A DNA stretch of 64,000 nt from Scyliorhinus canicula (lineage: Eukaryota), in assembly GCF_902713615.1 (NCBI RefSeq), contig NC_052158.1, positions 32,343,990-32,407,989 on the forward strand. Direction: 5' to 3'. Every line of letters starts with the position of its first letter. The stretch's first letter is position 1. The notes under the pieces are model-generated. The model was not told the origin of the DNA. It was given only the letters and a program-made list of their open reading frames with translations, and made no database searches. Shown piece by piece: positions 1-64,000 of this stretch. The position numbers and the translations under genes are program-made.

Positions 1-270
1 ACCTCAGCTCCTCTAATACTGACCTCCAGTCCACCCCAATTTAAATCACTCCACTACTGGGATTGTGTCTTCAGCTTCCAGAACACTGAGCTCTGGAATT
101 CCCGCCCTAAAGCTCTCCGTCTCTCATCTCACTTTCCTCCCTGAAGACACTCTTTGAAACCAGCCTCGGACCAATCATTTCTTCAATGGCCTCACATCTC
201 CCTGCGAGGCTCAATGTCATATTTACGTTACAACGGTCCTGTGAAGTTCCTCGGGCATGTTTTATTACAT
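1..270 (+). mobile_element. L2-type LINE 3' end fragment
   Basis: ctctggaattcc...cctgtgaagttcctcgggcatgttttattac resembles the L2/MIR-type tail. Confidence 0.5.
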
Positions 271-2061
271 GACAGTCATTTAAGTTGTGCTTTTCACCAA
301 TGAAGATACATATTAGAAATAGAAGAAAACCAAGGGGCAAATAAGAATGAGGAAATTGACATAATTGATATCTGTGGAGAAAATGCATTGAGTTAAGGGA
401 TTTAAATCCAACGAAATCCCAGGACCTTATGGATGACATCCCAGGGTTCTAAAAGAGGTGGCTGCAGAAATAATTTTACTTTAAATTAGTTTATGGGATG
501 TTGGCATCTCTGGCTAAGCCAGCACTTATTTCCCGTCCCTAATTGCTTTCGAGAAGGTGGTGGTGACCTGCCCGACACAGCCCCTGTAGACACACAATGC
601 TGTTAAGGAGGGAGTTCTGTGATTTTGACAGTGAAGGAATGGCCAACTCTTTCCAAGTCAGTGTTGTGTGTGGCCTGAAGTGGAGCTTGCAGCTGGTGGT
701 GTTCCCAGGTATCAGCTTCTTTCAGATGGTAGTTGTTGTGGGTTTGGAAGGTGCTGCCGTAGGAGACTTGGTGAGTTCCTGCAGCGCATCTTGTAGATGG
801 TACACATGGCTGCTGCTGTGTGGTCGAAGGTGGAGGTAGTGAATGTTTGTGCAAGGGGGAGCAATCAAGTTGTCTACTTTGTCCTGGATGGTATCAAGTA
901 TCTTACACGCTGTTGTAGCTGCTTTCATCCAGGCAAGTGGAAGGTACACCACTACACTCCCAACTTGTGCCTTGTAGATGGTGAACAGGCTTTGGTAAGT
1001 CAGGCGGTGAGTTACCTGCTGGAGAATTCCTAGCCTCTGACTTGCTTTTGTAATACATTTATATGCCAGTCCAGTTCCGTTTCTGTTCAAAGGTAGCCTC
1101 CAAAATGTTGATAGTGAGGGATTCAGCGGCAATGCCACTGAATGTCAAAGGGTGATGATTAGATCCTCTCGTGTAGGAGATGGTCATTGCCTTGCCCTTG
1201 TGTGGCGTTAACGTTACCACTTTTCAGCCCAAGCCTGGATATTGTACAGGCCTTGCTCTATTTGGACATGGACCGCTTTAGGATCTGAAGAGTCACAAAT
1301 AGTACTAAAAATTATGCAATCATCAACATAATAACCACACTTCTGAACTTATAATGAAAGGAAGGTCATTGATGAAGCAGCTGAAGATGGTTGGGCCGAG
1401 GACACTACCCTGAAAAGCTCCTGCAGTGATGTCCCGGGACTCAGATTACTGACCACTAACCACTGCAATCATCTTCCTTTGTTCCAGGTATGACTCCAAC
1501 CAATGGAGGGTTTTCCCCCTGATTCCCAATTACTCCAGTTTTGTGAAGACTCCTTGCCTTGATGCCACTCTTGGTCAAATGCTGTTTTGATGTCAAGGTC
1601 AGTCACTCTCACGTCATCTCGAGAGTTCAGCTCTTTTGCCCATGTTTGAACAATGACTGCAATAAGGTCAGGATCTGAGTTACACTGGCGGAACCCAGAC
1701 CGAGTGTCAGTGAGCAGGTTATTGCAAAGTGCTGCTTGATAGCACTGGTGATTACTCCTTCCAACATTTTACTGATGGTCGAGAGTAGGCTGATTGGGCC
1801 GTAATTGGCCAGGTTGGATTTGTCCTGTTTCTTGTATAGATGACATACTTGGGCAATTTTCCACGTTGCCTGGTCGATGCCAGTGTTGCAGCTGTACTGG
1901 CACAGCTTGGCTTGGGGTGCTGCAAGTTCTGGAGCACAAGTCTTCAGTAGTATTGCCAGGATATTGTCAGGGCCCTTTACAGTATCCAGGTCCTTCAGTC
2001 ATTTCTTGATATCATGTGGAGTGAATCAAATTGCCTGAAAACTGGCAACTGTGATCGTGGA

Positions 2062-2370
2062 ATCATAGAAATTTGTGCAGAAGGAGGCCATTCGGCCCAT
2101 TGAGTCTGCACCGGCCCTTGGAAAGAGCACCCAACCCAAACCCACACCTCCACCCTACCGTTTTTGGACATTATCGGGTATTAGCACGGCCAATCCACCT
2201 AACCTGCACATCTTTGGACTGTGGGAGGAAACCGGAGCACCCGGAGGAAACCCACGCAGACACGGGGAGAATGTGCAGACTCTGCACAGAGTGACCCAAG
2301 CCGGGAATCTAGCCTGGGACTTTGGGGCTGTGAAGCAACTGTGCTAACCACTGTATTATCGTGCTGTCCC
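2062..2370 (-). mobile_element. HE1-type SINE
   Basis: tRNA-like head and GGGTTTCCTCCGGGTGCTCCGGTTTCCTCCCACAGTCCAAAGATG core. Confidence 0.9.
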
Positions 2371-2406
2371 ACCATATGATGGTGGGGACCTCTGGAGGAG
2401 ACCGAG

Positions 2407-2735
2407 ATAGAACATAGAACAGTACAGCACAGAACAGGCCCTTCGGCCCTCGATGTTGTGCTGAGCAATGATCACCCTACTTAAACCCACGTAACCCGTA
2501 TACCCGTAACCCAACAATCCCCCCATTAACCTTACACTACGGCCAATTTAGCATGGCCAATCCACCTAACCCGCACATCTTTGGACTGTGGGAGGAAACC
2601 GGAGCACCCGGAGGAAACCCACGCACACACGGGGAGGACGTGCAGACTCCACACAGTGACCAAGCCAGGAATCAAACCTGGGACCCTGGAGCTGTGAAGC
2701 ATTGATGCTAACCACCATGCTACCGTGAGGCCCCA
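2407..2735 (-). mobile_element. HE1-type SINE
   Basis: Same core with the GTTCTAT-repeat tail. Confidence 0.9.
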
Positions 2736-3671
2736 AATGGATCATCCACAGCATTTCTGACTAAAGATTGCTGCGAATTCTTCAGCCTTGTCTTTTGCAC
2801 TGATATTCTGGGCTCCTCCATCATTTTGGATGCAGATATTCATGAAGCCCACTCACTTAAGCGAATTATTTAATTGTAAACCACCATTCACAGCTGGATG
2901 TAGCAGGACTGCAGAGTTTAGATCTGATCTATGAATTGTAAAATCGCATACCTCTGTCACTTGATGCTTATGCTGTTTGGCGTGCAAGTGGATCTGTGCT
3001 GTAGCTTCCGCAGGTTTACATCTCATTGTTCGGTCTTCCTGCTGTGGCTCCTCGCATGCCCTCCTACTCTCTTCATTGCAGATTTGCCAGGCCATGAAGT
3101 TACAGATTGTGGTTAAGTGCATTTTTGGTGCTGCCGATGTCCTGCATGCATCAAGGATGCCCATGCTTGAGTTGCTAGATATTTTCAAAATCTATCCCTT
3201 TGAGCACAGTGGCAATGCTCCATGGGATAGGTATTTGGATGCAGTGGCTGCGATTTGGTTGTGATTTTCCAAAATTCACTAGATTCTGGGTCAAGTGAAT
3301 TAGAACAGGCAGCAGCCCCTTCCACTGCCCACTTTGAAACCCCCCCCCCCCCCCCCCCAATATTGATCTGATCCATGCCGATTGATTAAGATAAGCTGAG
3401 ACACAACTGCTTTCTTTGCGAGAGTTTATTGACTTAGTTCACAAGCAACATTACTCCAACCCCCACCAGTGTCCCAGCGATCCCCATTGATAGTTGTTCA
3501 AATAACCATCACCTATTTAATGATGTAATCATCATTAAACCGTAACACTGTGATTGTTATTAAATGCCAACATAGTGATTGTCATGACATGTTAACAACG
3601 TGATTGTCATTGGTTCTGTTGAGAGATTCTACCTGAGGTGGCAACTGGTTATCTCCGTTTTCAAAGATCTA

Positions 3672-5175
3672 AGGCGAAATTCTCCGGTCACCGTCGCGAT
3701 GCCCGGGAACCGGCGACAAAAACGGCGCTGACGACTCCGGCGTCGGGCCCCGTGAAACATCGCATATTCTCCGGGCCCGAATGGGCCAGCAGCGGCGTTA
3801 CGCCATTCACGGCGGCGTCACCCACTGCGGAAGTCGTGCATCAGTTGACGTCGGGCGACGTAATCAACTCCTCCCGGTGTGACTACACAAAAGAGGCCCC
3901 CCCCAACCCACCGGCACCCGCACTCTGTGATCTCCCGCCCCCCACCCCCCCCAACCCATCGGCACCCGCACTCTGTGATCTCTCTCCCCCACCCCCCAAC
4001 CCATCGGCACCCGCACTCTGTGATCTCTCTCCCCCACCCCCCAACCCATCGGCACCCGCACTCTGTGATCTCTCCCCCCCACCCCCCCCACAACCCACCG
4101 GCACCCGCACTCTGTGATCTCTCCCCCCCCCCCCCCAACCCACCGGCACCCGCACTCTGTGATCTCTCCCCCCCCCCCCGGCCAACCCACCGGCACCCGC
4201 ACTCTGTGATCTCTCTCTCCCCCCCCCCCCCCCCCCCCCCCCCCGCAACCCACCGGCACCAGCACTCGATGATCTCTCCCCCCCCCCCAACCCACCGGCA
4301 CCCGCACTCTGTGATCTCTCTCCCCCTCTCCGCAACCCACCGGCACCCGCACTCTGTGATCTCTCTCCCCCTCTCCGCAACCCACCGGCACCCACACTCT
4401 GTGATCTCCCCCCCCCACCCCCCGGCACCCACACTCTGTGATCTCTCCCCCCCTCCCCCCCAGCACTGCACTCTGTGATCTCTCTCCCCCCCCCCCCCCC
4501 CCCAACCCACCGGCACTCTGTGATCTCCCTCTCCCCCCAACTCACCGGCACCCGCACTCTGTGATCTCTCCCTCCCCCCATCCCCTCCCCCCCCAACCCA
4601 CCGGCACCCGCACTCTGTGATCTCTCCCCCCATCCCCCCCCCCCCCCTCCCCCAACCCACCGGCACCCGCACTCTGTGATCTCTCCCCCCATCCCCTCCC
4701 CCCCAACCCACCGGCACCCGCACTCTGTGATCTCTCCCCCCACCCCCCCCCCTCCCCCAACCCACCGGCACCCGCACTCTGTGATCTCTCTCTCCCCCCA
4801 CCCCCCAACCCACCGGCACCCGCACTCTGTGATCTCTCTCTCCCTCTCCCCCCCCCCCTCCCCAACCCACTGACACCCGCACTCGGTGAATTCTCTCTCC
4901 CCCCCCCCCCCCCCCCCCATTAGCACTGGTTGACGCCGTTAATTACCTGTTGTGATAAAGTTTTGATGGACTTTGGCCCATCCGGGCCGAAGAATAATGA
5001 CAGCACAGAAACCCGTAGCCTCCCTCCGGCCTCCCCCATTCTCCGAGGCGGGTGGCGGGATTGGCGGGACTCCGACTTTTTGCAGGTGGGAGAATTCTGC
5101 CCATGGCGGGGGCGCGATTTCTGGTGGCCCCGGGCGATTCTCTGATCCTGCTGGGGGTCGGATAATTTCACCCCT
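3672..5175. mobile_element. GC-rich TIR element (PIF/Harbinger-like MITE) hosting the 40-bp minisatellite
   Basis: Ends GGCGAAATTCTCC and GGATAATTTCACCCC are imperfect inverted repeats, the same family as other GC-rich elements in this window. Confidence 0.6.
3895..4925. repeat. ~40-bp C-run minisatellite (ctctgtgatctctc(C)naacccaccggcacccgca) inside a GC-rich MITE
   Basis: About 25 tandem copies with variable C-tracts. Confidence 0.95.
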
Positions 5176-5191
5176 AGACACCATCATATTT

Positions 5192-5548
5192 GGGGCGGCA
5201 CGGTAGCCTTGTGGATAGCACAATGGCTTCACAGCTCCACGGTCCCAGGTTCGATTCCGGCTTGGGTCACTGTCTGTGCGGAGTCTGCACATCCTCCCCG
5301 TGTGTGCGTGGGTTTCCTCCGGGTGCTCCGGTTTCCTCCCACAGTCCAAAGATGTGCAGGTTAGGTGGATTGGCCACAATAAATTGCCCTTAGTGTCCAA
5401 AATTGCCCTTAGTGTTGGGTGGGGTTACTGGGTTATGGGGATAGGGTGGAGGTGTTGAACTTGGGTAGGGTGCTCTTTCCAAGAGCCGGTGCAGTCTCGA
5501 TGGGCCAAATGGCCTCCTTCTGCATTGTAAATTCTATGATCTATGATG
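5192..5548 (+). mobile_element. HE1-type SINE
   Basis: Head, core and tail intact. Confidence 0.9.
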
Positions 5549-5761
5549 ATCAGCTGTAAGGAATTTGGGGTGTGGAGTAATTTGCATTATTGGAAAGCAT
5601 TTCTTTTGTTCTTATATTTTCATTAACTCTTGTTCTGTCCTGTATATGTTTTGTACTGAAAATACTGTTTGTTGTGTAAAAACCTCACAACAACATATTT
5701 TTAAAAATGCAGAACAATTGTGATTAAAGTTTAACCATGTAATTATGATTAACCAATGTGC

Positions 5762-5875
5762 CTTTCATTAAACATTAACCATGTAATTGTCATTAAACAT
5801 TAACCATGTAATTGTCATTAAACATTAACCATGTAATTGTCATTAAACATTAACCATGTAATTGTCATTAAACAT
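5762..5875. repeat. 25-bp tandem repeat cattaaacattaaccatgtaattgt
   Basis: About 4.5 near-perfect copies. Confidence 0.9.
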
Positions 5876-6329
5876 TATCAATATGATTAACAAGACATTG
5901 ACACCAGGGACGGTCCTGAGGATCAGAACCCTCACTCCGCATGCCGATTCCACCTCTCAGTTAATGCAGTGAGTGAATTGGCCGTCAATAATTATGATTC
6001 CTGGGGTCTGTGCAGATTAAACAGAGCAGATCAGCTCAGGTTAAAAATACAGCAAGACAGAGAAATCACAGATATTTACAATTCTATTTACACAATCACA
6101 CATGTGGATCCGCTGCCATCAATACATTAGTCACTCGCTGTCTCCTCGAGGAAATAAAAGTCTCCCTGATTGCCTCATCCACTCCACCCACTGATGGCCC
6201 ACGATCACCAGGAAGCTACTGGGGAAGAGAAAGAAATACGTAGTTATAGGAAGAGGGAAACCCAGCAGACACAGAACACCCCCAGCAAAACCCATCAGAC
6301 CCACCAGATGCCTGACATCTAAAACTGCA

Positions 6330-8040
6330 GAAACTGAAGAGAACAGAAAATGTAGGGGGTGAAGTTTAAAGAGTAATTTGGAAAAAATATACTACTTGAA
6401 GTAAAACAAAAACAAGGAACATCTCAAGACGTTTGTATATAAAGAGGGTAACAAAGGGCCTATTGGAGACATAAATGTTAACCTGTGTGCGAATGCACAG
6501 GATGTGGTCAGGTTCTCAATGAGATTTTCTGATATCACTCGCAATGGGTCCGGCCAGGGACAAGATCAGAGAATCCTGTCCGTGTCTTTCAAAGTAGAAG
6601 TTAGAAGAAGCAAGGGAGGAACTTGCAGAGGCTTTGACCATCATTACAATCCCTCCCTGGCAACAGGAATGGTGGAAGATTGAGGGACTGAGGAATGATT
6701 GACCAGCTAATATAACATCAGTGATGGGAAAATTATTGGAATCCATTTTGAGGAACAGTAGACAACTTTCATTCAGAAAGGCACAGATTAATCCAGGAAA
6801 GTAGCATGGATTTGTTAGGGGAAGCTCATCCCAGACTAAACACTGAATTTCTTTGGAGCTGAGAAGGAGGGTTGATGAGGGCAGTGTGGTGGCCATTGTC
6901 AACATGGATTTTAACAACTCTTTAGACAAGATTCCACATGGCAGGCTGGCCAGAAAGGATTGACAAATAGGATCGTAAATTGGTCAGTAGCAGGCAGCAA
7001 GGGGTTAAGGGGGATTTTCTGACTGGGAGACTGTATCCAGTGGGGGTTCCGCAGAGTACAGCACTCAGTCACTTACTCTTCGTGGTTTATAGAAATTATT
7101 TTGATTCCAATGTAGGGGTAATGATAAAAGAAGTTTGAAGATGTACAAACACTGTCCATGTGGTTGACAGTGATGGGAAAAGGTTCAGACTGCAGGAAGA
7201 TAGAGATGGTCAGGTCAGTTGGGGCGGGGGGGGGGGGGGGGGGGGGGAGGAAGAGTAGGAAATGCAATTCAATGCAGAGAAGTGTGAGGTCATGGATTTC
7301 AGAAGGTGCAATAAAGGAAATCCCCAATAAATGGGAGGATTGTGAGTAACTTGGAGGGACAGTGGGCCCTTGGAGTGTATGTTGACAAATTGGGAAAGGT
7401 GCCAGGGCCACAATGTGGTTAAGCAAGTGTATAAACATGCTTTCCATTATTATCTGAGGATTACAGCAGTGGTTTTGCTGGAACTGTAAACAACACCAGA
7501 TAATCCACAGCTGAAGCACTGCAAAAAGTCTGTCAGCACGTTACAGAAAAGATGTGATTGTACTGGAGAGAATGCAGAGGAGATTGTTTAATGTGGACAT
7601 GACTGGAGAATGTTCACTGGGAGGAAAGACTGGAGAGGCTGGAATAGGATTCTTTAGAATAGGGGAGGCAAGAAGGGAGTTTTAATTGAGATGTATATAT
7701 TCTGAGAAGCCATGGTAAATAAGGACAACCTATTTACCTTAATAGAGGGATACAAAAAAACCTGGGACACACATTTAAAGTAACTGATAGAAGCAATAGA
7801 GGAGTGATTAGGAAACTGTTTTTTCACTCAGGGTGTGGTGGCGACCTGGAACTCTGCCTGAAGGATGGGAGAGGCAGAAACTCCCACCACATTTAACAAA
7901 TTCTTCGATGTCGACTTGAGGAACTGTGATCTGCAGGGCTGCAGACCGAGAACATGAAGATGAGATTGGGCTGGGGGGCTCTTCATTAATCTGCAGGGTC
8001 ATGATGGGCTGAATGGCCTCATCCTGTGTTATACATTTCT
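6330..8040 (+). mobile_element. Highly decayed CR1 RT remnant
   Basis: Recognisable degenerate RT segments (HGFVRG..., QFNAEKCEVMDF, ...WNSLP). Confidence 0.7.
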
Positions 8041-8064
8041 AACATTCAATTTCCTATCATCAAA

Positions 8065-8960
8065 TCAGCTACCACACCCATCAGTCCCCCCAAAACACCA
8101 GCAAATCCCATCAGACCCCAAACACCAGCAAGACCCATCAGTCCCCCAAACACTAGCAAACCCCATCAGACCCCCAAACACCAGCAAAACCCATCAGTCC
8201 CCCCCAAACACCAGCAAAACCCATCAGTCCCCCCAAACACTAGCAAACCCCATCAGACCCCCAAACACCAGCAAAACCCATCAGACCCCTAAACTCCAGC
8301 AAAACCCATCAGACCCCCAAACACCAGCAAAACCCATCAGACCCCCAAACCAGCAAAACCCAGCAGACCCCCAAACACCAGCAAACCCCATCAGACCCCC
8401 AAACAACAGCAAACCCCATCAGACCCACCTAAACACCAGCAAAACCCATCAGACCCCCAAACACCAGCAAAACCCATCAGACCCCCAAACACCAGCAAAA
8501 CCCAGCAGACCCCCAAACACCAGCAAAACCCATCAGACCCACCCAAACGCCAGCAAACCCCATCAGACCCCCAAACAGCAGCAAAACCCATCAGTCCCCC
8601 CCAAACACCAGCAAAACCCATCAGACCCCCAAACCAGCAAAACCCAGCAGACCCTCAAACACCAGCAAAACCCAACAGACCCCAAAACACCAGCAAAACC
8701 CATCAGACCCCCAAACCAGCAAAACCCAGCAGACCCTCAAACACCAGCAAAACCCAACAGACCCACCCAAACGCCAGCAAACCCCATCAGACCCCCAAAC
8801 AGCAGCAAAACCCATCAGTCCCCCCCCAAACACCAGCAAAACCCATCAGACCCCCAAACCAGCAAAACCCAGCAGACCCTCAAACACCAGCAAAACCCAA
8901 CAGACCCCAAAACACCAGCAAATCCCAGCAGACCCCCAAACACCAGCAAAACCCATTAGA
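8065..8960. repeat. ~28-bp minisatellite (cccatcagacccccaaacaccagcaaaa)
   Basis: About 30 tandem copies; degenerate copies of the same unit also occur at 6260-6310. Confidence 0.95.
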
Positions 8961-9382
8961 CCAGCAAAATACATGAAAACATCCTTACACCACAACATCC
9001 AGCAAAGATCAGACCCATGACAACACATGACAAATGCTAAATCCTGGGGGAGTGGCACCCCAGTGAGCACCATCGAGGAAAACTCTGGGAATTCCAACTT
9101 CCTTAAGGAATTCAAGCAGCTTAGAGAAGGCTGTCCAGGGTGAGATGATTCTGGATGTCTCAACCCACAATCTCTCCATCCTCAGACCGTAGAGGACCAA
9201 CCATTTCCAGAAGACCAGTCACAATGATCAGTGCTGAATTGGATGAGTTTCACTTTAGTGACTATACACGGAGAGACAGACATGGAGCTCACACTCCACT
9301 CACCAGATTATACAGTTAACACCAGCGGGAATATCCCCGTTAGAATGATCCACTCACAATTTTGATCAACATTGCTCATACC

Positions 9383-9429
9383 TCAGTTATTTGTGGAGGA
9401 CATGGATGAAGAATCCCCATTACCAGAAG
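9383..9429 (-). CDS. MHC class I exon 7, Ser-rich tail TSGNGDSSSMSSTNN-stop
   Basis: Acceptor ctccttcctttaacag|, in-frame Ser-rich peptide, TGA at 9385-9383, then G|GTATGAG donor one base after the stop. Confidence 0.82.
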
Positions 9430-12400
9430 CTGTTAAAGGAAGGAGAGGCATTAAAAAAACTGTTCATTATTAGAGGCAGTGATAGTGCATGAGATAGAAG
9501 AGCAGAGATAAAGACAGAGAGAGAGAGACAGAGAATGAGAGAGACAAAGAGAGACAGAGACAGAACAGGGCAATCGAAAAAGGTTCTCACCCACACATAT
9601 TCTGATGGGGACACACACAGCAATTATCAGAGAATATCAGACACAGAATGAAGAATTATTTATACAGTTACACACAGATCCAGAGGGTATTTGATGATCA
9701 GCTTACTGTTTGTAGGATTGTAGCCTCTCTTCCCTCTCCCTGCAAAACAAGGAATGTTCAGTGAGTGATGAAACTGACAGAAAATCAGGGAGAGTCTGAA
9801 ACTTCGAGTGAAACGGACAGATGGACCATTCCTCACACTTAGTCCCCAGCCCGGAAAAGGGACCAACACCCCCACCTGGTCACAGTACCCACGCTCCTGC
9901 CTGAACATGGGACCCACACTGATCCCTAAACTTCTTTTCGAATCCGAGACCCTTTCCCACATTTCTGACTCTCTCTGTTTACCCTGATCCCTTTTCTCTC
10001 CCTATCCCAGCCCTGGGGCTCTTTCACCCACTGTGTGCTCCCCCCCACACCAAACTGAGACCCACAGACTGAGCCACCCTCACACTGGAATATTCCCTCA
10101 GGATCCCTCCAACACCCAGTGTGGAGCTGCTGTTTTCCCTCCAATTCCTACCTTTCTTGTTGTAGATTAAGACAGCTACAATGATGAGAGTGATGAGCAG
10201 CACCAGGATCCCGAGCACAATCCCGACGGTAACAGGAACCTGGGAGTGAGACTTCGGCCCTGTTAGAGAGAAAATCAGAGAGATGGTGAATCAGAGAGAG
10301 AAAATGTGAGCATCTGAATTTTAAAGACCTCGATTTGACCAACATCAGCCCTCTGTTTTGCTGAGAACCGAGATCCAGCCTGTCAACCTTTCCCTGATAC
10401 GTATACCCACTCATTTCTGGTAGCATCTCTGGAATTCATCTATACAGCCTCTCCTTGGCAGCACGGTAGCACGGGAATGGGACAACTCATCGCCGCCGAC
10501 TCATTGCCAGCCCAACTCATCGCCAGCCCAACTCATCGCCAGCCCAACTCATCGCCAGCCCAACTCATCGCCAGTCCAACTAAAAATTGAAATTCATGGT
10601 GTGCGCAATAAAAATTAATGGAGGTGAAAAGACTTATTTTTTGTTATGATAAATACTGCGTAAAAATTCAATAGGAATCCTTTCATTAAAATTTTGGACT
10701 ATCCTAAGAATGCGGTTATCAGTATCTAGGTATCTTTTTAATTTTGCTGGTGGTGCACTGCCAGCTATAAGCAATTCCAAATAACAGTCTCGTCCTTTTG
10801 GAACTTTTCTGAGTGCATTAATGAATTTCCATATTGTAGGATGTTCCATCCCTAATTCCATTTGTAGTCTTCTGTTTGCTGCTTCTGCACGGTTGTTGGT
10901 TCTGTCTTCATGATTTAAAGTTCGAACATACAAATTCCACATTTCCATTGGGAAGAGTGGGGCACGTCTGCTATTTCCGCGTCTGTTTAACCAACCTATA
11001 TAGTTGTTTTCGAGCCAATTCAGGATTGGCAAATACTCTGTAGATAATTCGTCAACTAAGGCATCATATAGGAATCTATATGTTCGACAGGGACAAATGC
11101 AAGAGCCAGTATCATCTTGACTTGTAACGAAAACTTGCTGTCGTTATTATAACGAGAAGTTAGACCCGAAGCCGCAATGTGCTTCTGCATATTTTGACTA
11201 AGGTGAAAGAAGCACCCTTTTAATTCTACGTTTGGAAATATTTCTTTGATTGCACTAAATGCCGCGAGTTCAAAATCACATACAATTGATTTTGGGTTTA
11301 CGGTGGGCTCAATTTCTTTTATCATTTCAAATAACCTTGAATATGTAACTTTTTGCTTGTTAGGTAAAAGAGCATAAAGTACTGGGATGACACCTCCGAA
11401 TTTTTGAGCCAGTACAATATAAACCTGAGAAAATAACTTCGGAGCTATCTTAAAGGTTCCATCTACATACCAAACTTCTGATGAAGCCTGTTGCAACCAA
11501 CTTCTCCTTCCAAACAGCAAGATTCTGTCTTCTCCGGGACCACTGTCTTTTAGTAAAAAAACTTCCTTCTGGTTTGGCTCCGTTTCGTAGGTCGCATATT
11601 CATCAGGGATTGCTAACTGATGAAGATCAATTGGGTCTGGCGGAGGGATGCTAATTTGATTCCGTTTCCAGTCTAATTGTTTTCTTCAGAGCAGACGCAC
11701 ACGGTAGTGATCCTTGTTCCGCTTGGGAAACATTCGCCAAAACTTCATTAATCAATACACTTGGGTTTTCCATTGACTCCTCGGCTCAGGTTTTAATTTT
11801 TGTAGTCGTCCTTGCCACTTCTATTCGTATTGGTGAAGAGTCATGGGTGTGAGTATTTATGAATTTCACTACGTTTCCAAATAGAACATAGAACAGTACA
11901 GCACAGAACAGGCCCTTCGGCCCTCGATGTTGTGCCGAGCAATGATCACCCCACTCAAACCCACGTATCCACCCTATACCCATAACCCAACAACCCCCCC
12001 CCTTAACCTTATTTTTAGGACACTATGGGCAATTTAGCATGGCCAATCCACCTAACCCGCACATCTTTGGACTGTGGGAGGAAACCGGAGCACCCGGAAG
12101 AAACCCACGCACACACGGGGAGGACGTGCAGACTCCGCACAGACAGTGACCCAGCCGGGAACTGAACCTGGGACCCTGGAGCTGTGAAGCATTTATGCTA
12201 ACCACCATGCTACCGTGCTGCCCAAATCTTGTGTGAATTCTTGCTTTGCATCTGCTGAGCTGTTCACATCGCCAAAACATCAAATCGCCTTCGGTTTTAC
12301 TGAATTTATCAAAAATGAACAAATATCCATTATGAGAAAACTTCTCTTTGCCTCGCTGACTTAAAATTTGCTCCATTGTAAAGGGTTTAAAATTGGAAGA

Positions 12401-15400
12401 ATTAATATTGAAGTAAAGGGTTTAAAATTGGAAGAATTAAAATTGAAGTAAAGGGTTTAAAATTGGAAGAAATAAAATTGAAGTTCCTGTCCTGAAGGTC
12501 ATTTGTGGATCTAGTTCGGTTATTACTTGTTATGTGGAGGAGCAGATTTATTTGTTGACAAATAGGTGTGTTGGTAATTGAGTAACTTGTGGATCTAGTT
12601 AGTCGGTAATTACTTGTTATGTATGAAGAGGCGTTGCGTTGGTAATTGAGTAATTTGTGGATCTAGTTAGTCGGTAATTACTTGTTATGTATTTGTTTTT
12701 ATTATTATTGTGGGCTGGCGATGAGTTGGGCTGGCGATGAGTTGGGCTGGCGATGAGTTGGGCTGGCGATGAGTCGGCAGCGATGAGTCGGCCGCAATGA
12801 GTCGGCCGCAATGAGTTGTCCTAGACCCCGGTAGCACAATGGTTCACATTGTTGCTTCACAGCTCCAGGGTTCCAGGTTTAATTCCCGGCTTGGATCGCT
12901 GTCTGTGCGGAGTCTGCACATTGTCCCCATGTCTGTATGGGTTTCCTCCGGGTGCTCCGGTTTCCTCCCACAAGTCTCCAAAGACATGCTGATAGGTAAT
13001 TTGGACATTCTGAATTCTCCCTCAGGTGTACCTGAACAGGCGCCGGGAATGTGGCGACTAGGGGCTTTTCACAGTAACTTCATTATAATGTTAATGTAAG
13101 CCTACTTGTAACAATAAAGATTATTAATATTGTCTGTAAAATGTTGACTGGAACTGCACACGGAATTCTAAATGTGTCTAACCAAGGTTTGATACAGGTT
13201 TAGCATAATATTCCGAATTTACAATTCTACCCCTCGAGAAATAAAGCCTGGTTTTCGGTTTGCTTTATTATGGCCTTGTGCAAACTGTAACGTCAAGTTT
13301 ACTGATTGCTTGTACACCGAGATCCCTTTGTTCCTGACCCCATCCAGATTTGCTCCTTCCAAGAAAGATGTGACCTCCCTGTTCATCCTTCATGAAAACT
13401 ACCTCACGTTTATCTGTGCTGAACGTCATTCACCAATTATTTGCCCATCCTATAAGTTTATAATGTCCTATTCATTTGTTGCAATCCTGCTCAGTATCAA
13501 CTAATCCCACCCAATCCGGTGTCATCTGCAAATTGAGAAATGGTGTTTTTGATTCCCTGTCCAAATCATTGAATGTAAATTGTGAACAGCGGTGATCCCA
13601 GCACTGATCCTTGTGGAACACCACTTTCCACCTTCTGCACTCTGAATAATGCTCCATCACTCTCGCGCTCTGCTTTCTACCTTCAAGATGTGGAGATGCT
13701 GGCGTTGGACTGGGGTGAGCACAGTAAGAAGTCTCACAACACCAAGTTAAAGTCCGACACGTTTGTTTCGGAGAGCAGCTCCTTCATCAGCAGAGTGAAG
13801 AGGTGGGTTCCACAAACACAGAGAGACAAATTCAATGATGCAAGATGACTACTGACGTTCAAGGAAAAATGTAATGTTTGAAGGATATGTCTTTCGTATG
13901 CGGTCACAAAAATCAGGCAAAGATCGGACTCTTTTGTAACAGACTTGCGTCTTAAAGCACAATCCTACAATTTTGCAGACCTGCAGGATTCTCGAGTCAA
14001 GGACCAATTGTTTGTGGACTTAAAAGTGCCACGTTACGCAAACGAATGTGATGTGACTTTATCCAATGAAATATGGATATGCAAGGCCAGCGAAGTTGAT
14101 TTGCAACAACCCACTGGAATTCAAGCACAGGGAAATGGTGTGAAACAAGAAAGCGAGACCGACGCCATCCTTGCGGTGTTGCAGCAAAACTACAAACGTG
14201 GTCAGCATGTTGACCGTCATGTTAGAGGACCATCAGAGCATGCCACTTTGTGTCCCAGGTGTGACAGAATGCACAGCCCAAGTAAATACTCTACACATGT
14301 TAAACCTGCAACCAATGTGCCAGAATAAGTCACTTTGTGTGCCGATCTATGCTCACTGAAACAGGCCAGCAGCTCAAGTGCATCGACGTAGGAAACCGAC
14401 ATCCTCTGGGTCGAGTTCTAGGAGTCCGGGCTTGAGGGCTGCTTCCATGATTTCTTCGACTGTTTCCTGAGTATATTAAATTGTTGGAACCAACAATTCT
14501 ATGGACACGGGCTTGTAGGATTAGAATAGCGGTTTTAATATACTCACAACAGAGCCAGCCGGTTAGCCATTGAACTTTCGGTGAACTGGCTGGCTGGCCA
14601 TGTGGCACTGATCTTTATACAGCAGCTCCAGGAGGAGGAGTCCTGGGCGGAACCAAGGGAGAAGCCCAGTACAATTCTCGAGCATTCCCAGAGCTACTCC
14701 CCCTGGTGGTCAGGTAGTGCAACTGCACTTACAATTTAGGCACATGTATATACAGATTATAATCCGGTGTGAATCACATTCACCACAGTGTCGCACTGTA
14801 ATATCCCAGGACACACTGAGCCCTACATACGTAACATCTCAGGATATTGTCATACTGTAATGTCCCTGTATATACTTAACCCTGTCGCACTGTAATACCT
14901 CAGGAAACACTGGTTGGTGTTGTATTGTAATAGCCCAGGACACACTGGGTATGTCCTACTGTAATATCCCAGGATACACCGGGCCCTGGCCCTCCTATAA
15001 TATCCCAAGGTGCTCTGGACCCTGTCACACGAATATCTCAGGGTACACCGGCATGAGCTGGGATACACCAGGCCTTGCCCCACTAATAATAAGAATATTA
15101 ATAACAATCACTTATTGTCACAAGTAGGCTTCAATGAAGTTACTGTGAAAATCCCCTAGTCGCCACATCCCGGCCCCCCTCTAGCAATATCCCAGGATAC
15201 ATCCCAGGAAACTCCAAAAGCCATGAATGTAGCCCAATCCATCATGGAAACCAGCCTCCCATCCATTGACTGTCTACAATTCCCGCTGCCTCGGAAAGGC
15301 AACCAGCATAATTAAGGACCCCATGCACCCCGGGCATACTCTCTTCCACCTCTTCAGTCAGGAAAAATATACAAAAGTTTGAGGTCACGCACCAACCGAC

Positions 15401-18400
15401 TGAAGAACAGCTTCTTCCCTACTGCCATCAGGCTTATGAATGGACCTACGTCGCATTAAGTTGATCTTTTCTCTGCACCCGAGCTAACTGTAACTCTGCA
15501 ATCCCTCCTTCTTTCCCTATGTACAGTATGTGTTATCTGTACAGCATACAATAAACTATACTTTTCACTATATACTAATACTTGTGACAATAATAAATCA
15601 AATCAAATAAAGAAACACCAGGCACTGTCCATCCAGCAAAATCCCAGATACACCAGACACGGTCCATCCTGCAACATCCCAGGTTAGATCAGACCCTGTC
15701 GTACTGTAATATCACTGGACATACCGGGCCTGTTCCCCTGTACTATCCCAGGATACTCTAGGCTCTGTCCCTCCTATAATACCCCAGGGTACTCCAGATA
15801 CTGTCACACTAATATCACAAGGTACACTGTCCCTAGAGGATACACCAGGCACCGCCACTTCAGCAATATCCCAGATACACCAGCTACTATCCCTCCTGCC
15901 ATACTCCAGCATATACCAGGCACTATTCCTCCTTCAATATTCTAGATTACATCAGGCCCTGTCACACAGCAATATCCCAGGATATACCGGGACAATTTGT
16001 GCAGTAATTTCCCAAGATACACTGGGCCCTGACATACTGTAATATCCCAGGATACACTGGGCCCTGTCACACTGTAATATCCCAGGATAGTGTGGGCCCT
16101 GTCATACTGTAATATCCCAGGATAGTGTGGGCCCTGTCATACTGTAATATCCCAGGATACACTGGGCCCTGTCATACTGTAATATCCCAGGATACACTGG
16201 GCCCTGTCACACTGTAATATCCCAGGATAGTGTGGGCCCTGTCATACTGTAATATCCCAGGATAGTGTGGGCCCTGTCATACTGTAATATCCCAGGATAC
16301 ACTGGGCCCTGTCATACTGTAATATCCCAGGATACACTGGGCCCTGTCATACTGTAATATACCAGGATACACTGGGCCCTGTCATACTGTAATATCCCAG
16401 GATAGTGTGGGCCCTGTCATACTGTAATATCCCAGGATAGTGTGGGCCCTGTCATACTGTAATATCCCAGGATACACTGGGCCCTGTCATACTGTAATAT
16501 CCCAGGATACACTGGGCCCTGTCATACTGTAATATCCCAGGATACTCTGAGCCCTGTCATACTGTAATATACCAGGATAGTGTGGGCCCTGTCATACTGT
16601 AATATCCCAGGATAGTGTGGGCCCTGTCATACTGTAATATCCCAGGATACACTGGGCCCTGTCATACTGTAATATCCCAGGATACACTGGGCCCTGTCAT
16701 ACTGTAATATCCCAGGATACACTGGGCCCTGTCATACTGTAATATCCCAGGATACACTGGGCCCTGTCATATTCTAATATCCCAGGACACACTGAGCCCT
16801 ACATACGTAACATCTCAGGATATTTTCCGACTGTAATGTCCCTGTACATACTTAACCCTGTCGCACTGTATTATCTCAGGAAACACTGGGTGGTGTTATA
16901 TTGTAATAGCCCAGGATACACCGGGCCCTGGCCCTCCTATAATAGCCCAAGGTGCTCTGGACCCTGTCACACAAATATCTCAGGGTACACCGGCATGAGC
17001 TGGGATACACCAGGCCTTGCCCCTCTAATAATAAGAATATTAATAACAATCACTTATTGTCACAAGTAGGCTCCACTGAAGTTACTGTGAAAAGCCCCTA
17101 GTCACCACATTCCGGCCCCCCTCTAGCAATATCCCAGGATACATCCCAGGAAACTACAAAAGGTCATGAATGTAGCCCAATCCATCATGCAAACCAGCCT
17201 CCCATCCATTGACTGTCTACAATTCCCGCTGCCTCGGAAAGGCAACCAGCATAATTAAGGACCCCACGCACCCCGGGCATACTCTCTTCCACCTCTTCCG
17301 TCAGGAAAAAATACAAAAGTTTGAGGTCACGCACCAACTAACTGAAGAACAGCTTCGTCCCTACTGCCATCAGGCTTTTGGACCTACTTCGTATTAAGTT
17401 GATCTTTTCTCTGCACCCTAGCTAACTGTAACTCTGCTATCCCTCCTTCTTTCCCTATGTACAGTATGCGTTGTCAGTACAGCATACAATAAACTATACT
17501 TTTCACTATATACTAATACATGTGACAATAATAAATCAAATCAAATAAGGAAACACCAGGCACTGTCCATCCAGCAAAATCCCAGATACACCAGACACGG
17601 TCCATCCTGCAACATCCCAGGTTACATCAGACCCTGCCGTACTGTAATATCACTGGACATACCAGGCCTGTCCCTCTGTACTATCCCAGTATCTCTAGGC
17701 TCTGTCCCTCCTATAATACCCCAGGGTACTCCAGACACTGTCACACTAATATCACAAGGTACACTGTCCCTAGAGGATACACCAGGCACCGCCACTCAGC
17801 AATATCCCAGATACACCAGCTACTATCCCTCCTGCCATACTCCAGCATACACCAGGCACTATTCCTCCTTCAATATTCTAGATTACATCAGGCCCTGTCA
17901 CACAGCAATATCCCAGGATATACCGGGACAATTTGTGCAGTAATTTGCCAGGATACACTGGATCCTGTCATACTGTAACATTCCAGGATTCAATGGGCCC
18001 TGTACATCTTATAATATCCCAGGATTCTATGGGCACTGTCATGCTGTAATATCCAAAAATACCCAGGCCCTGATCTGCTATAATGCACAAAGATACACCA
18101 GATACTGTCCTACTCTAATATCTCATGATACATTGGATCCTCTCGACCTGTAATATCCCAGGACACACTGGGCCCTGTTATACTCTAATACCCCAGGATA
18201 AACCAGGCCCAGTCCTACCGTAATATCCCATGAAACTGAATCCTGTTGCACTGCAATACTCCAGTATTGCCCTGTCCCTGCTTTTATATCCCAGGATACA
18301 CTGGGCCCTGTCATACTATAATATGACAGGATATAACAGGCTCTATCATTCTTCCAATGTCCCAGGATACACCGGGCCCTGTCCCTGCTGTAATACCCCA

Positions 18401-21400
18401 GCCTACACCAGGCCCTGACCACCTGGGTGTCATGTCAGAAACATGGAGGAAAAGATTGTATTTATTATGATTATGCCCTGAACACTCCTTTTTTCCTCAT
18501 CCTTGTCCCCTGTTTATTGTGAGATTGAAAAAAGTAGATTTTGTGAAATCCCTCGTGATTCTGTTTTCACCTTGCCCAGAATTTGCGGTGCAGTTATTCA
18601 TAGAGGATTGGAACACACCAAATTTATGGGCTGGGGGAAAAATGACACCATTTATAAAGAGGAATCTCAGAATATTTTAAAAATTAATGTTCTGTTTGTA
18701 AATGAGTAGTGAGCAGGGAAATCAGGGCAGTTTTCATTGACCACCCTCACCGTCCACAACATGGGGTAAACCAGGCCCTGTCCTAATGTAATACCCGAGG
18801 ATACACTGCCCTGTCATACTGTAATATCCCAGCGTACCCCGACCTACTATACTATCCAATGATACACCAGAAACTGTCCTACCATAAATTCCCATGATTC
18901 ACTGGATCTTGTCAATCTGTAGTATCCCAGGATACACTGGGACATGTTGTACTGTAATACCCCAGGGCTGCATAGCGCCACAGTGGGTAGCACTGTTGCC
19001 TCACAGTGCCAAGGACCCGGGTTCAATTCTGTAATTGGGTGACTGTCTATGTGGAGCTTGTACATTCGTCCCACGTCTGCGCGGTTTCCTCCAGGTGCTC
19101 TGGTTTCCTCCCACAATCCAAAGCTGTGCAGTCGGTGGATTGACCAGGCAAAATTCCCCATTAGTGTCCAAAGGTTAAGTGGGGTGTGGTGAACCACTGT
19201 GCACCTGTATTAGGGGATGTAAGGTAGGACCTGTACTACAAGTTCGCCGGTAGCCCCTGCCGGCTGGCTCCGCCCGGTAGGAGTATAAATATGCGTGTCC
19301 TCCATTGATCTGCCATTTTGCCAGCTGCAGCAAGAGGCCACGCATCTGACTGCAATAATGTCACAGTTGTACCCAACCTTAGTCTTTGTGCAATTGATCG
19401 TGCATCATGGGGTTATGGAGAAAGGGCAGGGAGTGGGCCTAGGTCAGGTGCTTCTGCTCTGTGGCAATTCAATGCTTCTTCTACGATACACTGGGCCGTG
19501 TTGTGCTGTAATATCTCAAGATAAACCAGGCTCTTTCCTCCCGTAATAACCCCAAGATGCACTGTGCCGTGTCATATCACTTTACAATATCCCAGGGTAC
19601 ATCTGGCCTGTCCTGTTATACAGCTCCATGCCTTGCCCCTCCAACAATATCCCAGATACACCAGAAAGTGTCCACCCTGCAACACTGCAGGATACAACAA
19701 GCACTAACCCTCCTGTAATATCTGTAGCCACCTGGGGTGACCACTGCCCAACACAAAATGGAAGATTGCAAGGAATGCAGGGAAATTGGACATGTTATAA
19801 AGCAAGCAGCTTGCAAAGCGCTTGTATATTCAGTCTACTGCAGAAACCAGTTTTGACTGCTGCAGAAAGCAGACAGCACTATGAAAAGAAAACAGTTAGC
19901 ATACTAATGAGGCGATACCAGGCGATCCCCAGAAACAATGGAAACAAGTTAAACACAGATCGATACATTCAATGGAAGGCCAGACTTTTTGGCGCCAAAG
20001 AAGCCCAAAACAATAAGTCCCGAGAACCGCCCCAGTGATCAAGGAATTGCCCCGCTATTGGGGAATTCAAATCAATCGATTGGGAAGAGACCCAATCGAT
20101 TGCGGGAGTATAGAGGGTCCGCCCAGGTGGGCACAAGACCCTGAGATGAGTATAAGACAGAGACCGCGACCCCAGCTCTCTCTCTCTCTGCCAGCCTCTC
20201 CTTGACCAGCCAGCCCCCCCAGCAGAACACCGTTGCAGCAGAAGAACCTTAAGGAGGAGAGGTCTGGACAGAAGCCGCCAGCAACTAAGTCACAATGTAC
20301 GCTGCGGGAATAGACACTCCTGGCCCCTTTTGTCCATAACTACTGGAAGCCTGCGGACCCAGGACAAATCTAGAAGCCGTTGTTCCCTGATCCGGCAGTC
20401 CCCTTGTCCAGATAAGTATTTGGCCTATTAGTGGTGGGATTAGCCTAGTCTTATAGTTTATATGCATGATTAGTAGATTACTGTAATATAATAAATGTGT
20501 CTTGTGTGAACTTACTAATTGGTGTATGTTTTTATTGCTTTGAACTTGACCTTGAAACTTGTGGCAGTATCTTAACGATACCTGGCGACTCCAAAGCTAA
20601 GTAACGAAACAGAGGCAAATTGAGTTTTAAGCACACTCACCCAGAACGAGCAACATAGCCCAGTATACAGCAGGCTCTGTTGTAATGTAACATCCAGGAA
20701 TATATCTGGACCTTTCATACAGTAATTTTCAGGGTTCACTGGATCCTGTCAGACTGTAACATTCCAGTATGACAGGATCCAGTGCACCCTGACAAATTAC
20801 TGTATGAAAGGTCCAGATATATTCTTGGATGTTTCATATACATTCCAGGGTACAACAGGCCCTGTTTTACTGTAATATCCCAGGTGGGGCATGTTGCACA
20901 GTAAATCCCCGGACACACAATCACTGTCCTCCAATAGAGGCTCCATGGTATGTTAGAGTTCAATATTTATTTGCTCTCTGTGTCCTGGGCTACAGCCTGA
21001 ACTGGTGAACAGCTCAGCACTGACCCTCCCTCCTGTGATCCTAATCTGAGGCTGTGTCCCTCTAACAGTGAGAAATGGTCTTACCATAAATCACCACCAG
21101 TGTCTCATTCAGTCCGCTGTGTTCCACCCGACAGGAATACTCAGCCTGGTCCTCCGGATCAAACTCCACCCATTTCCGGATCTGGTAGGTACTGTCGTGA
21201 TTGGGTAAGATCCCACTAGACAGGGTCTCACCAATCACAAATCCATTCCTGCACAGATTCACATCGATGGCTTGAGGGTAAAACGCGGTGACGACACAGG
21301 ATAGCCGGTTGGAATCACCCAGACGGGTAAATGACACGAAAGGGGCAACTGAGAGAGAAACAAAGAGGAATCAGTGTTGGAAACTCGAGAGAGAGAACCG

Positions 21401-24400
21401 CAGGCATACCCCCTTCACCGACTCAGTCCGCCCCTCACTCACCGACTCTCAGTCCCCCCCCCCACTCACCGACTCTCAGTCCCAGCTCACTCACCGACTC
21501 TCAGTCCCTCCCTCACTCACCGACTCTCAGTCCCCCCCCTCACTCACCGACTGTCAGTCCCCCCCTCACTCACCGACTCTCAGTCCCCCCTCGCTCACTG
21601 ACACTCAGTCCCCCCCTCACTCACTAACTCTCAGTCCCTCCCTCACTCACCGACTCTCAGTCCCCCCTCGCTCACCGACTCTCAGTACCCCCCTCACTCA
21701 CCGACTCTCAGTACCCCCTCACTCACCGACTATCAGTCCCCCCTCACTCACTGACTCTCAGTCTGCCCCTCACTTACCGACTCTCAGTCCCCCCTCACTC
21801 ATCAACTCTCAGTCCCCCCTCACTCACCGACTCTCAGACCCCCCCTCTCTCACCGACTCAGTCCCCCTCTCACTCACCGACTCTCGTTCCCCCCCTCACT
21901 CACCGACTCTCAGTCCCTCCCTCACTCATCAACTCTGTCCCCCCTCACTCACCGACTCGCAGTCCCCACCTCACTCACCGACTCTCAGTCCCCCCTCACT
22001 CACCGACTCTCAGTCCCCCCATACTCAGCGACTCTCAGTCCCCCCTCACTCACCGACTCTCAGTGCCCCCCCACTCACCAACTCTCAGTAATCCCCTCAC
22101 TCACCGACTCTCAGCCCCCCCATCACTCACCGACTCTCAGTCCCTCCCCTCACTCGCCGACTCTCAGTCCCCCCTCACTCACCGACTCTCAGTCCAACCC
22201 CTCACTCACCGACTCTCAGTCCCCCCCTCACTCACCGACCCTCAGTCCCCCCCACACTCACCGACTCTCTGTGCCCCCCCTCACTCACCGACTCTCAGTC
22301 CCCCCCCTCACTCACCGACTCTCAGTCCCCCCCCTCACTCACCGACTCTCAGTCCCCCCTCACTCACCGACTCTGCGTCCCTCCTCACTCACCGAATCAC
22401 AGTCTCGCCCCACACTCACCGACTCAATCCACCCCTCACTCACCGACTCTCAGTCGCCCCCCTCACACACCGACTCTCAGTCCCTCCCTTGATCATCGCC
22501 TCTCAGTCCACCCCTCACTCACCGACTCTCAGTCCCCCCCTCACTCACCGACTCTCAGTCCCCACTCACTCACCGACTCTCAGACCCCCCTCATCTCACC
22601 GACTCAGTACCCCTCTCACTCACCGACTCTCAGTTGCCCCCCCTCACTCACCGACCGCAGTCCCCACCTCACTCACCGACATCTCAGCCCCCCCCCTCAC
22701 TCACCGACTCTCAGTCCCCGCCCCATCACTTCACCGACTCTCAGTCCCCCCTCACTCACCGTACTCTCAGTCATCCCCCTCATTCACCGACTCTCAGTCC
22801 CCCCTCACTCACCGACTCTCAGTACCCCCCTCACTCACCGACTCTCAGTCCCCCCCCTCACTCACCGACTCTCAGTCCCCCCCTCACTCACCGACTCTCA
22901 GTCCCCCCCCTCACGCACCGACTCTCAGTACGCCCCCTCACTCACCGACTCTCAGTCTCCCCCCCTCACTGACCGACTCTCAGTCCCCACCCCTCACTCA
23001 CCGACTCTCAGTCCCCCCCAACTCACCGATTCTCAGTCCCCCCCTCACTCACCGACTCTCAGTCCCCCCCTCACTCAACGACTCTCAGATCCCCCCTCTC
23101 TCACCGGCTCTCAGTCCCTCCCTCGCTCACCGACTCTCAGTCATCCCCCTCACTCACCGACTCTTAGTCACACCTCGCTCACCGGCTCTCAGTCCCCCCT
23201 CACTCACCGACTCTCAATCTCCCCTCACTCACCGACTCACAGTCCCCCCTCACTCACAGACTCTAAATCCCTCCCTCACTCACCGACTCTCAGTCATCCC
23301 CCTCACCCACCGACTCTCAGAGCCCCCCCTCACTCACCGACTCTCAGTCCCTCCCTCACTCACCGACTCTCAGTCCCCCACTCACTCACCGACTCTCAGT
23401 CCCCCCCCCTCACTCACCGATTCTCAGTCCCACCCTCACTCACCAACTCTCAGTCCCCCCTCACTCACCGACTCTCAGTCCCTCCCTCACTCACCGACTC
23501 TCAGTCCCCCCCCTCACACGCCGACTCTCAGTCCCCCCCTCACTTACCGACTCTCAGTTCCCCCCTCACTCACCGATTCTCAGTCCACCCCTCACTCACC
23601 GACTCTCAGTCCCCCCCTCACTCACCGACTCTCTGTCCCCCCCCCACTCACCGACTCACAGTCCCCCCTCACTCACCGACTCTCACTCCCCCCTCACTCA
23701 CCGACTCTCAGTCCCCCCCCCCTCACTCACCGACTCTCAGTCCCCCCCCTCGCTCATCGACTCTCAGTCCCCACCCCTCACTCACCGACCCTCACTCCCC
23801 CTCAGTCACCGACTCACAACCCCCCCCCTCACTCAACGACTCTCAGTCCCTCCCTCACTCACCGACTCTCAGTCCCGCCTGACTCACCGACTCTCAATCC
23901 CCCCCTCACTCACAGACTCTCAGTCCCCCCCCTCACTCACTGACTCTCAGACCCCCCTCACTCACCGACTCTCAGTCCCCCCCCTCACTCACCGAATCTC
24001 AGTCGCCCATTCACTCACCGACTCTCAGTCCCCCCTCACTCACCGCCTCTCAGTCACTCCCTCACTCACCGACTCTCAGTCCCCTCTCACTCACCGATTC
24101 TCAGTTCCCCCTCACTCACCGACACGCAGTCCCCCCCCTCACTCACCGACTCTCAGTCCTCGCCCTCACTCACCGATTCTCAAACCCCCCCTCACTCACC
24201 GATTCTCAGTCTTCCCCCCCTTACTCACCGACAGTCCCCCCCTCGCACATCGACTCTCAGTCCCTCCCTCACTCACCGATTCTCAGTCTTCCCCCCCTTA
24301 CTCACCGACAGTCCCCCCCTCGCTCATCGACTCTCAGTCCCTCCCTCACTCACCGACTCTCAGTCCCCCCCCTCACTCACCGACCCTCACTCCCCCTCAG

Positions 24401-27400
24401 TCACCAACTCACAACCCCCCCCCTCACTCAACGACTCTCAGATCCCCCCTCACTCACCGGCTCTCAGTCCCCCCTCACTCACCGACTCTCAATCCCCCCT
24501 CACTCACCGACTCTCAGTCCCTACCCTCACTCACCGACTCTCAGTCCCTCCCTCACTCACCGACTCTCAGTCCCCCCTCACTCACCGACTCTCAGTCCCC
24601 CCCTCACTCACCGACTCTCAGTCCCTCCCTCACTCACCGACTCTCAGTCCCCCCTCACTCACCGACTCTCAGTCCCCCCTCACTCACCGACTCTCAGTCC
24701 CCCCCTCACTCACCGACTCTCAGTCCCCCCCTCACTCACCGACTCTCAGTCCCCCCTCACTCACCGACTCTCAGTCCCCCCCCTCACTCACCGACTCTCA
24801 GGTCCCCCCTCACTCACCGACTCTCAGTCCCCCCCCTCACTCACCGACTCTCAGTCCACCCTCACTCACCGACTCTCAGTCCCCCCTCACTCACCGACTC
24901 TCAGTCCCTCCCTCACTCACCGACTCTCAGTCCCCCCCCACTCACCGACTCTCAGTCCCCCCCTCACTCACCGACTCTCAGTCCCCCCTCACTCACCGAC
25001 TCTCACTCCCCCCCCTCACTCACTGACTCAGTCCCCCCCTCACTCACCGACTCTCAGTCCCCCCCTCACTCACCGACTCTCAGTCCCCCCCTCACTCACC
25101 GACTCTCAGTCCCCCCCTCACACACCGACTCTCAGTCCCCCCCCTCACTCACCGACTCTCAGTCCCCCCCCTCACTCACCGACTCTCAGTCCCCCCCTCA
25201 CACACCGACTCTCAGTCTCCCCCCTCACTCACCGACTCTCAGTCACCCCCTCACTGACTCTCAGTCCCCCCCTCACGCACTGACTCTCAGGCCCCCCCTC
25301 ACTGACTCTCAGTCCCCCCCTCACTCACTGACTCTCAGTCCACCCCTCACTCACCGACTCTCAGTCCCTCCCTCACTCACCGATCTCAGTCCCCCCCTCA
25401 CTCACCGACTCTCAGTCCCCCCTCACACCGACTCTCAGGCCCCCCTCACTCACCGACTCTCAGTCCCCCCCCTCACTCACTGACTCTCAGTCCCCCCCCT
25501 CACTCACTGACTCTCAGACCCCCCCTCACTCACCGACTCTCAGTCCCCCCTCACTCACCGACTCTCAGTCCCCCCCCTCACTCACCGACTCTCAGTCCCC
25601 CCCTCACTCACCGACTCTCAGTCCCTCCCTCACTCACCGACTCTCAGACCCCCCTCACACGCCGACTCTCAGTCCCCCACTCACTCACCGATTCTAAGTC
25701 CCCTCCTCAGTCACCGTCTCTCAGCCCCCAACACTCAACGACTCACAGACCCCTCCTCACTCACCGGCTCTCAGTCCCCCCTCACTCACCGACTCTCAAT
25801 CCCCCCTCACTCACCGACTCTCAGTCCCCCCCACTCACCGACTCTCAGTCCCCCCTCACTCACCGATTCTCAGTTCCCCCCTCACTCACCGACTCTCAGA
25901 CCCCCTCCTCACTCACCGTCTCTCAGTCCCCCCTCGCTCAGTGACTCTCAGTCCCCCCCTCACTCACCGACTCCTCCCCCTCTCATCGACTCAGTCCCCC
26001 CTCACTCACCGACTCTCAGTCCTCCCTCACTCACCAATTCTCAGTCCCCTCCCTCACTCACCGACTCTCAGTCCACCCCCTCACTCGCCGACTCTCAGTC
26101 CCCCCCCCTCACTCACCGACTCTCAGTTCCCCCCTCACTCACCGACTCTCAGTCCCCCCCTCACTCACCGACTGAGTCCCCCCCCCTCACACGCCGACTC
26201 TCAGTCCCCCACTCACTCACCGACTCTTAGTCCCTCCCTCACTCACCGATTCTCAGTCCCCCCCTCATTCACCGACTCTCAGTCCCCCCCCCTCACTCAA
26301 CGACTCTCAGACCCCCCCCCACTCACCGACTCTCAGTCCCCCCCTCACTCACCGCCTCGCAGTCCCCCCCTCACTCACCGACTCTCCGTCCCCCCCTCAC
26401 TCACCGATTCTCAGTCCCCCCTCACTCACCGATTCTCAGTCTCCCCCCCCTAACTCACCGACTCTCAGTCCCCCCCTCACTCACCGATTCTCAGCCCCCC
26501 CTCACTCACCGACTCTCAGTTCCCCCCTCACTCACCGAATCTCAGTCCCCCCCTCACTCACCGACTCTCAGCCCCCCTCACTCACCGACTCTCAGTTCCC
26601 CCCTCACTCACCGACTCTCAGACCCCCCCCCCCACTCACCGACTCTCAGTCCCCCCTCACTCACCGACTCTCAGTCCCCCCCTCACTCACCGACTCAGTT
26701 CCCCACTCGCTCATCGACTCTCAGTCCCCCCCTCACTCACCGACTCTCAGTCCCCCCTCACTCACCGACTCTCAGTCCCCCCCTCACTCACCGACTCTCA
26801 CTCCCCCTCACACCGACTCTCAGTCCCCTCCTCTCTCACCGACTCTCAGTCCCCCCCTCACTCACCGACTCTCAGTCCCGTCCCCTCACTCACCGACTCT
26901 CAGTGCCCACTCACTCACCGCCTCTCAGCCCCTCCCTCACTCACCGACTCAGTCCCACCCTCACTCACCGACTCTCAGTCCCCCCCTCACTCACCCGACT
27001 CTCCGTCCCCCCTCACTCACCGATTCTCAGTCCCCCCCTCACTCACCGATTCTCAGTCCCCCCCTCACTCACCGATTCTCAGTCTCCCCCCCCCCTAACT
27101 CACCGACTCTCAGTCCCCCCTCACTCACCGACTCTCAGCCCCCCCCTCACTCATCGACTCTCAGTCCCCCCCTCACTCATCGACTCTCAGTCCCCCCCCC
27201 TCATTCACCGACTCTCAGTCCCCCCCCTCACTCACCGACCCTCACTCCCCCTCACTCACCGACTCACAACCCCCCCCCTCACTCAACGACTCTCAATCCC
27301 CCCTCACTCCGACTCTCAGTCCCACCCTCACTCACCGACTCTCAGAACCCCCCTCACTCACCGACTCTCAGTCCCCCTCCTCACTCACCGACTCTCAGAA

Positions 27401-30400
27401 CCCCCCTCACTCACCGACTCTCAGTCCCCCTCCTCACTCACCGACTCTCAGTCCCCCCCTCACTCACCGACTCTCAGTCATCCCCCTCACTCACCGACTC
27501 TCAGTCCCCCCCTCACTCACCGACTCTCAGACCCCCCCTCACTCACCGACTCTCAGTCCCCCCCTCACTCACCGACTCTCAGTCCCCCCCTCACTCACCG
27601 ACTCTCAGTCCCCCCTCACTCACCGACTCTCAGTCCCCCCTCACTCACCGACTCTCAGTCCCCCCCTCACTCACCGACTCTCAGTCCCTCCCTCACTCAC
27701 CGACTCTCAGTCCCCCCTCACTCACCGACTCTCAGTCCCCCCCCTCACTCACCGACTCTCAGTCCCCCCTCACTCACCGACTCTCAGTCCCCCCCTCACT
27801 CACCGACTCTCAGTCCCCCCTCACTCACCGACTCTGTCCCCCCCTCACTCACCGACTCTCAGTCCCCCCCTCACTCACTGACTCTCAGTCCCCCCCTCAC
27901 TCACCGACTCTCAGTCCCCCCCTCACTCACCGACTCTCAGTCCCCCCCTCACTCACCGACTCTCAGTCCCCCCCTCACTCACTGACTCTCAGTCCCCCCC
28001 TCACTCACTGACTCTCAGACCCCCCCTCACTCACCGACTCTCAGTTCCCCCCCCCACTCACCGACTCTCAGTCCCCCCCTCACTCACCGACTCTCAGTCC
28101 CCCCCTCACACGCCGACTCTCAGTCCCCCACTCACTCACCAATTCTCAGTCCCCCCCTCACTCACTGACTCAGTCCCCCCCCTCACTCATCGACTCTGTG
28201 CCCCCCTCACACACCGACTCTCAGTCCCTCCCTCACTCACTGACATTCCCCCCCTCACTCATCGCCTCTCAGTCCCCCCCTCACTCACCGACTGAGCCCC
28301 CCCTCACTCACCGACTTTCAGGCCCCCCCCTCACTCACCGACTCTCAGTCCCCCCCCTCACTCACCGACTCTCAGTCCCCCCTCACTCCGACTCTCAGTC
28401 CCCTCCTCTCTCACCGACTCTCAGTCCCCGCCTCACTCACCGATTCTCAGTCCCCCCCCTCACTCAGCGACTCCCCCTCTCATCGACTCAGTCCCCCCTC
28501 ACTCACCGACTCTCAGTCCTCCCTCACTCACCAATTCTCAGTCCCCCCCCCTCACTCACCGACTCTCAGTCCTCCCCCTCACTCGCCGACTCTCAGTCCC
28601 CCCCCTCACTCACCGATTCTCAGTCCCCCCCTCACTCACCGATTCTCAGTCCCCCCCTCATTCACCGACTCTCAGTCCCCCCTTCACTCAAAGACTCTCA
28701 GCCCCCCCCCCACTCACCGACTCTCAGTCCCCCCTCACTCACTGACTCAGTCCCCCCCCTCACTCATCTACTCTGTGCCCCCCTCAATCACCGACTCTCA
28801 GTCCCCCCCTCACTCACTGACTCAGTCCCCCTCCTCACTCATCGACTCTGTGCCCCCCTCACTCACCGACTCTCAGTCCCCCCCTCACTCACTGACTCAG
28901 TCCCCCCCCCTCACTCATCGACTCTGTGCCCCCCTCACTCACCGACTCTCAGTCCCCCCCTCACTCACTGACTCAGTCCCCCCCTCACTCATCGACTCTG
29001 TGCCCCCCTCACACACCGACTCTCAGTCCCTCCCTCACTCACTGACATTTCCCCCCCTCACTCATCGCCTCTCAGTCCCCCCCTCACTCACCGACTGAGC
29101 CCCCCCTCACTCACCGACTCTCAGGCCCCCCCTCACTCACCGACTCTCAGTCCCCCCCTCACTCACCGACTCTCAGTCCCCCCTCACTCCGACTCTCAGT
29201 CCCCTCCTCTCTCACCGACTCTCAGTCCGCCCCCTCACTCACCGATTCTCAGTCCCCCCCTCACTCACTGACTCTCAGACCCCCCCTCACTCACCGACTC
29301 TCAGTTCCCCCCCCCACTCACCGACTCTCAGTCCCCCCCTCACTCACCGACTCTCATTCCCCCCCCTCACACGCCGACTCTCAGTCCCCCCTCACTCACC
29401 GATTCTCAGTCCCCCCCTCAGTCACCGTCTCTCAGCCCCCCCCTCACTCAACGACTCTCAGACCCCTCCTCACTCACCGGCTCTCAGTCCCCCCCTCACT
29501 CACCGACTCTCAGTCCCCCCCTCACTCACCGACTCTCAGTCCCTCCCTCACTCACCGACTCCCAGTCCCCCCCTCACTCACCGACTCTCAGTCCCCCCCT
29601 CACTCACCGACTCTCAGTCCCCCCCTCACTCACCGACTCTCAGTCCCCCCTCACTCACCGACTCTCAGTCCCCCCCTCACTCACCGACTCTCAGTCCCCC
29701 CCTCACTCACCGACTCTCAGTCCCCCCCTCACTCACCGACTCTCAGTCCCCCCTCACTCACCGACTCTCAGTCCCCCCCTCACTCACCGACTCTCATCCC
29801 CCCCTCACTCACCGACTCTCAGTCCCCCCCTCACTCACCGACTCTCAGTCCCCCCCTCACTCACCGACTCTCAGTCCCCCCTCACTCACCGACTCTCAGT
29901 CCCCTCCCTCACTCACCGACTCTCAGTCCCCCCTCACTCACCGACTCTAGTCCCCCCTCACTCACCGACTCTCAGTCCCCCCCTCACTCACCGACTCTCA
30001 GTCCCCCCTCACTCACTGACTCAGTCCCCCCCCTCACTCATCGACTCTGTGCCCCCCTCAATCACCGACTCTCAGTCCCCCCCTCACCCACTGACTCAGT
30101 CCCCCCCCTCACTCATCGACTCTGTGCCCCCCTCACTCACCGACTCTCAGTCCCCCCCTCACTCACTGACTCAGTCCCCCCCCTCACTCATCAACTCTGT
30201 GCCCCCCTCACTCACCGACTCTCAGTCCCCCCCTCACTCACTGACTCAGTCCCCCCCCTCACTCATCGACTCTGTGCCCCCCTCACACACCGACTCTCAG
30301 TCCCTCCCTCACTCACTGACATTCCCCCCCTCACTCATCGCCTCTCAGTCCCCCCCTCACTCACCGACTGAGCCCCCCCTCACTCACCGACTCTCAGGCC

Positions 30401-33400
30401 CCCCCTCACTCACCGACTCTCAGTCCCCCCCCTCACTCACCGACTCTCAGTCCCCCCTCACTCCGACTCTCTGTCCCCTCCTCTCTCACCGACTCTCAGT
30501 CCGCCCCCTCACTCACCGATTCTCAGTCCCACCTCACTCACCGACTCTCAGTCCCCCCTCACTCACCGCCTCTCAGTCCCTCCCTCACTCACCGACTCAG
30601 TCCCCCCCTCACTCACCGACTCTCAGTCCCCCCTCACTCACCGATTCTCAGTCCCCCCTCACTGGACTCTCATTCCCGCCCCCTCAGTCACCGACTCTCG
30701 GTCCCCCCTCACTCACCGACTCTCAGTCCCCCCTCACTCGACTCTCATTCCCGCCCCCTCAGTCACCGACCCTCAGTCCCACCTCACTCACCGACTCTCA
30801 GTTCCTGATGGCCGTACTCCATATATTTCGTCAGCCACTCAAAACACTCTTCCTCCAGGTAATGTTTCCATCCCAAGTTGTTGGCCGTGTTCTGGTCCCA
30901 CTTATTTTTGATGCTCTCTCCCCATGGGACAGGGGTCACCCACACCATGTGCTCCTTGTCGAAGCTGATAAAATCCTGTCCGTCCCATGCCCTCTGGTGG
31001 AACCCACTCCTGGTTCCATCATCGCTCAGGTCACAACCGAACTTCGTTTGGTATGTGTGGATCCCTGTGAATTAGACACAGAGTCCTTGAGTCACGGTGA
31101 CAATGAGATATGACAGCCACTGCACAGACAACCTAAACAGCCTCCCATCCATCATGGCACAGTGCCACAGTGGTTGGCACTGCTGCCTCACAGTTCCAGG
31201 GACACGGGTTCAATTCTGAACTTGGGTGACTGTGTGGAGTTTGCATGTTCTCCTTGTGTGGGTCTGTGTGGGTTTCCTCCAGATGCTGTGGTTTCCTCCC
31301 ACTGTCCAAAGATGTGTAGGTTAGATTAATTTGTCATTCTAAAGTGCCCCTTTGTGTCCAAAGGTGGTTAGGTTACAGTGTTGCGGTGCTAGGGTGAGGG
31401 AGTAGACCTAGGTAAGGTGTTCCTGTCACAGGTGTAAGCAGACTGGATGGCCTGAATGGCCTCATGCTGTACTGTAGGGATTCTATGATCCCAATATCCT
31501 CCCAGCTTCTCCCAATTCCCATCTAGAACCCTCAACTTACACGAAGAGGCCTGATGGTGGGACCGTAAAGACTTACCTCCCGACTGGTTGGACCGGGCCA
31601 TGAGGAATTGAAAATAGACTTTGATGTTCTGCTGCTGATCCATTGCAAGCACAGTCTTCCGTTCCCAGGACTCACGTCCCTCGCTCTGTACCATCCACTG
31701 CTCCCGAGGGATCAGTTCTTTCCGATCGCCGTCATACATAATAAACTGAACACCGTCCACATAACCCACAACCAAAAACTCTGGGAAACCGGGGATCGGA
31801 GTCATAGAAGTGAGGAAATAGCGGAGAGAGTGAGAGTCTGAAATACATAGAGAGAGATATCAGGGCATGAAACCCAAAAACACCAACACCCACACACACA
31901 GACATCTGGGTATGAACACCAAAACACCAACACCCATACAGAGAGACATCAGGGCATGAACCCAAAAACACCAACACCCACACACACAGACATCTGGGTA
32001 TGAACACCAAAGCACCAACACCCATACAGAGAGACATCAGGGCATGAACCCAAAAACACCAACACCAATCTGGGTATGGTGATCATCTTCCAAAATTCTA
32101 TAGGCTCTGGAGCAGTTTGATTGGATTTGTTTATTGTCACGTGTACCGAGGTACAGTGAAAAGTATTGTTCTGCCTGCAGTTCAGACAGATCATTGCATG
32201 CGTGGAAAAAAAAACATCGGACATTAATAAATACACATTTATACAGTTGCTACAGATTGGAGGGTGGCAAATGTAATCACACCATTAAAAAAGAGAGAGA
32301 TAAAAGAAAGGGACAATGACAGACCAGTTAGCCTCACAAAAGTAGTGGGGAAAATGCTTGAGTCTATTATAAAAGACATGATGACAGAACATTTGGAAAG
32401 CATTTACCAATACATAACGCTGGCAAAACTAAAGCCCCAGCGTTATGTATTGGTACGGTACGTGAACTGGCTGAGATAGGAAGCAGAGATTGGGAATAAA
32501 TCGGTCTTTTCTGATTGGCAGCCAGTGACTGGCGACAGCAGGGATCAGCGCTTAGTCTCCAGCTATTCATGATATCAATAAATGACCTGGATGAGGAAAC
32601 CAGATGTAAAATTTTGAAGTTTGCTAATTACACAACACTGGATGGAATTGTGAGTGGTGAGGACAATGCAGGGAGGTATCAAGGTGATTGAGACATGTTG
32701 AGTGAGTGGGCAAACACATGGCAGACACGGAATCTGAGGATACAGGGTAGCCCATGTAGGACTGAGATGAGGAAATATTTCTTCACTCAAAGGGTAGTAA
32801 ACCTGTGGAATTCTCTATCACAGAAGGGTGTGGAGACCAAGTCACTGAATGTATTCAAGAAAGAATGTGATGAATGCAGGAATTACAGATACATTGTATT
32901 ATATGTATTGGTGTAGTAAGGGTTAAAAGCCTGGGTTAATGTGTGCATGACTGCTGCGGTAGTGTTTTTAAAAAAATCCTGGTTTGCAAGACAGCGAGGC
33001 TTTTTGAGAAGCAGAGATGCAATTAAAGCATCATAAAAGCTTGGGCTAATGGATTTTCCTTTGGATTAAGGGAGTTCCCTGTGTTGCATTTATTTTGATA
33101 CCTTTGTGGTCAGCTAGTAAATGATGAACTAATGGGATGAGCCAGATTAGCAGGCATTTTAGCAGAGAAGCAGAGATTGTTCAGTCTGGTGCTGGAAAGC
33201 GAAACAATAAGACGTTTCAGCCAGAGATCCTGGCTCCTTGTCAACTGCAATGGTTACATCTTCAAAGAATTCCAACGGAATTGTCAAGCATGATTTCCCC
33301 TTCATAAATCCATGCTGACTCAGACTGATCCTGCCACTGCTTTCGAAATGTTCTGCTATAAAGTCCTCGATAATGGATTGAAGAATTTTCCCCACGACCG

Positions 33401-35847
33401 ATGTTAGGCTTACTGGTCTATAATTCACTGCATTCTTGATACCTCCCTTATTGAATATTGGATTGACATGAGCTACCCTCCAATCTGCAGGGACTGTTCC
33501 AGAGTCTGTAGGATCCTGGAAGATGACCACCAGTGCATCCCCTATTTCCAGAGCCACCTCCTTCAGCATCTGGGATGCAGATTCTGAGGCCCTGGGGATT
33601 TATCCGCCTTCCATAACATCAATTTTCCCAGCACCATTTTCATACTAATGTTGATCTCCCTCTGTTCTTCCCTCTCACTAAACCTTTCATTCTCCAACAT
33701 TTCTGGTATCTGATTTGTGTCCTTGCTTGTGAAGACAGAACCAAAGTATGTATCCAATTGCTCAGCCATTTCTTTGACCCTTATTATGCATTCCTTGTTT
33801 CTGTGTGTAGGGGGCCTACATTTCTCTACCAATCTCTTTGTCTTCACATATCTATTGAAACTCTTTGTGTCAATCTTTGTGTTCCCTTTGTGTACTGTAC
33901 TTTCCCCTTCTTTATCAATCCCTTTGTCCTTATTTGCTGAATTCTAAACTGTTCCCTATCCTCAGACCTATTATTTTTCTTGGCCAATCTGTATGCTTCT
34001 TTCTTGGATTGGCTACGACTTCTAATTTCCTTTGTAAGCCATGGATTGACCCTCTTACCCATTTTGCTTATGTGCCAGACAGGAATGAGCAGTTGCTGCA
34101 GTTCCCCCATGCGTTCCTTGAATGTTTGCCATTGCCTATCCACTGCCATCCCTTTAAGTAACACTCTCCAATCTATCAAGGCCAACTCATGCCTCATATC
34201 TTCATAGTTTCCTTTATTAAGAATCAGCACCCTAGTCTCCGAATCAACTACTTCACTCTCCATCTTCTATCATGTTATGGTTGCCCATCCCCAAGGAATC
34301 TTGCACAACCAGATTGGCAACGATTCCCTTCTCATTACACAATACCCAGTCTAAGATGGCCTGCTCGCTAGTTGGTTCCTTGACATATTGGTCAAGAAAA
34401 CTATCCCATATACCTCCAGGAATTCCTCCTCTATGGCTTTGTGGCTAAATTGATTTGCCCAATCTATGTGAAGATTAAAATCACCCATGATCACCAATAT
34501 TCCCTTATTACATGCATCTCTAATTTTGTGATTAATGCCATTCCCAACATCACCACTGCAGTTTAGGGGTCCATATATGACACCTACTAATGCTTTTTGC
34601 CCCTTAGTATTTCTCAACTCTACCCATACAGATTTCACATTGTCAGAGCTAATATCCTTTCTCACTATTGTGTTAATTTCCTCTTTAACCAGCAGTGCCA
34701 CACTACCACCTTGACCTTCATGTCTGTCCTTCCTAAATACTGAAAACCCTGGGATATTCAGTTCCCATCTCTGGTCACCCTGCAGCCATGTCTCCGTAAT
34801 CCCAATTATATCATACCCATTTATATCTATCTGCAAAATTCATTCATCAACTTTAGTGCAAATGCTCTGTGCATTAAGCCACCGAGCCTTTAAGTTTGTC
34901 TTTTTCACATTGTTTGTCTTGCTCCCAATATTTTTCTCTTTTGCCCTGTTTGAATTTTGCCCTTGGTTTCTCCACCTATCACTTTTCACTGTTGGGGATG
35001 GAATTTGGAGCACATAAGGAATATGCAGTTTTGATACAAATAAAGCAGGATCGAATTCCATAAAAGATCAGGCCAAATTGCCTCCTCCTGTATTCCTCCA
35101 TCTGTGTGTCTCTGTCTTCACTTTCCAGCCCATTGTCACTGCCCACAGTTCCCTCACAATGCAGAGTTTCCTTCCCTTTACAGACCCAGTACCCAGCTTG
35201 GCATTGCCCCTCTCACACCCACTCGCTCACTGACCCAGGGGTAATGCCCCAGTACCCAGCCTGGCTCTATCCCTCTCACACCCCATCGCTCACTGACCCA
35301 GGGTTAATGCCCCAGTACCCAGCCTGGCTCTGCCCCTCTCATACCCCATCATTCACTGATCCAGGGTTAATGCCCCAGTACCCAGCCTGGCTCTGCCCCT
35401 CTCATACCCCATCACTCACTGACCCAGGGTTAATGCCCCAGTACCCAGCCTGGCTCTGTCCCTCTCACACCCGCATCACTCACTGACCCAGGGTTAATGC
35501 CCCAGTACCCAGCCTGGCTCTGTCCCTCTCACACCCCATCACTCACTGACCCAGGGTTAATGCCCCAGTACCCAGCCTGGCTCTGTCCCTCTCACACCGC
35601 ATCACTCACTGACACAGGGTTAATGCCCCAATACCCAGCCTGGCTCTGCCCCTCTCACACCCCATCACTCACTGACACAGGGTTAATGCCCCAGTACCCA
35701 GCCTGGCTCTGCCCCTCTCACACCCCATCACTCACTGACCCAGGGTTAATGCCCCAGTACCCAGCCTGGCTCTGCCCCTTTCACACCCCATCACTCACCT
35801 GCAGACACCTCCGCACACAGAAGGAGCAGCACTATCTGTCCAATCAT
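9383..35847 (-). CDS. UAA: MHC class I heavy chain gene, 7 coding exons, 344 aa (UAA-lineage-like, probably non-classical)
   Basis: Manual splicing of seven exons (49+261+273+264+108+33+47=1035 nt), all GT-AG and phase 1, gives an uninterrupted leader-alpha1-alpha2-alpha3-TM-cytoplasmic protein. The lineage name is inferred from resemblance to shark classical-type class I, not from a search. Confidence 0.93.
9707..9739 (-). CDS. MHC class I exon 6, cytoplasmic (GRGKRGYNPTN)
   Basis: Acceptor ttgttttgcag| and donor A|GTAAGC flank a 33-nt phase-1 exon carrying the conserved cytoplasmic Tyr. Confidence 0.85.
10152..10259 (-). CDS. MHC class I exon 5, connecting peptide and transmembrane helix
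   Basis: Acceptor ctctctaacag|, then GPKSHSQVPVTVGIVLGILVLLITLIIVAVLIYNKK, then donor AAG|GTAGGA. Confidence 0.93.
10634..12376 (-). pseudogene. FLYWCH-MULE transposase pseudogene
   Basis: ORF fragments 12376-12224, 11882-11786, 11520-11056 and 11032-10634 form one collinear DDE transposase. Confidence 0.88.
11883..12223 (-). mobile_element. HE1-type SINE inside the MULE transposase
   Basis: Interrupts the FLYWCH domain; short ATTTGG-like duplication at the junctions. Confidence 0.92.
12829..13125 (+). mobile_element. SINE whose head (starting ~10457) was split by the MULE insertion
   Basis: ggcagcacggtagcac at 10457-10472 continues as cggtagcacaatgg... after the transposon. Confidence 0.85.
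13130..13690 (-). mobile_element. CR1 RT fragment
   Basis: Degenerate [10 protein letters not shown] and KFADDT motifs on the minus strand. Confidence 0.7.
13810..14330 (+). mobile_element. Gypsy gag remnant
   Basis: SFVTDLRLKAQSYNFADLQDSRVKDQL resembles vertebrate Gypsy capsid. Confidence 0.6.
14330..14787 (-). mobile_element. Gypsy LTR (TGTGGTGAAT...) plus the start of gag
   Basis: LTR-like ~300 bp followed by MEAALKPGLLELDP on the minus strand. Confidence 0.55.
15195..15610 (+). mobile_element. Rex1/Babar-type LINE 3' end (second copy at ~17150-17550)
   Basis: SRCLGKATSIIKDPTHPGHTLFHL motif and AATAAATCAAATCAAAT tail. Confidence 0.75.
16010..16795. repeat. 35-bp satellite core (gggccctgtcatactgtaatatcccaggatacact), ~22 homogeneous copies
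   Basis: Two main variants (gatacact and gatagtgt); degenerate copies of the same unit run from about 14790 to 20940. Confidence 0.95.
19185..19407 (+). mobile_element. Solo LTR inserted in an HE1-type SINE
   Basis: TG...CA termini with 5-bp TSD TGGGG on both sides; the SINE continues on each side. Confidence 0.8.
19723..20655 (+). mobile_element. Probable solo LTR (~930 bp) in the degenerate 35-bp satellite
   Basis: TG...CA termini, TATA-like and AATAAA-like signals; the satellite phase resumes after it (imperfect 4-bp TSD). Confidence 0.55.
21085..21348 (-). CDS. MHC class I exon 4, alpha3 Ig C1-set domain
   Basis: Acceptor tttctctctcag|, then VAPFVSFTRLGDSNRLSCVVTAFYP...LPNHDSTYQ...YSCRVEHSGL, then donor G|GTAAGA. 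C1-set FYP and YxCxVxH motifs are present. Confidence 0.97.
21410..30802. repeat. ~9.4-kb tandem array, ~27-bp unit CTCACTCACCGACTCTCAGTC(C)n, filling intron 3
   Basis: Continuous tandem unit, roughly 350 copies by length/unit estimate, with variable C-run length. The unit equals the reverse complement of the exon 3 end plus donor. Confidence 0.98.
30792..31064 (-). CDS. MHC class I exon 3, alpha2 domain (not in the supplied ORF track)
   Basis: Acceptor aattcacag|, then GIHTYQTKFGCDLSDDG...WDGQDFISFDK...IKNKWDQ...HYLEEECFEWLTKYMEYGHQELRV, then donor G|GTGAGT. The C101/C164 pair, H93, Q96, D119 and D122 are present. Confidence 0.97.
31152..31490 (+). mobile_element. Older HE1-type SINE in intron 2
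   Basis: Diverged head and core. Confidence 0.8.
31577..31837 (-). CDS. MHC class I exon 2, alpha1 domain
   Basis: Acceptor tatgtatttcag|, then DSHSLRYFLTSMTPIPGFPEFLVVGYVDGVQF...LMARSNQSG, then donor G|GTAAGT. SHSLRY, GYVD and the NQS glycosylation sequon are class I hallmarks. Confidence 0.97.
31845..32068. repeat. Minisatellite (~41-bp subunits in an ~83-bp dimer) abutting the exon 2 acceptor
   Basis: Alternating gagagacatcagggcatgaacccaaaaacaccaacaccca and cacacacagacatctgggtatgaacaccaaaacaccaacaccca units. Confidence 0.85.
32320..32866 (+). mobile_element. Collapsed CR1 RT fragments
   Basis: RPVSLTKVVGKMLESII and FFTQRVVNLWNSL motifs. Confidence 0.75.
33240..35070 (-). mobile_element. 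CR1 ORF2 pseudogene (endonuclease and RT N-terminus) in intron 1
   Basis: GITETWLQ, MGDFNLH, KSPGP and NYRPVSLTSVVGK motifs across frameshifted ORFs. Confidence 0.9.
35175..35798. repeat. 63-bp minisatellite, ~10 copies, abutting the exon 1 donor
   Basis: Unit cccagggttaatgccccagtacccagcctggctctgcccctctcacaccccatcactcactga; it produces the 21-aa repeated shadow ORFs. Confidence 0.95.
35799..35847 (-). CDS. MHC class I exon 1, signal peptide MIGQIVLLLLCAEVSA
   Basis: ATG in context GCAACAATGA, hydrophobic 16-aa leader ending VSA, followed by donor GCAG|GTGAGT; joins exon 2 in frame (G+AC=Asp). Confidence 0.9.
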
Positions 35848-35960
35848 TGTTGCTTCCCTCAGGCTGGAGGAGACATTTTTGGAGAAATCTTTCACTGAGA
35901 AAACGAATTGTTTTCAGTTCGTGATTCCTGTCCTGTCTTGTTGCAGTGAGCCTCAATCGG

Positions 35961-36047
35961 ATTGGACACAAAATATAATTGAACCAATCAAAATAAGAAG
36001 AGTCAGTGAGTCATCAGTTTCTGGCAGAATAGACACAAAACAGGTTC
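35961..36047 (-). promoter_or_regulatory. MHC S-X-Y enhanceosome module plus downstream CCAAT box
   Basis: Minus strand reads GAACCT (S), 16 bp, GCCAGAAACTGATG (X1) overlapping TGACTCA (X2), 20 bp, TTGATTGG (Y), then CCAAT at 35965-35961, about 115-200 bp upstream of the ATG. Confidence 0.8.
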
Positions 36048-39000
36048 AGAAACAAACTCTTCCGCAATATTGTGAACCATCCAATCACCTTGTATCCCAG
36101 CCCCCTCCAGATAAAGATCAATATTCCATTAGCCAGACGGTGAAATGGGCAGACACACGGCAGATAAAATGCAATTTTATTTTAAATGATGCATTGAAAG
36201 GAAGAATGGGAAGAGGATATATAAACTGAATGGTACACAAATCCCTGACAGTGGCAGGGGAGTTTGATAAGACTGTTAAAAGAAGCATAAATGAACACTT
36301 AGCTTTATAAATAAAGACACAGAGTACAAAAGCAAGGAGGCAATGCTGAACATTTATATAATATTGGTTAGACCCCTACTGGAGAATTGTGTTCACTTCT
36401 GGTCAGAGTGTTTCAGGAAGGATGTCAAGGCCTTGGACAGGGTGCAGAGGAGATTTGCTGAAATATTATTGGGAGGAGGGGCTCATGTCTTCCAATGGGC
36501 TGTTCAATGTTGGAGAAATCATATCTTTCAAAATCTTACTTTTTAAATACAACAAGCTATTGCATCATCCAGACAATTGGGTGCCACCCTACAGATTGTT
36601 TAAAAGGCCATGAGTTCACCTTGGACTTTGCCTGACATTTCTGGTACTTGAAGAAGTGTTCATTGATTGTTTTGAACTGGAATCACTTTAATTGATGGCT
36701 GGAAAAAAACTGAAAGGCAAAGGCTAGTGAGTTGCTGAAAATCACACGGCACGGACAAACTGTAACTGTTTTTGAAGTCTGTTTTGTTGAGGACTAAGTT
36801 GTGAAAATAAGTTTCTCTCTGCATCTCACTGCATAACCTAACATTGGATGTTGTTGTCTCACTCTCTCTCCCTCTCTGTCTGTTTAGCCTAACATTGGGT
36901 GCGGTTCACAACCTGCTGCCAGAGAATCCTCACCTGAGTGTAACTTGTCTGAATTTTGGACCTGCAAAGCTGAATAAATAAGAATTGGTCCAGCTCTTTA
37001 TTCTTCTCCATGTGAATCACCAGACATCCAACAGGACCATGAGGGAACACAGATCAACAGTGTTGAACCCCTACAAACATTATTCTTTATTTGCCTATCC
37101 TCTAAAGCCCATATTTGCATAGCGACACTATACATTTGTCATTTGTGAGTGTGTGTGTGTGGCAATGATAACTGCTCATGGAGTTGGGGGTAATATTTTT
37201 GCATGAATAAAGGATTGGTTAATAGACAGGAAACAGAGTAGTTATAAATGCGACATTTCTCAGTTGGCAGAATGTGACTAGTTGAGTCTCACTTGGTTCA
37301 GTGCTGGGAACTCAGCCATCTACCATCCACATTCATGATTCAGAAAAAAAGAGACCAAATGTAATGTTTCTAAATTTATAGATGCTACAAAGCTGGGCAG
37401 AAATGCAAATTGTGTGGGGGACCGAGAGAAGCTGCAAAGATATTTAGAAAAGTTAAGAGAATGGGCGATGTCATAATATCCACTCATGTATATAATGAGG
37501 TGCAAACAGGCAGTGATTGACATACAGGATGACCAGTAAGCACACAACACAGTGCAGCCAATTACCAGACAGGACACTACCACTATAAAGCCAGAGGGCA
37601 CTAGGTTTCCCGCTCTCTCTGGACCCAGCTACTGAGACAGTCAGACTCCATGAGCCAGCCAGTGCAAACACCATGCGGTAGCTAGTATGTCTGGTCAGGC
37701 TAATACAAGGTCTCCAGTCAGTTCAGTATAGTGTCGACCCACAGCTGAACAAGTTCTATCGTTGAATAAAACAGTGTTGGTTTTTCTCCTGTGTTAAATG
37801 TCTGCTTCCAGTTTCCCTGCATCGAGTGCAGTCCACATCGATCCAGCCTGCCTCACATATCAAGGTATCAGATTGATACTGATCTTGACGGACCTACCTC
37901 GAGTGAATCAGCAGTGACCATCGGATGAAATAGAAAACATCCAGCCTCCTCCCCAGCTCCGCATCTCCGGCAACCTCAGTGCCAAAGTTCCTCTTGTACA
38001 TCGAGGCATCCGACCTCGAAGCCGTATTGGATGCCAGGAAGGTCGCGCTATTTCTCTCCACAGCGGGGGACCACGCCATCCACATCTACACCTCCCTTAC
38101 GTTCGCTGAAGGCGAAGACAAAACAAAATTCAAAACAGTCCTGCTGAAGTTCGACAGCCACTGCAACATTGAGGTGAATGAGAGCTTTGAACAGTACGTT
38201 TTCCAGCAGAGGCTTCAGGGTAAGGATGAACCTTTTCAGTCCTTCTTGACCCATCTCCACATCCTAGCGCAGTTATGAAACTATGACTCGATGGCTGATT
38301 CCATGATCCGGGATCAGATCAGGGTACACTCCGACTCCCTTCGGCAGCAGCTCCTGAAAGTCAAACAGTTGACCCTCCCTGTCGCTATCGAGACGTGCGT
38401 TGTCCATGAACATGCTAAGAATCGTTACTCCCACATTAGGGCGGCAGAGACTGCAAAGCTGGCCTCCCACGAGGTGGAACGGGTGTAGGCCATCGCACAG
38501 ATGCAGGGCCTGATCATCGAGGAGAGTGGCCGTTTTGCGCGCTTTTCCCGGGTCCCTGCGCATGTGCGCCACGACCGAGTGGACGACAAAACCGACAACC
38601 CGACTGTGCAGGTGCGTACATTGACCGACAGCACTGCACATGCGCAATGAAGCACGGAAAGCGCTGACGTCAGCGTCATGACGTGTCCAAATTCTGACTC
38701 TGCCCACTAAAAGCGGCAATGTCCAGCAAAAGGACGCCCGTGTCTACAGTGTGGCAAGCTTGGCCACTACGCAGCCCTTTGCAGATCTGCTCCACCGCTC
38801 AGCAGCCAGCCGTCCCAGCTGCGGCGCAGACGTGTCCGCTCAATACAACAAGGCATGCCACATTCTGATCCCGACAGCCCAACAGACCTGATGCTGACTG
38901 CCTCAAGTCCCCATACCGGATGGGCATCATAACTACACATGCGCTGCCTTCCACCACAACGGCAAAACGCCTCTCCATCCAGTGTGGATCCCAACGACGA

Positions 39001-39212
39001 GTGGTGTGCTGTCCTCACAGTTAACAAGGCTCGTATCCAGTTCACATAATCCAGAAGGATTTAAATGACATGACACCTCGGTTACAGCAAATTCTTCTTA
39101 AGCTACGCCAGTACAACTTCGAACTTGTCTACACGCTAGGCAAAGAGCTGATCATTGCAGGTGCCCTATCCAGGTCCATTGTGAACAAAGTGACTTCATC
39201 TGCCACATAGAA

Positions 39213-40307
39213 GTGCAAGTGCAGTTGTGTGCCACCGACCTTCAGGCCTCTGATGAACGGGTGGTCCAAATACGTGAAGAAACGGCCAAGGATCCTCTGC
39301 TGCAGCGTGTGATGCAGCACCTTACCAATGGCTGGCAGAAGGGACAATGTCCCCAGTTCTATAACGTAGAAGACGACCTGATGGTGGTGGAGGGAACCCT
39401 TCTGAAACTCGACAGGATCATAATTCCTCAGAGCATGCGGGCCATGGTGCTGGGCCAACTCCATGAGGGTTACCTTGGGGTCGATAAATGCCGACGCAGA
39501 GCTTGGGAGGCAGTCTATTGGCCGGACATCAGCCAGGACATTGTCAACATGGTCCTCAACTGCCCTACTTGTCAGACGTGTCAGCCAGCTCAACCCAAAG
39601 AAACGTTGCAGCAGCACGAGATCGTGACCTCTCCATGGTCCAAAGTAGGTGTAGACCTTTTCCACGCCAAGGGGCGCGACTACGTACTCCTGGTCGACTA
39701 TTTCTCCAGTTACCCAGAGGTGGTGAAACTGTCCGACCTCACGTCGAAGGTGGTAATCAAAGCCTGCCAAGAAACATTCGGCAGGCATGGGATACCACTC
39801 ACGGTAATGAGCGACAATGGTCCTTGCTTTTGCAGCCAGGAAAGGTCTGATTTTGCACAGTCCTACAACTTCCGTCACGTAACCTCCAGTCCCCACTACC
39901 CGCAGTCAAACGGGAAGGCCGAGAAAGAGGTCCATATTGTAAAGCGATTGCTGTGCAAAGCTGCAGACTCAGGCTCCGACTTCAACCTGGCAATGCTGGC
40001 ATACAGGGCAACCCCACTGTCCACTAGATTGGCTCCAGGGCAGATGCTCATGAATCTGCAGACCACAGTTCCAGCCATCCATGTTCCAGACCTTGACCAC
40101 CTCACGGTCTTACAGAAAATGCAGCAGTCCCGGGGCCAACAGAACGCCACATATGATGCTCATGCCGCAGATCTACCCGAGCTGGCCCCTACTGATCATG
40201 TTCGTGTCCAGTTGCCTGAGGGCGGCTGGTCAGCCACAGCTGTTGTGATCAAACAAGTGGCCCCAAGATCGTTCCTTGTCCGCATGGCTGATGGCTCCGT
40301 GCTATAG
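39213..40307 (+). pseudogene. pol: Gypsy integrase ORF remnant (364 aa)
   Basis: HHCC-like region (LHEGYLG...CPTC), VGVDLF, SDNGP and HYPQSNGKAE core motifs. Confidence 0.9.
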
Positions 40308-40973
40308 CGCAACAGACGAGCACTGCAAAGAGTTCCACGCCTGCTACCTGACCAACGTGCCCCGACACCTATGATGATTCCTCCGGGCGTACCCTACCAC
40401 AAAGCCACCGATCTACCAGCAATCCTGCTGGCCCACGCGACCACCGTATTGGCAGCGATCTCGCCTATCCAAGTGCAGGCGGCTCCTGATCAACCTCTGC
40501 GGTGATCGACAAGAACTTGTTGCCCGCCACAAAGGCTAAATCTATAGACTGAACTTTTTGTACATTTTGTGACTTCATCGATTTAACCTCTGTAAATATT
40601 GTTTTGTTTGCCATGTATCTGCACTATCGACATCTTCCTATGTATATACATTAATCCAGACACCTTTTGCATATAGTCAGGCATAAATGTATATACACTC
40701 ACACACCCTAGTATTTATTTATCTAAAAAAAAAGGATGTCATAATATCCACTCATGTATATAATGAGGTGCAGACAGGCAGTGATTGACATACAGGACGA
40801 CCAGTAAGCACACAACACAGTGCAGCCAATTACCAGACAGGACACTACCACTGTAAAGCCAGAGGGCACTAGGTTTCCCGTTCTCTCCGGACCCAGCTAC
40901 TGAGACAGTCAGACTCCATGAGCAAGCCAGTGCAAACACCACATGGTAGCTAGTAACTCTGGTCAGGCTAATA

Positions 40974-41303
40974 CAGGGGTGGGCAAACTACGGCCCGCGG
41001 GCCGCATGCGGCCCGCCAAAGGTATTTCTGCGGCCCACCAAGTCATTAAAAAAAAAAGGGGGGGGGCTTTTGGGTTACTTACTGGTATATGGTGGATACG
41101 TTGACTTGAGTAGGGTGATCATTGCTCGGCACAACATCGAGGGCCGAAGGGCCTGTTCTGTGCTGTACTGTTCTATGTTCTATATGAGGCGCCCAGAATC
41201 ATAACCGGGTGAAGTAATTATTTTACTTAATATACTATGCGGCCCTTTGTGAATTGTGAATTTCTGAATGTGGCCCTTGTACGGAAAAGTTTGCCCACCC
41301 CTG
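40974..41303. mobile_element. hAT (Charlie-type) MITE in the Gypsy 3' LTR, itself containing an HE1 SINE tail (~41066-41185)
   Basis: 16-bp TIR CAGGGGTGGGCAAACT / AGTTTGCCCACCCCTG and 8-bp TSD GGCTAATA. Confidence 0.93.
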
Positions 41304-41889
41304 GGCTAATACAAGGTCTCCAGTCAGTTCAGTATAGTGTCGACCCACAACTAAACATGTCATGTCTATCGTTGTCTATCGTTGAATAAAACAGTGTTGG
41401 ATTTTCTCCAGTATTAGACGTCTGCTTCTAGCTTCCCTGCATCAAGTGCAGTCCACATCGAACCAGCCTGCCTAACACATCAGGCGACAACGTGGCTGAT
41501 GGAGTGTAAGGTGGGTCAGTGTGGAGTTACACTGTGCCTCCTGCCAAAGCAACATGGCCACCTGTGTATGCTCACTGATCCGCCCACACTTCACTCTTTT
41601 AAACCCAGCCTGCCAGAAGGTCTTTAAGTGGAATCATGTCTATCCTTCAGTAACAGTTCCCCAATTTCTGATACTGTACAAGGGAGAAAAAGAGAAGGCA
41701 AAGTGAGAGGAAAACTCATTTTAAGATAGGGTTGTGAGACACAGATGGTCAAACAAAGTATTGGTTTCAGGAAATATGGTAAATCCTGTATTTTACCGAG
41801 AAAACATATATCGAGGAGACATAAGATGCAGTCCCATTCCTCACTGACTTGTATCAGTGACAATCACAGTATTAATGGTCGTCCTGTAT

Positions 41890-42690
41890 GAATGCACACT
41901 GTACAATGTCTGTGAGCTTGGTGAATGCACACTGCACAATGTCTATGAGCTCGGTGAATGCACAATGTCTGTGTCTGTGAGCTCGGTGAATGCACACTGC
42001 ACAATGTCTGTGTCTGTGAGCTCGGTGAATGCACACTGCACAATGTCTGTGAGGTTGTTGAATGCACACTGCACAATGTCTGTGTCTGTGAGCTCGGTGA
42101 ATGCAGACTGCACAATGTCTGTGAGCTCGGTGAATGCACGATGTCTGTGTCTGTGAGCTCGGTGAATGCACACTGCACAATGTCTGTGAGCTTGGTGAAT
42201 GCACACTGTACAATGTCTGTGTCCGTGAGCTCGGTGATTACACACTGCATGATGTCTGTGTCTGTGAGCTCGGTGAATGCACGATGTCTGTGTCTGTGAG
42301 CTCGGTGAATGCACACTGCACAATATCTGTGAGCTCGGTGAATGCACACTGCACAATGTCTGTGAGCTCGGTGAATGCACACTGCTCAATGTCTGTGAGC
42401 TCGGTGAATGCACACTGCACAATGTCAATGTCTGGAGCTCGGTGAATGCACACTGCACAATGTCTATGTCTGGAGCTCGGTGAATGCACACTGCACAATG
42501 TCTGTGAGCTCGGTGAATGCACACTGCACAATGTCTGTGAGCTCGGTGAATGCACACTGCACAATGTCTATGTCTGGAGCTCGGTGAATGCACAATGTCA
42601 ATGTCTGTGAGCTTGGTGAATGCACAATGTCAATGTCTGTGAGCTCGGTGAATGCACACTGCACAATGTCTGTGAGCTCGGTGAATGCAT
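41890..42690. repeat. 33/39-bp minisatellite (tgtctgtgagctcggtgaatgcacactgcacaa)
   Basis: Tandem array with length variants; source of the His/Cys-rich shadow ORFs. Confidence 0.95.
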
Positions 42691-44234
42691 AATATCTGTG
42701 TTTGTGGTAAAATATGGTTTCCTGTTTCACATGATGGAAAAACACTAGACCTGCTCTTACGTGGCATTGGCAGCAAACACAGCTGTGGGGGTTATCCGAC
42801 ATTGAATATTCCTTTTAAAAAGTTGTTAAATGTATAAATGTTGATAATCGGAACTCAGGAATTATTGCAGATACAAAAAGGTATTATGAAAACAATTGGC
42901 CTGTTGGTCTTCATTGCAAAGGGGATTAGGGAACAGAATAAAGAAGTCATGTTACAAATGTAAAGACCGTTGGTGATACCACACCTATAAATCTGTGTGG
43001 AAATTTTGGCGACATAGGAACAGAAGGAGGCCCCAATTCAGCCCCTCGACTCTGTCCCGCCATTCATTTGGACCATGGCTGACCTGTGATCTAACTCCAT
43101 ATCCCTGCCTTGGGCCCATATCCCTTCAGTTTGACAAAAATCAATCTGTCTGAGATTTAAAATTAACAACTGATCTCGTTTCAACTGCTGTTTGTGGGTG
43201 ACAGTTCCAACCCTCTATTACCCTTTGAGTGAAGAGGTTCTTTCTAACATCTCTCCTGAATGGTCAAGCCCTAATTTCCTTGAAGACATAGAGATGGTTT
43301 GCTTGGCTAAATCTTGAAGGACGTCCATTTGCCTTATGAGGAAAGGTTGAGTAGTTTGGGCCTTTATTAGTGAAATGTAGATAAATTATCTCTTTGAAAC
43401 ATGTTAGATTCTGACAGGGCTTGATGGGGTCGATACTGAAAGATTGTTTCTGCTGATCGGGGAATGTAAAATATACAGTTTTGAATCTGAGGAATCCTCT
43501 ACCCCAGAGAATTGTGGATGCTTCATCACTGAATATATTAACGAGAGGCCGATTTGTGGTCTCTCAGGTAATCGAGGGGCACAGAGAACAGGCCTGAGTG
43601 TAGAGTTGAGGCAGAAGGTTAGCTCTCATCGTGTTGAATGGAGAGGTGTCCTCTACTGATACTGTCCCTCTCAGTCTGTGAGCAGCGTGCTGTCCTGAGT
43701 TTTTAAATTCAAAGTCCATATTCTGCCCAGTAACAGGTCGTGATTGGAACCTGCCTGAGTGGGATGATTTCCAGAGACCGAAAGAAAGCAGAGGAGAGAC
43801 CTGGACACAGAGGGACAAGGACATGTTCCCTCGCTTCTCTCTCACTCTCACTCTATCCATCTCTCTCCCTCTCTCTCTCTCCAGAAAGGCTGTGAGTTGA
43901 TGTATTTCTGAACCTACAGAGAACCTGAATGAATGAATCTACAGTGAATCCATTACAGACTACAAACAGAGACCTGTATCCGAAAGCTTAATTTGAAGGA
44001 AGGTCTGCTGAATAACAACCATCTGCAAAAAACACTAAATTTCCTTTTCCTTATCATTTTCACCCCTGTCCTCTCCTGTCTTGTGTGTGTCTAGAGGGTA
44101 GAGCCAATTTAAAGTGAGGGATTAGGGATTTAATAATAGTTAACCAGTTCTATTTGCTGCATATTTCAGGAAAGATCTTGTTCAGAATAAAAAGTGTTTA
44201 CAATTACAAACCTGGTGGCTGTAATTATTGGACA

Positions 44235-44941
44235 GCTGGGTGTGAAAGACCCATGCGGTTCTCCCATGCCGTACCGTATGGAAGAATCGCCGTTTGCGCC
44301 ATGTTTTCCTGTTTTCCCCGCGACGCCGGCATGCAATTCTCCGAGGAGCGGAGAATCGGCGCCATTTGCGCCAGCGTGTTTGGCGCGGCGCCGGTCGCGG
44401 GCCGCTGTCTGCTGCCGGGCTGCCGATTCTCCGGCCTTGATGGGCCGAGCGGCCGCGCGGAAACGGCAAAGTCCCGCCGACGCCGTTCACACCTGCTCGC
44501 AGCCAGCAGGAACTCTTCACGTAAGGTCAGTTGGCGGCCTGTGGGGGAGGGAGGGGGGCTCCTTCACTGGGAGGGGGTGGGGGGGGCTTCCGATGAGGTC
44601 TGGCCCGCAATCGGGGCCCACCGATCAGCGGGCCGGCCTCTCCAGCCCCAGCCCTATTTTATTACGCGGCCGGCCCCTGAACCCCCACACCATGTTGCGA
44701 TGGGGCTGGCGCGCTGAGAAAGTCCCCCGCGCATTCGCGGGTTGGTGCGGCGCCACTGCGCATGCACGGGTAGGCACGGCGCCCAGTTGGAGCCGGGAAG
44801 GGAGACTGGAGTGGCGTGAACCACTCCAGCGACGTGCTGGACCATTATGGGGGCCAGAATCAGTAGTGCCTGTGCCTGTTTTGCGCCGTCGTGAAATGCG
44901 ACGGCGTTCACAACGGCGCAAACACTCGGAGAATCCCGCCC
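44235..44941. mobile_element. GC-rich MITE of the same family
   Basis: CpG-rich island ending GGAGAATCCCGCCC; left TIR degraded. Confidence 0.6.
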
Positions 44942-45134
44942 CTGGTATTTTTCTGAGGATTATTAGTTAATTTGGCTATTGGTTAATGTTGTGAATTTGG
45001 GGCTGGAATTGACTGCACACTAACCCAGGGGGACGTAACAACTGTCGGGTCAAAAATTGTTCCCTTCAAAAAGCTTGAGGAATAATCTGTGCTCCACATC
45101 AGTGATTGTATTTTGCATGATACAGTCCACTCAG

Positions 45135-45535
45135 TGAGCTGTGTGCTGTTCTGATACCGTCCCTCTCAGTCTGTGAGCTGTGTTCCGGACTGATACTGTC
45201 CCTCTCAGTCTGTGAGCTGTGTGCTGTTCTGATACCGTCCCTCTCAGTCTGTGAGCTGTGTCCTGGACTGATACTGTCCCTCTCAGTCTGAGCTGTGTGC
45301 TGTTCTGATACCGTCCCTCTCAGTCTGTGAGCTGTGTCCTGTACTGATACTGTCCCTCTCAGTCGGTGCTGTGTGCTGTACTGATACTGTCCCTCTCAGC
45401 CTGTGAGCTGTGCCCTGTACTGATACTGTCCCTCTCAGTCGGAGCTGTGTGCTGTACTGATACTGTCCCTCTCAGTCTGTGAGCTGTGTCCTGTACTGAT
45501 GTTGTTGCTCTCAGACTGTGAGATTTGTCTATCCT
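45135..45535. repeat. ~39-bp minisatellite (ctgatactgtccctctcagtctgtgagctgtgt...)
   Basis: About 10 tandem copies; a related single unit lies near 43655-43700. Confidence 0.9.
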
Positions 45536-46816
45536 GACCATGTCTCTTAGTATTTAAAATGTGGCCTTTACTGATATTAAACCCTGTTCCTGTTAGATCT
45601 ATTAAATAGATTCACATTGTTTGAACACAAAGTACCATTGAATCAATCAGAATAAAAAGAGGATTCAGGCTGATGAGCCGCATTTGAGCAAGATGCTGTC
45701 TTTGAAATAAATAAATTTGATAAGGCATTGGTAAATCAACAGATAAAATCCAGGCTTAGGATGAGAAATGACAAGTTACATTCACACCACATAAGTGCCA
45801 GGCAATGATCATCTTCAACAAAAGGGAATGTATGGGAGCCTCCCCAGGCCACCCCCCTTGTACCCTCTGACTCCAGCCGACCCATAAACAGCATGGGAAT
45901 GCTCCAGCACAACCAGAGCAATCATTTTGGCTGGGATGAGAGTGTGAGGGGCATGGAGTGTTTACATGCAGCTCTTGTTTGTCAGGCTCTCCCGTGCCGA
46001 TCCCGATCCCGTCGTGTCATAAGCCACATGCATTGATATTGCACGAGTTCCATGTGGGCCCCGGGCTAGCCCATTACCGTGTGTGGAACTCCTCTGGGAC
46101 CGCTGCCACTTTCGGGCTGTAGAACACTCACGGTTCAGCCCCCGCGTCAGCACTTAGTCTATCAAATGGAGAATTACTCCCAGGATTTCTCGTCCAGATA
46201 CAAATTCACACCTCAAAGAGTGGAGTCATTTTTATGCTTTAATAGTGTAAATTAGATTTCAGGAGCTCAATTTAAGGTGATTATTCATGGATTATTCTTA
46301 TGTTAAAATCTCTACACAAAAGCTAAACTCCTTGGGGAACAACTGGAATCTTCTCATCTGTTTTGCTCCAAGGGTTTATTCAGAAGTAACCGGTTTGAAT
46401 TGTTGTGTGCACAAGATTTGAAGAAATATCTTTGTTCTACTGAAACTGCAATTTCTCTGAGAACGTTTTTCCCCGTTTTGAAACAGAGCAGACAGTTCAT
46501 TCCATCACCAAATGACTTTAAGTTTGGAATTAACCCATTCAATTCCCAGCAGGATGAACCTTTTGTCTTCATTTTTAAAATAAATTACACAGTGACGATG
46601 GTATCCAGTACTGCAAAGTGTAACAACATTTCCAGCCGCTTCCTGCAGACCCTCTCTGGATTCTTCCGCCCCGCCCACCACAGGCAGGACGCAGACCACG
46701 AAAAGGTTCATTGACGTTGGGAGTGAATTTCCCATCGGCAGGTGGGTACGGCCGGAGAATTCCGCCCTTGTGACACAGCGCGGTGACAATTTGATCCAAA
46801 GACTCTGCTGTTTAAG

Positions 46817-47160
46817 GCAGCAGGGTAGCATTGTGGATAGCACAATCGGTTCACAGCTCCAGGGTCCCAGGTTCGAACCCGGCTTGGGTCACTGTCTGTG
46901 CGGAGTTTGCACATTCTCCCCGTGTGTGCGTGGGTTTCCCTCCGGGTGCTCCGGTTTCCTCCCACAGTCCAAAGATGTGCAGGTTAGGTGGATTGACCAT
47001 GCTAAATTGCCCTTAGTGTCCAAAATTGCCCTTTGTGTTGAGTGGGGCTACTGGGTTATGGGGATAGGGAGGAGGTGTTGACATTGGGTCGGATGCTCTT
47101 TCCAAGAGCCGGTGCAGACTCGATGGGCCGAATGGCCTCCTTCTGCACTGTAAATTCTAT
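46817..47160 (+). mobile_element. HE1-type SINE
   Basis: Head, core and tail intact. Confidence 0.9.
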
Positions 47161-49871
47161 GTATGTTTCAAAGAGTTTTGTTATTTCCTGAGCCATATAC
47201 TTGGGAATGGAAGATCTGAGATAAACACACTAACTAATTAATGACAATCATTTCAAAGCCATCAAGAAAGGGCAAAAGACATTGGAATTAATGAATTGAA
47301 TATACATGAATTAATATTCTAACCAGCTAAAGGAGAACTTTCCTGGGTTATAAAATACACTTCAGCTCATTTCTGTGAATATTAAGAAATAAACTCTACG
47401 TGGAGTTCTCTGAATTTGAGACGATTTGGAAATTATCATTTAGTCTTCTGCTTAAGTAATGAGATGTCAGCTGAGATAAAGAGCAATTAATCAAATTGAA
47501 TGTTTATCTTATTTTGTTAAATAAGAAAATATTGTATTGGACTGTAAAGATTCTCCAGGGCTCATGAACGAGATGTGCGATCAATTGCAGTCCCACTTGA
47601 CCCAGAGTTGCAACACAATTGGATTAAACAATAATTCTTCAAAAAGTACCCAAAGTCTTTGGCCCTTGGTTGCCCAGTAATTACAGTTACTAGGTTTGTA
47701 TATTTTAAACACAATTACCATTTATTTACAAAGAAGTACAATGAAATATGCAGCAAATACAACTGGTTAACTATTATCTAATCCCTAATTCCCCACTTTA
47801 ACTGACCCCACCTTCTACATATACACACACAAGAGAGGCTCACACAGAGGAGAAGAGAGTGGTGAAAATAATAAGAATGAAAGTAAAAAAAAAAGAGTCT
47901 TTGTTTCAGATGGCTGTTTCTTGCACTGCTCTTCTCTTCAACATTTGCATTCAGTTCGAGGTTTTCACTGTAGAGTGATTCAGGCCTCTGCAGATTGAGA
48001 AAAAGAGCAGCGCACCTGGAGAGAACATGAGGGAGCGAGAGAGAACAGGTCGTTTCCTTTTAGCATCCAGGGTTCAAACACTGCTTTCCTCAGGTCCCTG
48101 GAAATGATCCCACTCAGGCAGGATCAAATCACCACCTGTTACCGGGCAGAATACGGGCTTTTGGCCAATTCATTGGCCACCAGCCAATCAATCGAACTGA
48201 GTTCCACGCCATCTCTCAGGTGCCACAATGTCTGAGTTTTGCTGTCCACAGCAAGCAAGTAACTTTGAATTCTTCATTTCCCTTGCTTGATTAAAGATAT
48301 ATATCCATTAAGTATCCATTGATCAACATGATGACAACAAAAATAAAGAAATGGAAAACTAGGTAAACAACATGAATGACCCTTACAGATAGAATGGAAT
48401 CTAATGAGATGTTTAACATTGTCTGGGAGCGTGGAGAGTGGGGGTCAGACGATGTGAGCACGGGAACCCTGCATTTTCAGAAGCACATGCTCTGCTCAAC
48501 GTTTAATCCTTTATTTTATCCCTGTGCGCATTATATAATTGAGTATAATGACAATTATATAATGGGGGGGGGGGTAACATGTCTCTTGCACTGAGTCCCT
48601 TGTTGATCCGCACTGGAATTTTGCAATGAGCCAAATTAAATCATAGAGAATCCTTGTTTGGTCATGGCAGTTGGCTGGGGTGGGACCCATTTCGCAGTGG
48701 CATTGTTGCTTGTGTGCGGGTCTTCGCCCTGGCATTGCTGTGGACACCAGGATGTTGACAGTCATTGAGAATGTTGTTCTGGATGAGGATCGTGGCTCCG
48801 CGGTGCAGGCCTTTGGATCTCACTTTGAGGAATTGTGAGGGATCCATGAGAGAATGGTGGAGGCACAGGAGAGAATCCTGGTATTTACAGAGCACTTTCC
48901 CTGGTGAGGGTCCACTTTTTATTCGTTGTGGTCCTACTGCACGGTGTGTCGTCGAGCCTGATAGGTTCGAGAGGTGGTGGCTGAACAAAGAGTGTCTGTG
49001 AGTCCGGTCCTTGCGAGAAGTGAGGGCCGCAGCTGAAAAGAGAACTGGGATGTTCCTCCACAAAACTACAGAACACTGGAATGGCAAATCTGACTACTCG
49101 CCTGCTGAAGTCAACGCGACTGGAACCTTCAGTGGCAATGGCCGGACCGCTTAATCATCACCTCCTCACATAGAACATAATAGCGCAGTACAGGCCCTTC
49201 GGCCCTCGATGTTGCGCCGACCTATGAAACCAATCTAAAGCCCATCTACACTATTCCATTATCATCCAAATGCTTATCCAATGACCATTTAAATGCCCTT
49301 GAAGTTGGTGAGTCCACTACTGTTGCAGGCAGAGAATTCCACACCTTACTACTCTCTGAGTAAAGAATCTGTCCTGTACCTATCTCCCCTCAATTTAAAG
49401 CTATGTCCCCTCGTGCTATCCATCACCATCCGAGTAAAAAGGCTCTCACTGTCCACCCTATGTAATCCTCTGATCATCTTGCATGCCTCTATTAAGTCAC
49501 CTTCTTCTCTCTAACAAAAACAGCCTCAAGTCCCTCAGCCTTTCCTCATAAGATCTTCCCTCCATGCCAGGCAACATCAAGGCGAATCTCCTCTGCACCC
49601 TTTCCAATGCTTCCACATCCTTCCGATAATGCGGCGACCAGAACTGCACGCAATATTCCAAATGTGGCTGCACCAGAGTTTCGTACTGCTGCAACATGAC
49701 CTCATGGTTCCAAAACTCAATCCCTCTACCAATAAAAGCTAACACACCGTACGCCTTCTGAACAACACTGTCAACCTGGGTGGCAACTTTCAGGAATCTA
49801 TGCACATGGACACAGAGATCTCTCTGCTCATCCACACTACCAAGAATCTTACCATTAGCCCAGTACTCTGT

Positions 49872-52360
49872 TTACCTGAGGTGGTCACAGAGGACCAGAC
49901 GGGCTTCGTCAAAGGTAGACAGCTTACCGCGAACATCAGGTGCCTGCTGAACGTGATAATGACCCCCTCCGGGGAGAGAACACAAGAGGTGATCGTCTCC
50001 CTGGACGCAGAAAAGGCCATCGACAGAGTCGAATGGAAATACCTCATAGAGGTACTGGAGCGGTTCGGGCTTGGAACAGGGTTCACCGCTTGGGTAAAGC
50101 TCCTATACAACGCTCCCATGGCGAGTGTACGGACCAACAATACCAACTCCCAATACTTCCAGCTGCACAGGGGCACCAGACAAGGATGCCCACTGTCCCC
50201 GCTGCTGTTCGCACTAGCAATCGAACCGCTAGCAATCGCGCTCAGGGCAGCAAAACATTGGAGGGGGATCCGAAGGGGAGGTAGAGAGCACAGAGTCTCA
50301 CTCTATGCGGATGATCTGCTCCTCTATATCTCGGACCCACAAAGCAGCATGGACGGAATCATAGCGCTCCTGAAAGAGTTTGGAGCCTTCTCGGGCTACA
50401 AACTCAACATGAGCAAAAGTGAGATCTTCCCAGTACACCCGCAAGGGGGGGGGGGGGGGGGGCAGCACTATAGGGGCTGCCGTTCAAACAAGCCCGAAAT
50501 AAATTCCGCTACCTGGGGATCCAAATAGCCCATGACTGGAAAGGGATCCACAAATGGAACCTCACCAGCCTGACGGAGGAAGTTAAAAAGGACCTGCAAA
50601 GATGGAACACACTCCCACTCTCCCTCGCGGGGAGAGTCCAGACGATCAAAATGAACGTACTGCCCAGGTTCCTTTTCCTGTTTAGATCCATTCCGATCTA
50701 CATCCCCAAGGCCTTTTTCAAAGCGCTGGACAAACATATCATGGCGTTCGTATGGGGGGGTAAAAATGCTAGGATCCCAAAGAAGGTCATACAAAAAACA
50801 AAATCCGGGGGGGGCTAGCCCTCCCGAATCTACAATTCTACCACTGGGCGGCAACAGCCGAGCGAGTAAGGGGATGGATCCAGGAGCCAGAAGCCGAGTG
50901 GGTGCGTGCGGAGGAGGCCTCCTGCATGGGAACCTCCCTCCGGGCCCTCGCCACGGCAGCACTCCCATCCCCACCCAAAAAACACTCCACCAGCCCAGTG
51001 GTGACAGCCACCCTCCAATCCTGGAACCAACTGCGGCAGCAATTTGGCCTGTACAAAATGTTGGACAAGGCTCCCATCTGCAACAACCATAGGTTCAAAC
51101 CAGCACTGACCGACGCCACCTTCAAAAGGTGGAGGCAGGACGGGGGGACACTGACAGTCAGGGACCTATACACGGACGACAGGATCGCAACACTGGACGA
51201 ACTGACAGAGAAATTTCAGCTAGCTGGGGGGAACGAGCTACGGTACCTGCAGCTCAAAAACTTCCTACGAAAGGAGACAAGGACGTACCCACAACCGCCA
51301 CGACAGACACTATTGGAAGACCTACTGGACGCAAGTATCCTAGAGAAAGGGAACTGTAGTGACATGTATGACCGACTGGTAGATAGGGACGACACCGTAC
51401 TGGACGCAACAAGAAGGAAATGGGAGGACGACCTGGGGATGGAGATAGGGTGGGGACTCTGGAGCGAAGCACTGCATAGGGTCAACTCCACCTCCACGTG
51501 CGCAAGGCTCAGCCTAACGCAACTAAAAGTGGTACATAGAGCCCACTTAACGAGAAACCGTATGAGTAGGTTCTTCCCGGAGGTGGAGGACAAATGTGAG
51601 CGGTGCCAGAGAGGCCCGGCCAACCACGCCCACATGTTCTGGTCTTGCCCCAGACTTGTGGAGTACTGGACAGCCTTCTTCGAGGCTATGTCCAAAGTGG
51701 TGGGGGTGAGGGTGGAGACATGCCCGATAGTGGCGGTCTTCGGGGTTTCAGACCAGCCAGATCTATTCCTGGGGAGGAGGGCGGACGCCCTTGCCTTTGC
51801 CTCCCTGATTGCCCGCCGTAGAATCCTGTTTGGCTGGTGGTCAGCAGCACCACCCAGAGCTGCAGACTGGCTGTCCGACCTCTCGGAATCTCTCCAAATG
51901 GAGAAAATCAAATTCGCCATCCGAGGGTCGGACGACGGCTTCCACAGAACGTGGGAGCCATTCATGCAACTGTTCCGGGACCTGTTTGTGGCCAACGTAC
52001 ATGAGGAAGAATAGTCGGGTGGCCAAGAACCAGGGGAAAATGGACGGGAATCGGGGGAAGGTAGCCGGGGGGAGGGGGGGGGGGGGATACGGGCTCGGTA
52101 TGGGAGTTTGATGGCAAGCCAAGGCCCAAAACCAAACTATAAATAAATGCCTATAAACATGTGCCTCGGCCATATTGGGGAATGTAAAATATGTATACTG
52201 GCTAAAGGGGGCGGCCACAATTATTGTTATGAAGATGCTTACCTGTAAATATTCATGTTAAAGTTTTGTGTTTTCCTTTTTTTTTTTCTCTCTCTCTAAT
52301 AACTTGTAATTTGTCATATATAAAATATGAAAACTCAATAAAAAAAACATTTATAAAAAA
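49872..52360 (+). mobile_element. 5'-truncated L1-clade LINE (ORF2 RT plus C-terminal CCHC), poly-A tailed
   Basis: QTGFVKGR, SLDAEKA, GTRQGCPLSPLLF, LYADD and CERC..H..WSC motifs; AATAAA and A-tail; perfect 15-bp TSD AGCCCAGTACTCTGT (49857-49871 and 52361-52375); frameshifts at G-runs. Confidence 0.93.
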
Positions 52361-52460
52361 AGCCCAGTACTCTGTATTCCTGTTATTCCTTCCAAAATGA
52401 ATCACCTCACACTTTTCTGCATTAAGCTCCAGTTGCCACCTCTCAGCCCAGCTCTGCAGC

Positions 52461-53027
52461 TTAGGAGCTGTTTGTAGGGAAGTCTGTAAACTACTAAACA
52501 TTAACTGGAATTTACACTGTCCTTATCATCCACAATCATCAGGACAAGTGGAACGTATGAATCGAACTTTGAAAGAAAGACTGTCTAAATACAGCCAGGA
52601 AGGCATGAATTGGGTCCAAGCTTTGCCAATAGTATTATGCAGCATTAGAGCAACACCAAATAGAACAACAGGCCTGAGCCCTTTTGAAATCATCACAGGC
52701 AGACCAATGTCTCTGCCAGGAACTATTGACTTGAGGAAAGCAGACTGTCATTTAATGAGTGATGCTTTGCTGTCTTACTGTCAAAATCTAACAAATGCTG
52801 TTAGCTCTGCTTCTCAACAGGTGTTAGCTGCGTGGGGTGATCCTCCGGAGGGTGGACACGACCTGGTGCCCGGTGAAGAAGTGTACGTCAAAAAGCTGCA
52901 AAAGGAACCTTTGGGATCAAAGTGGGAAGGTCCTTTCGTAATCCTTCTTACCACCCAATCCGCTGTTAAGTTAAAAGGAAAGAAAAGTTGGATTCACGCA
53001 TCGCACGTGAAGCGCGCGTACAAGTAA
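52461..53027 (+). pseudogene. pol: Retroviral pol fragment, integrase core end and C-terminal domain
   Basis: Open frame LGAVCREVCKLLNINWNLHCPYHPQSSGQVERMNRTLK...WEGPFVILLTT...WIHASHVK; the N-terminal part is absent. Confidence 0.9.
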
Positions 53028-53028
53028 A

Positions 53029-54411
53029 ATGTTTGCCGCAATTTTAATTTTCAGTTATTTGATTGACTTTGTGAATGTTGTATCAGAAATGAATAAGAAC
53101 ACATTCCTTTACACATCTAAGATATATGCTGAAAACTTTAACATTTCTAATTGTTGGGTATGCATTGCAACCCCTACTAACTCAGGGGAGGGTATTCCCT
53201 TTCTAACTATTCCCTTTAATGCTTCAGAAACAGCAGAATGGTACATCTATCAAAGTGTCCCTCGCTCTGTGGTGACCCGTTCTGGAGCATATACATGTGA
53301 AAATGGGAGGTACCAGGTTGACATCCAAAAATCTATTAACTTATGGAAATCTGCAGGCTATCCACTAAACACCTTTTCAGGATGGCACCAACTTCAATTT
53401 AACCCTGACAACAAACCTCAACATCTTAACCTCCCAACTAATATTAAACAAAAAGGATCAATTTGCCTCATCAGTAAGGACCCTAAAGGGATACCAATGG
53501 GTAATAGTAATTGTACTAACTATGTAGATGTTAACACAGCTTTTAAATGTACTAACGACCGCTTAGAAAGAGTTATGCGGTCCTCAAGGATAACAGGCAT
53601 ACCTAACCTCAGAAATAATAAAACATTCGAAGACCAATGGCTCTTAGAATATATTTACTCATATTCTGCTTATAATGGAACTTATTTTATTTGTGATGAT
53701 AAAGCATATCCCTGGCTCCCAAGATCCTGGTCAGGATCTTGCTATTTAGGATACATGGTACCTGCCATTCGTCATGTGACTAATCTCCTGCATATTTCAG
53801 AAATGACTGTTCAAAGAAAAAAACGTTCTATCACCTTTAGAGATGCAATTTTTGCTAGATTCATTCCTTCCTATTGGGAAGTAAGGATGGAGAATGAGTT
53901 AAATAAAATAACAACCATCATACAAGATGTGGCAGAATACACTGCCACGGCCTTAGACAAAATCTCTGACGAAATGCGAACAATTCGAACCGTGGTATTG
54001 CAAAATCGAATGGCACTTGACTATGTGCTAGCCAAAACCGGTGGCACGTGCGCCCTGATTGGTGCAGAATGTTGCACTTTCATTCCTGATAACTCTGAAG
54101 AAGTTAAAGATTTGGTATTACATATCCAAAAAGAAATCAAAAAACTTGATCCATCCCAAGTTCTCTCTCTCTGGGATAGAATTTGCGGGTGGTTTGGATA
54201 CACAGGAATGTCCATAATGAGAATAATCCTATTCTCCTGTGCAGCTGGATTCATCATTTATATGACATACCAGTGTGCTACGTGCATCAAAGAACTATTC
54301 GCTAAGCGCAGGGGGCCAACTGTCAGAATGATTCACACTAACCCTACTGCACCCCCAATTGCCGTAATATCAATCAATTATTTGTATAATCTATTAATAC
54401 TGAATCTGTAG
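53029..54411 (+). CDS. env: Intact gamma-type retroviral envelope ORF, 460 aa
   Basis: N-terminal signal peptide, SU CWVC (CXXC), furin site RKKR|S, immunosuppressive domain LQNRMALDYVLA, CX6CC (CALIGAECC), membrane anchor and cytoplasmic tail; no stops. Confidence 0.95.
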   Translation: MFAAILIFSYLIDFVNVVSEMNKNTFLYTSKIYAENFNISNCWVCIATPTNSGEGIPFLTIPFNASETAEWYIYQSVPRSVVTRSGAYTCENGRYQVDIQKSINLWKSAGYPLNTFSGWHQLQFNPDNKPQHLNLPTNIKQKGSICLISKDPKGIPMGNSNCTNYVDVNTAFKCTNDRLERVMRSSRITGIPNLRNNKTFEDQWLLEYIYSYSAYNGTYFICDDKAYPWLPRSWSGSCYLGYMVPAIRHVTNLLHISEMTVQRKKRSITFRDAIFARFIPSYWEVRMENELNKITTIIQDVAEYTATALDKISDEMRTIRTVVLQNRMALDYVLAKTGGTCALIGAECCTFIPDNSEEVKDLVLHIQKEIKKLDPSQVLSLWDRICGWFGYTGMSIMRIILFSCAAGFIIYMTYQCATCIKELFAKRRGPTVRMIHTNPTAPPIAVISINYLYNLLILNL

Positions 54412-54647
54412 CATCAAATTTGACTAATTCATTAATTGTTATTTTGTAATAATGATTCTTTAAGAATTTTAATGATTATTGTTGAAATACTTGTTGCAAT
54501 ACTAAGTTTCCATTCTATTGTTTAAATCTGCAATGACAATATGAATGAATTATTCTTTGCGCTTTTACCTATCCTATCGCTTTAATGATATCTTTTATCT
54601 TATTCTGATATATCTCACTTGATCTTTCGATTTATCAAAGGGGCGAC

Positions 54648-55760
54648 TGTAGAAGTCAGGTATTTTAAATACACTTAATATAGGTAAGAAGACTGTTTAA
54701 GACAGAAATATTAAATCCCAGTTTTAAAATGAAAGAAATATACAACTTCCAAACTCAGACATGTGTTTGGGAAAAACAGAACCACTGATAAAAACATCAC
54801 ATTTTTCCAAGGGCAAGGGCGGAATCCATAGCAACGAGGGATAAGGATGAAGGATTGTACGGTTCTCACGCCGCTCGAGATTAGGTTGAATCATATCCCA
54901 TAAATTATACAAGCTAAAAAAAATATCTTGAACTATATTGCCTTGTTTTTAATAAATGGACAGTTAAAACATCGACTCAAATATAATATATATGTATATA
55001 TTTGATTCCAACATTCTCAGTGAAACAATCTTATAAAAGACAGTTTGAGTTGTATGTTCTGAATTATGCCTAGCCTAGCATGATGAGATAACATGAGGTC
55101 TCCATGGTGGCAATAGGTAGGTCAGCATTAGACCAATTTTTGCTGGTTTTGATAAAGCACAATATCCCATGAGAAACATACCAATAAGCAACAATTAGAA
55201 GTGGCGTTACATTGTCATGATGGACGGCTTGTTATCAAATCAAATGTGTTTTGAATATAGTTTAAACCAATGAGGATTATAGTGAGGTGTGATCAGATCG
55301 CTTAAGACAGATATCAAATAGTATATCCATGGATGATTTGGCCACCATTTTTAGTGAGGAGAGGAGAGAAACGGGGGCAGTGAGAAGAGAAACGGGGCGG
55401 AGAAAAGACAGGTGGAGAAAGAAAGAGACAGGAAAGAGACAAAAGAGAGAGAGAAAGTAAAGGAAGAGAATTAGAAAAGAGTTCTGTATTCCTATTTCAT
55501 TTTCAGCCTTTGACTTTTAAAGTTGTGTTCAGGCTATTGTCTCAGAAGATAATTCCTGTGAATTTTTGAAGAAAATCAAATTGTCTACAAACTACCTTTT
55601 AAATCATTTCCAAGTTGTAACCAATGAACTTTGAATAAAACAATTCTTATTTGCACCTGACAAGTTTTTAACTTGAATTTCTACTGAGTTTCAGCAATGT
55701 CTCACCAACAACCGGCAACCGTAAATTAAATAAAACTGGATCAAATCCTAAGATACTTCA
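54648..55760 (+). repeat. ERV 3' LTR (~1.1 kb)
   Basis: Follows the PPT, starts TG, contains a polyadenylation signal. The CA end is inferred from where CR1 resumes. Confidence 0.7.
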
Positions 55761-56241
55761 GCGTCCCTCTGTAACCTGCAACATCCTTCCGCACTGTCCA
55801 CAACTCCACCGACTTTAGTGTCATCCACAAGTTTACTCACCCATCATTCTAAGCCCTCCTCCAGGTAATTTAGAAAAATGAAAAACAACAGTGGCCCCAA
55901 AACAGATCCTTGTGGTACACTACTAGTAACTGAACACCAGGCTGAACATTTCCCATCAACAACCACCATCTATCTTCTTACAGCTGGTCAATTTCTGATC
56001 CAAACCGCTAAATCACCCTCAATCCCATGCTTCCATATTTTCTGCAATAGCCTACCGTGGGGAACCTTATCAAACACTTTACTGAAATCCATATCCATCA
56101 CATCAACTGCATTACTGTCGTCCACCTGTTGGTCATCTTTGCAAAGAACTCAATAAGGTTTGTGAGGCACGACCTACCCTTCACAAAACCTTGTTGACTA
56201 TCCCTCATCAAATTATTCCTTTCTAGATGATTATAAATCCT

Positions 56242-56936
56242 GGGGGGATTCCTGAACCGCGAGTCGGGCCACTCCGGCGCCGAGGAGAGGTGTGAACCAC
56301 TCCGTCGTCAGGCCGCCCTGAAGGTGTGGAATCCTCTGCTTCTTCAGGGGCTAGGCCGGCTCCGGAGAGGTTTGTGCTGCGCCGGCCGGCGCGGAAGGGG
56401 CTTGGTGCCACGTCAACCGGTACCGAAGGGCCTCCGCCGGCCGGTGCAAGTTGGCGCATGTGCGGGAGCGCCAGCCTTTGCCGGCGTCAACCCAGTGCAT
56501 GCGCAGGGGGGTGGTTTATCTCCGCGGCAGCCATCGCGGACTATTACAGCTGCTGGCGCTGAGGAATTGAGTGCCCCATGGCACAGGCCCGCCCATGGAT
56601 TGCTTGGCCCCAATTGCAGGCCAGGCCATCATGGGGGCACCCCCCCCGGGGCCAGATCCCTCCGTGCCCACCCCCGAGGATCCCGGAAGCTGCCCTCAGA
56701 GCCAGGTCCCACCGGTAAGTACCTGTTGTAATTAACGCCGGCGGGATGGGCCGAAAATGGGTTGCTAGTCGGCCAATCGCTAGCCGGAGAATTGGCAACA
56801 GCTCTCGATTGGCGCAGCGCGATTCCCGCCCCCGCCAGATCCCCGGCGCCGGACAATTCGGCAGCCGGCGGGGGCGGGCTTTACGCCGACCCCGGCGATT
56901 GTCCAAGCCGGCGGGGGATCGTAGAATCCTGCCCCC
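56242..56936. mobile_element. GC-rich MITE inserted in CR1
   Basis: GGGGGGATTCC...GAATCCTGCCCC termini; CR1 RT is continuous on both sides. Confidence 0.7.
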
Positions 56937-59062
56937 TATCTCTTATAATCCTTTCCAAGACTTTTCCCACAACAGAAATAAGGCTCACTGGTCTACAGTT
57001 ACCGGAGTTGTCTCTACTCCCCTTCTTGAACAAGGGGACAACATTTGCTATCCTTCAGTCTTCTGGCACTATTCCTGCAGACAATGATGACATAAAGATC
57101 AAAGCCAAAGGCTCTACAATCTCCTCCCTAGTTTCACAGAGAATCCTAGGATAAATCCCATCCGGCCCAGGGGACTTATCTATTTTCACACTTTCCTGAA
57201 TTGCTAACACCTCCTCCTTATGAACCTCAATCCCGTCTAGTCTAGTAGCCTGTATCTCAGCATTCTCCTCGACAACATTGTCTATTTCCTGTGTGAATAC
57301 TGACAAAAAATATTCATTTAGTGCTTCTCCTATCTCCTTGGACTCCACACACAACTTCCCACTGCTGTCCTTGACTGGCCCTACTCTTACCCAAGTCATT
57401 CTTTTATTCCTGGCCTACCGATAGAAAACTTAAGGGTTTTCCTTCATCCAACCTGCTAAAGACTTCTCATATCGCCTCCTGGCTTTTCTTAGCTCTCTCT
57501 TTAGGACTTTCCTGGCTAACTTGTAACTCTCAAGCGCCCTAACTGAACCTTCATGTCTCATCTTTACATAAGCCTTCTCTTGACAAGTGATTCAACTACT
57601 TTAGAAACTACAGTTCCCTCGCTCAACCACTTCATCCCTGCCTGACAGGCACATACTTATCAAGGACACGCAGTAGCTGTTCCTTGAACAAGCTCCACAT
57701 TTCAATTGTGCCCGTCCCCTGCAGTTTCCTTCCCCATCCTATGCACCCTAAGTCTTGCCTAATCGCATCATAATTGCCTTTTCCCCAGCTACAAATCTTG
57801 CCCTGCGGTATATACCTATCCCTTTCCATCGCTAAAGTAAAAATAACCAAACTGTGGACACTATCACCAAAGTGCTCAGCTACCTCCAAATCTAACACCT
57901 GACCTGGTTCATGCCCCAGTACCAAATCCAATGTGGCCTCGCCTCTTGTTGGCCAATCTGCATAGTGTGTCAGGAAACCCTCCTGCACACATTGCACAAA
58001 AACTGACCCATCTAAAGTTCTCAAACTATAGCATTTCCAGTCAATATTTGGAAAGTTAGTCCCCCATAACAACTCCCATTACTTTCGCTCCTCTCCAGAA
58101 TTGACTTTGCAATCCTTTCCTCTTCATCTCTGGAACTTTCAGAAGCCGAAAGAAAACTCCCAACAGGGTGACCTCTCCTTTCCTGTTTCTAACCTCAGCC
58201 CATACTACCTCAGTAGACGAGTCCTCAACAAACGTCCTTTCTGCCACCGTCACACAGTCTTTGACTAACAATGCCACACCTCCCCCTCTTTTACCACCTT
58301 CCCTGAGCTTACTGTGACATCTGAACTCCGGATCCTGCAACAACCATTCCTGTCCCTGCTCTATCCATGTCTCCAAAATGGCCACAGCATCTAAGACCCA
58401 GGTACCAATCCATGCTGCAAGTTCACCTACCTTGTTCCGGATGCTCCTGGTGTTGAAGTAGACACACTTCAAACCACCTTCCTGCCTGCTGGTACACTCC
58501 TGCGACCTTGAAACCTTACTCATGACCTCACTACTCTCAACTTCCTGTATACTGGAGCTACAATTCAGGTTCCCACCCCCTGCTGAATTAGTATCAACCC
58601 TCCCGAAGGGCATTAGCAAATTTCCCCCCCAGTGTATTGGTATCCCTCTGGTCCAGGTGTAGACCATCCAGTTTGTACAGGTCCCACCTACCCCAGAATG
58701 AGCCCCAATAGTCCAGGTATATGAATCCCTCCCTCCTGCACCATCCCTGTAGTCATGTGTTCAACTGCTCTCTCTCCCTATTCCTCGTCTCACGAGCACG
58801 TGGCGCGGGTAACAACCCCGAGATAATAACTCTTTGTTCTAGCTCTAAGTTTCCATCCTAGCTCCCTGAATTCCTGCCTTACAACTCCATCCCTTTTCAT
58901 ACCTATGTCGTTGATGCCGATGTGGACCACGACTTGGGGCTGCTCGCCCTCCCCCTTAAGGATTCCGAAAACACGATCCGAGACATCACGGACCCTGGCA
59001 CCTGGGAGGCAACACACCAACCGCAAATCTCTCTCGTTCTCAGAGAATCCCCCATCTGTCAG

Positions 59063-59404
59063 GGGCAGCGCGGTAGCATGGTGGTTAGCATAAATGCTTC
59101 ACAGCTCCAGGGTCCCAGGTTCGATTCCCGGCTGGGTCACTGTCTGTGTGGAGTCTGCACGTCCTCCCCGTGTGTGCGTGGGTTTCCTCCGGGTGCTCCG
59201 ATTTCCTCCCACAGTCCAAAGATGTGTGGGTTAGGTGGATTGGCCATGCCAAATTTCCCGTAGTGTCCTAATAGTAAGGTTAAGGGGGGGAGTTGTTGGG
59301 TACGGGTATAGGGTGGATGCGTGGGTTTGGGTAGGGTGATCATTGCTCGGCACAACATCGAGGGCTGAAGGGCCTGTTCTGTGCTGTACTGTTCTATGTT
59401 CTAT
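59063..59404 (+). mobile_element. HE1-type SINE inside CR1 ORF1
   Basis: Head, core and GTTCTAT tail; CR1 continues on both sides. Confidence 0.92.
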
Positions 59405-60679
59405 GTCCCCCTAACTATGGAGTCCCCAATGACTAATGCTCTACTCCTCTCCCCCCCTTCCCTTCTGAGCAATAGGGACAGACTCTGTGCCAGAGACCTG
59501 TACCCCATAGCTTACCCCTCAATGACTGGTCCATATACCCTAACATATAGAGAGAGAAAGAGTGAGAGAGAGAGTTTGAACTCAATTCTCCCTTCAAATA
59601 TGTATGAATGTAAATACATGTGTTTTACCATTTCTTGCACGGAGTAATTAATAAGCTCACTCTATCTTCAACTGAAGGAAGTCTGGTTAAATTGGCTCCT
59701 TGTGAAACATAACCTTTGCCCAGATACCAATAATCAAAATGTAAAAGGGATCGTTTTAGATTAAATCTTGTTGAGACCAACTGAGGGGATGGAATAAAGA
59801 CAGGGAGCCAGTTTGTTCCTCCTGCTCCGGGACTGTAACACTTTGGGAGTGTCCCTGCCAGACTGTGACAAAGTCAGGAGTCCAGCCCGGATTAACAACT
59901 TTGCGGAACCTGGATTGAGCTGCAATATTCCTGATCAGTGTGTTAGTTATTATTGTTTTATTAATTATTAAACTTAGTCTTTCTTTGATTGAAGAAAGTC
60001 TGGTTCAATGGGGCCATCTAAAAAGTAAATATGTTTGGACTAGGAAATAGTATCCAGAGGGGAAAGGATCACTTTTAAATTAACCTTGTTTTGACCAACC
60101 AAGGGGAGTGTGAATAAAGAAGGGGAGACAGCGAGTGCCTCCTCACCTGGGGTCATAACAAATTGGGGTCCCGTTCTGAAAGTTACATTGACTGATTCCT
60201 CTTGGAGATATTTGTGTCCATGCTGATTAGCTCTTAAATTTGATAGTCTGGCCACCGCACCCTGGACGTTCAGAGGAGCAGAAGCAAAGATCATGAGGCA
60301 AGATGACCAGCATTGAACTTTTAAGAAGACAATGAAAGTCTGGAAGGTTTCGCGAATGGTGCAACTGTTGTGTGATATGCATGACTTCACCAGGAAGAAA
60401 ATAAGTTCAATGGAGACAGCACGGCTTCAATCTTATTTGTAGACAGTGAAAGTTTGGATGATTAGCAGGATACAGCGCAGAATCCGTACGGACCTGATAG
60501 ACTTTGACAAATGCAAAATGAGGCTTTGTGTGAAAGGGCAGAGAGGTTACCACTAAACATGATGGGTGAAATCATCAAAGCTTTACCAACAGGAAAAACA
60601 GTTCAGACCAATATTCTTATTTCCCTGTTTTACTGATGTTCCATTGGAAAGTACACAAGACCAGTTCATTTAAACATTT

Positions 60680-60870
60680 TTTTTAGAGTACCCAATACAT
60701 TTTTTCAAATTAAGGAGCAATTTAGCGTGTTCAATCCACCTAACCTGCACATTTTGGGGTTTTGGGCGCGAAACCCAGGCAAACACGGGTCAAATGTGCA
60801 AACTCCACACGGACAGTGACCCAGAGCCGGGAGCGAAGCTGGGACCTCAGCGCCGTGGGACTGCAGTGCT
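60680..60870 (-). mobile_element. Diverged HE1-type SINE fragment
   Basis: Reverse-complement core and head. Confidence 0.7.
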
Positions 60871-61489
60871 AATGCACACAAACCAGTTCAGACCAGTTTT
60901 TCCCTGTTTTACTGGTGTTACATTGTAAAGTGTACCCTGACAGCTCAGACCTGTATTCGTTTTGCAGCAGACCGTGCACCCTTGCACGGTTTCCTGGCAG
61001 TGTGTGGTGGCTTGAATGGGAAATCCCATTGACAAGCGATGGGTGTATTGAATCCTTCCACCAGCGAAAGGCGAGTCACCGAGAAACACAAGGTTGGGGA
61101 TCCCAGTTTTACTGATATTCCATTTTAAAGTGTACAAGATCAGTTCAGAGCAATAATCTTAATTCCCCATTTTGCTGTTTTTACTTCTGGGCTGGAAAAT
61201 AAATCAATGAAGAGCAATTCCAATAGATAGGAAAATATATAGAGATGACTTACGAATGTGAAAATCAAACAGAAGATTAAAGCAGGAATTGGAGCATTAG
61301 TTAGTGTGCAGAAGTGATTTATTCAGTGTCAGTGCAACACGTTACCTGACAAACAGTGTGACATGAAGCTGTTTATACACCTTAAAGTGTAAGAAACATT
61401 TTCAGATGTTCAAGGCACTGACTTATTCTCCATGGAACAACTAACTTGAAGACAATTACAATGTTAACTGTCAGAGGGAGGAGAATCAC

Positions 61490-61835
61490 AGAATCCCTTC
61501 AGTGCAGAAAGAGGTAATTTGGCCCCTCGAGTCTGCACCGACGAGCTGAAAGAGCACCCTTACCTAAGCCCACTCCCCTGCCCTCTCCTCATAACACCAC
61601 CTAACCTTTGTATAATTTATCATGGCCAATTCACCGAACTTGCAGATCTTTGGACTGTGAGAGGAAGCCAGAGCACGCGGAGGAAACCCACGCAGAGACG
61701 GGAAGAAAGTGCAAACTCCACACAGACACAAGGAGAACGTACAGACTCCGCACAGACAGTGACCCAAGTTCAGAATTAAATCTGGCTTCCTGGCACTGTG
61801 AGGCAGCAGTGCTAACCACTGTGCCACCGTGCCGC
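61490..61835 (-). mobile_element. HE1-type SINE with a short internal duplication
   Basis: Core with a repeated gcaaactccacacagac / acagactccgcacagac segment. Confidence 0.8.
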
Positions 61836-61950
61836 CAAAAAGGAATTTTGGGTTTGAATAATTGTAGACAAAGGAGATATAATAATTAATAAGAACTATC
61901 TACAATCTGGATAAAGGTCAAGGGAGAGCTGGGGATTCTTTCAAGTCCAT

Positions 61951-62131
61951 GGGTGTGATTCTCTGTCAGCGGGATTCTCCGCTTCACTGGCAATGCACCC
62001 ACAACAACGGGTTTCCCGACGGCGTGGGCTGGCCACAATGGAAAACCCCATTGGCCGCCTGTGGGAATGGGACTCCTGCTGCCGGTGGAAGCGCTCCAGA
62101 AAACGGGCTGGCGGGACGGAGAATCCCGCCC
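61951..62131. mobile_element. Short Harbinger-like MITE
   Basis: 13-bp TIR GGGTGTGATTCTC / GAGAATCCCGCCC with 3-bp TSD CAT. A second copy at 62332-62527 has TSD ATA. Confidence 0.7.
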
Positions 62132-64000
62132 CATATATTTTCTATGGCTGAATTGCCATAGAGGCTAAAGCAAATAATTATCCCTCAAACGATATACAGG
62201 CTAGGTTGGGTTATGGTGTTAGGATGGGGGAGTGGGCCGAGGTGGGGTGCTCTTTCAGATGGTCGCTGCAGACTCAATGGGCCGAATGGCGTTCTTTTGC
62301 CTGTAGAGACTCTATGGATTCTTTGGATATATGCCGGAATTCTCCGGCCATTCCCTGATGGTGGGATTCTCTGCCACCACTAGCAGTGTACCCCTCCCAC
62401 AGGTTTTCCAATGGCATTGGGTGGCCTCTATGAGAATTCCCATTGACCGTGGCAGGACCAGAGAATCTTCCCGCAATCGAATCAGGCTACCAGGAAACAC
62501 GCAGCTGGGAGCCCGAGAACCCCGCCCATAATCTGGTGTTCTATTTGAATATAGTATATGCATAATACACAAAAAATTAGCAGCACTCCTGTAAAAGAAT
62601 AAGAAGTTACGGAAATGAGTTTATACTTTAGAAATAACTATGTTGGTCAAAGGTGAGTTATGAGAATTCATGAAGAATATTTCCTTCTCAAATGTGGGGA
62701 GAACTGTAAGAAATAGGGGACTTCAGAAATGGTGTTTTTTAGAACTGTGCAGAATTCGCATGGATTTCTCCATCCTGACTGACCTCTCTCCCTCTCAGAA
62801 TAAAAAGAACAATTCTAAAGAATCAGTGACTAAGACAGAATACAGATAAAGGTCACAAGGATTGCACTCTGCGATGAGGGCACAAGACTCTACAAATATT
62901 CCTCAACAAATAGAAAAGGGCCTTTTGATGACCAGCATAATCAAGACAAGGTGAACAGTGTCGGGAGGTGAGGACCCTGACATCTTAGATACCGGTCCTG
63001 TATCCATTGGTCAGATGGGTTTGAGCAGGTGATTGAAACTGGGCAAACTACATCAGCCCGAGAAATAAAATATGCCAATGTCTCCTCGTCAGTGGTCCTT
63101 GTCCTTCGAGGGAAGTTGGGCCGGGGAGAAGGACAAAATCCAAGAGAAGAGTTCTCTAACACTTAGACTGGAGAGAAGGATGCTGTTATCCCACATGAAC
63201 ATCCTTTGTAAGAGATGTCCGTTTGTGCTCTGGGATCAATGAATTGCTCCTCATTGTCATGTGTTTATTAACATTTCCTGTCAATTGTGTTAATGCACGA
63301 GATCCAAACTGTTGCTTCTTCATAAACTTCCATAAAATTACTTAGGAATATTGGACTGTCTATCTTATATTATCTGCAGCTCCAGAACCCAAAATGATGC
63401 AAATCGGTGAAATGGGAAAATATTCAGCAACGGAATCTGATGCAGAAGGTGCTTTAAGTGATGTATTTTGTAAGCAAGGATGAGAAGAGATAATAGAAAC
63501 CCAACAGTGCAGGTTTAAAGGGATTGCAGGGACAGAGAGATCTGAGTCTGTGCTTTATAAAATTAATTTACAGGTTCATCGGCATGGTTGCATAGCGGTT
63601 AGTACTGATTCCTCACCGTGCAAGGGGCCTGGGTTCAATAGGTACACCCACTGTACTGTTCGGAAGGGTGTTCCAAGATTTCGACCCAGCGACAGTGAAG
63701 GAACAGCAATATATTTTGTGATGACTGGTTGATGTTCGGAAATTGGATCGAAGATGGGTGGTCAAATTAGGGGCTAACAGCTTGAGGGTAAAACTGCTAG
63801 CACTAAGCCAGAGGTACACGGCCACACCTGGCCTGAGTTACATTGTCTCATTCAAACTTAACCTCTTTAATGACAATAAACAGGATACCTCTGTTCAACC
63901 TGGGTGATTCATTCAAGATCCATTGTCCTATTGAGGAATTGAACAAAGATGGGATAATTAGTTAGGATGATGTAGAACCGGGTATAGGAGCCAGAGAGTA

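Follow-up and report, generated by a model that had tools for sequence, protein, structure and literature searches.

A very large minisatellite fills intron 3 of a catshark MHC class I gene with copies of its own 5' splice site, and the assembled transcript uses the first of them

Intron 3 of an MHC class I gene of the catshark Scyliorhinus canicula consists almost entirely of copies of its own 5' splice site, which raises the question of which donor is used in such a transcript and whether the array serves a function. The window analysed here is the whole stretch of 64,000 nucleotides from position 32,343,990 to 32,407,989 of contig NC_052158.1 (RefSeq assembly GCF_902713615.1). Coordinates refer to the window, and the gene and its features lie on the minus strand.

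The gene is intact. By tblastn and peptide matches, its product is identical to S. canicula XP_038673430 (344 aa); every exon matches this protein without stops, and the leader, the alpha1 and alpha2 (MHC_I), the C1-set alpha3, the transmembrane and the cytoplasmic exons are all present with an open frame and spliced RNA. The coding part of exon 1 (35799..35847, leader peptide MIGQIVLLLLCAEVSA) was placed by tblastn, by sequence and by an RNA contig loose end at 31840, which corresponds to bases 35802-35831. Exon 2 (alpha1; 31577..31837; Pfam MHC_I, 1.3e-14) is connected to exon 3 by an RNA joint (31063>31576, cut +1). The exons flanking intron 3 are of class I type, as the initial annotation had proposed: exon 3 (alpha2; 30792..31064), with the 3' end ...GAACTGAGAGTCG, matches Pfam MHC_I at 2e-23 and exon 4 (alpha3; 21085..21348) matches the Ig C1-set domain at 1.5e-14. 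RNA contigs over exon 3 (30792-31063) show 0 differences from the genome. Exon 5 (connecting peptide and transmembrane segment; 10152..10259), exon 6 (cytoplasmic; 9707..9739) and the coding part of exon 7 (9383..9429, stop TGA at 9385-9383) were identified from sequence and peptide matches to XP_038673430, exact in the case of exon 5 and with tblastn support for exon 6. The RefSeq gene model has a length of 26.5 kb, in agreement with the window, and no second class I gene was found by tblastn within the 64 kb.

In pairwise comparisons, made without a tree, the product is 70% identical to Heterodontus O19480, 63% to Ginglymostoma O19479, and 47-55% to Triakis UAA, Chiloscyllium IA and the nurse shark 6LUP chain. 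The nonclassical UBA-type class I lineage of sharks is said to have been first described by Bartl et al. in 1997. The lineage names of the compared accessions (UBA-type nonclassical versus classical UAA) are tentative and follow PMC12562908 in part. The lineage of the gene is multicopy (PMC10751288). The alpha2 domain ends in ELRV or ELSV in class I proteins of Mustelus, S. torazame and Heterodontus alike, which indicates that the end of exon 3 is ancestral and that the array was derived from it. The orthologous gene range in Mustelus asterias is only 7.4 kb. A whale shark class I model was also seen to run on into the first part of its own intron 3, where it ends.

Intron 3 spans 9443 bp (21349..30791), with GT at 30791-30790 and AG at 21350-21349, and is precisely removed in RNA. 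That an array of donors fills it, as initially annotated, was confirmed by TRF, by 20-mer matches and by our own segmentation. TRF reports a single array of period 26 with 364.6 copies, 84% matches and 6% indels; segmentation gives 364 units of 26 bp (21415..30802). The earlier estimates of ~350 copies and a unique 3' end of ~60 bp were right in substance, the corrected figures being 364 and 66 bp. Short-read DNA contigs break inside the array. On the sense strand each unit consists of a G-run, variable in length (6-8), followed by ACTGAGAGTCG|GTGAGTGAG, that is, the last 11 bases of exon 3 and the donor. The array begins at 30802, 11 bases inside exon 3, and its first 11 bases are the last 11 of the exon; the units are arranged head to tail, the authentic 5' splice site is itself part of the repeat, and the donor is reiterated. 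The authentic site, with its context from -11 to +9, occupies 30783..30802, with cleavage at 30792|30791 as judged from the sequence and the ends of RNA contigs.

Exact copies of this 20-mer in intron 3 number 139. Allowing up to two mismatches there are 292 matches where chance would give 0, and the 200 of them that are listed all fall inside the array. GTRAGT is kept in 279 of the 364 units, and GTGAGT occurs 288 times in the intron. Perfect units number 10-19 per full kilobase bin with no gradient along the array, so that no clear polarity of growth can be recognised. The pseudo-donors are spread evenly over all three phases. Reading through the real donor gives V-G-E-stop, just as the initial annotation stated. 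The first intact pseudo-donor lies at 30716, 76 nt beyond the real donor. The last intact pseudo-donor (21434..21453, an exact 20-mer match) would, if used, define a 94-nt intron to the acceptor.

The unique 3' end of the intron (66 bp, 21349..21414) carries a branch-like CACTGAT with its A at -23, a pyrimidine tract and the AG. An acceptor scan identified the real acceptor as the sole acceptor-like site in intron 3. The sense strand of the array is 55% G and 8% C (GC skew 0.73). Recursive-splicing (ratchet) sites of the form Y6+..YAG are absent from it, with at most 11 pyrimidines in any 20-nt window, and a hexamer scan of intron 3 found neither AATAAA nor ATTAAA. Being G-rich, without a pyrimidine tract plus AG and without a poly(A) hexamer, the array cannot make pseudo-exons or premature 3' ends. 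The proposal that bound U1 suppresses intronic polyadenylation accordingly fails, since there is no such hexamer for U1 to act on. Long Ser/Pro/Thr open reading frames on the plus strand over the array are a by-product of the stop-free 26-bp unit and not genes; the antisense queries (array plus exon 3 antisense, and a 360-aa array frame) had no match in the protein collection.

The RNA evidence addresses donor choice directly. RNA contigs from two studies join 30792 straight to 21348, the first donor to the normal acceptor: the 30 bases that follow 30792 have a single match in the window, 21319-21348, where exon 4 starts. This exon 3-exon 4 junction is a new result of the present analysis. It means that the main transcript takes the first donor and that the whole array is removed; the assembled, dominant transcript uses the most upstream site. 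The contigs have an exon depth of 15 in run X10 and 135 in run X11, and in both of them exon 2 is spliced to exon 3. Over units 2-3 (30732-30775), which are distinctive, the depth is 0 and 0.14 in these two runs, and this emptiness gives no sign of retention or of a decoy product. Array-like RNA contigs reach a depth of at most 61, compared with 135 on exons, despite the hundreds of unit copies, indicating no build-up of RNA from the array. Runs from several studies show expression and correct splicing of the gene. Assembled contigs drop rare isoforms, and minor use of pseudo-donors, skipping of exon 4 or low-level retention could escape them; a raw RNA run (X23) placed only 17 reads and yields no quantitative junction data. 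The earlier suggestion to check the RNA junctions of exon 3 thus brought out the first-donor junction in contigs of both studies and no assembled alternative. A decoy or retention product, including a truncated protein, had also been suggested; the empty units 2-3 and the joining of 30792 to 21348 give no sign of it.

Conservation within the units was compared position by position. It averages ~95% at donor positions +1 to +6 and ~93% at the exon-derived positions, and is lowest at -11, at -8 and at the two G's (-1 and +1) that follow a CpG cytosine. Conservation at the donor positions is thus on a par with that at neighbouring positions, which provides no signal of selection in either direction. 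The idea of a U1 sink that tunes splicing finds no backing here, as the donor positions are not extra-conserved and no sign of selection for U1 binding is seen; a U1-sink or decoy function is conceivable but unsupported. The donor is dead in four of the first five pseudo-units as against 23% overall, a count inflated by a 78-bp higher-order duplication. The dead units nearest the real site could reflect selection against competitors beside it, which would be a constraint and not a function. RNA structure was considered as a means of masking the pseudo-donors and was rejected: a tract of eight perfect units gives z = -3.4 on folding, yet its centroid is empty; for the exon/array border z is -1.3, and no defined masking structure appears in the folds.

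Repeats of this kind are already known from human genes, and the catshark array is a very large case of them. In F7, IFI6 (6-16), CBS, LMNB2 and PDGF a minisatellite reiterates the donor, and splicing normally selects the most upstream copy and so leaves the others silent (Borensztajn et al. 2006, PMC1557585). The unit of the human F7 IVS7 minisatellite measures 37 bp (PMC1557585). In this group, as in the catshark, the first monomer spans the exon-intron border, so that identical pseudo-donors follow the real one, and splicing from a pseudo-site would in most cases yield a truncated protein. The human arrays have 5-26 copies, whereas the catshark has 364, of which 139 match the real donor across 20 bases. 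IFI6 and CBS make constitutive use of the second and third donors; in the catshark both copies closest to the real donor carry mutations, and the assembled contigs contain no alternative to the first-donor junction. A further comparison is offered by the VNTR in intron 18 of human ABCA7, which has a 25-bp unit including the donor, at which it begins, and alleles of ~0.3 to ~10 kb, with a length of up to 9.7 kb given for the array (De Roeck et al. 2018, PMC5954066). Longer ABCA7 alleles show lower expression and more skipping of exon 19, and the second donor is used at ~2% (PMC5954066). Both arrays lie directly after an exon, with similar unit size and maximal length and a dominant canonical first donor. 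However, the ABCA7 array is C-rich in its reference description and was shown to be polymorphic, whereas the catshark sense strand is G-rich; the catshark unit, unlike that of ABCA7, includes 11 exon bases, and its array fills the intron almost fully.

We consider it probable that the array is an exon-boundary minisatellite, an amplified duplication of the donor which is tolerated rather than useful. It would have originated as a 26-bp duplication across the exon 3/intron 3 border, comprising 11 exon bases, the GTGAGTGAG donor and the G-run, whose expansion to 364 units presumably involved replication slippage and unequal exchange, the intron growing from probably ~100 bp to 9.4 kb. Three points favour tolerance. 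The splicing machinery commits to the first donor after exon 3, as is seen in the assembled dominant transcript, possibly through exon definition or through 5'-to-3' 'scanning' as in human F7. The array offers neither pseudo-exons nor premature 3' ends. The unique 66 bases at the end of the intron retain an intact branch site, pyrimidine tract and AG. If a downstream copy were used, the frame would meet a TGA three codons past the exon, and the transcript would presumably undergo nonsense-mediated decay. The caveat in the initial annotation, that the array may equally be neutral slippage, holds, and the functional ideas gain no support.

It is possible, though we regard it as rather unlikely, that the array acts in cis in a length-dependent manner, long alleles lowering expression or altering the splicing of flanking exons, either by skipping of the alpha3 exon or by use of the next donor followed by nonsense-mediated decay. 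Possible routes include loading of U1 and hnRNP H/F at hundreds of sites, slow transcription, and R-loops or G-quadruplexes forming on the non-template strand, which is G-rich. An effect of array length on expression or on the downstream exon, as envisaged earlier, has a precedent in ABCA7, where the same architecture at similar sizes comes with a measured length effect (PMC5954066), and by analogy may apply here. The GC skew of 0.73, the 279 strong donors and the inactivation of most of the nearest pseudo-donors are consistent with such a role. G-quadruplex motifs bear on it from both sides, the array containing 77 candidates with a long central loop but no canonical motif with loops of 1-7. 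On the other hand, several studies have runs in which transcripts of the gene are present and properly spliced, the donor positions lack excess conservation, and RNA from the array does not build up (at most 61 as compared with 135 in depth).

G-rich minisatellites are classical recombination hotspots, and the array could, in principle, be a hotspot of recombination or gene conversion between the alpha1/alpha2 and the alpha3/transmembrane exons, with exon shuffling among class I paralogues as the outcome. The depth of DNA contigs on array units is 14683 and 1903, compared with ~3-6 on unique sequence; this is summed depth and not copy number, and its excess suggests that the unit is probably present at other loci. 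The gene also belongs to a multicopy lineage (PMC10751288). However, such a hotspot is pure inference and seems very improbable to us. The array might also be real with its length or internal order distorted, expanded or collapsed, in the assembly: 9.4 kb of 26-bp units are hard to assemble, and the variation of G-run length (6-8) resembles long-read error. We think there is little chance of this. The units differ from one another (84% matches) and no exact internal repeat is longer than 173 bp, which is unlike assembly stutter; the sequence contains no N's, an independent short-read DNA contig (30773-31195) confirms the exon 3/array border, and the 26.5-kb span of the RefSeq model fits the window.

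Besides the minisatellite of intron 3, the same gene contains a second array that reiterates a donor. It lies at the start of intron 1 (35185..35798; TRF and sequence), has a 63-bp unit in ~10 copies, opens with GTGAGTGATGGGG at the first intron base and keeps GTGAGT in 7 of 10 units; RNA contigs show that intron 1, too, is spliced from its first donor. Of the ~12 arrays in this gene, two have a donor as their exact starting point (P ~0.003, post hoc), a hint that seeding is not random. Among the minisatellites of the window, 4 of 18 have GTRAG-containing units, as against 1.9 expected, and this is not significant (P = 0.12). A lineage-specific tendency of the catshark genome to amplify G|GTGAGTGA-Gn donors into kilobase arrays, of which the two introns of this gene would be cases, is a speculation that we hold to be doubtful; one possible cause of such amplification is that G-rich donors on the non-template strand are prone to slippage or to instability linked to R-loops. 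If the speculation were true, the splicing system would be settling on the first donor in a 9-kb series of hundreds of identical ones, despite an intact copy 94 nt from the acceptor, and such loci would offer a large-scale natural test of how 5' splice sites are chosen, as well as a new class of recurrent intron expansion.

The intron 3 array is a natural experiment in splice-site choice, with 139 identical donors and 279 GTRAGT sites over 9.4 kb and one acceptor. It extends the rule that the most upstream donor wins from the 5-26 copies of human genes to hundreds: a 94-nt intron defined by the last intact copy would be entirely serviceable, and still the first site is the one taken in the assembled mRNA. 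The locus further illustrates how a short intron of a vertebrate can expand ~90-fold with the gene unbroken. A repeat of this type may mislead gene prediction. Should the length of the array prove polymorphic, it could mark or modify expression in a multicopy MHC class I family.

The class I gene lies on the minus strand, and all seven of its coding exons could be placed in the window with no stops within them, namely the leader (35847-35799), alpha1 (31837-31577), alpha2 (31064-30792), alpha3 (21348-21085), TM (10259-10152), first cytoplasmic (9739-9707) and second cytoplasmic (9429-9383) exons. Alpha1 and alpha2 match Pfam MHC_I (1.3e-14 and 2e-23) and alpha3 matches Pfam C1-set (1.5e-14). 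Translations of these three exons are contained unchanged in the Scyliorhinus canicula RefSeq protein XP_038673430 (344 aa; assembly GCA_902713615.2), which is labelled 'class I histocompatibility antigen, F10 alpha chain-like' and has a gene range of 26.5 kb. The identity of this protein is 70% with Heterodontus O19480 and 63% with Ginglymostoma O19479, and falls to 47-55% with Triakis UAA, Chiloscyllium IA and the 6LUP chain from nurse shark. These pairwise identities suggest that the gene is a member of the multicopy nonclassical UBA-type lineage of shark class I genes (PMC10751288; PMC12562908). A second annotated class I model of 345 aa in the same assembly covers the entire 46-kb locus and overruns the ends of this gene; it is probably a chimera or a read-through between neighbouring class I genes.

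Intron 3 (30791-21349, 9443 bp) is occupied by a single array at 21415-30802 with a period of 26, 364.6 copies, 84% matches and 6% indels (TRF); our own segmentation gave 364 units, with GTRAGT kept in 279 of them. On the sense strand, which is 55% G and 8% C (GC skew 0.73), the unit consists of a G-run (mostly 6-7 bases) followed by ACTGAGAGTCG and then GTGAGTGAG. The array opens with 11 bases that are also the end of the alpha2 exon, and the exon's own donor comes next. The 20-mer holding this donor in its context (-11 to +9; 30802-30783, minus strand) has 292 occurrences at two mismatches or fewer, as compared to 0 expected by chance, and all 200 among the matches listed fall within the array. 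Within intron 3, GTGAGT is found 288 times and the exact 20-mer 139 times. The acceptor lies 66 bases beyond the array end, and these bases carry CACTGAT, with the branch A at -23, as well as a pyrimidine tract and AG. The initial annotation had described an intron built from copies of its own donor, correctly apart from small numbers (364 units and 66 unique 3' bases in our analysis), and its reading of V-G-E-stop past the exon 3 donor is confirmed from the sequence.

The alpha2 domain of this gene ends in ELRV, followed by VAP. ELRV is common to an S. canicula paralogue, Mustelus asterias and S. torazame, Heterodontus has ELSV, and other sharks have ELR or ELK plus one residue. Judged from this shared alpha2 end, the exon end is ancestral and older than the array, which is derived from it and not vice versa. 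A class I model of the whale shark Rhincodon typus (P0014, EukProt) ends after alpha2 with ELEVGERGR, having read on into its intron 3, which begins GTGAGAGGGGG. Because of this start, the combination of a donor with a G-run behind it may be of old origin, and introns of this type seem to derail gene prediction.

Exon 3 is found in full in numerous small contig sets, which stem from at least nine studies, and four runs were mapped onto 30600-31900. Two RNA runs from two studies (X10 and X11) each gave one contig (614 and 647 nt, depth 15 and 135) spanning exons 3 and 2 with no differences from the genome. Both skip 31065-31576, which is bounded by GT and AG on the gene strand, and therefore represent spliced RNA. 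At 30792 they depart from the genome, and their next 30 bases are 21319-21348, which occur once in the window and are the first bases of exon 4. Thus, with regard to which junction exon 3 forms, a check proposed by the initial annotation, the dominant transcript is spliced from the first donor to the normal acceptor, with removal of all 9443 bases. The result covers the dominant transcript, beside which minor isoforms may occur, as assembled contigs lose rare variants and the sole raw RNA run has 17 placed reads. No retained or extended form of intron 3 is seen among the assembled contigs of X10 and X11, and depth in the bin holding the sequence-distinct units 2 and 3 (30732-30775) is 0 and 0.14 in two RNA runs, as compared to 15 and 135 on exons. 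RNA of the array does not accumulate, since array-like contigs in X11 reach a depth of at most 61 despite the unit occurring hundreds of times.

Several features of the intron bear on how such an array could be tolerated. A sequence scan found no acceptor-like site within intron 3 besides the real one, and any 20-nt window of the array holds at most 11 pyrimidines; therefore, pseudo-exons and recursive splicing are not possible. A hexamer scan found neither AATAAA nor ATTAAA in the array or intron 3, which leaves the earlier idea that U1 suppresses intronic polyadenylation here with no signal to act on. Splicing from the final intact pseudo-donor (20-mer at 21453-21434) would leave an intron of 94 nt, and this copy is not the donor in assembled RNA. 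Choice of the first donor over this option fits with exon definition and with the 5'-to-3' scanning of donors shown for human F7 (PMC1557585). A G-run precedes every donor copy except the real one, which alone has exon sequence upstream. G-runs act as silencers when exonic and as enhancers when intronic, and their placement may add to the asymmetry between real and pseudo-donors.

Minisatellites whose first monomer lies across an exon-intron border are known from human F7 (5-9 copies of 37 bp), IFI6/6-16 (26 donor sites), CBS (15-20), LMNB2 and PDGF, and in the human cases the most upstream donor is used, at times together with the one or two that follow it (PMC1557585). The closest known match to the catshark array is the ABCA7 intron 18 VNTR, with a 25-bp unit including the exon 18 donor, alleles of ~0.3 to ~10 kb and the second donor used in ~2% (PMC5954066). 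At the sequence level the catshark array has every feature of an exon-boundary minisatellite. It exceeds most known cases in size, has a G-rich sense strand and takes up almost all of its intron.

A second array, of ~10 copies of a 63-bp unit (35185-35798, minus strand), starts at the first base of intron 1 (35798). Its unit begins with the donor GTGAGTGATGGGG, GTGAGT is kept in 7 of 10 units, and the exon 1-exon 2 junction in RNA contigs uses the first donor of this array. By our own post hoc calculation (~12 arrays, 7 donors, 26.5 kb), the probability that two arrays would begin no more than 12 bases from a donor is ~0.003. Preference for GTRAG among the arrays of the window is not significant (4 of 18 as compared to 1.9 expected, P = 0.12).

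Other repeats were observed in the window. A 45-bp minisatellite at 3899-4911 (minus strand), G-rich on the gene's strand, has a unit containing CCG/GTGGGT, which resembles the F7 donor; it starts ~30 bases past CAG/GTAATT, downstream of the class I stop codon, and might be another donor-associated array. At 8076-8962 (minus strand), 0.4-1.3 kb downstream of the stop codon, ~31 copies of a 28-bp unit are G-rich on the sense strand and contain GCTGGTG. On the gene's sense strand, a high G content is common to the arrays at 3899, 8076, 10483, 21415, 31855 and 35185. Several arrays within intron 4 (10.8 kb), at 15955-18417, have a unit of 35-36 bp containing GGGATATTACAG (25 copies at 15955-16822), and isolated copies are scattered over 17000-21000. 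Plus-strand minisatellites at 41889-42689 (33 bp, 23 copies) and 45134-45522 (39 bp, 10 copies) carry CTGTGAGC with a donor-like GTGAGC, and no exon adjoining either was identified. The intron 2 stretch 31128-31347 has a DNA contig depth of ~20,000-77,000, as compared to ~3-6 on unique sequence, and a high RNA-run depth, and is probably an interspersed (SINE-like) repeat of very high abundance. By the endonuclease/reverse-transcriptase and integrase-like look of their long ORFs, 33159-34836 (minus strand) is a putative LINE fragment within intron 1 and 39129-40307 a putative retroelement upstream of the gene.

Among 362 units aligned to the core, mean conservation is ~95% at donor positions +1 to +6 and ~93% at exon-derived positions; the least conserved are -11, -8 and the two G's (-1, +1) after the CpG cytosine. 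Donors in the array are neither protected nor purged, and perfect units are evenly distributed along it, with 10-19 in each full kb bin. Of the first five pseudo-units, four have a dead donor, as compared to 23% of units overall; one of these carries GTGACT, another has its GT deleted, and a 78-bp duplication repeats this pair. Since copies nearest the real donor are the ones alternatively used in IFI6, CBS (PMC1557585) and ABCA7 (PMC5954066), selection may have acted against close competitors here, on evidence that is weak (roughly P 0.01-0.05) because of the 78-bp duplication.

A longer ABCA7 VNTR lowers expression and increases exon 19 skipping (PMC5954066), and a length-dependent effect in cis of this type is unlikely, though worth naming, for the catshark array. 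That the array serves as a recombination hotspot we regard as quite improbable. About equally improbable is a mis-assembled array length: the window contains no N's, the units are diverged with a longest exact internal repeat of 173 bp, a short-read DNA contig from run X1 spans the exon 3/array border, and the RefSeq gene range is consistent with the window. DNA contig depth of array bins ranges from 90 to 14683, as compared to ~3-6 on unique sequence, where summed contig depth does not equal copy number; as this exceeds the expectation for this array alone, it suggests that the unit is present in further copies elsewhere. It seems rather likely that an exon-boundary minisatellite has expanded neutrally in intron 3 and is tolerated. 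The array is a very large, newly found case of an already known repeat type, and the locus a natural test of first-donor commitment.
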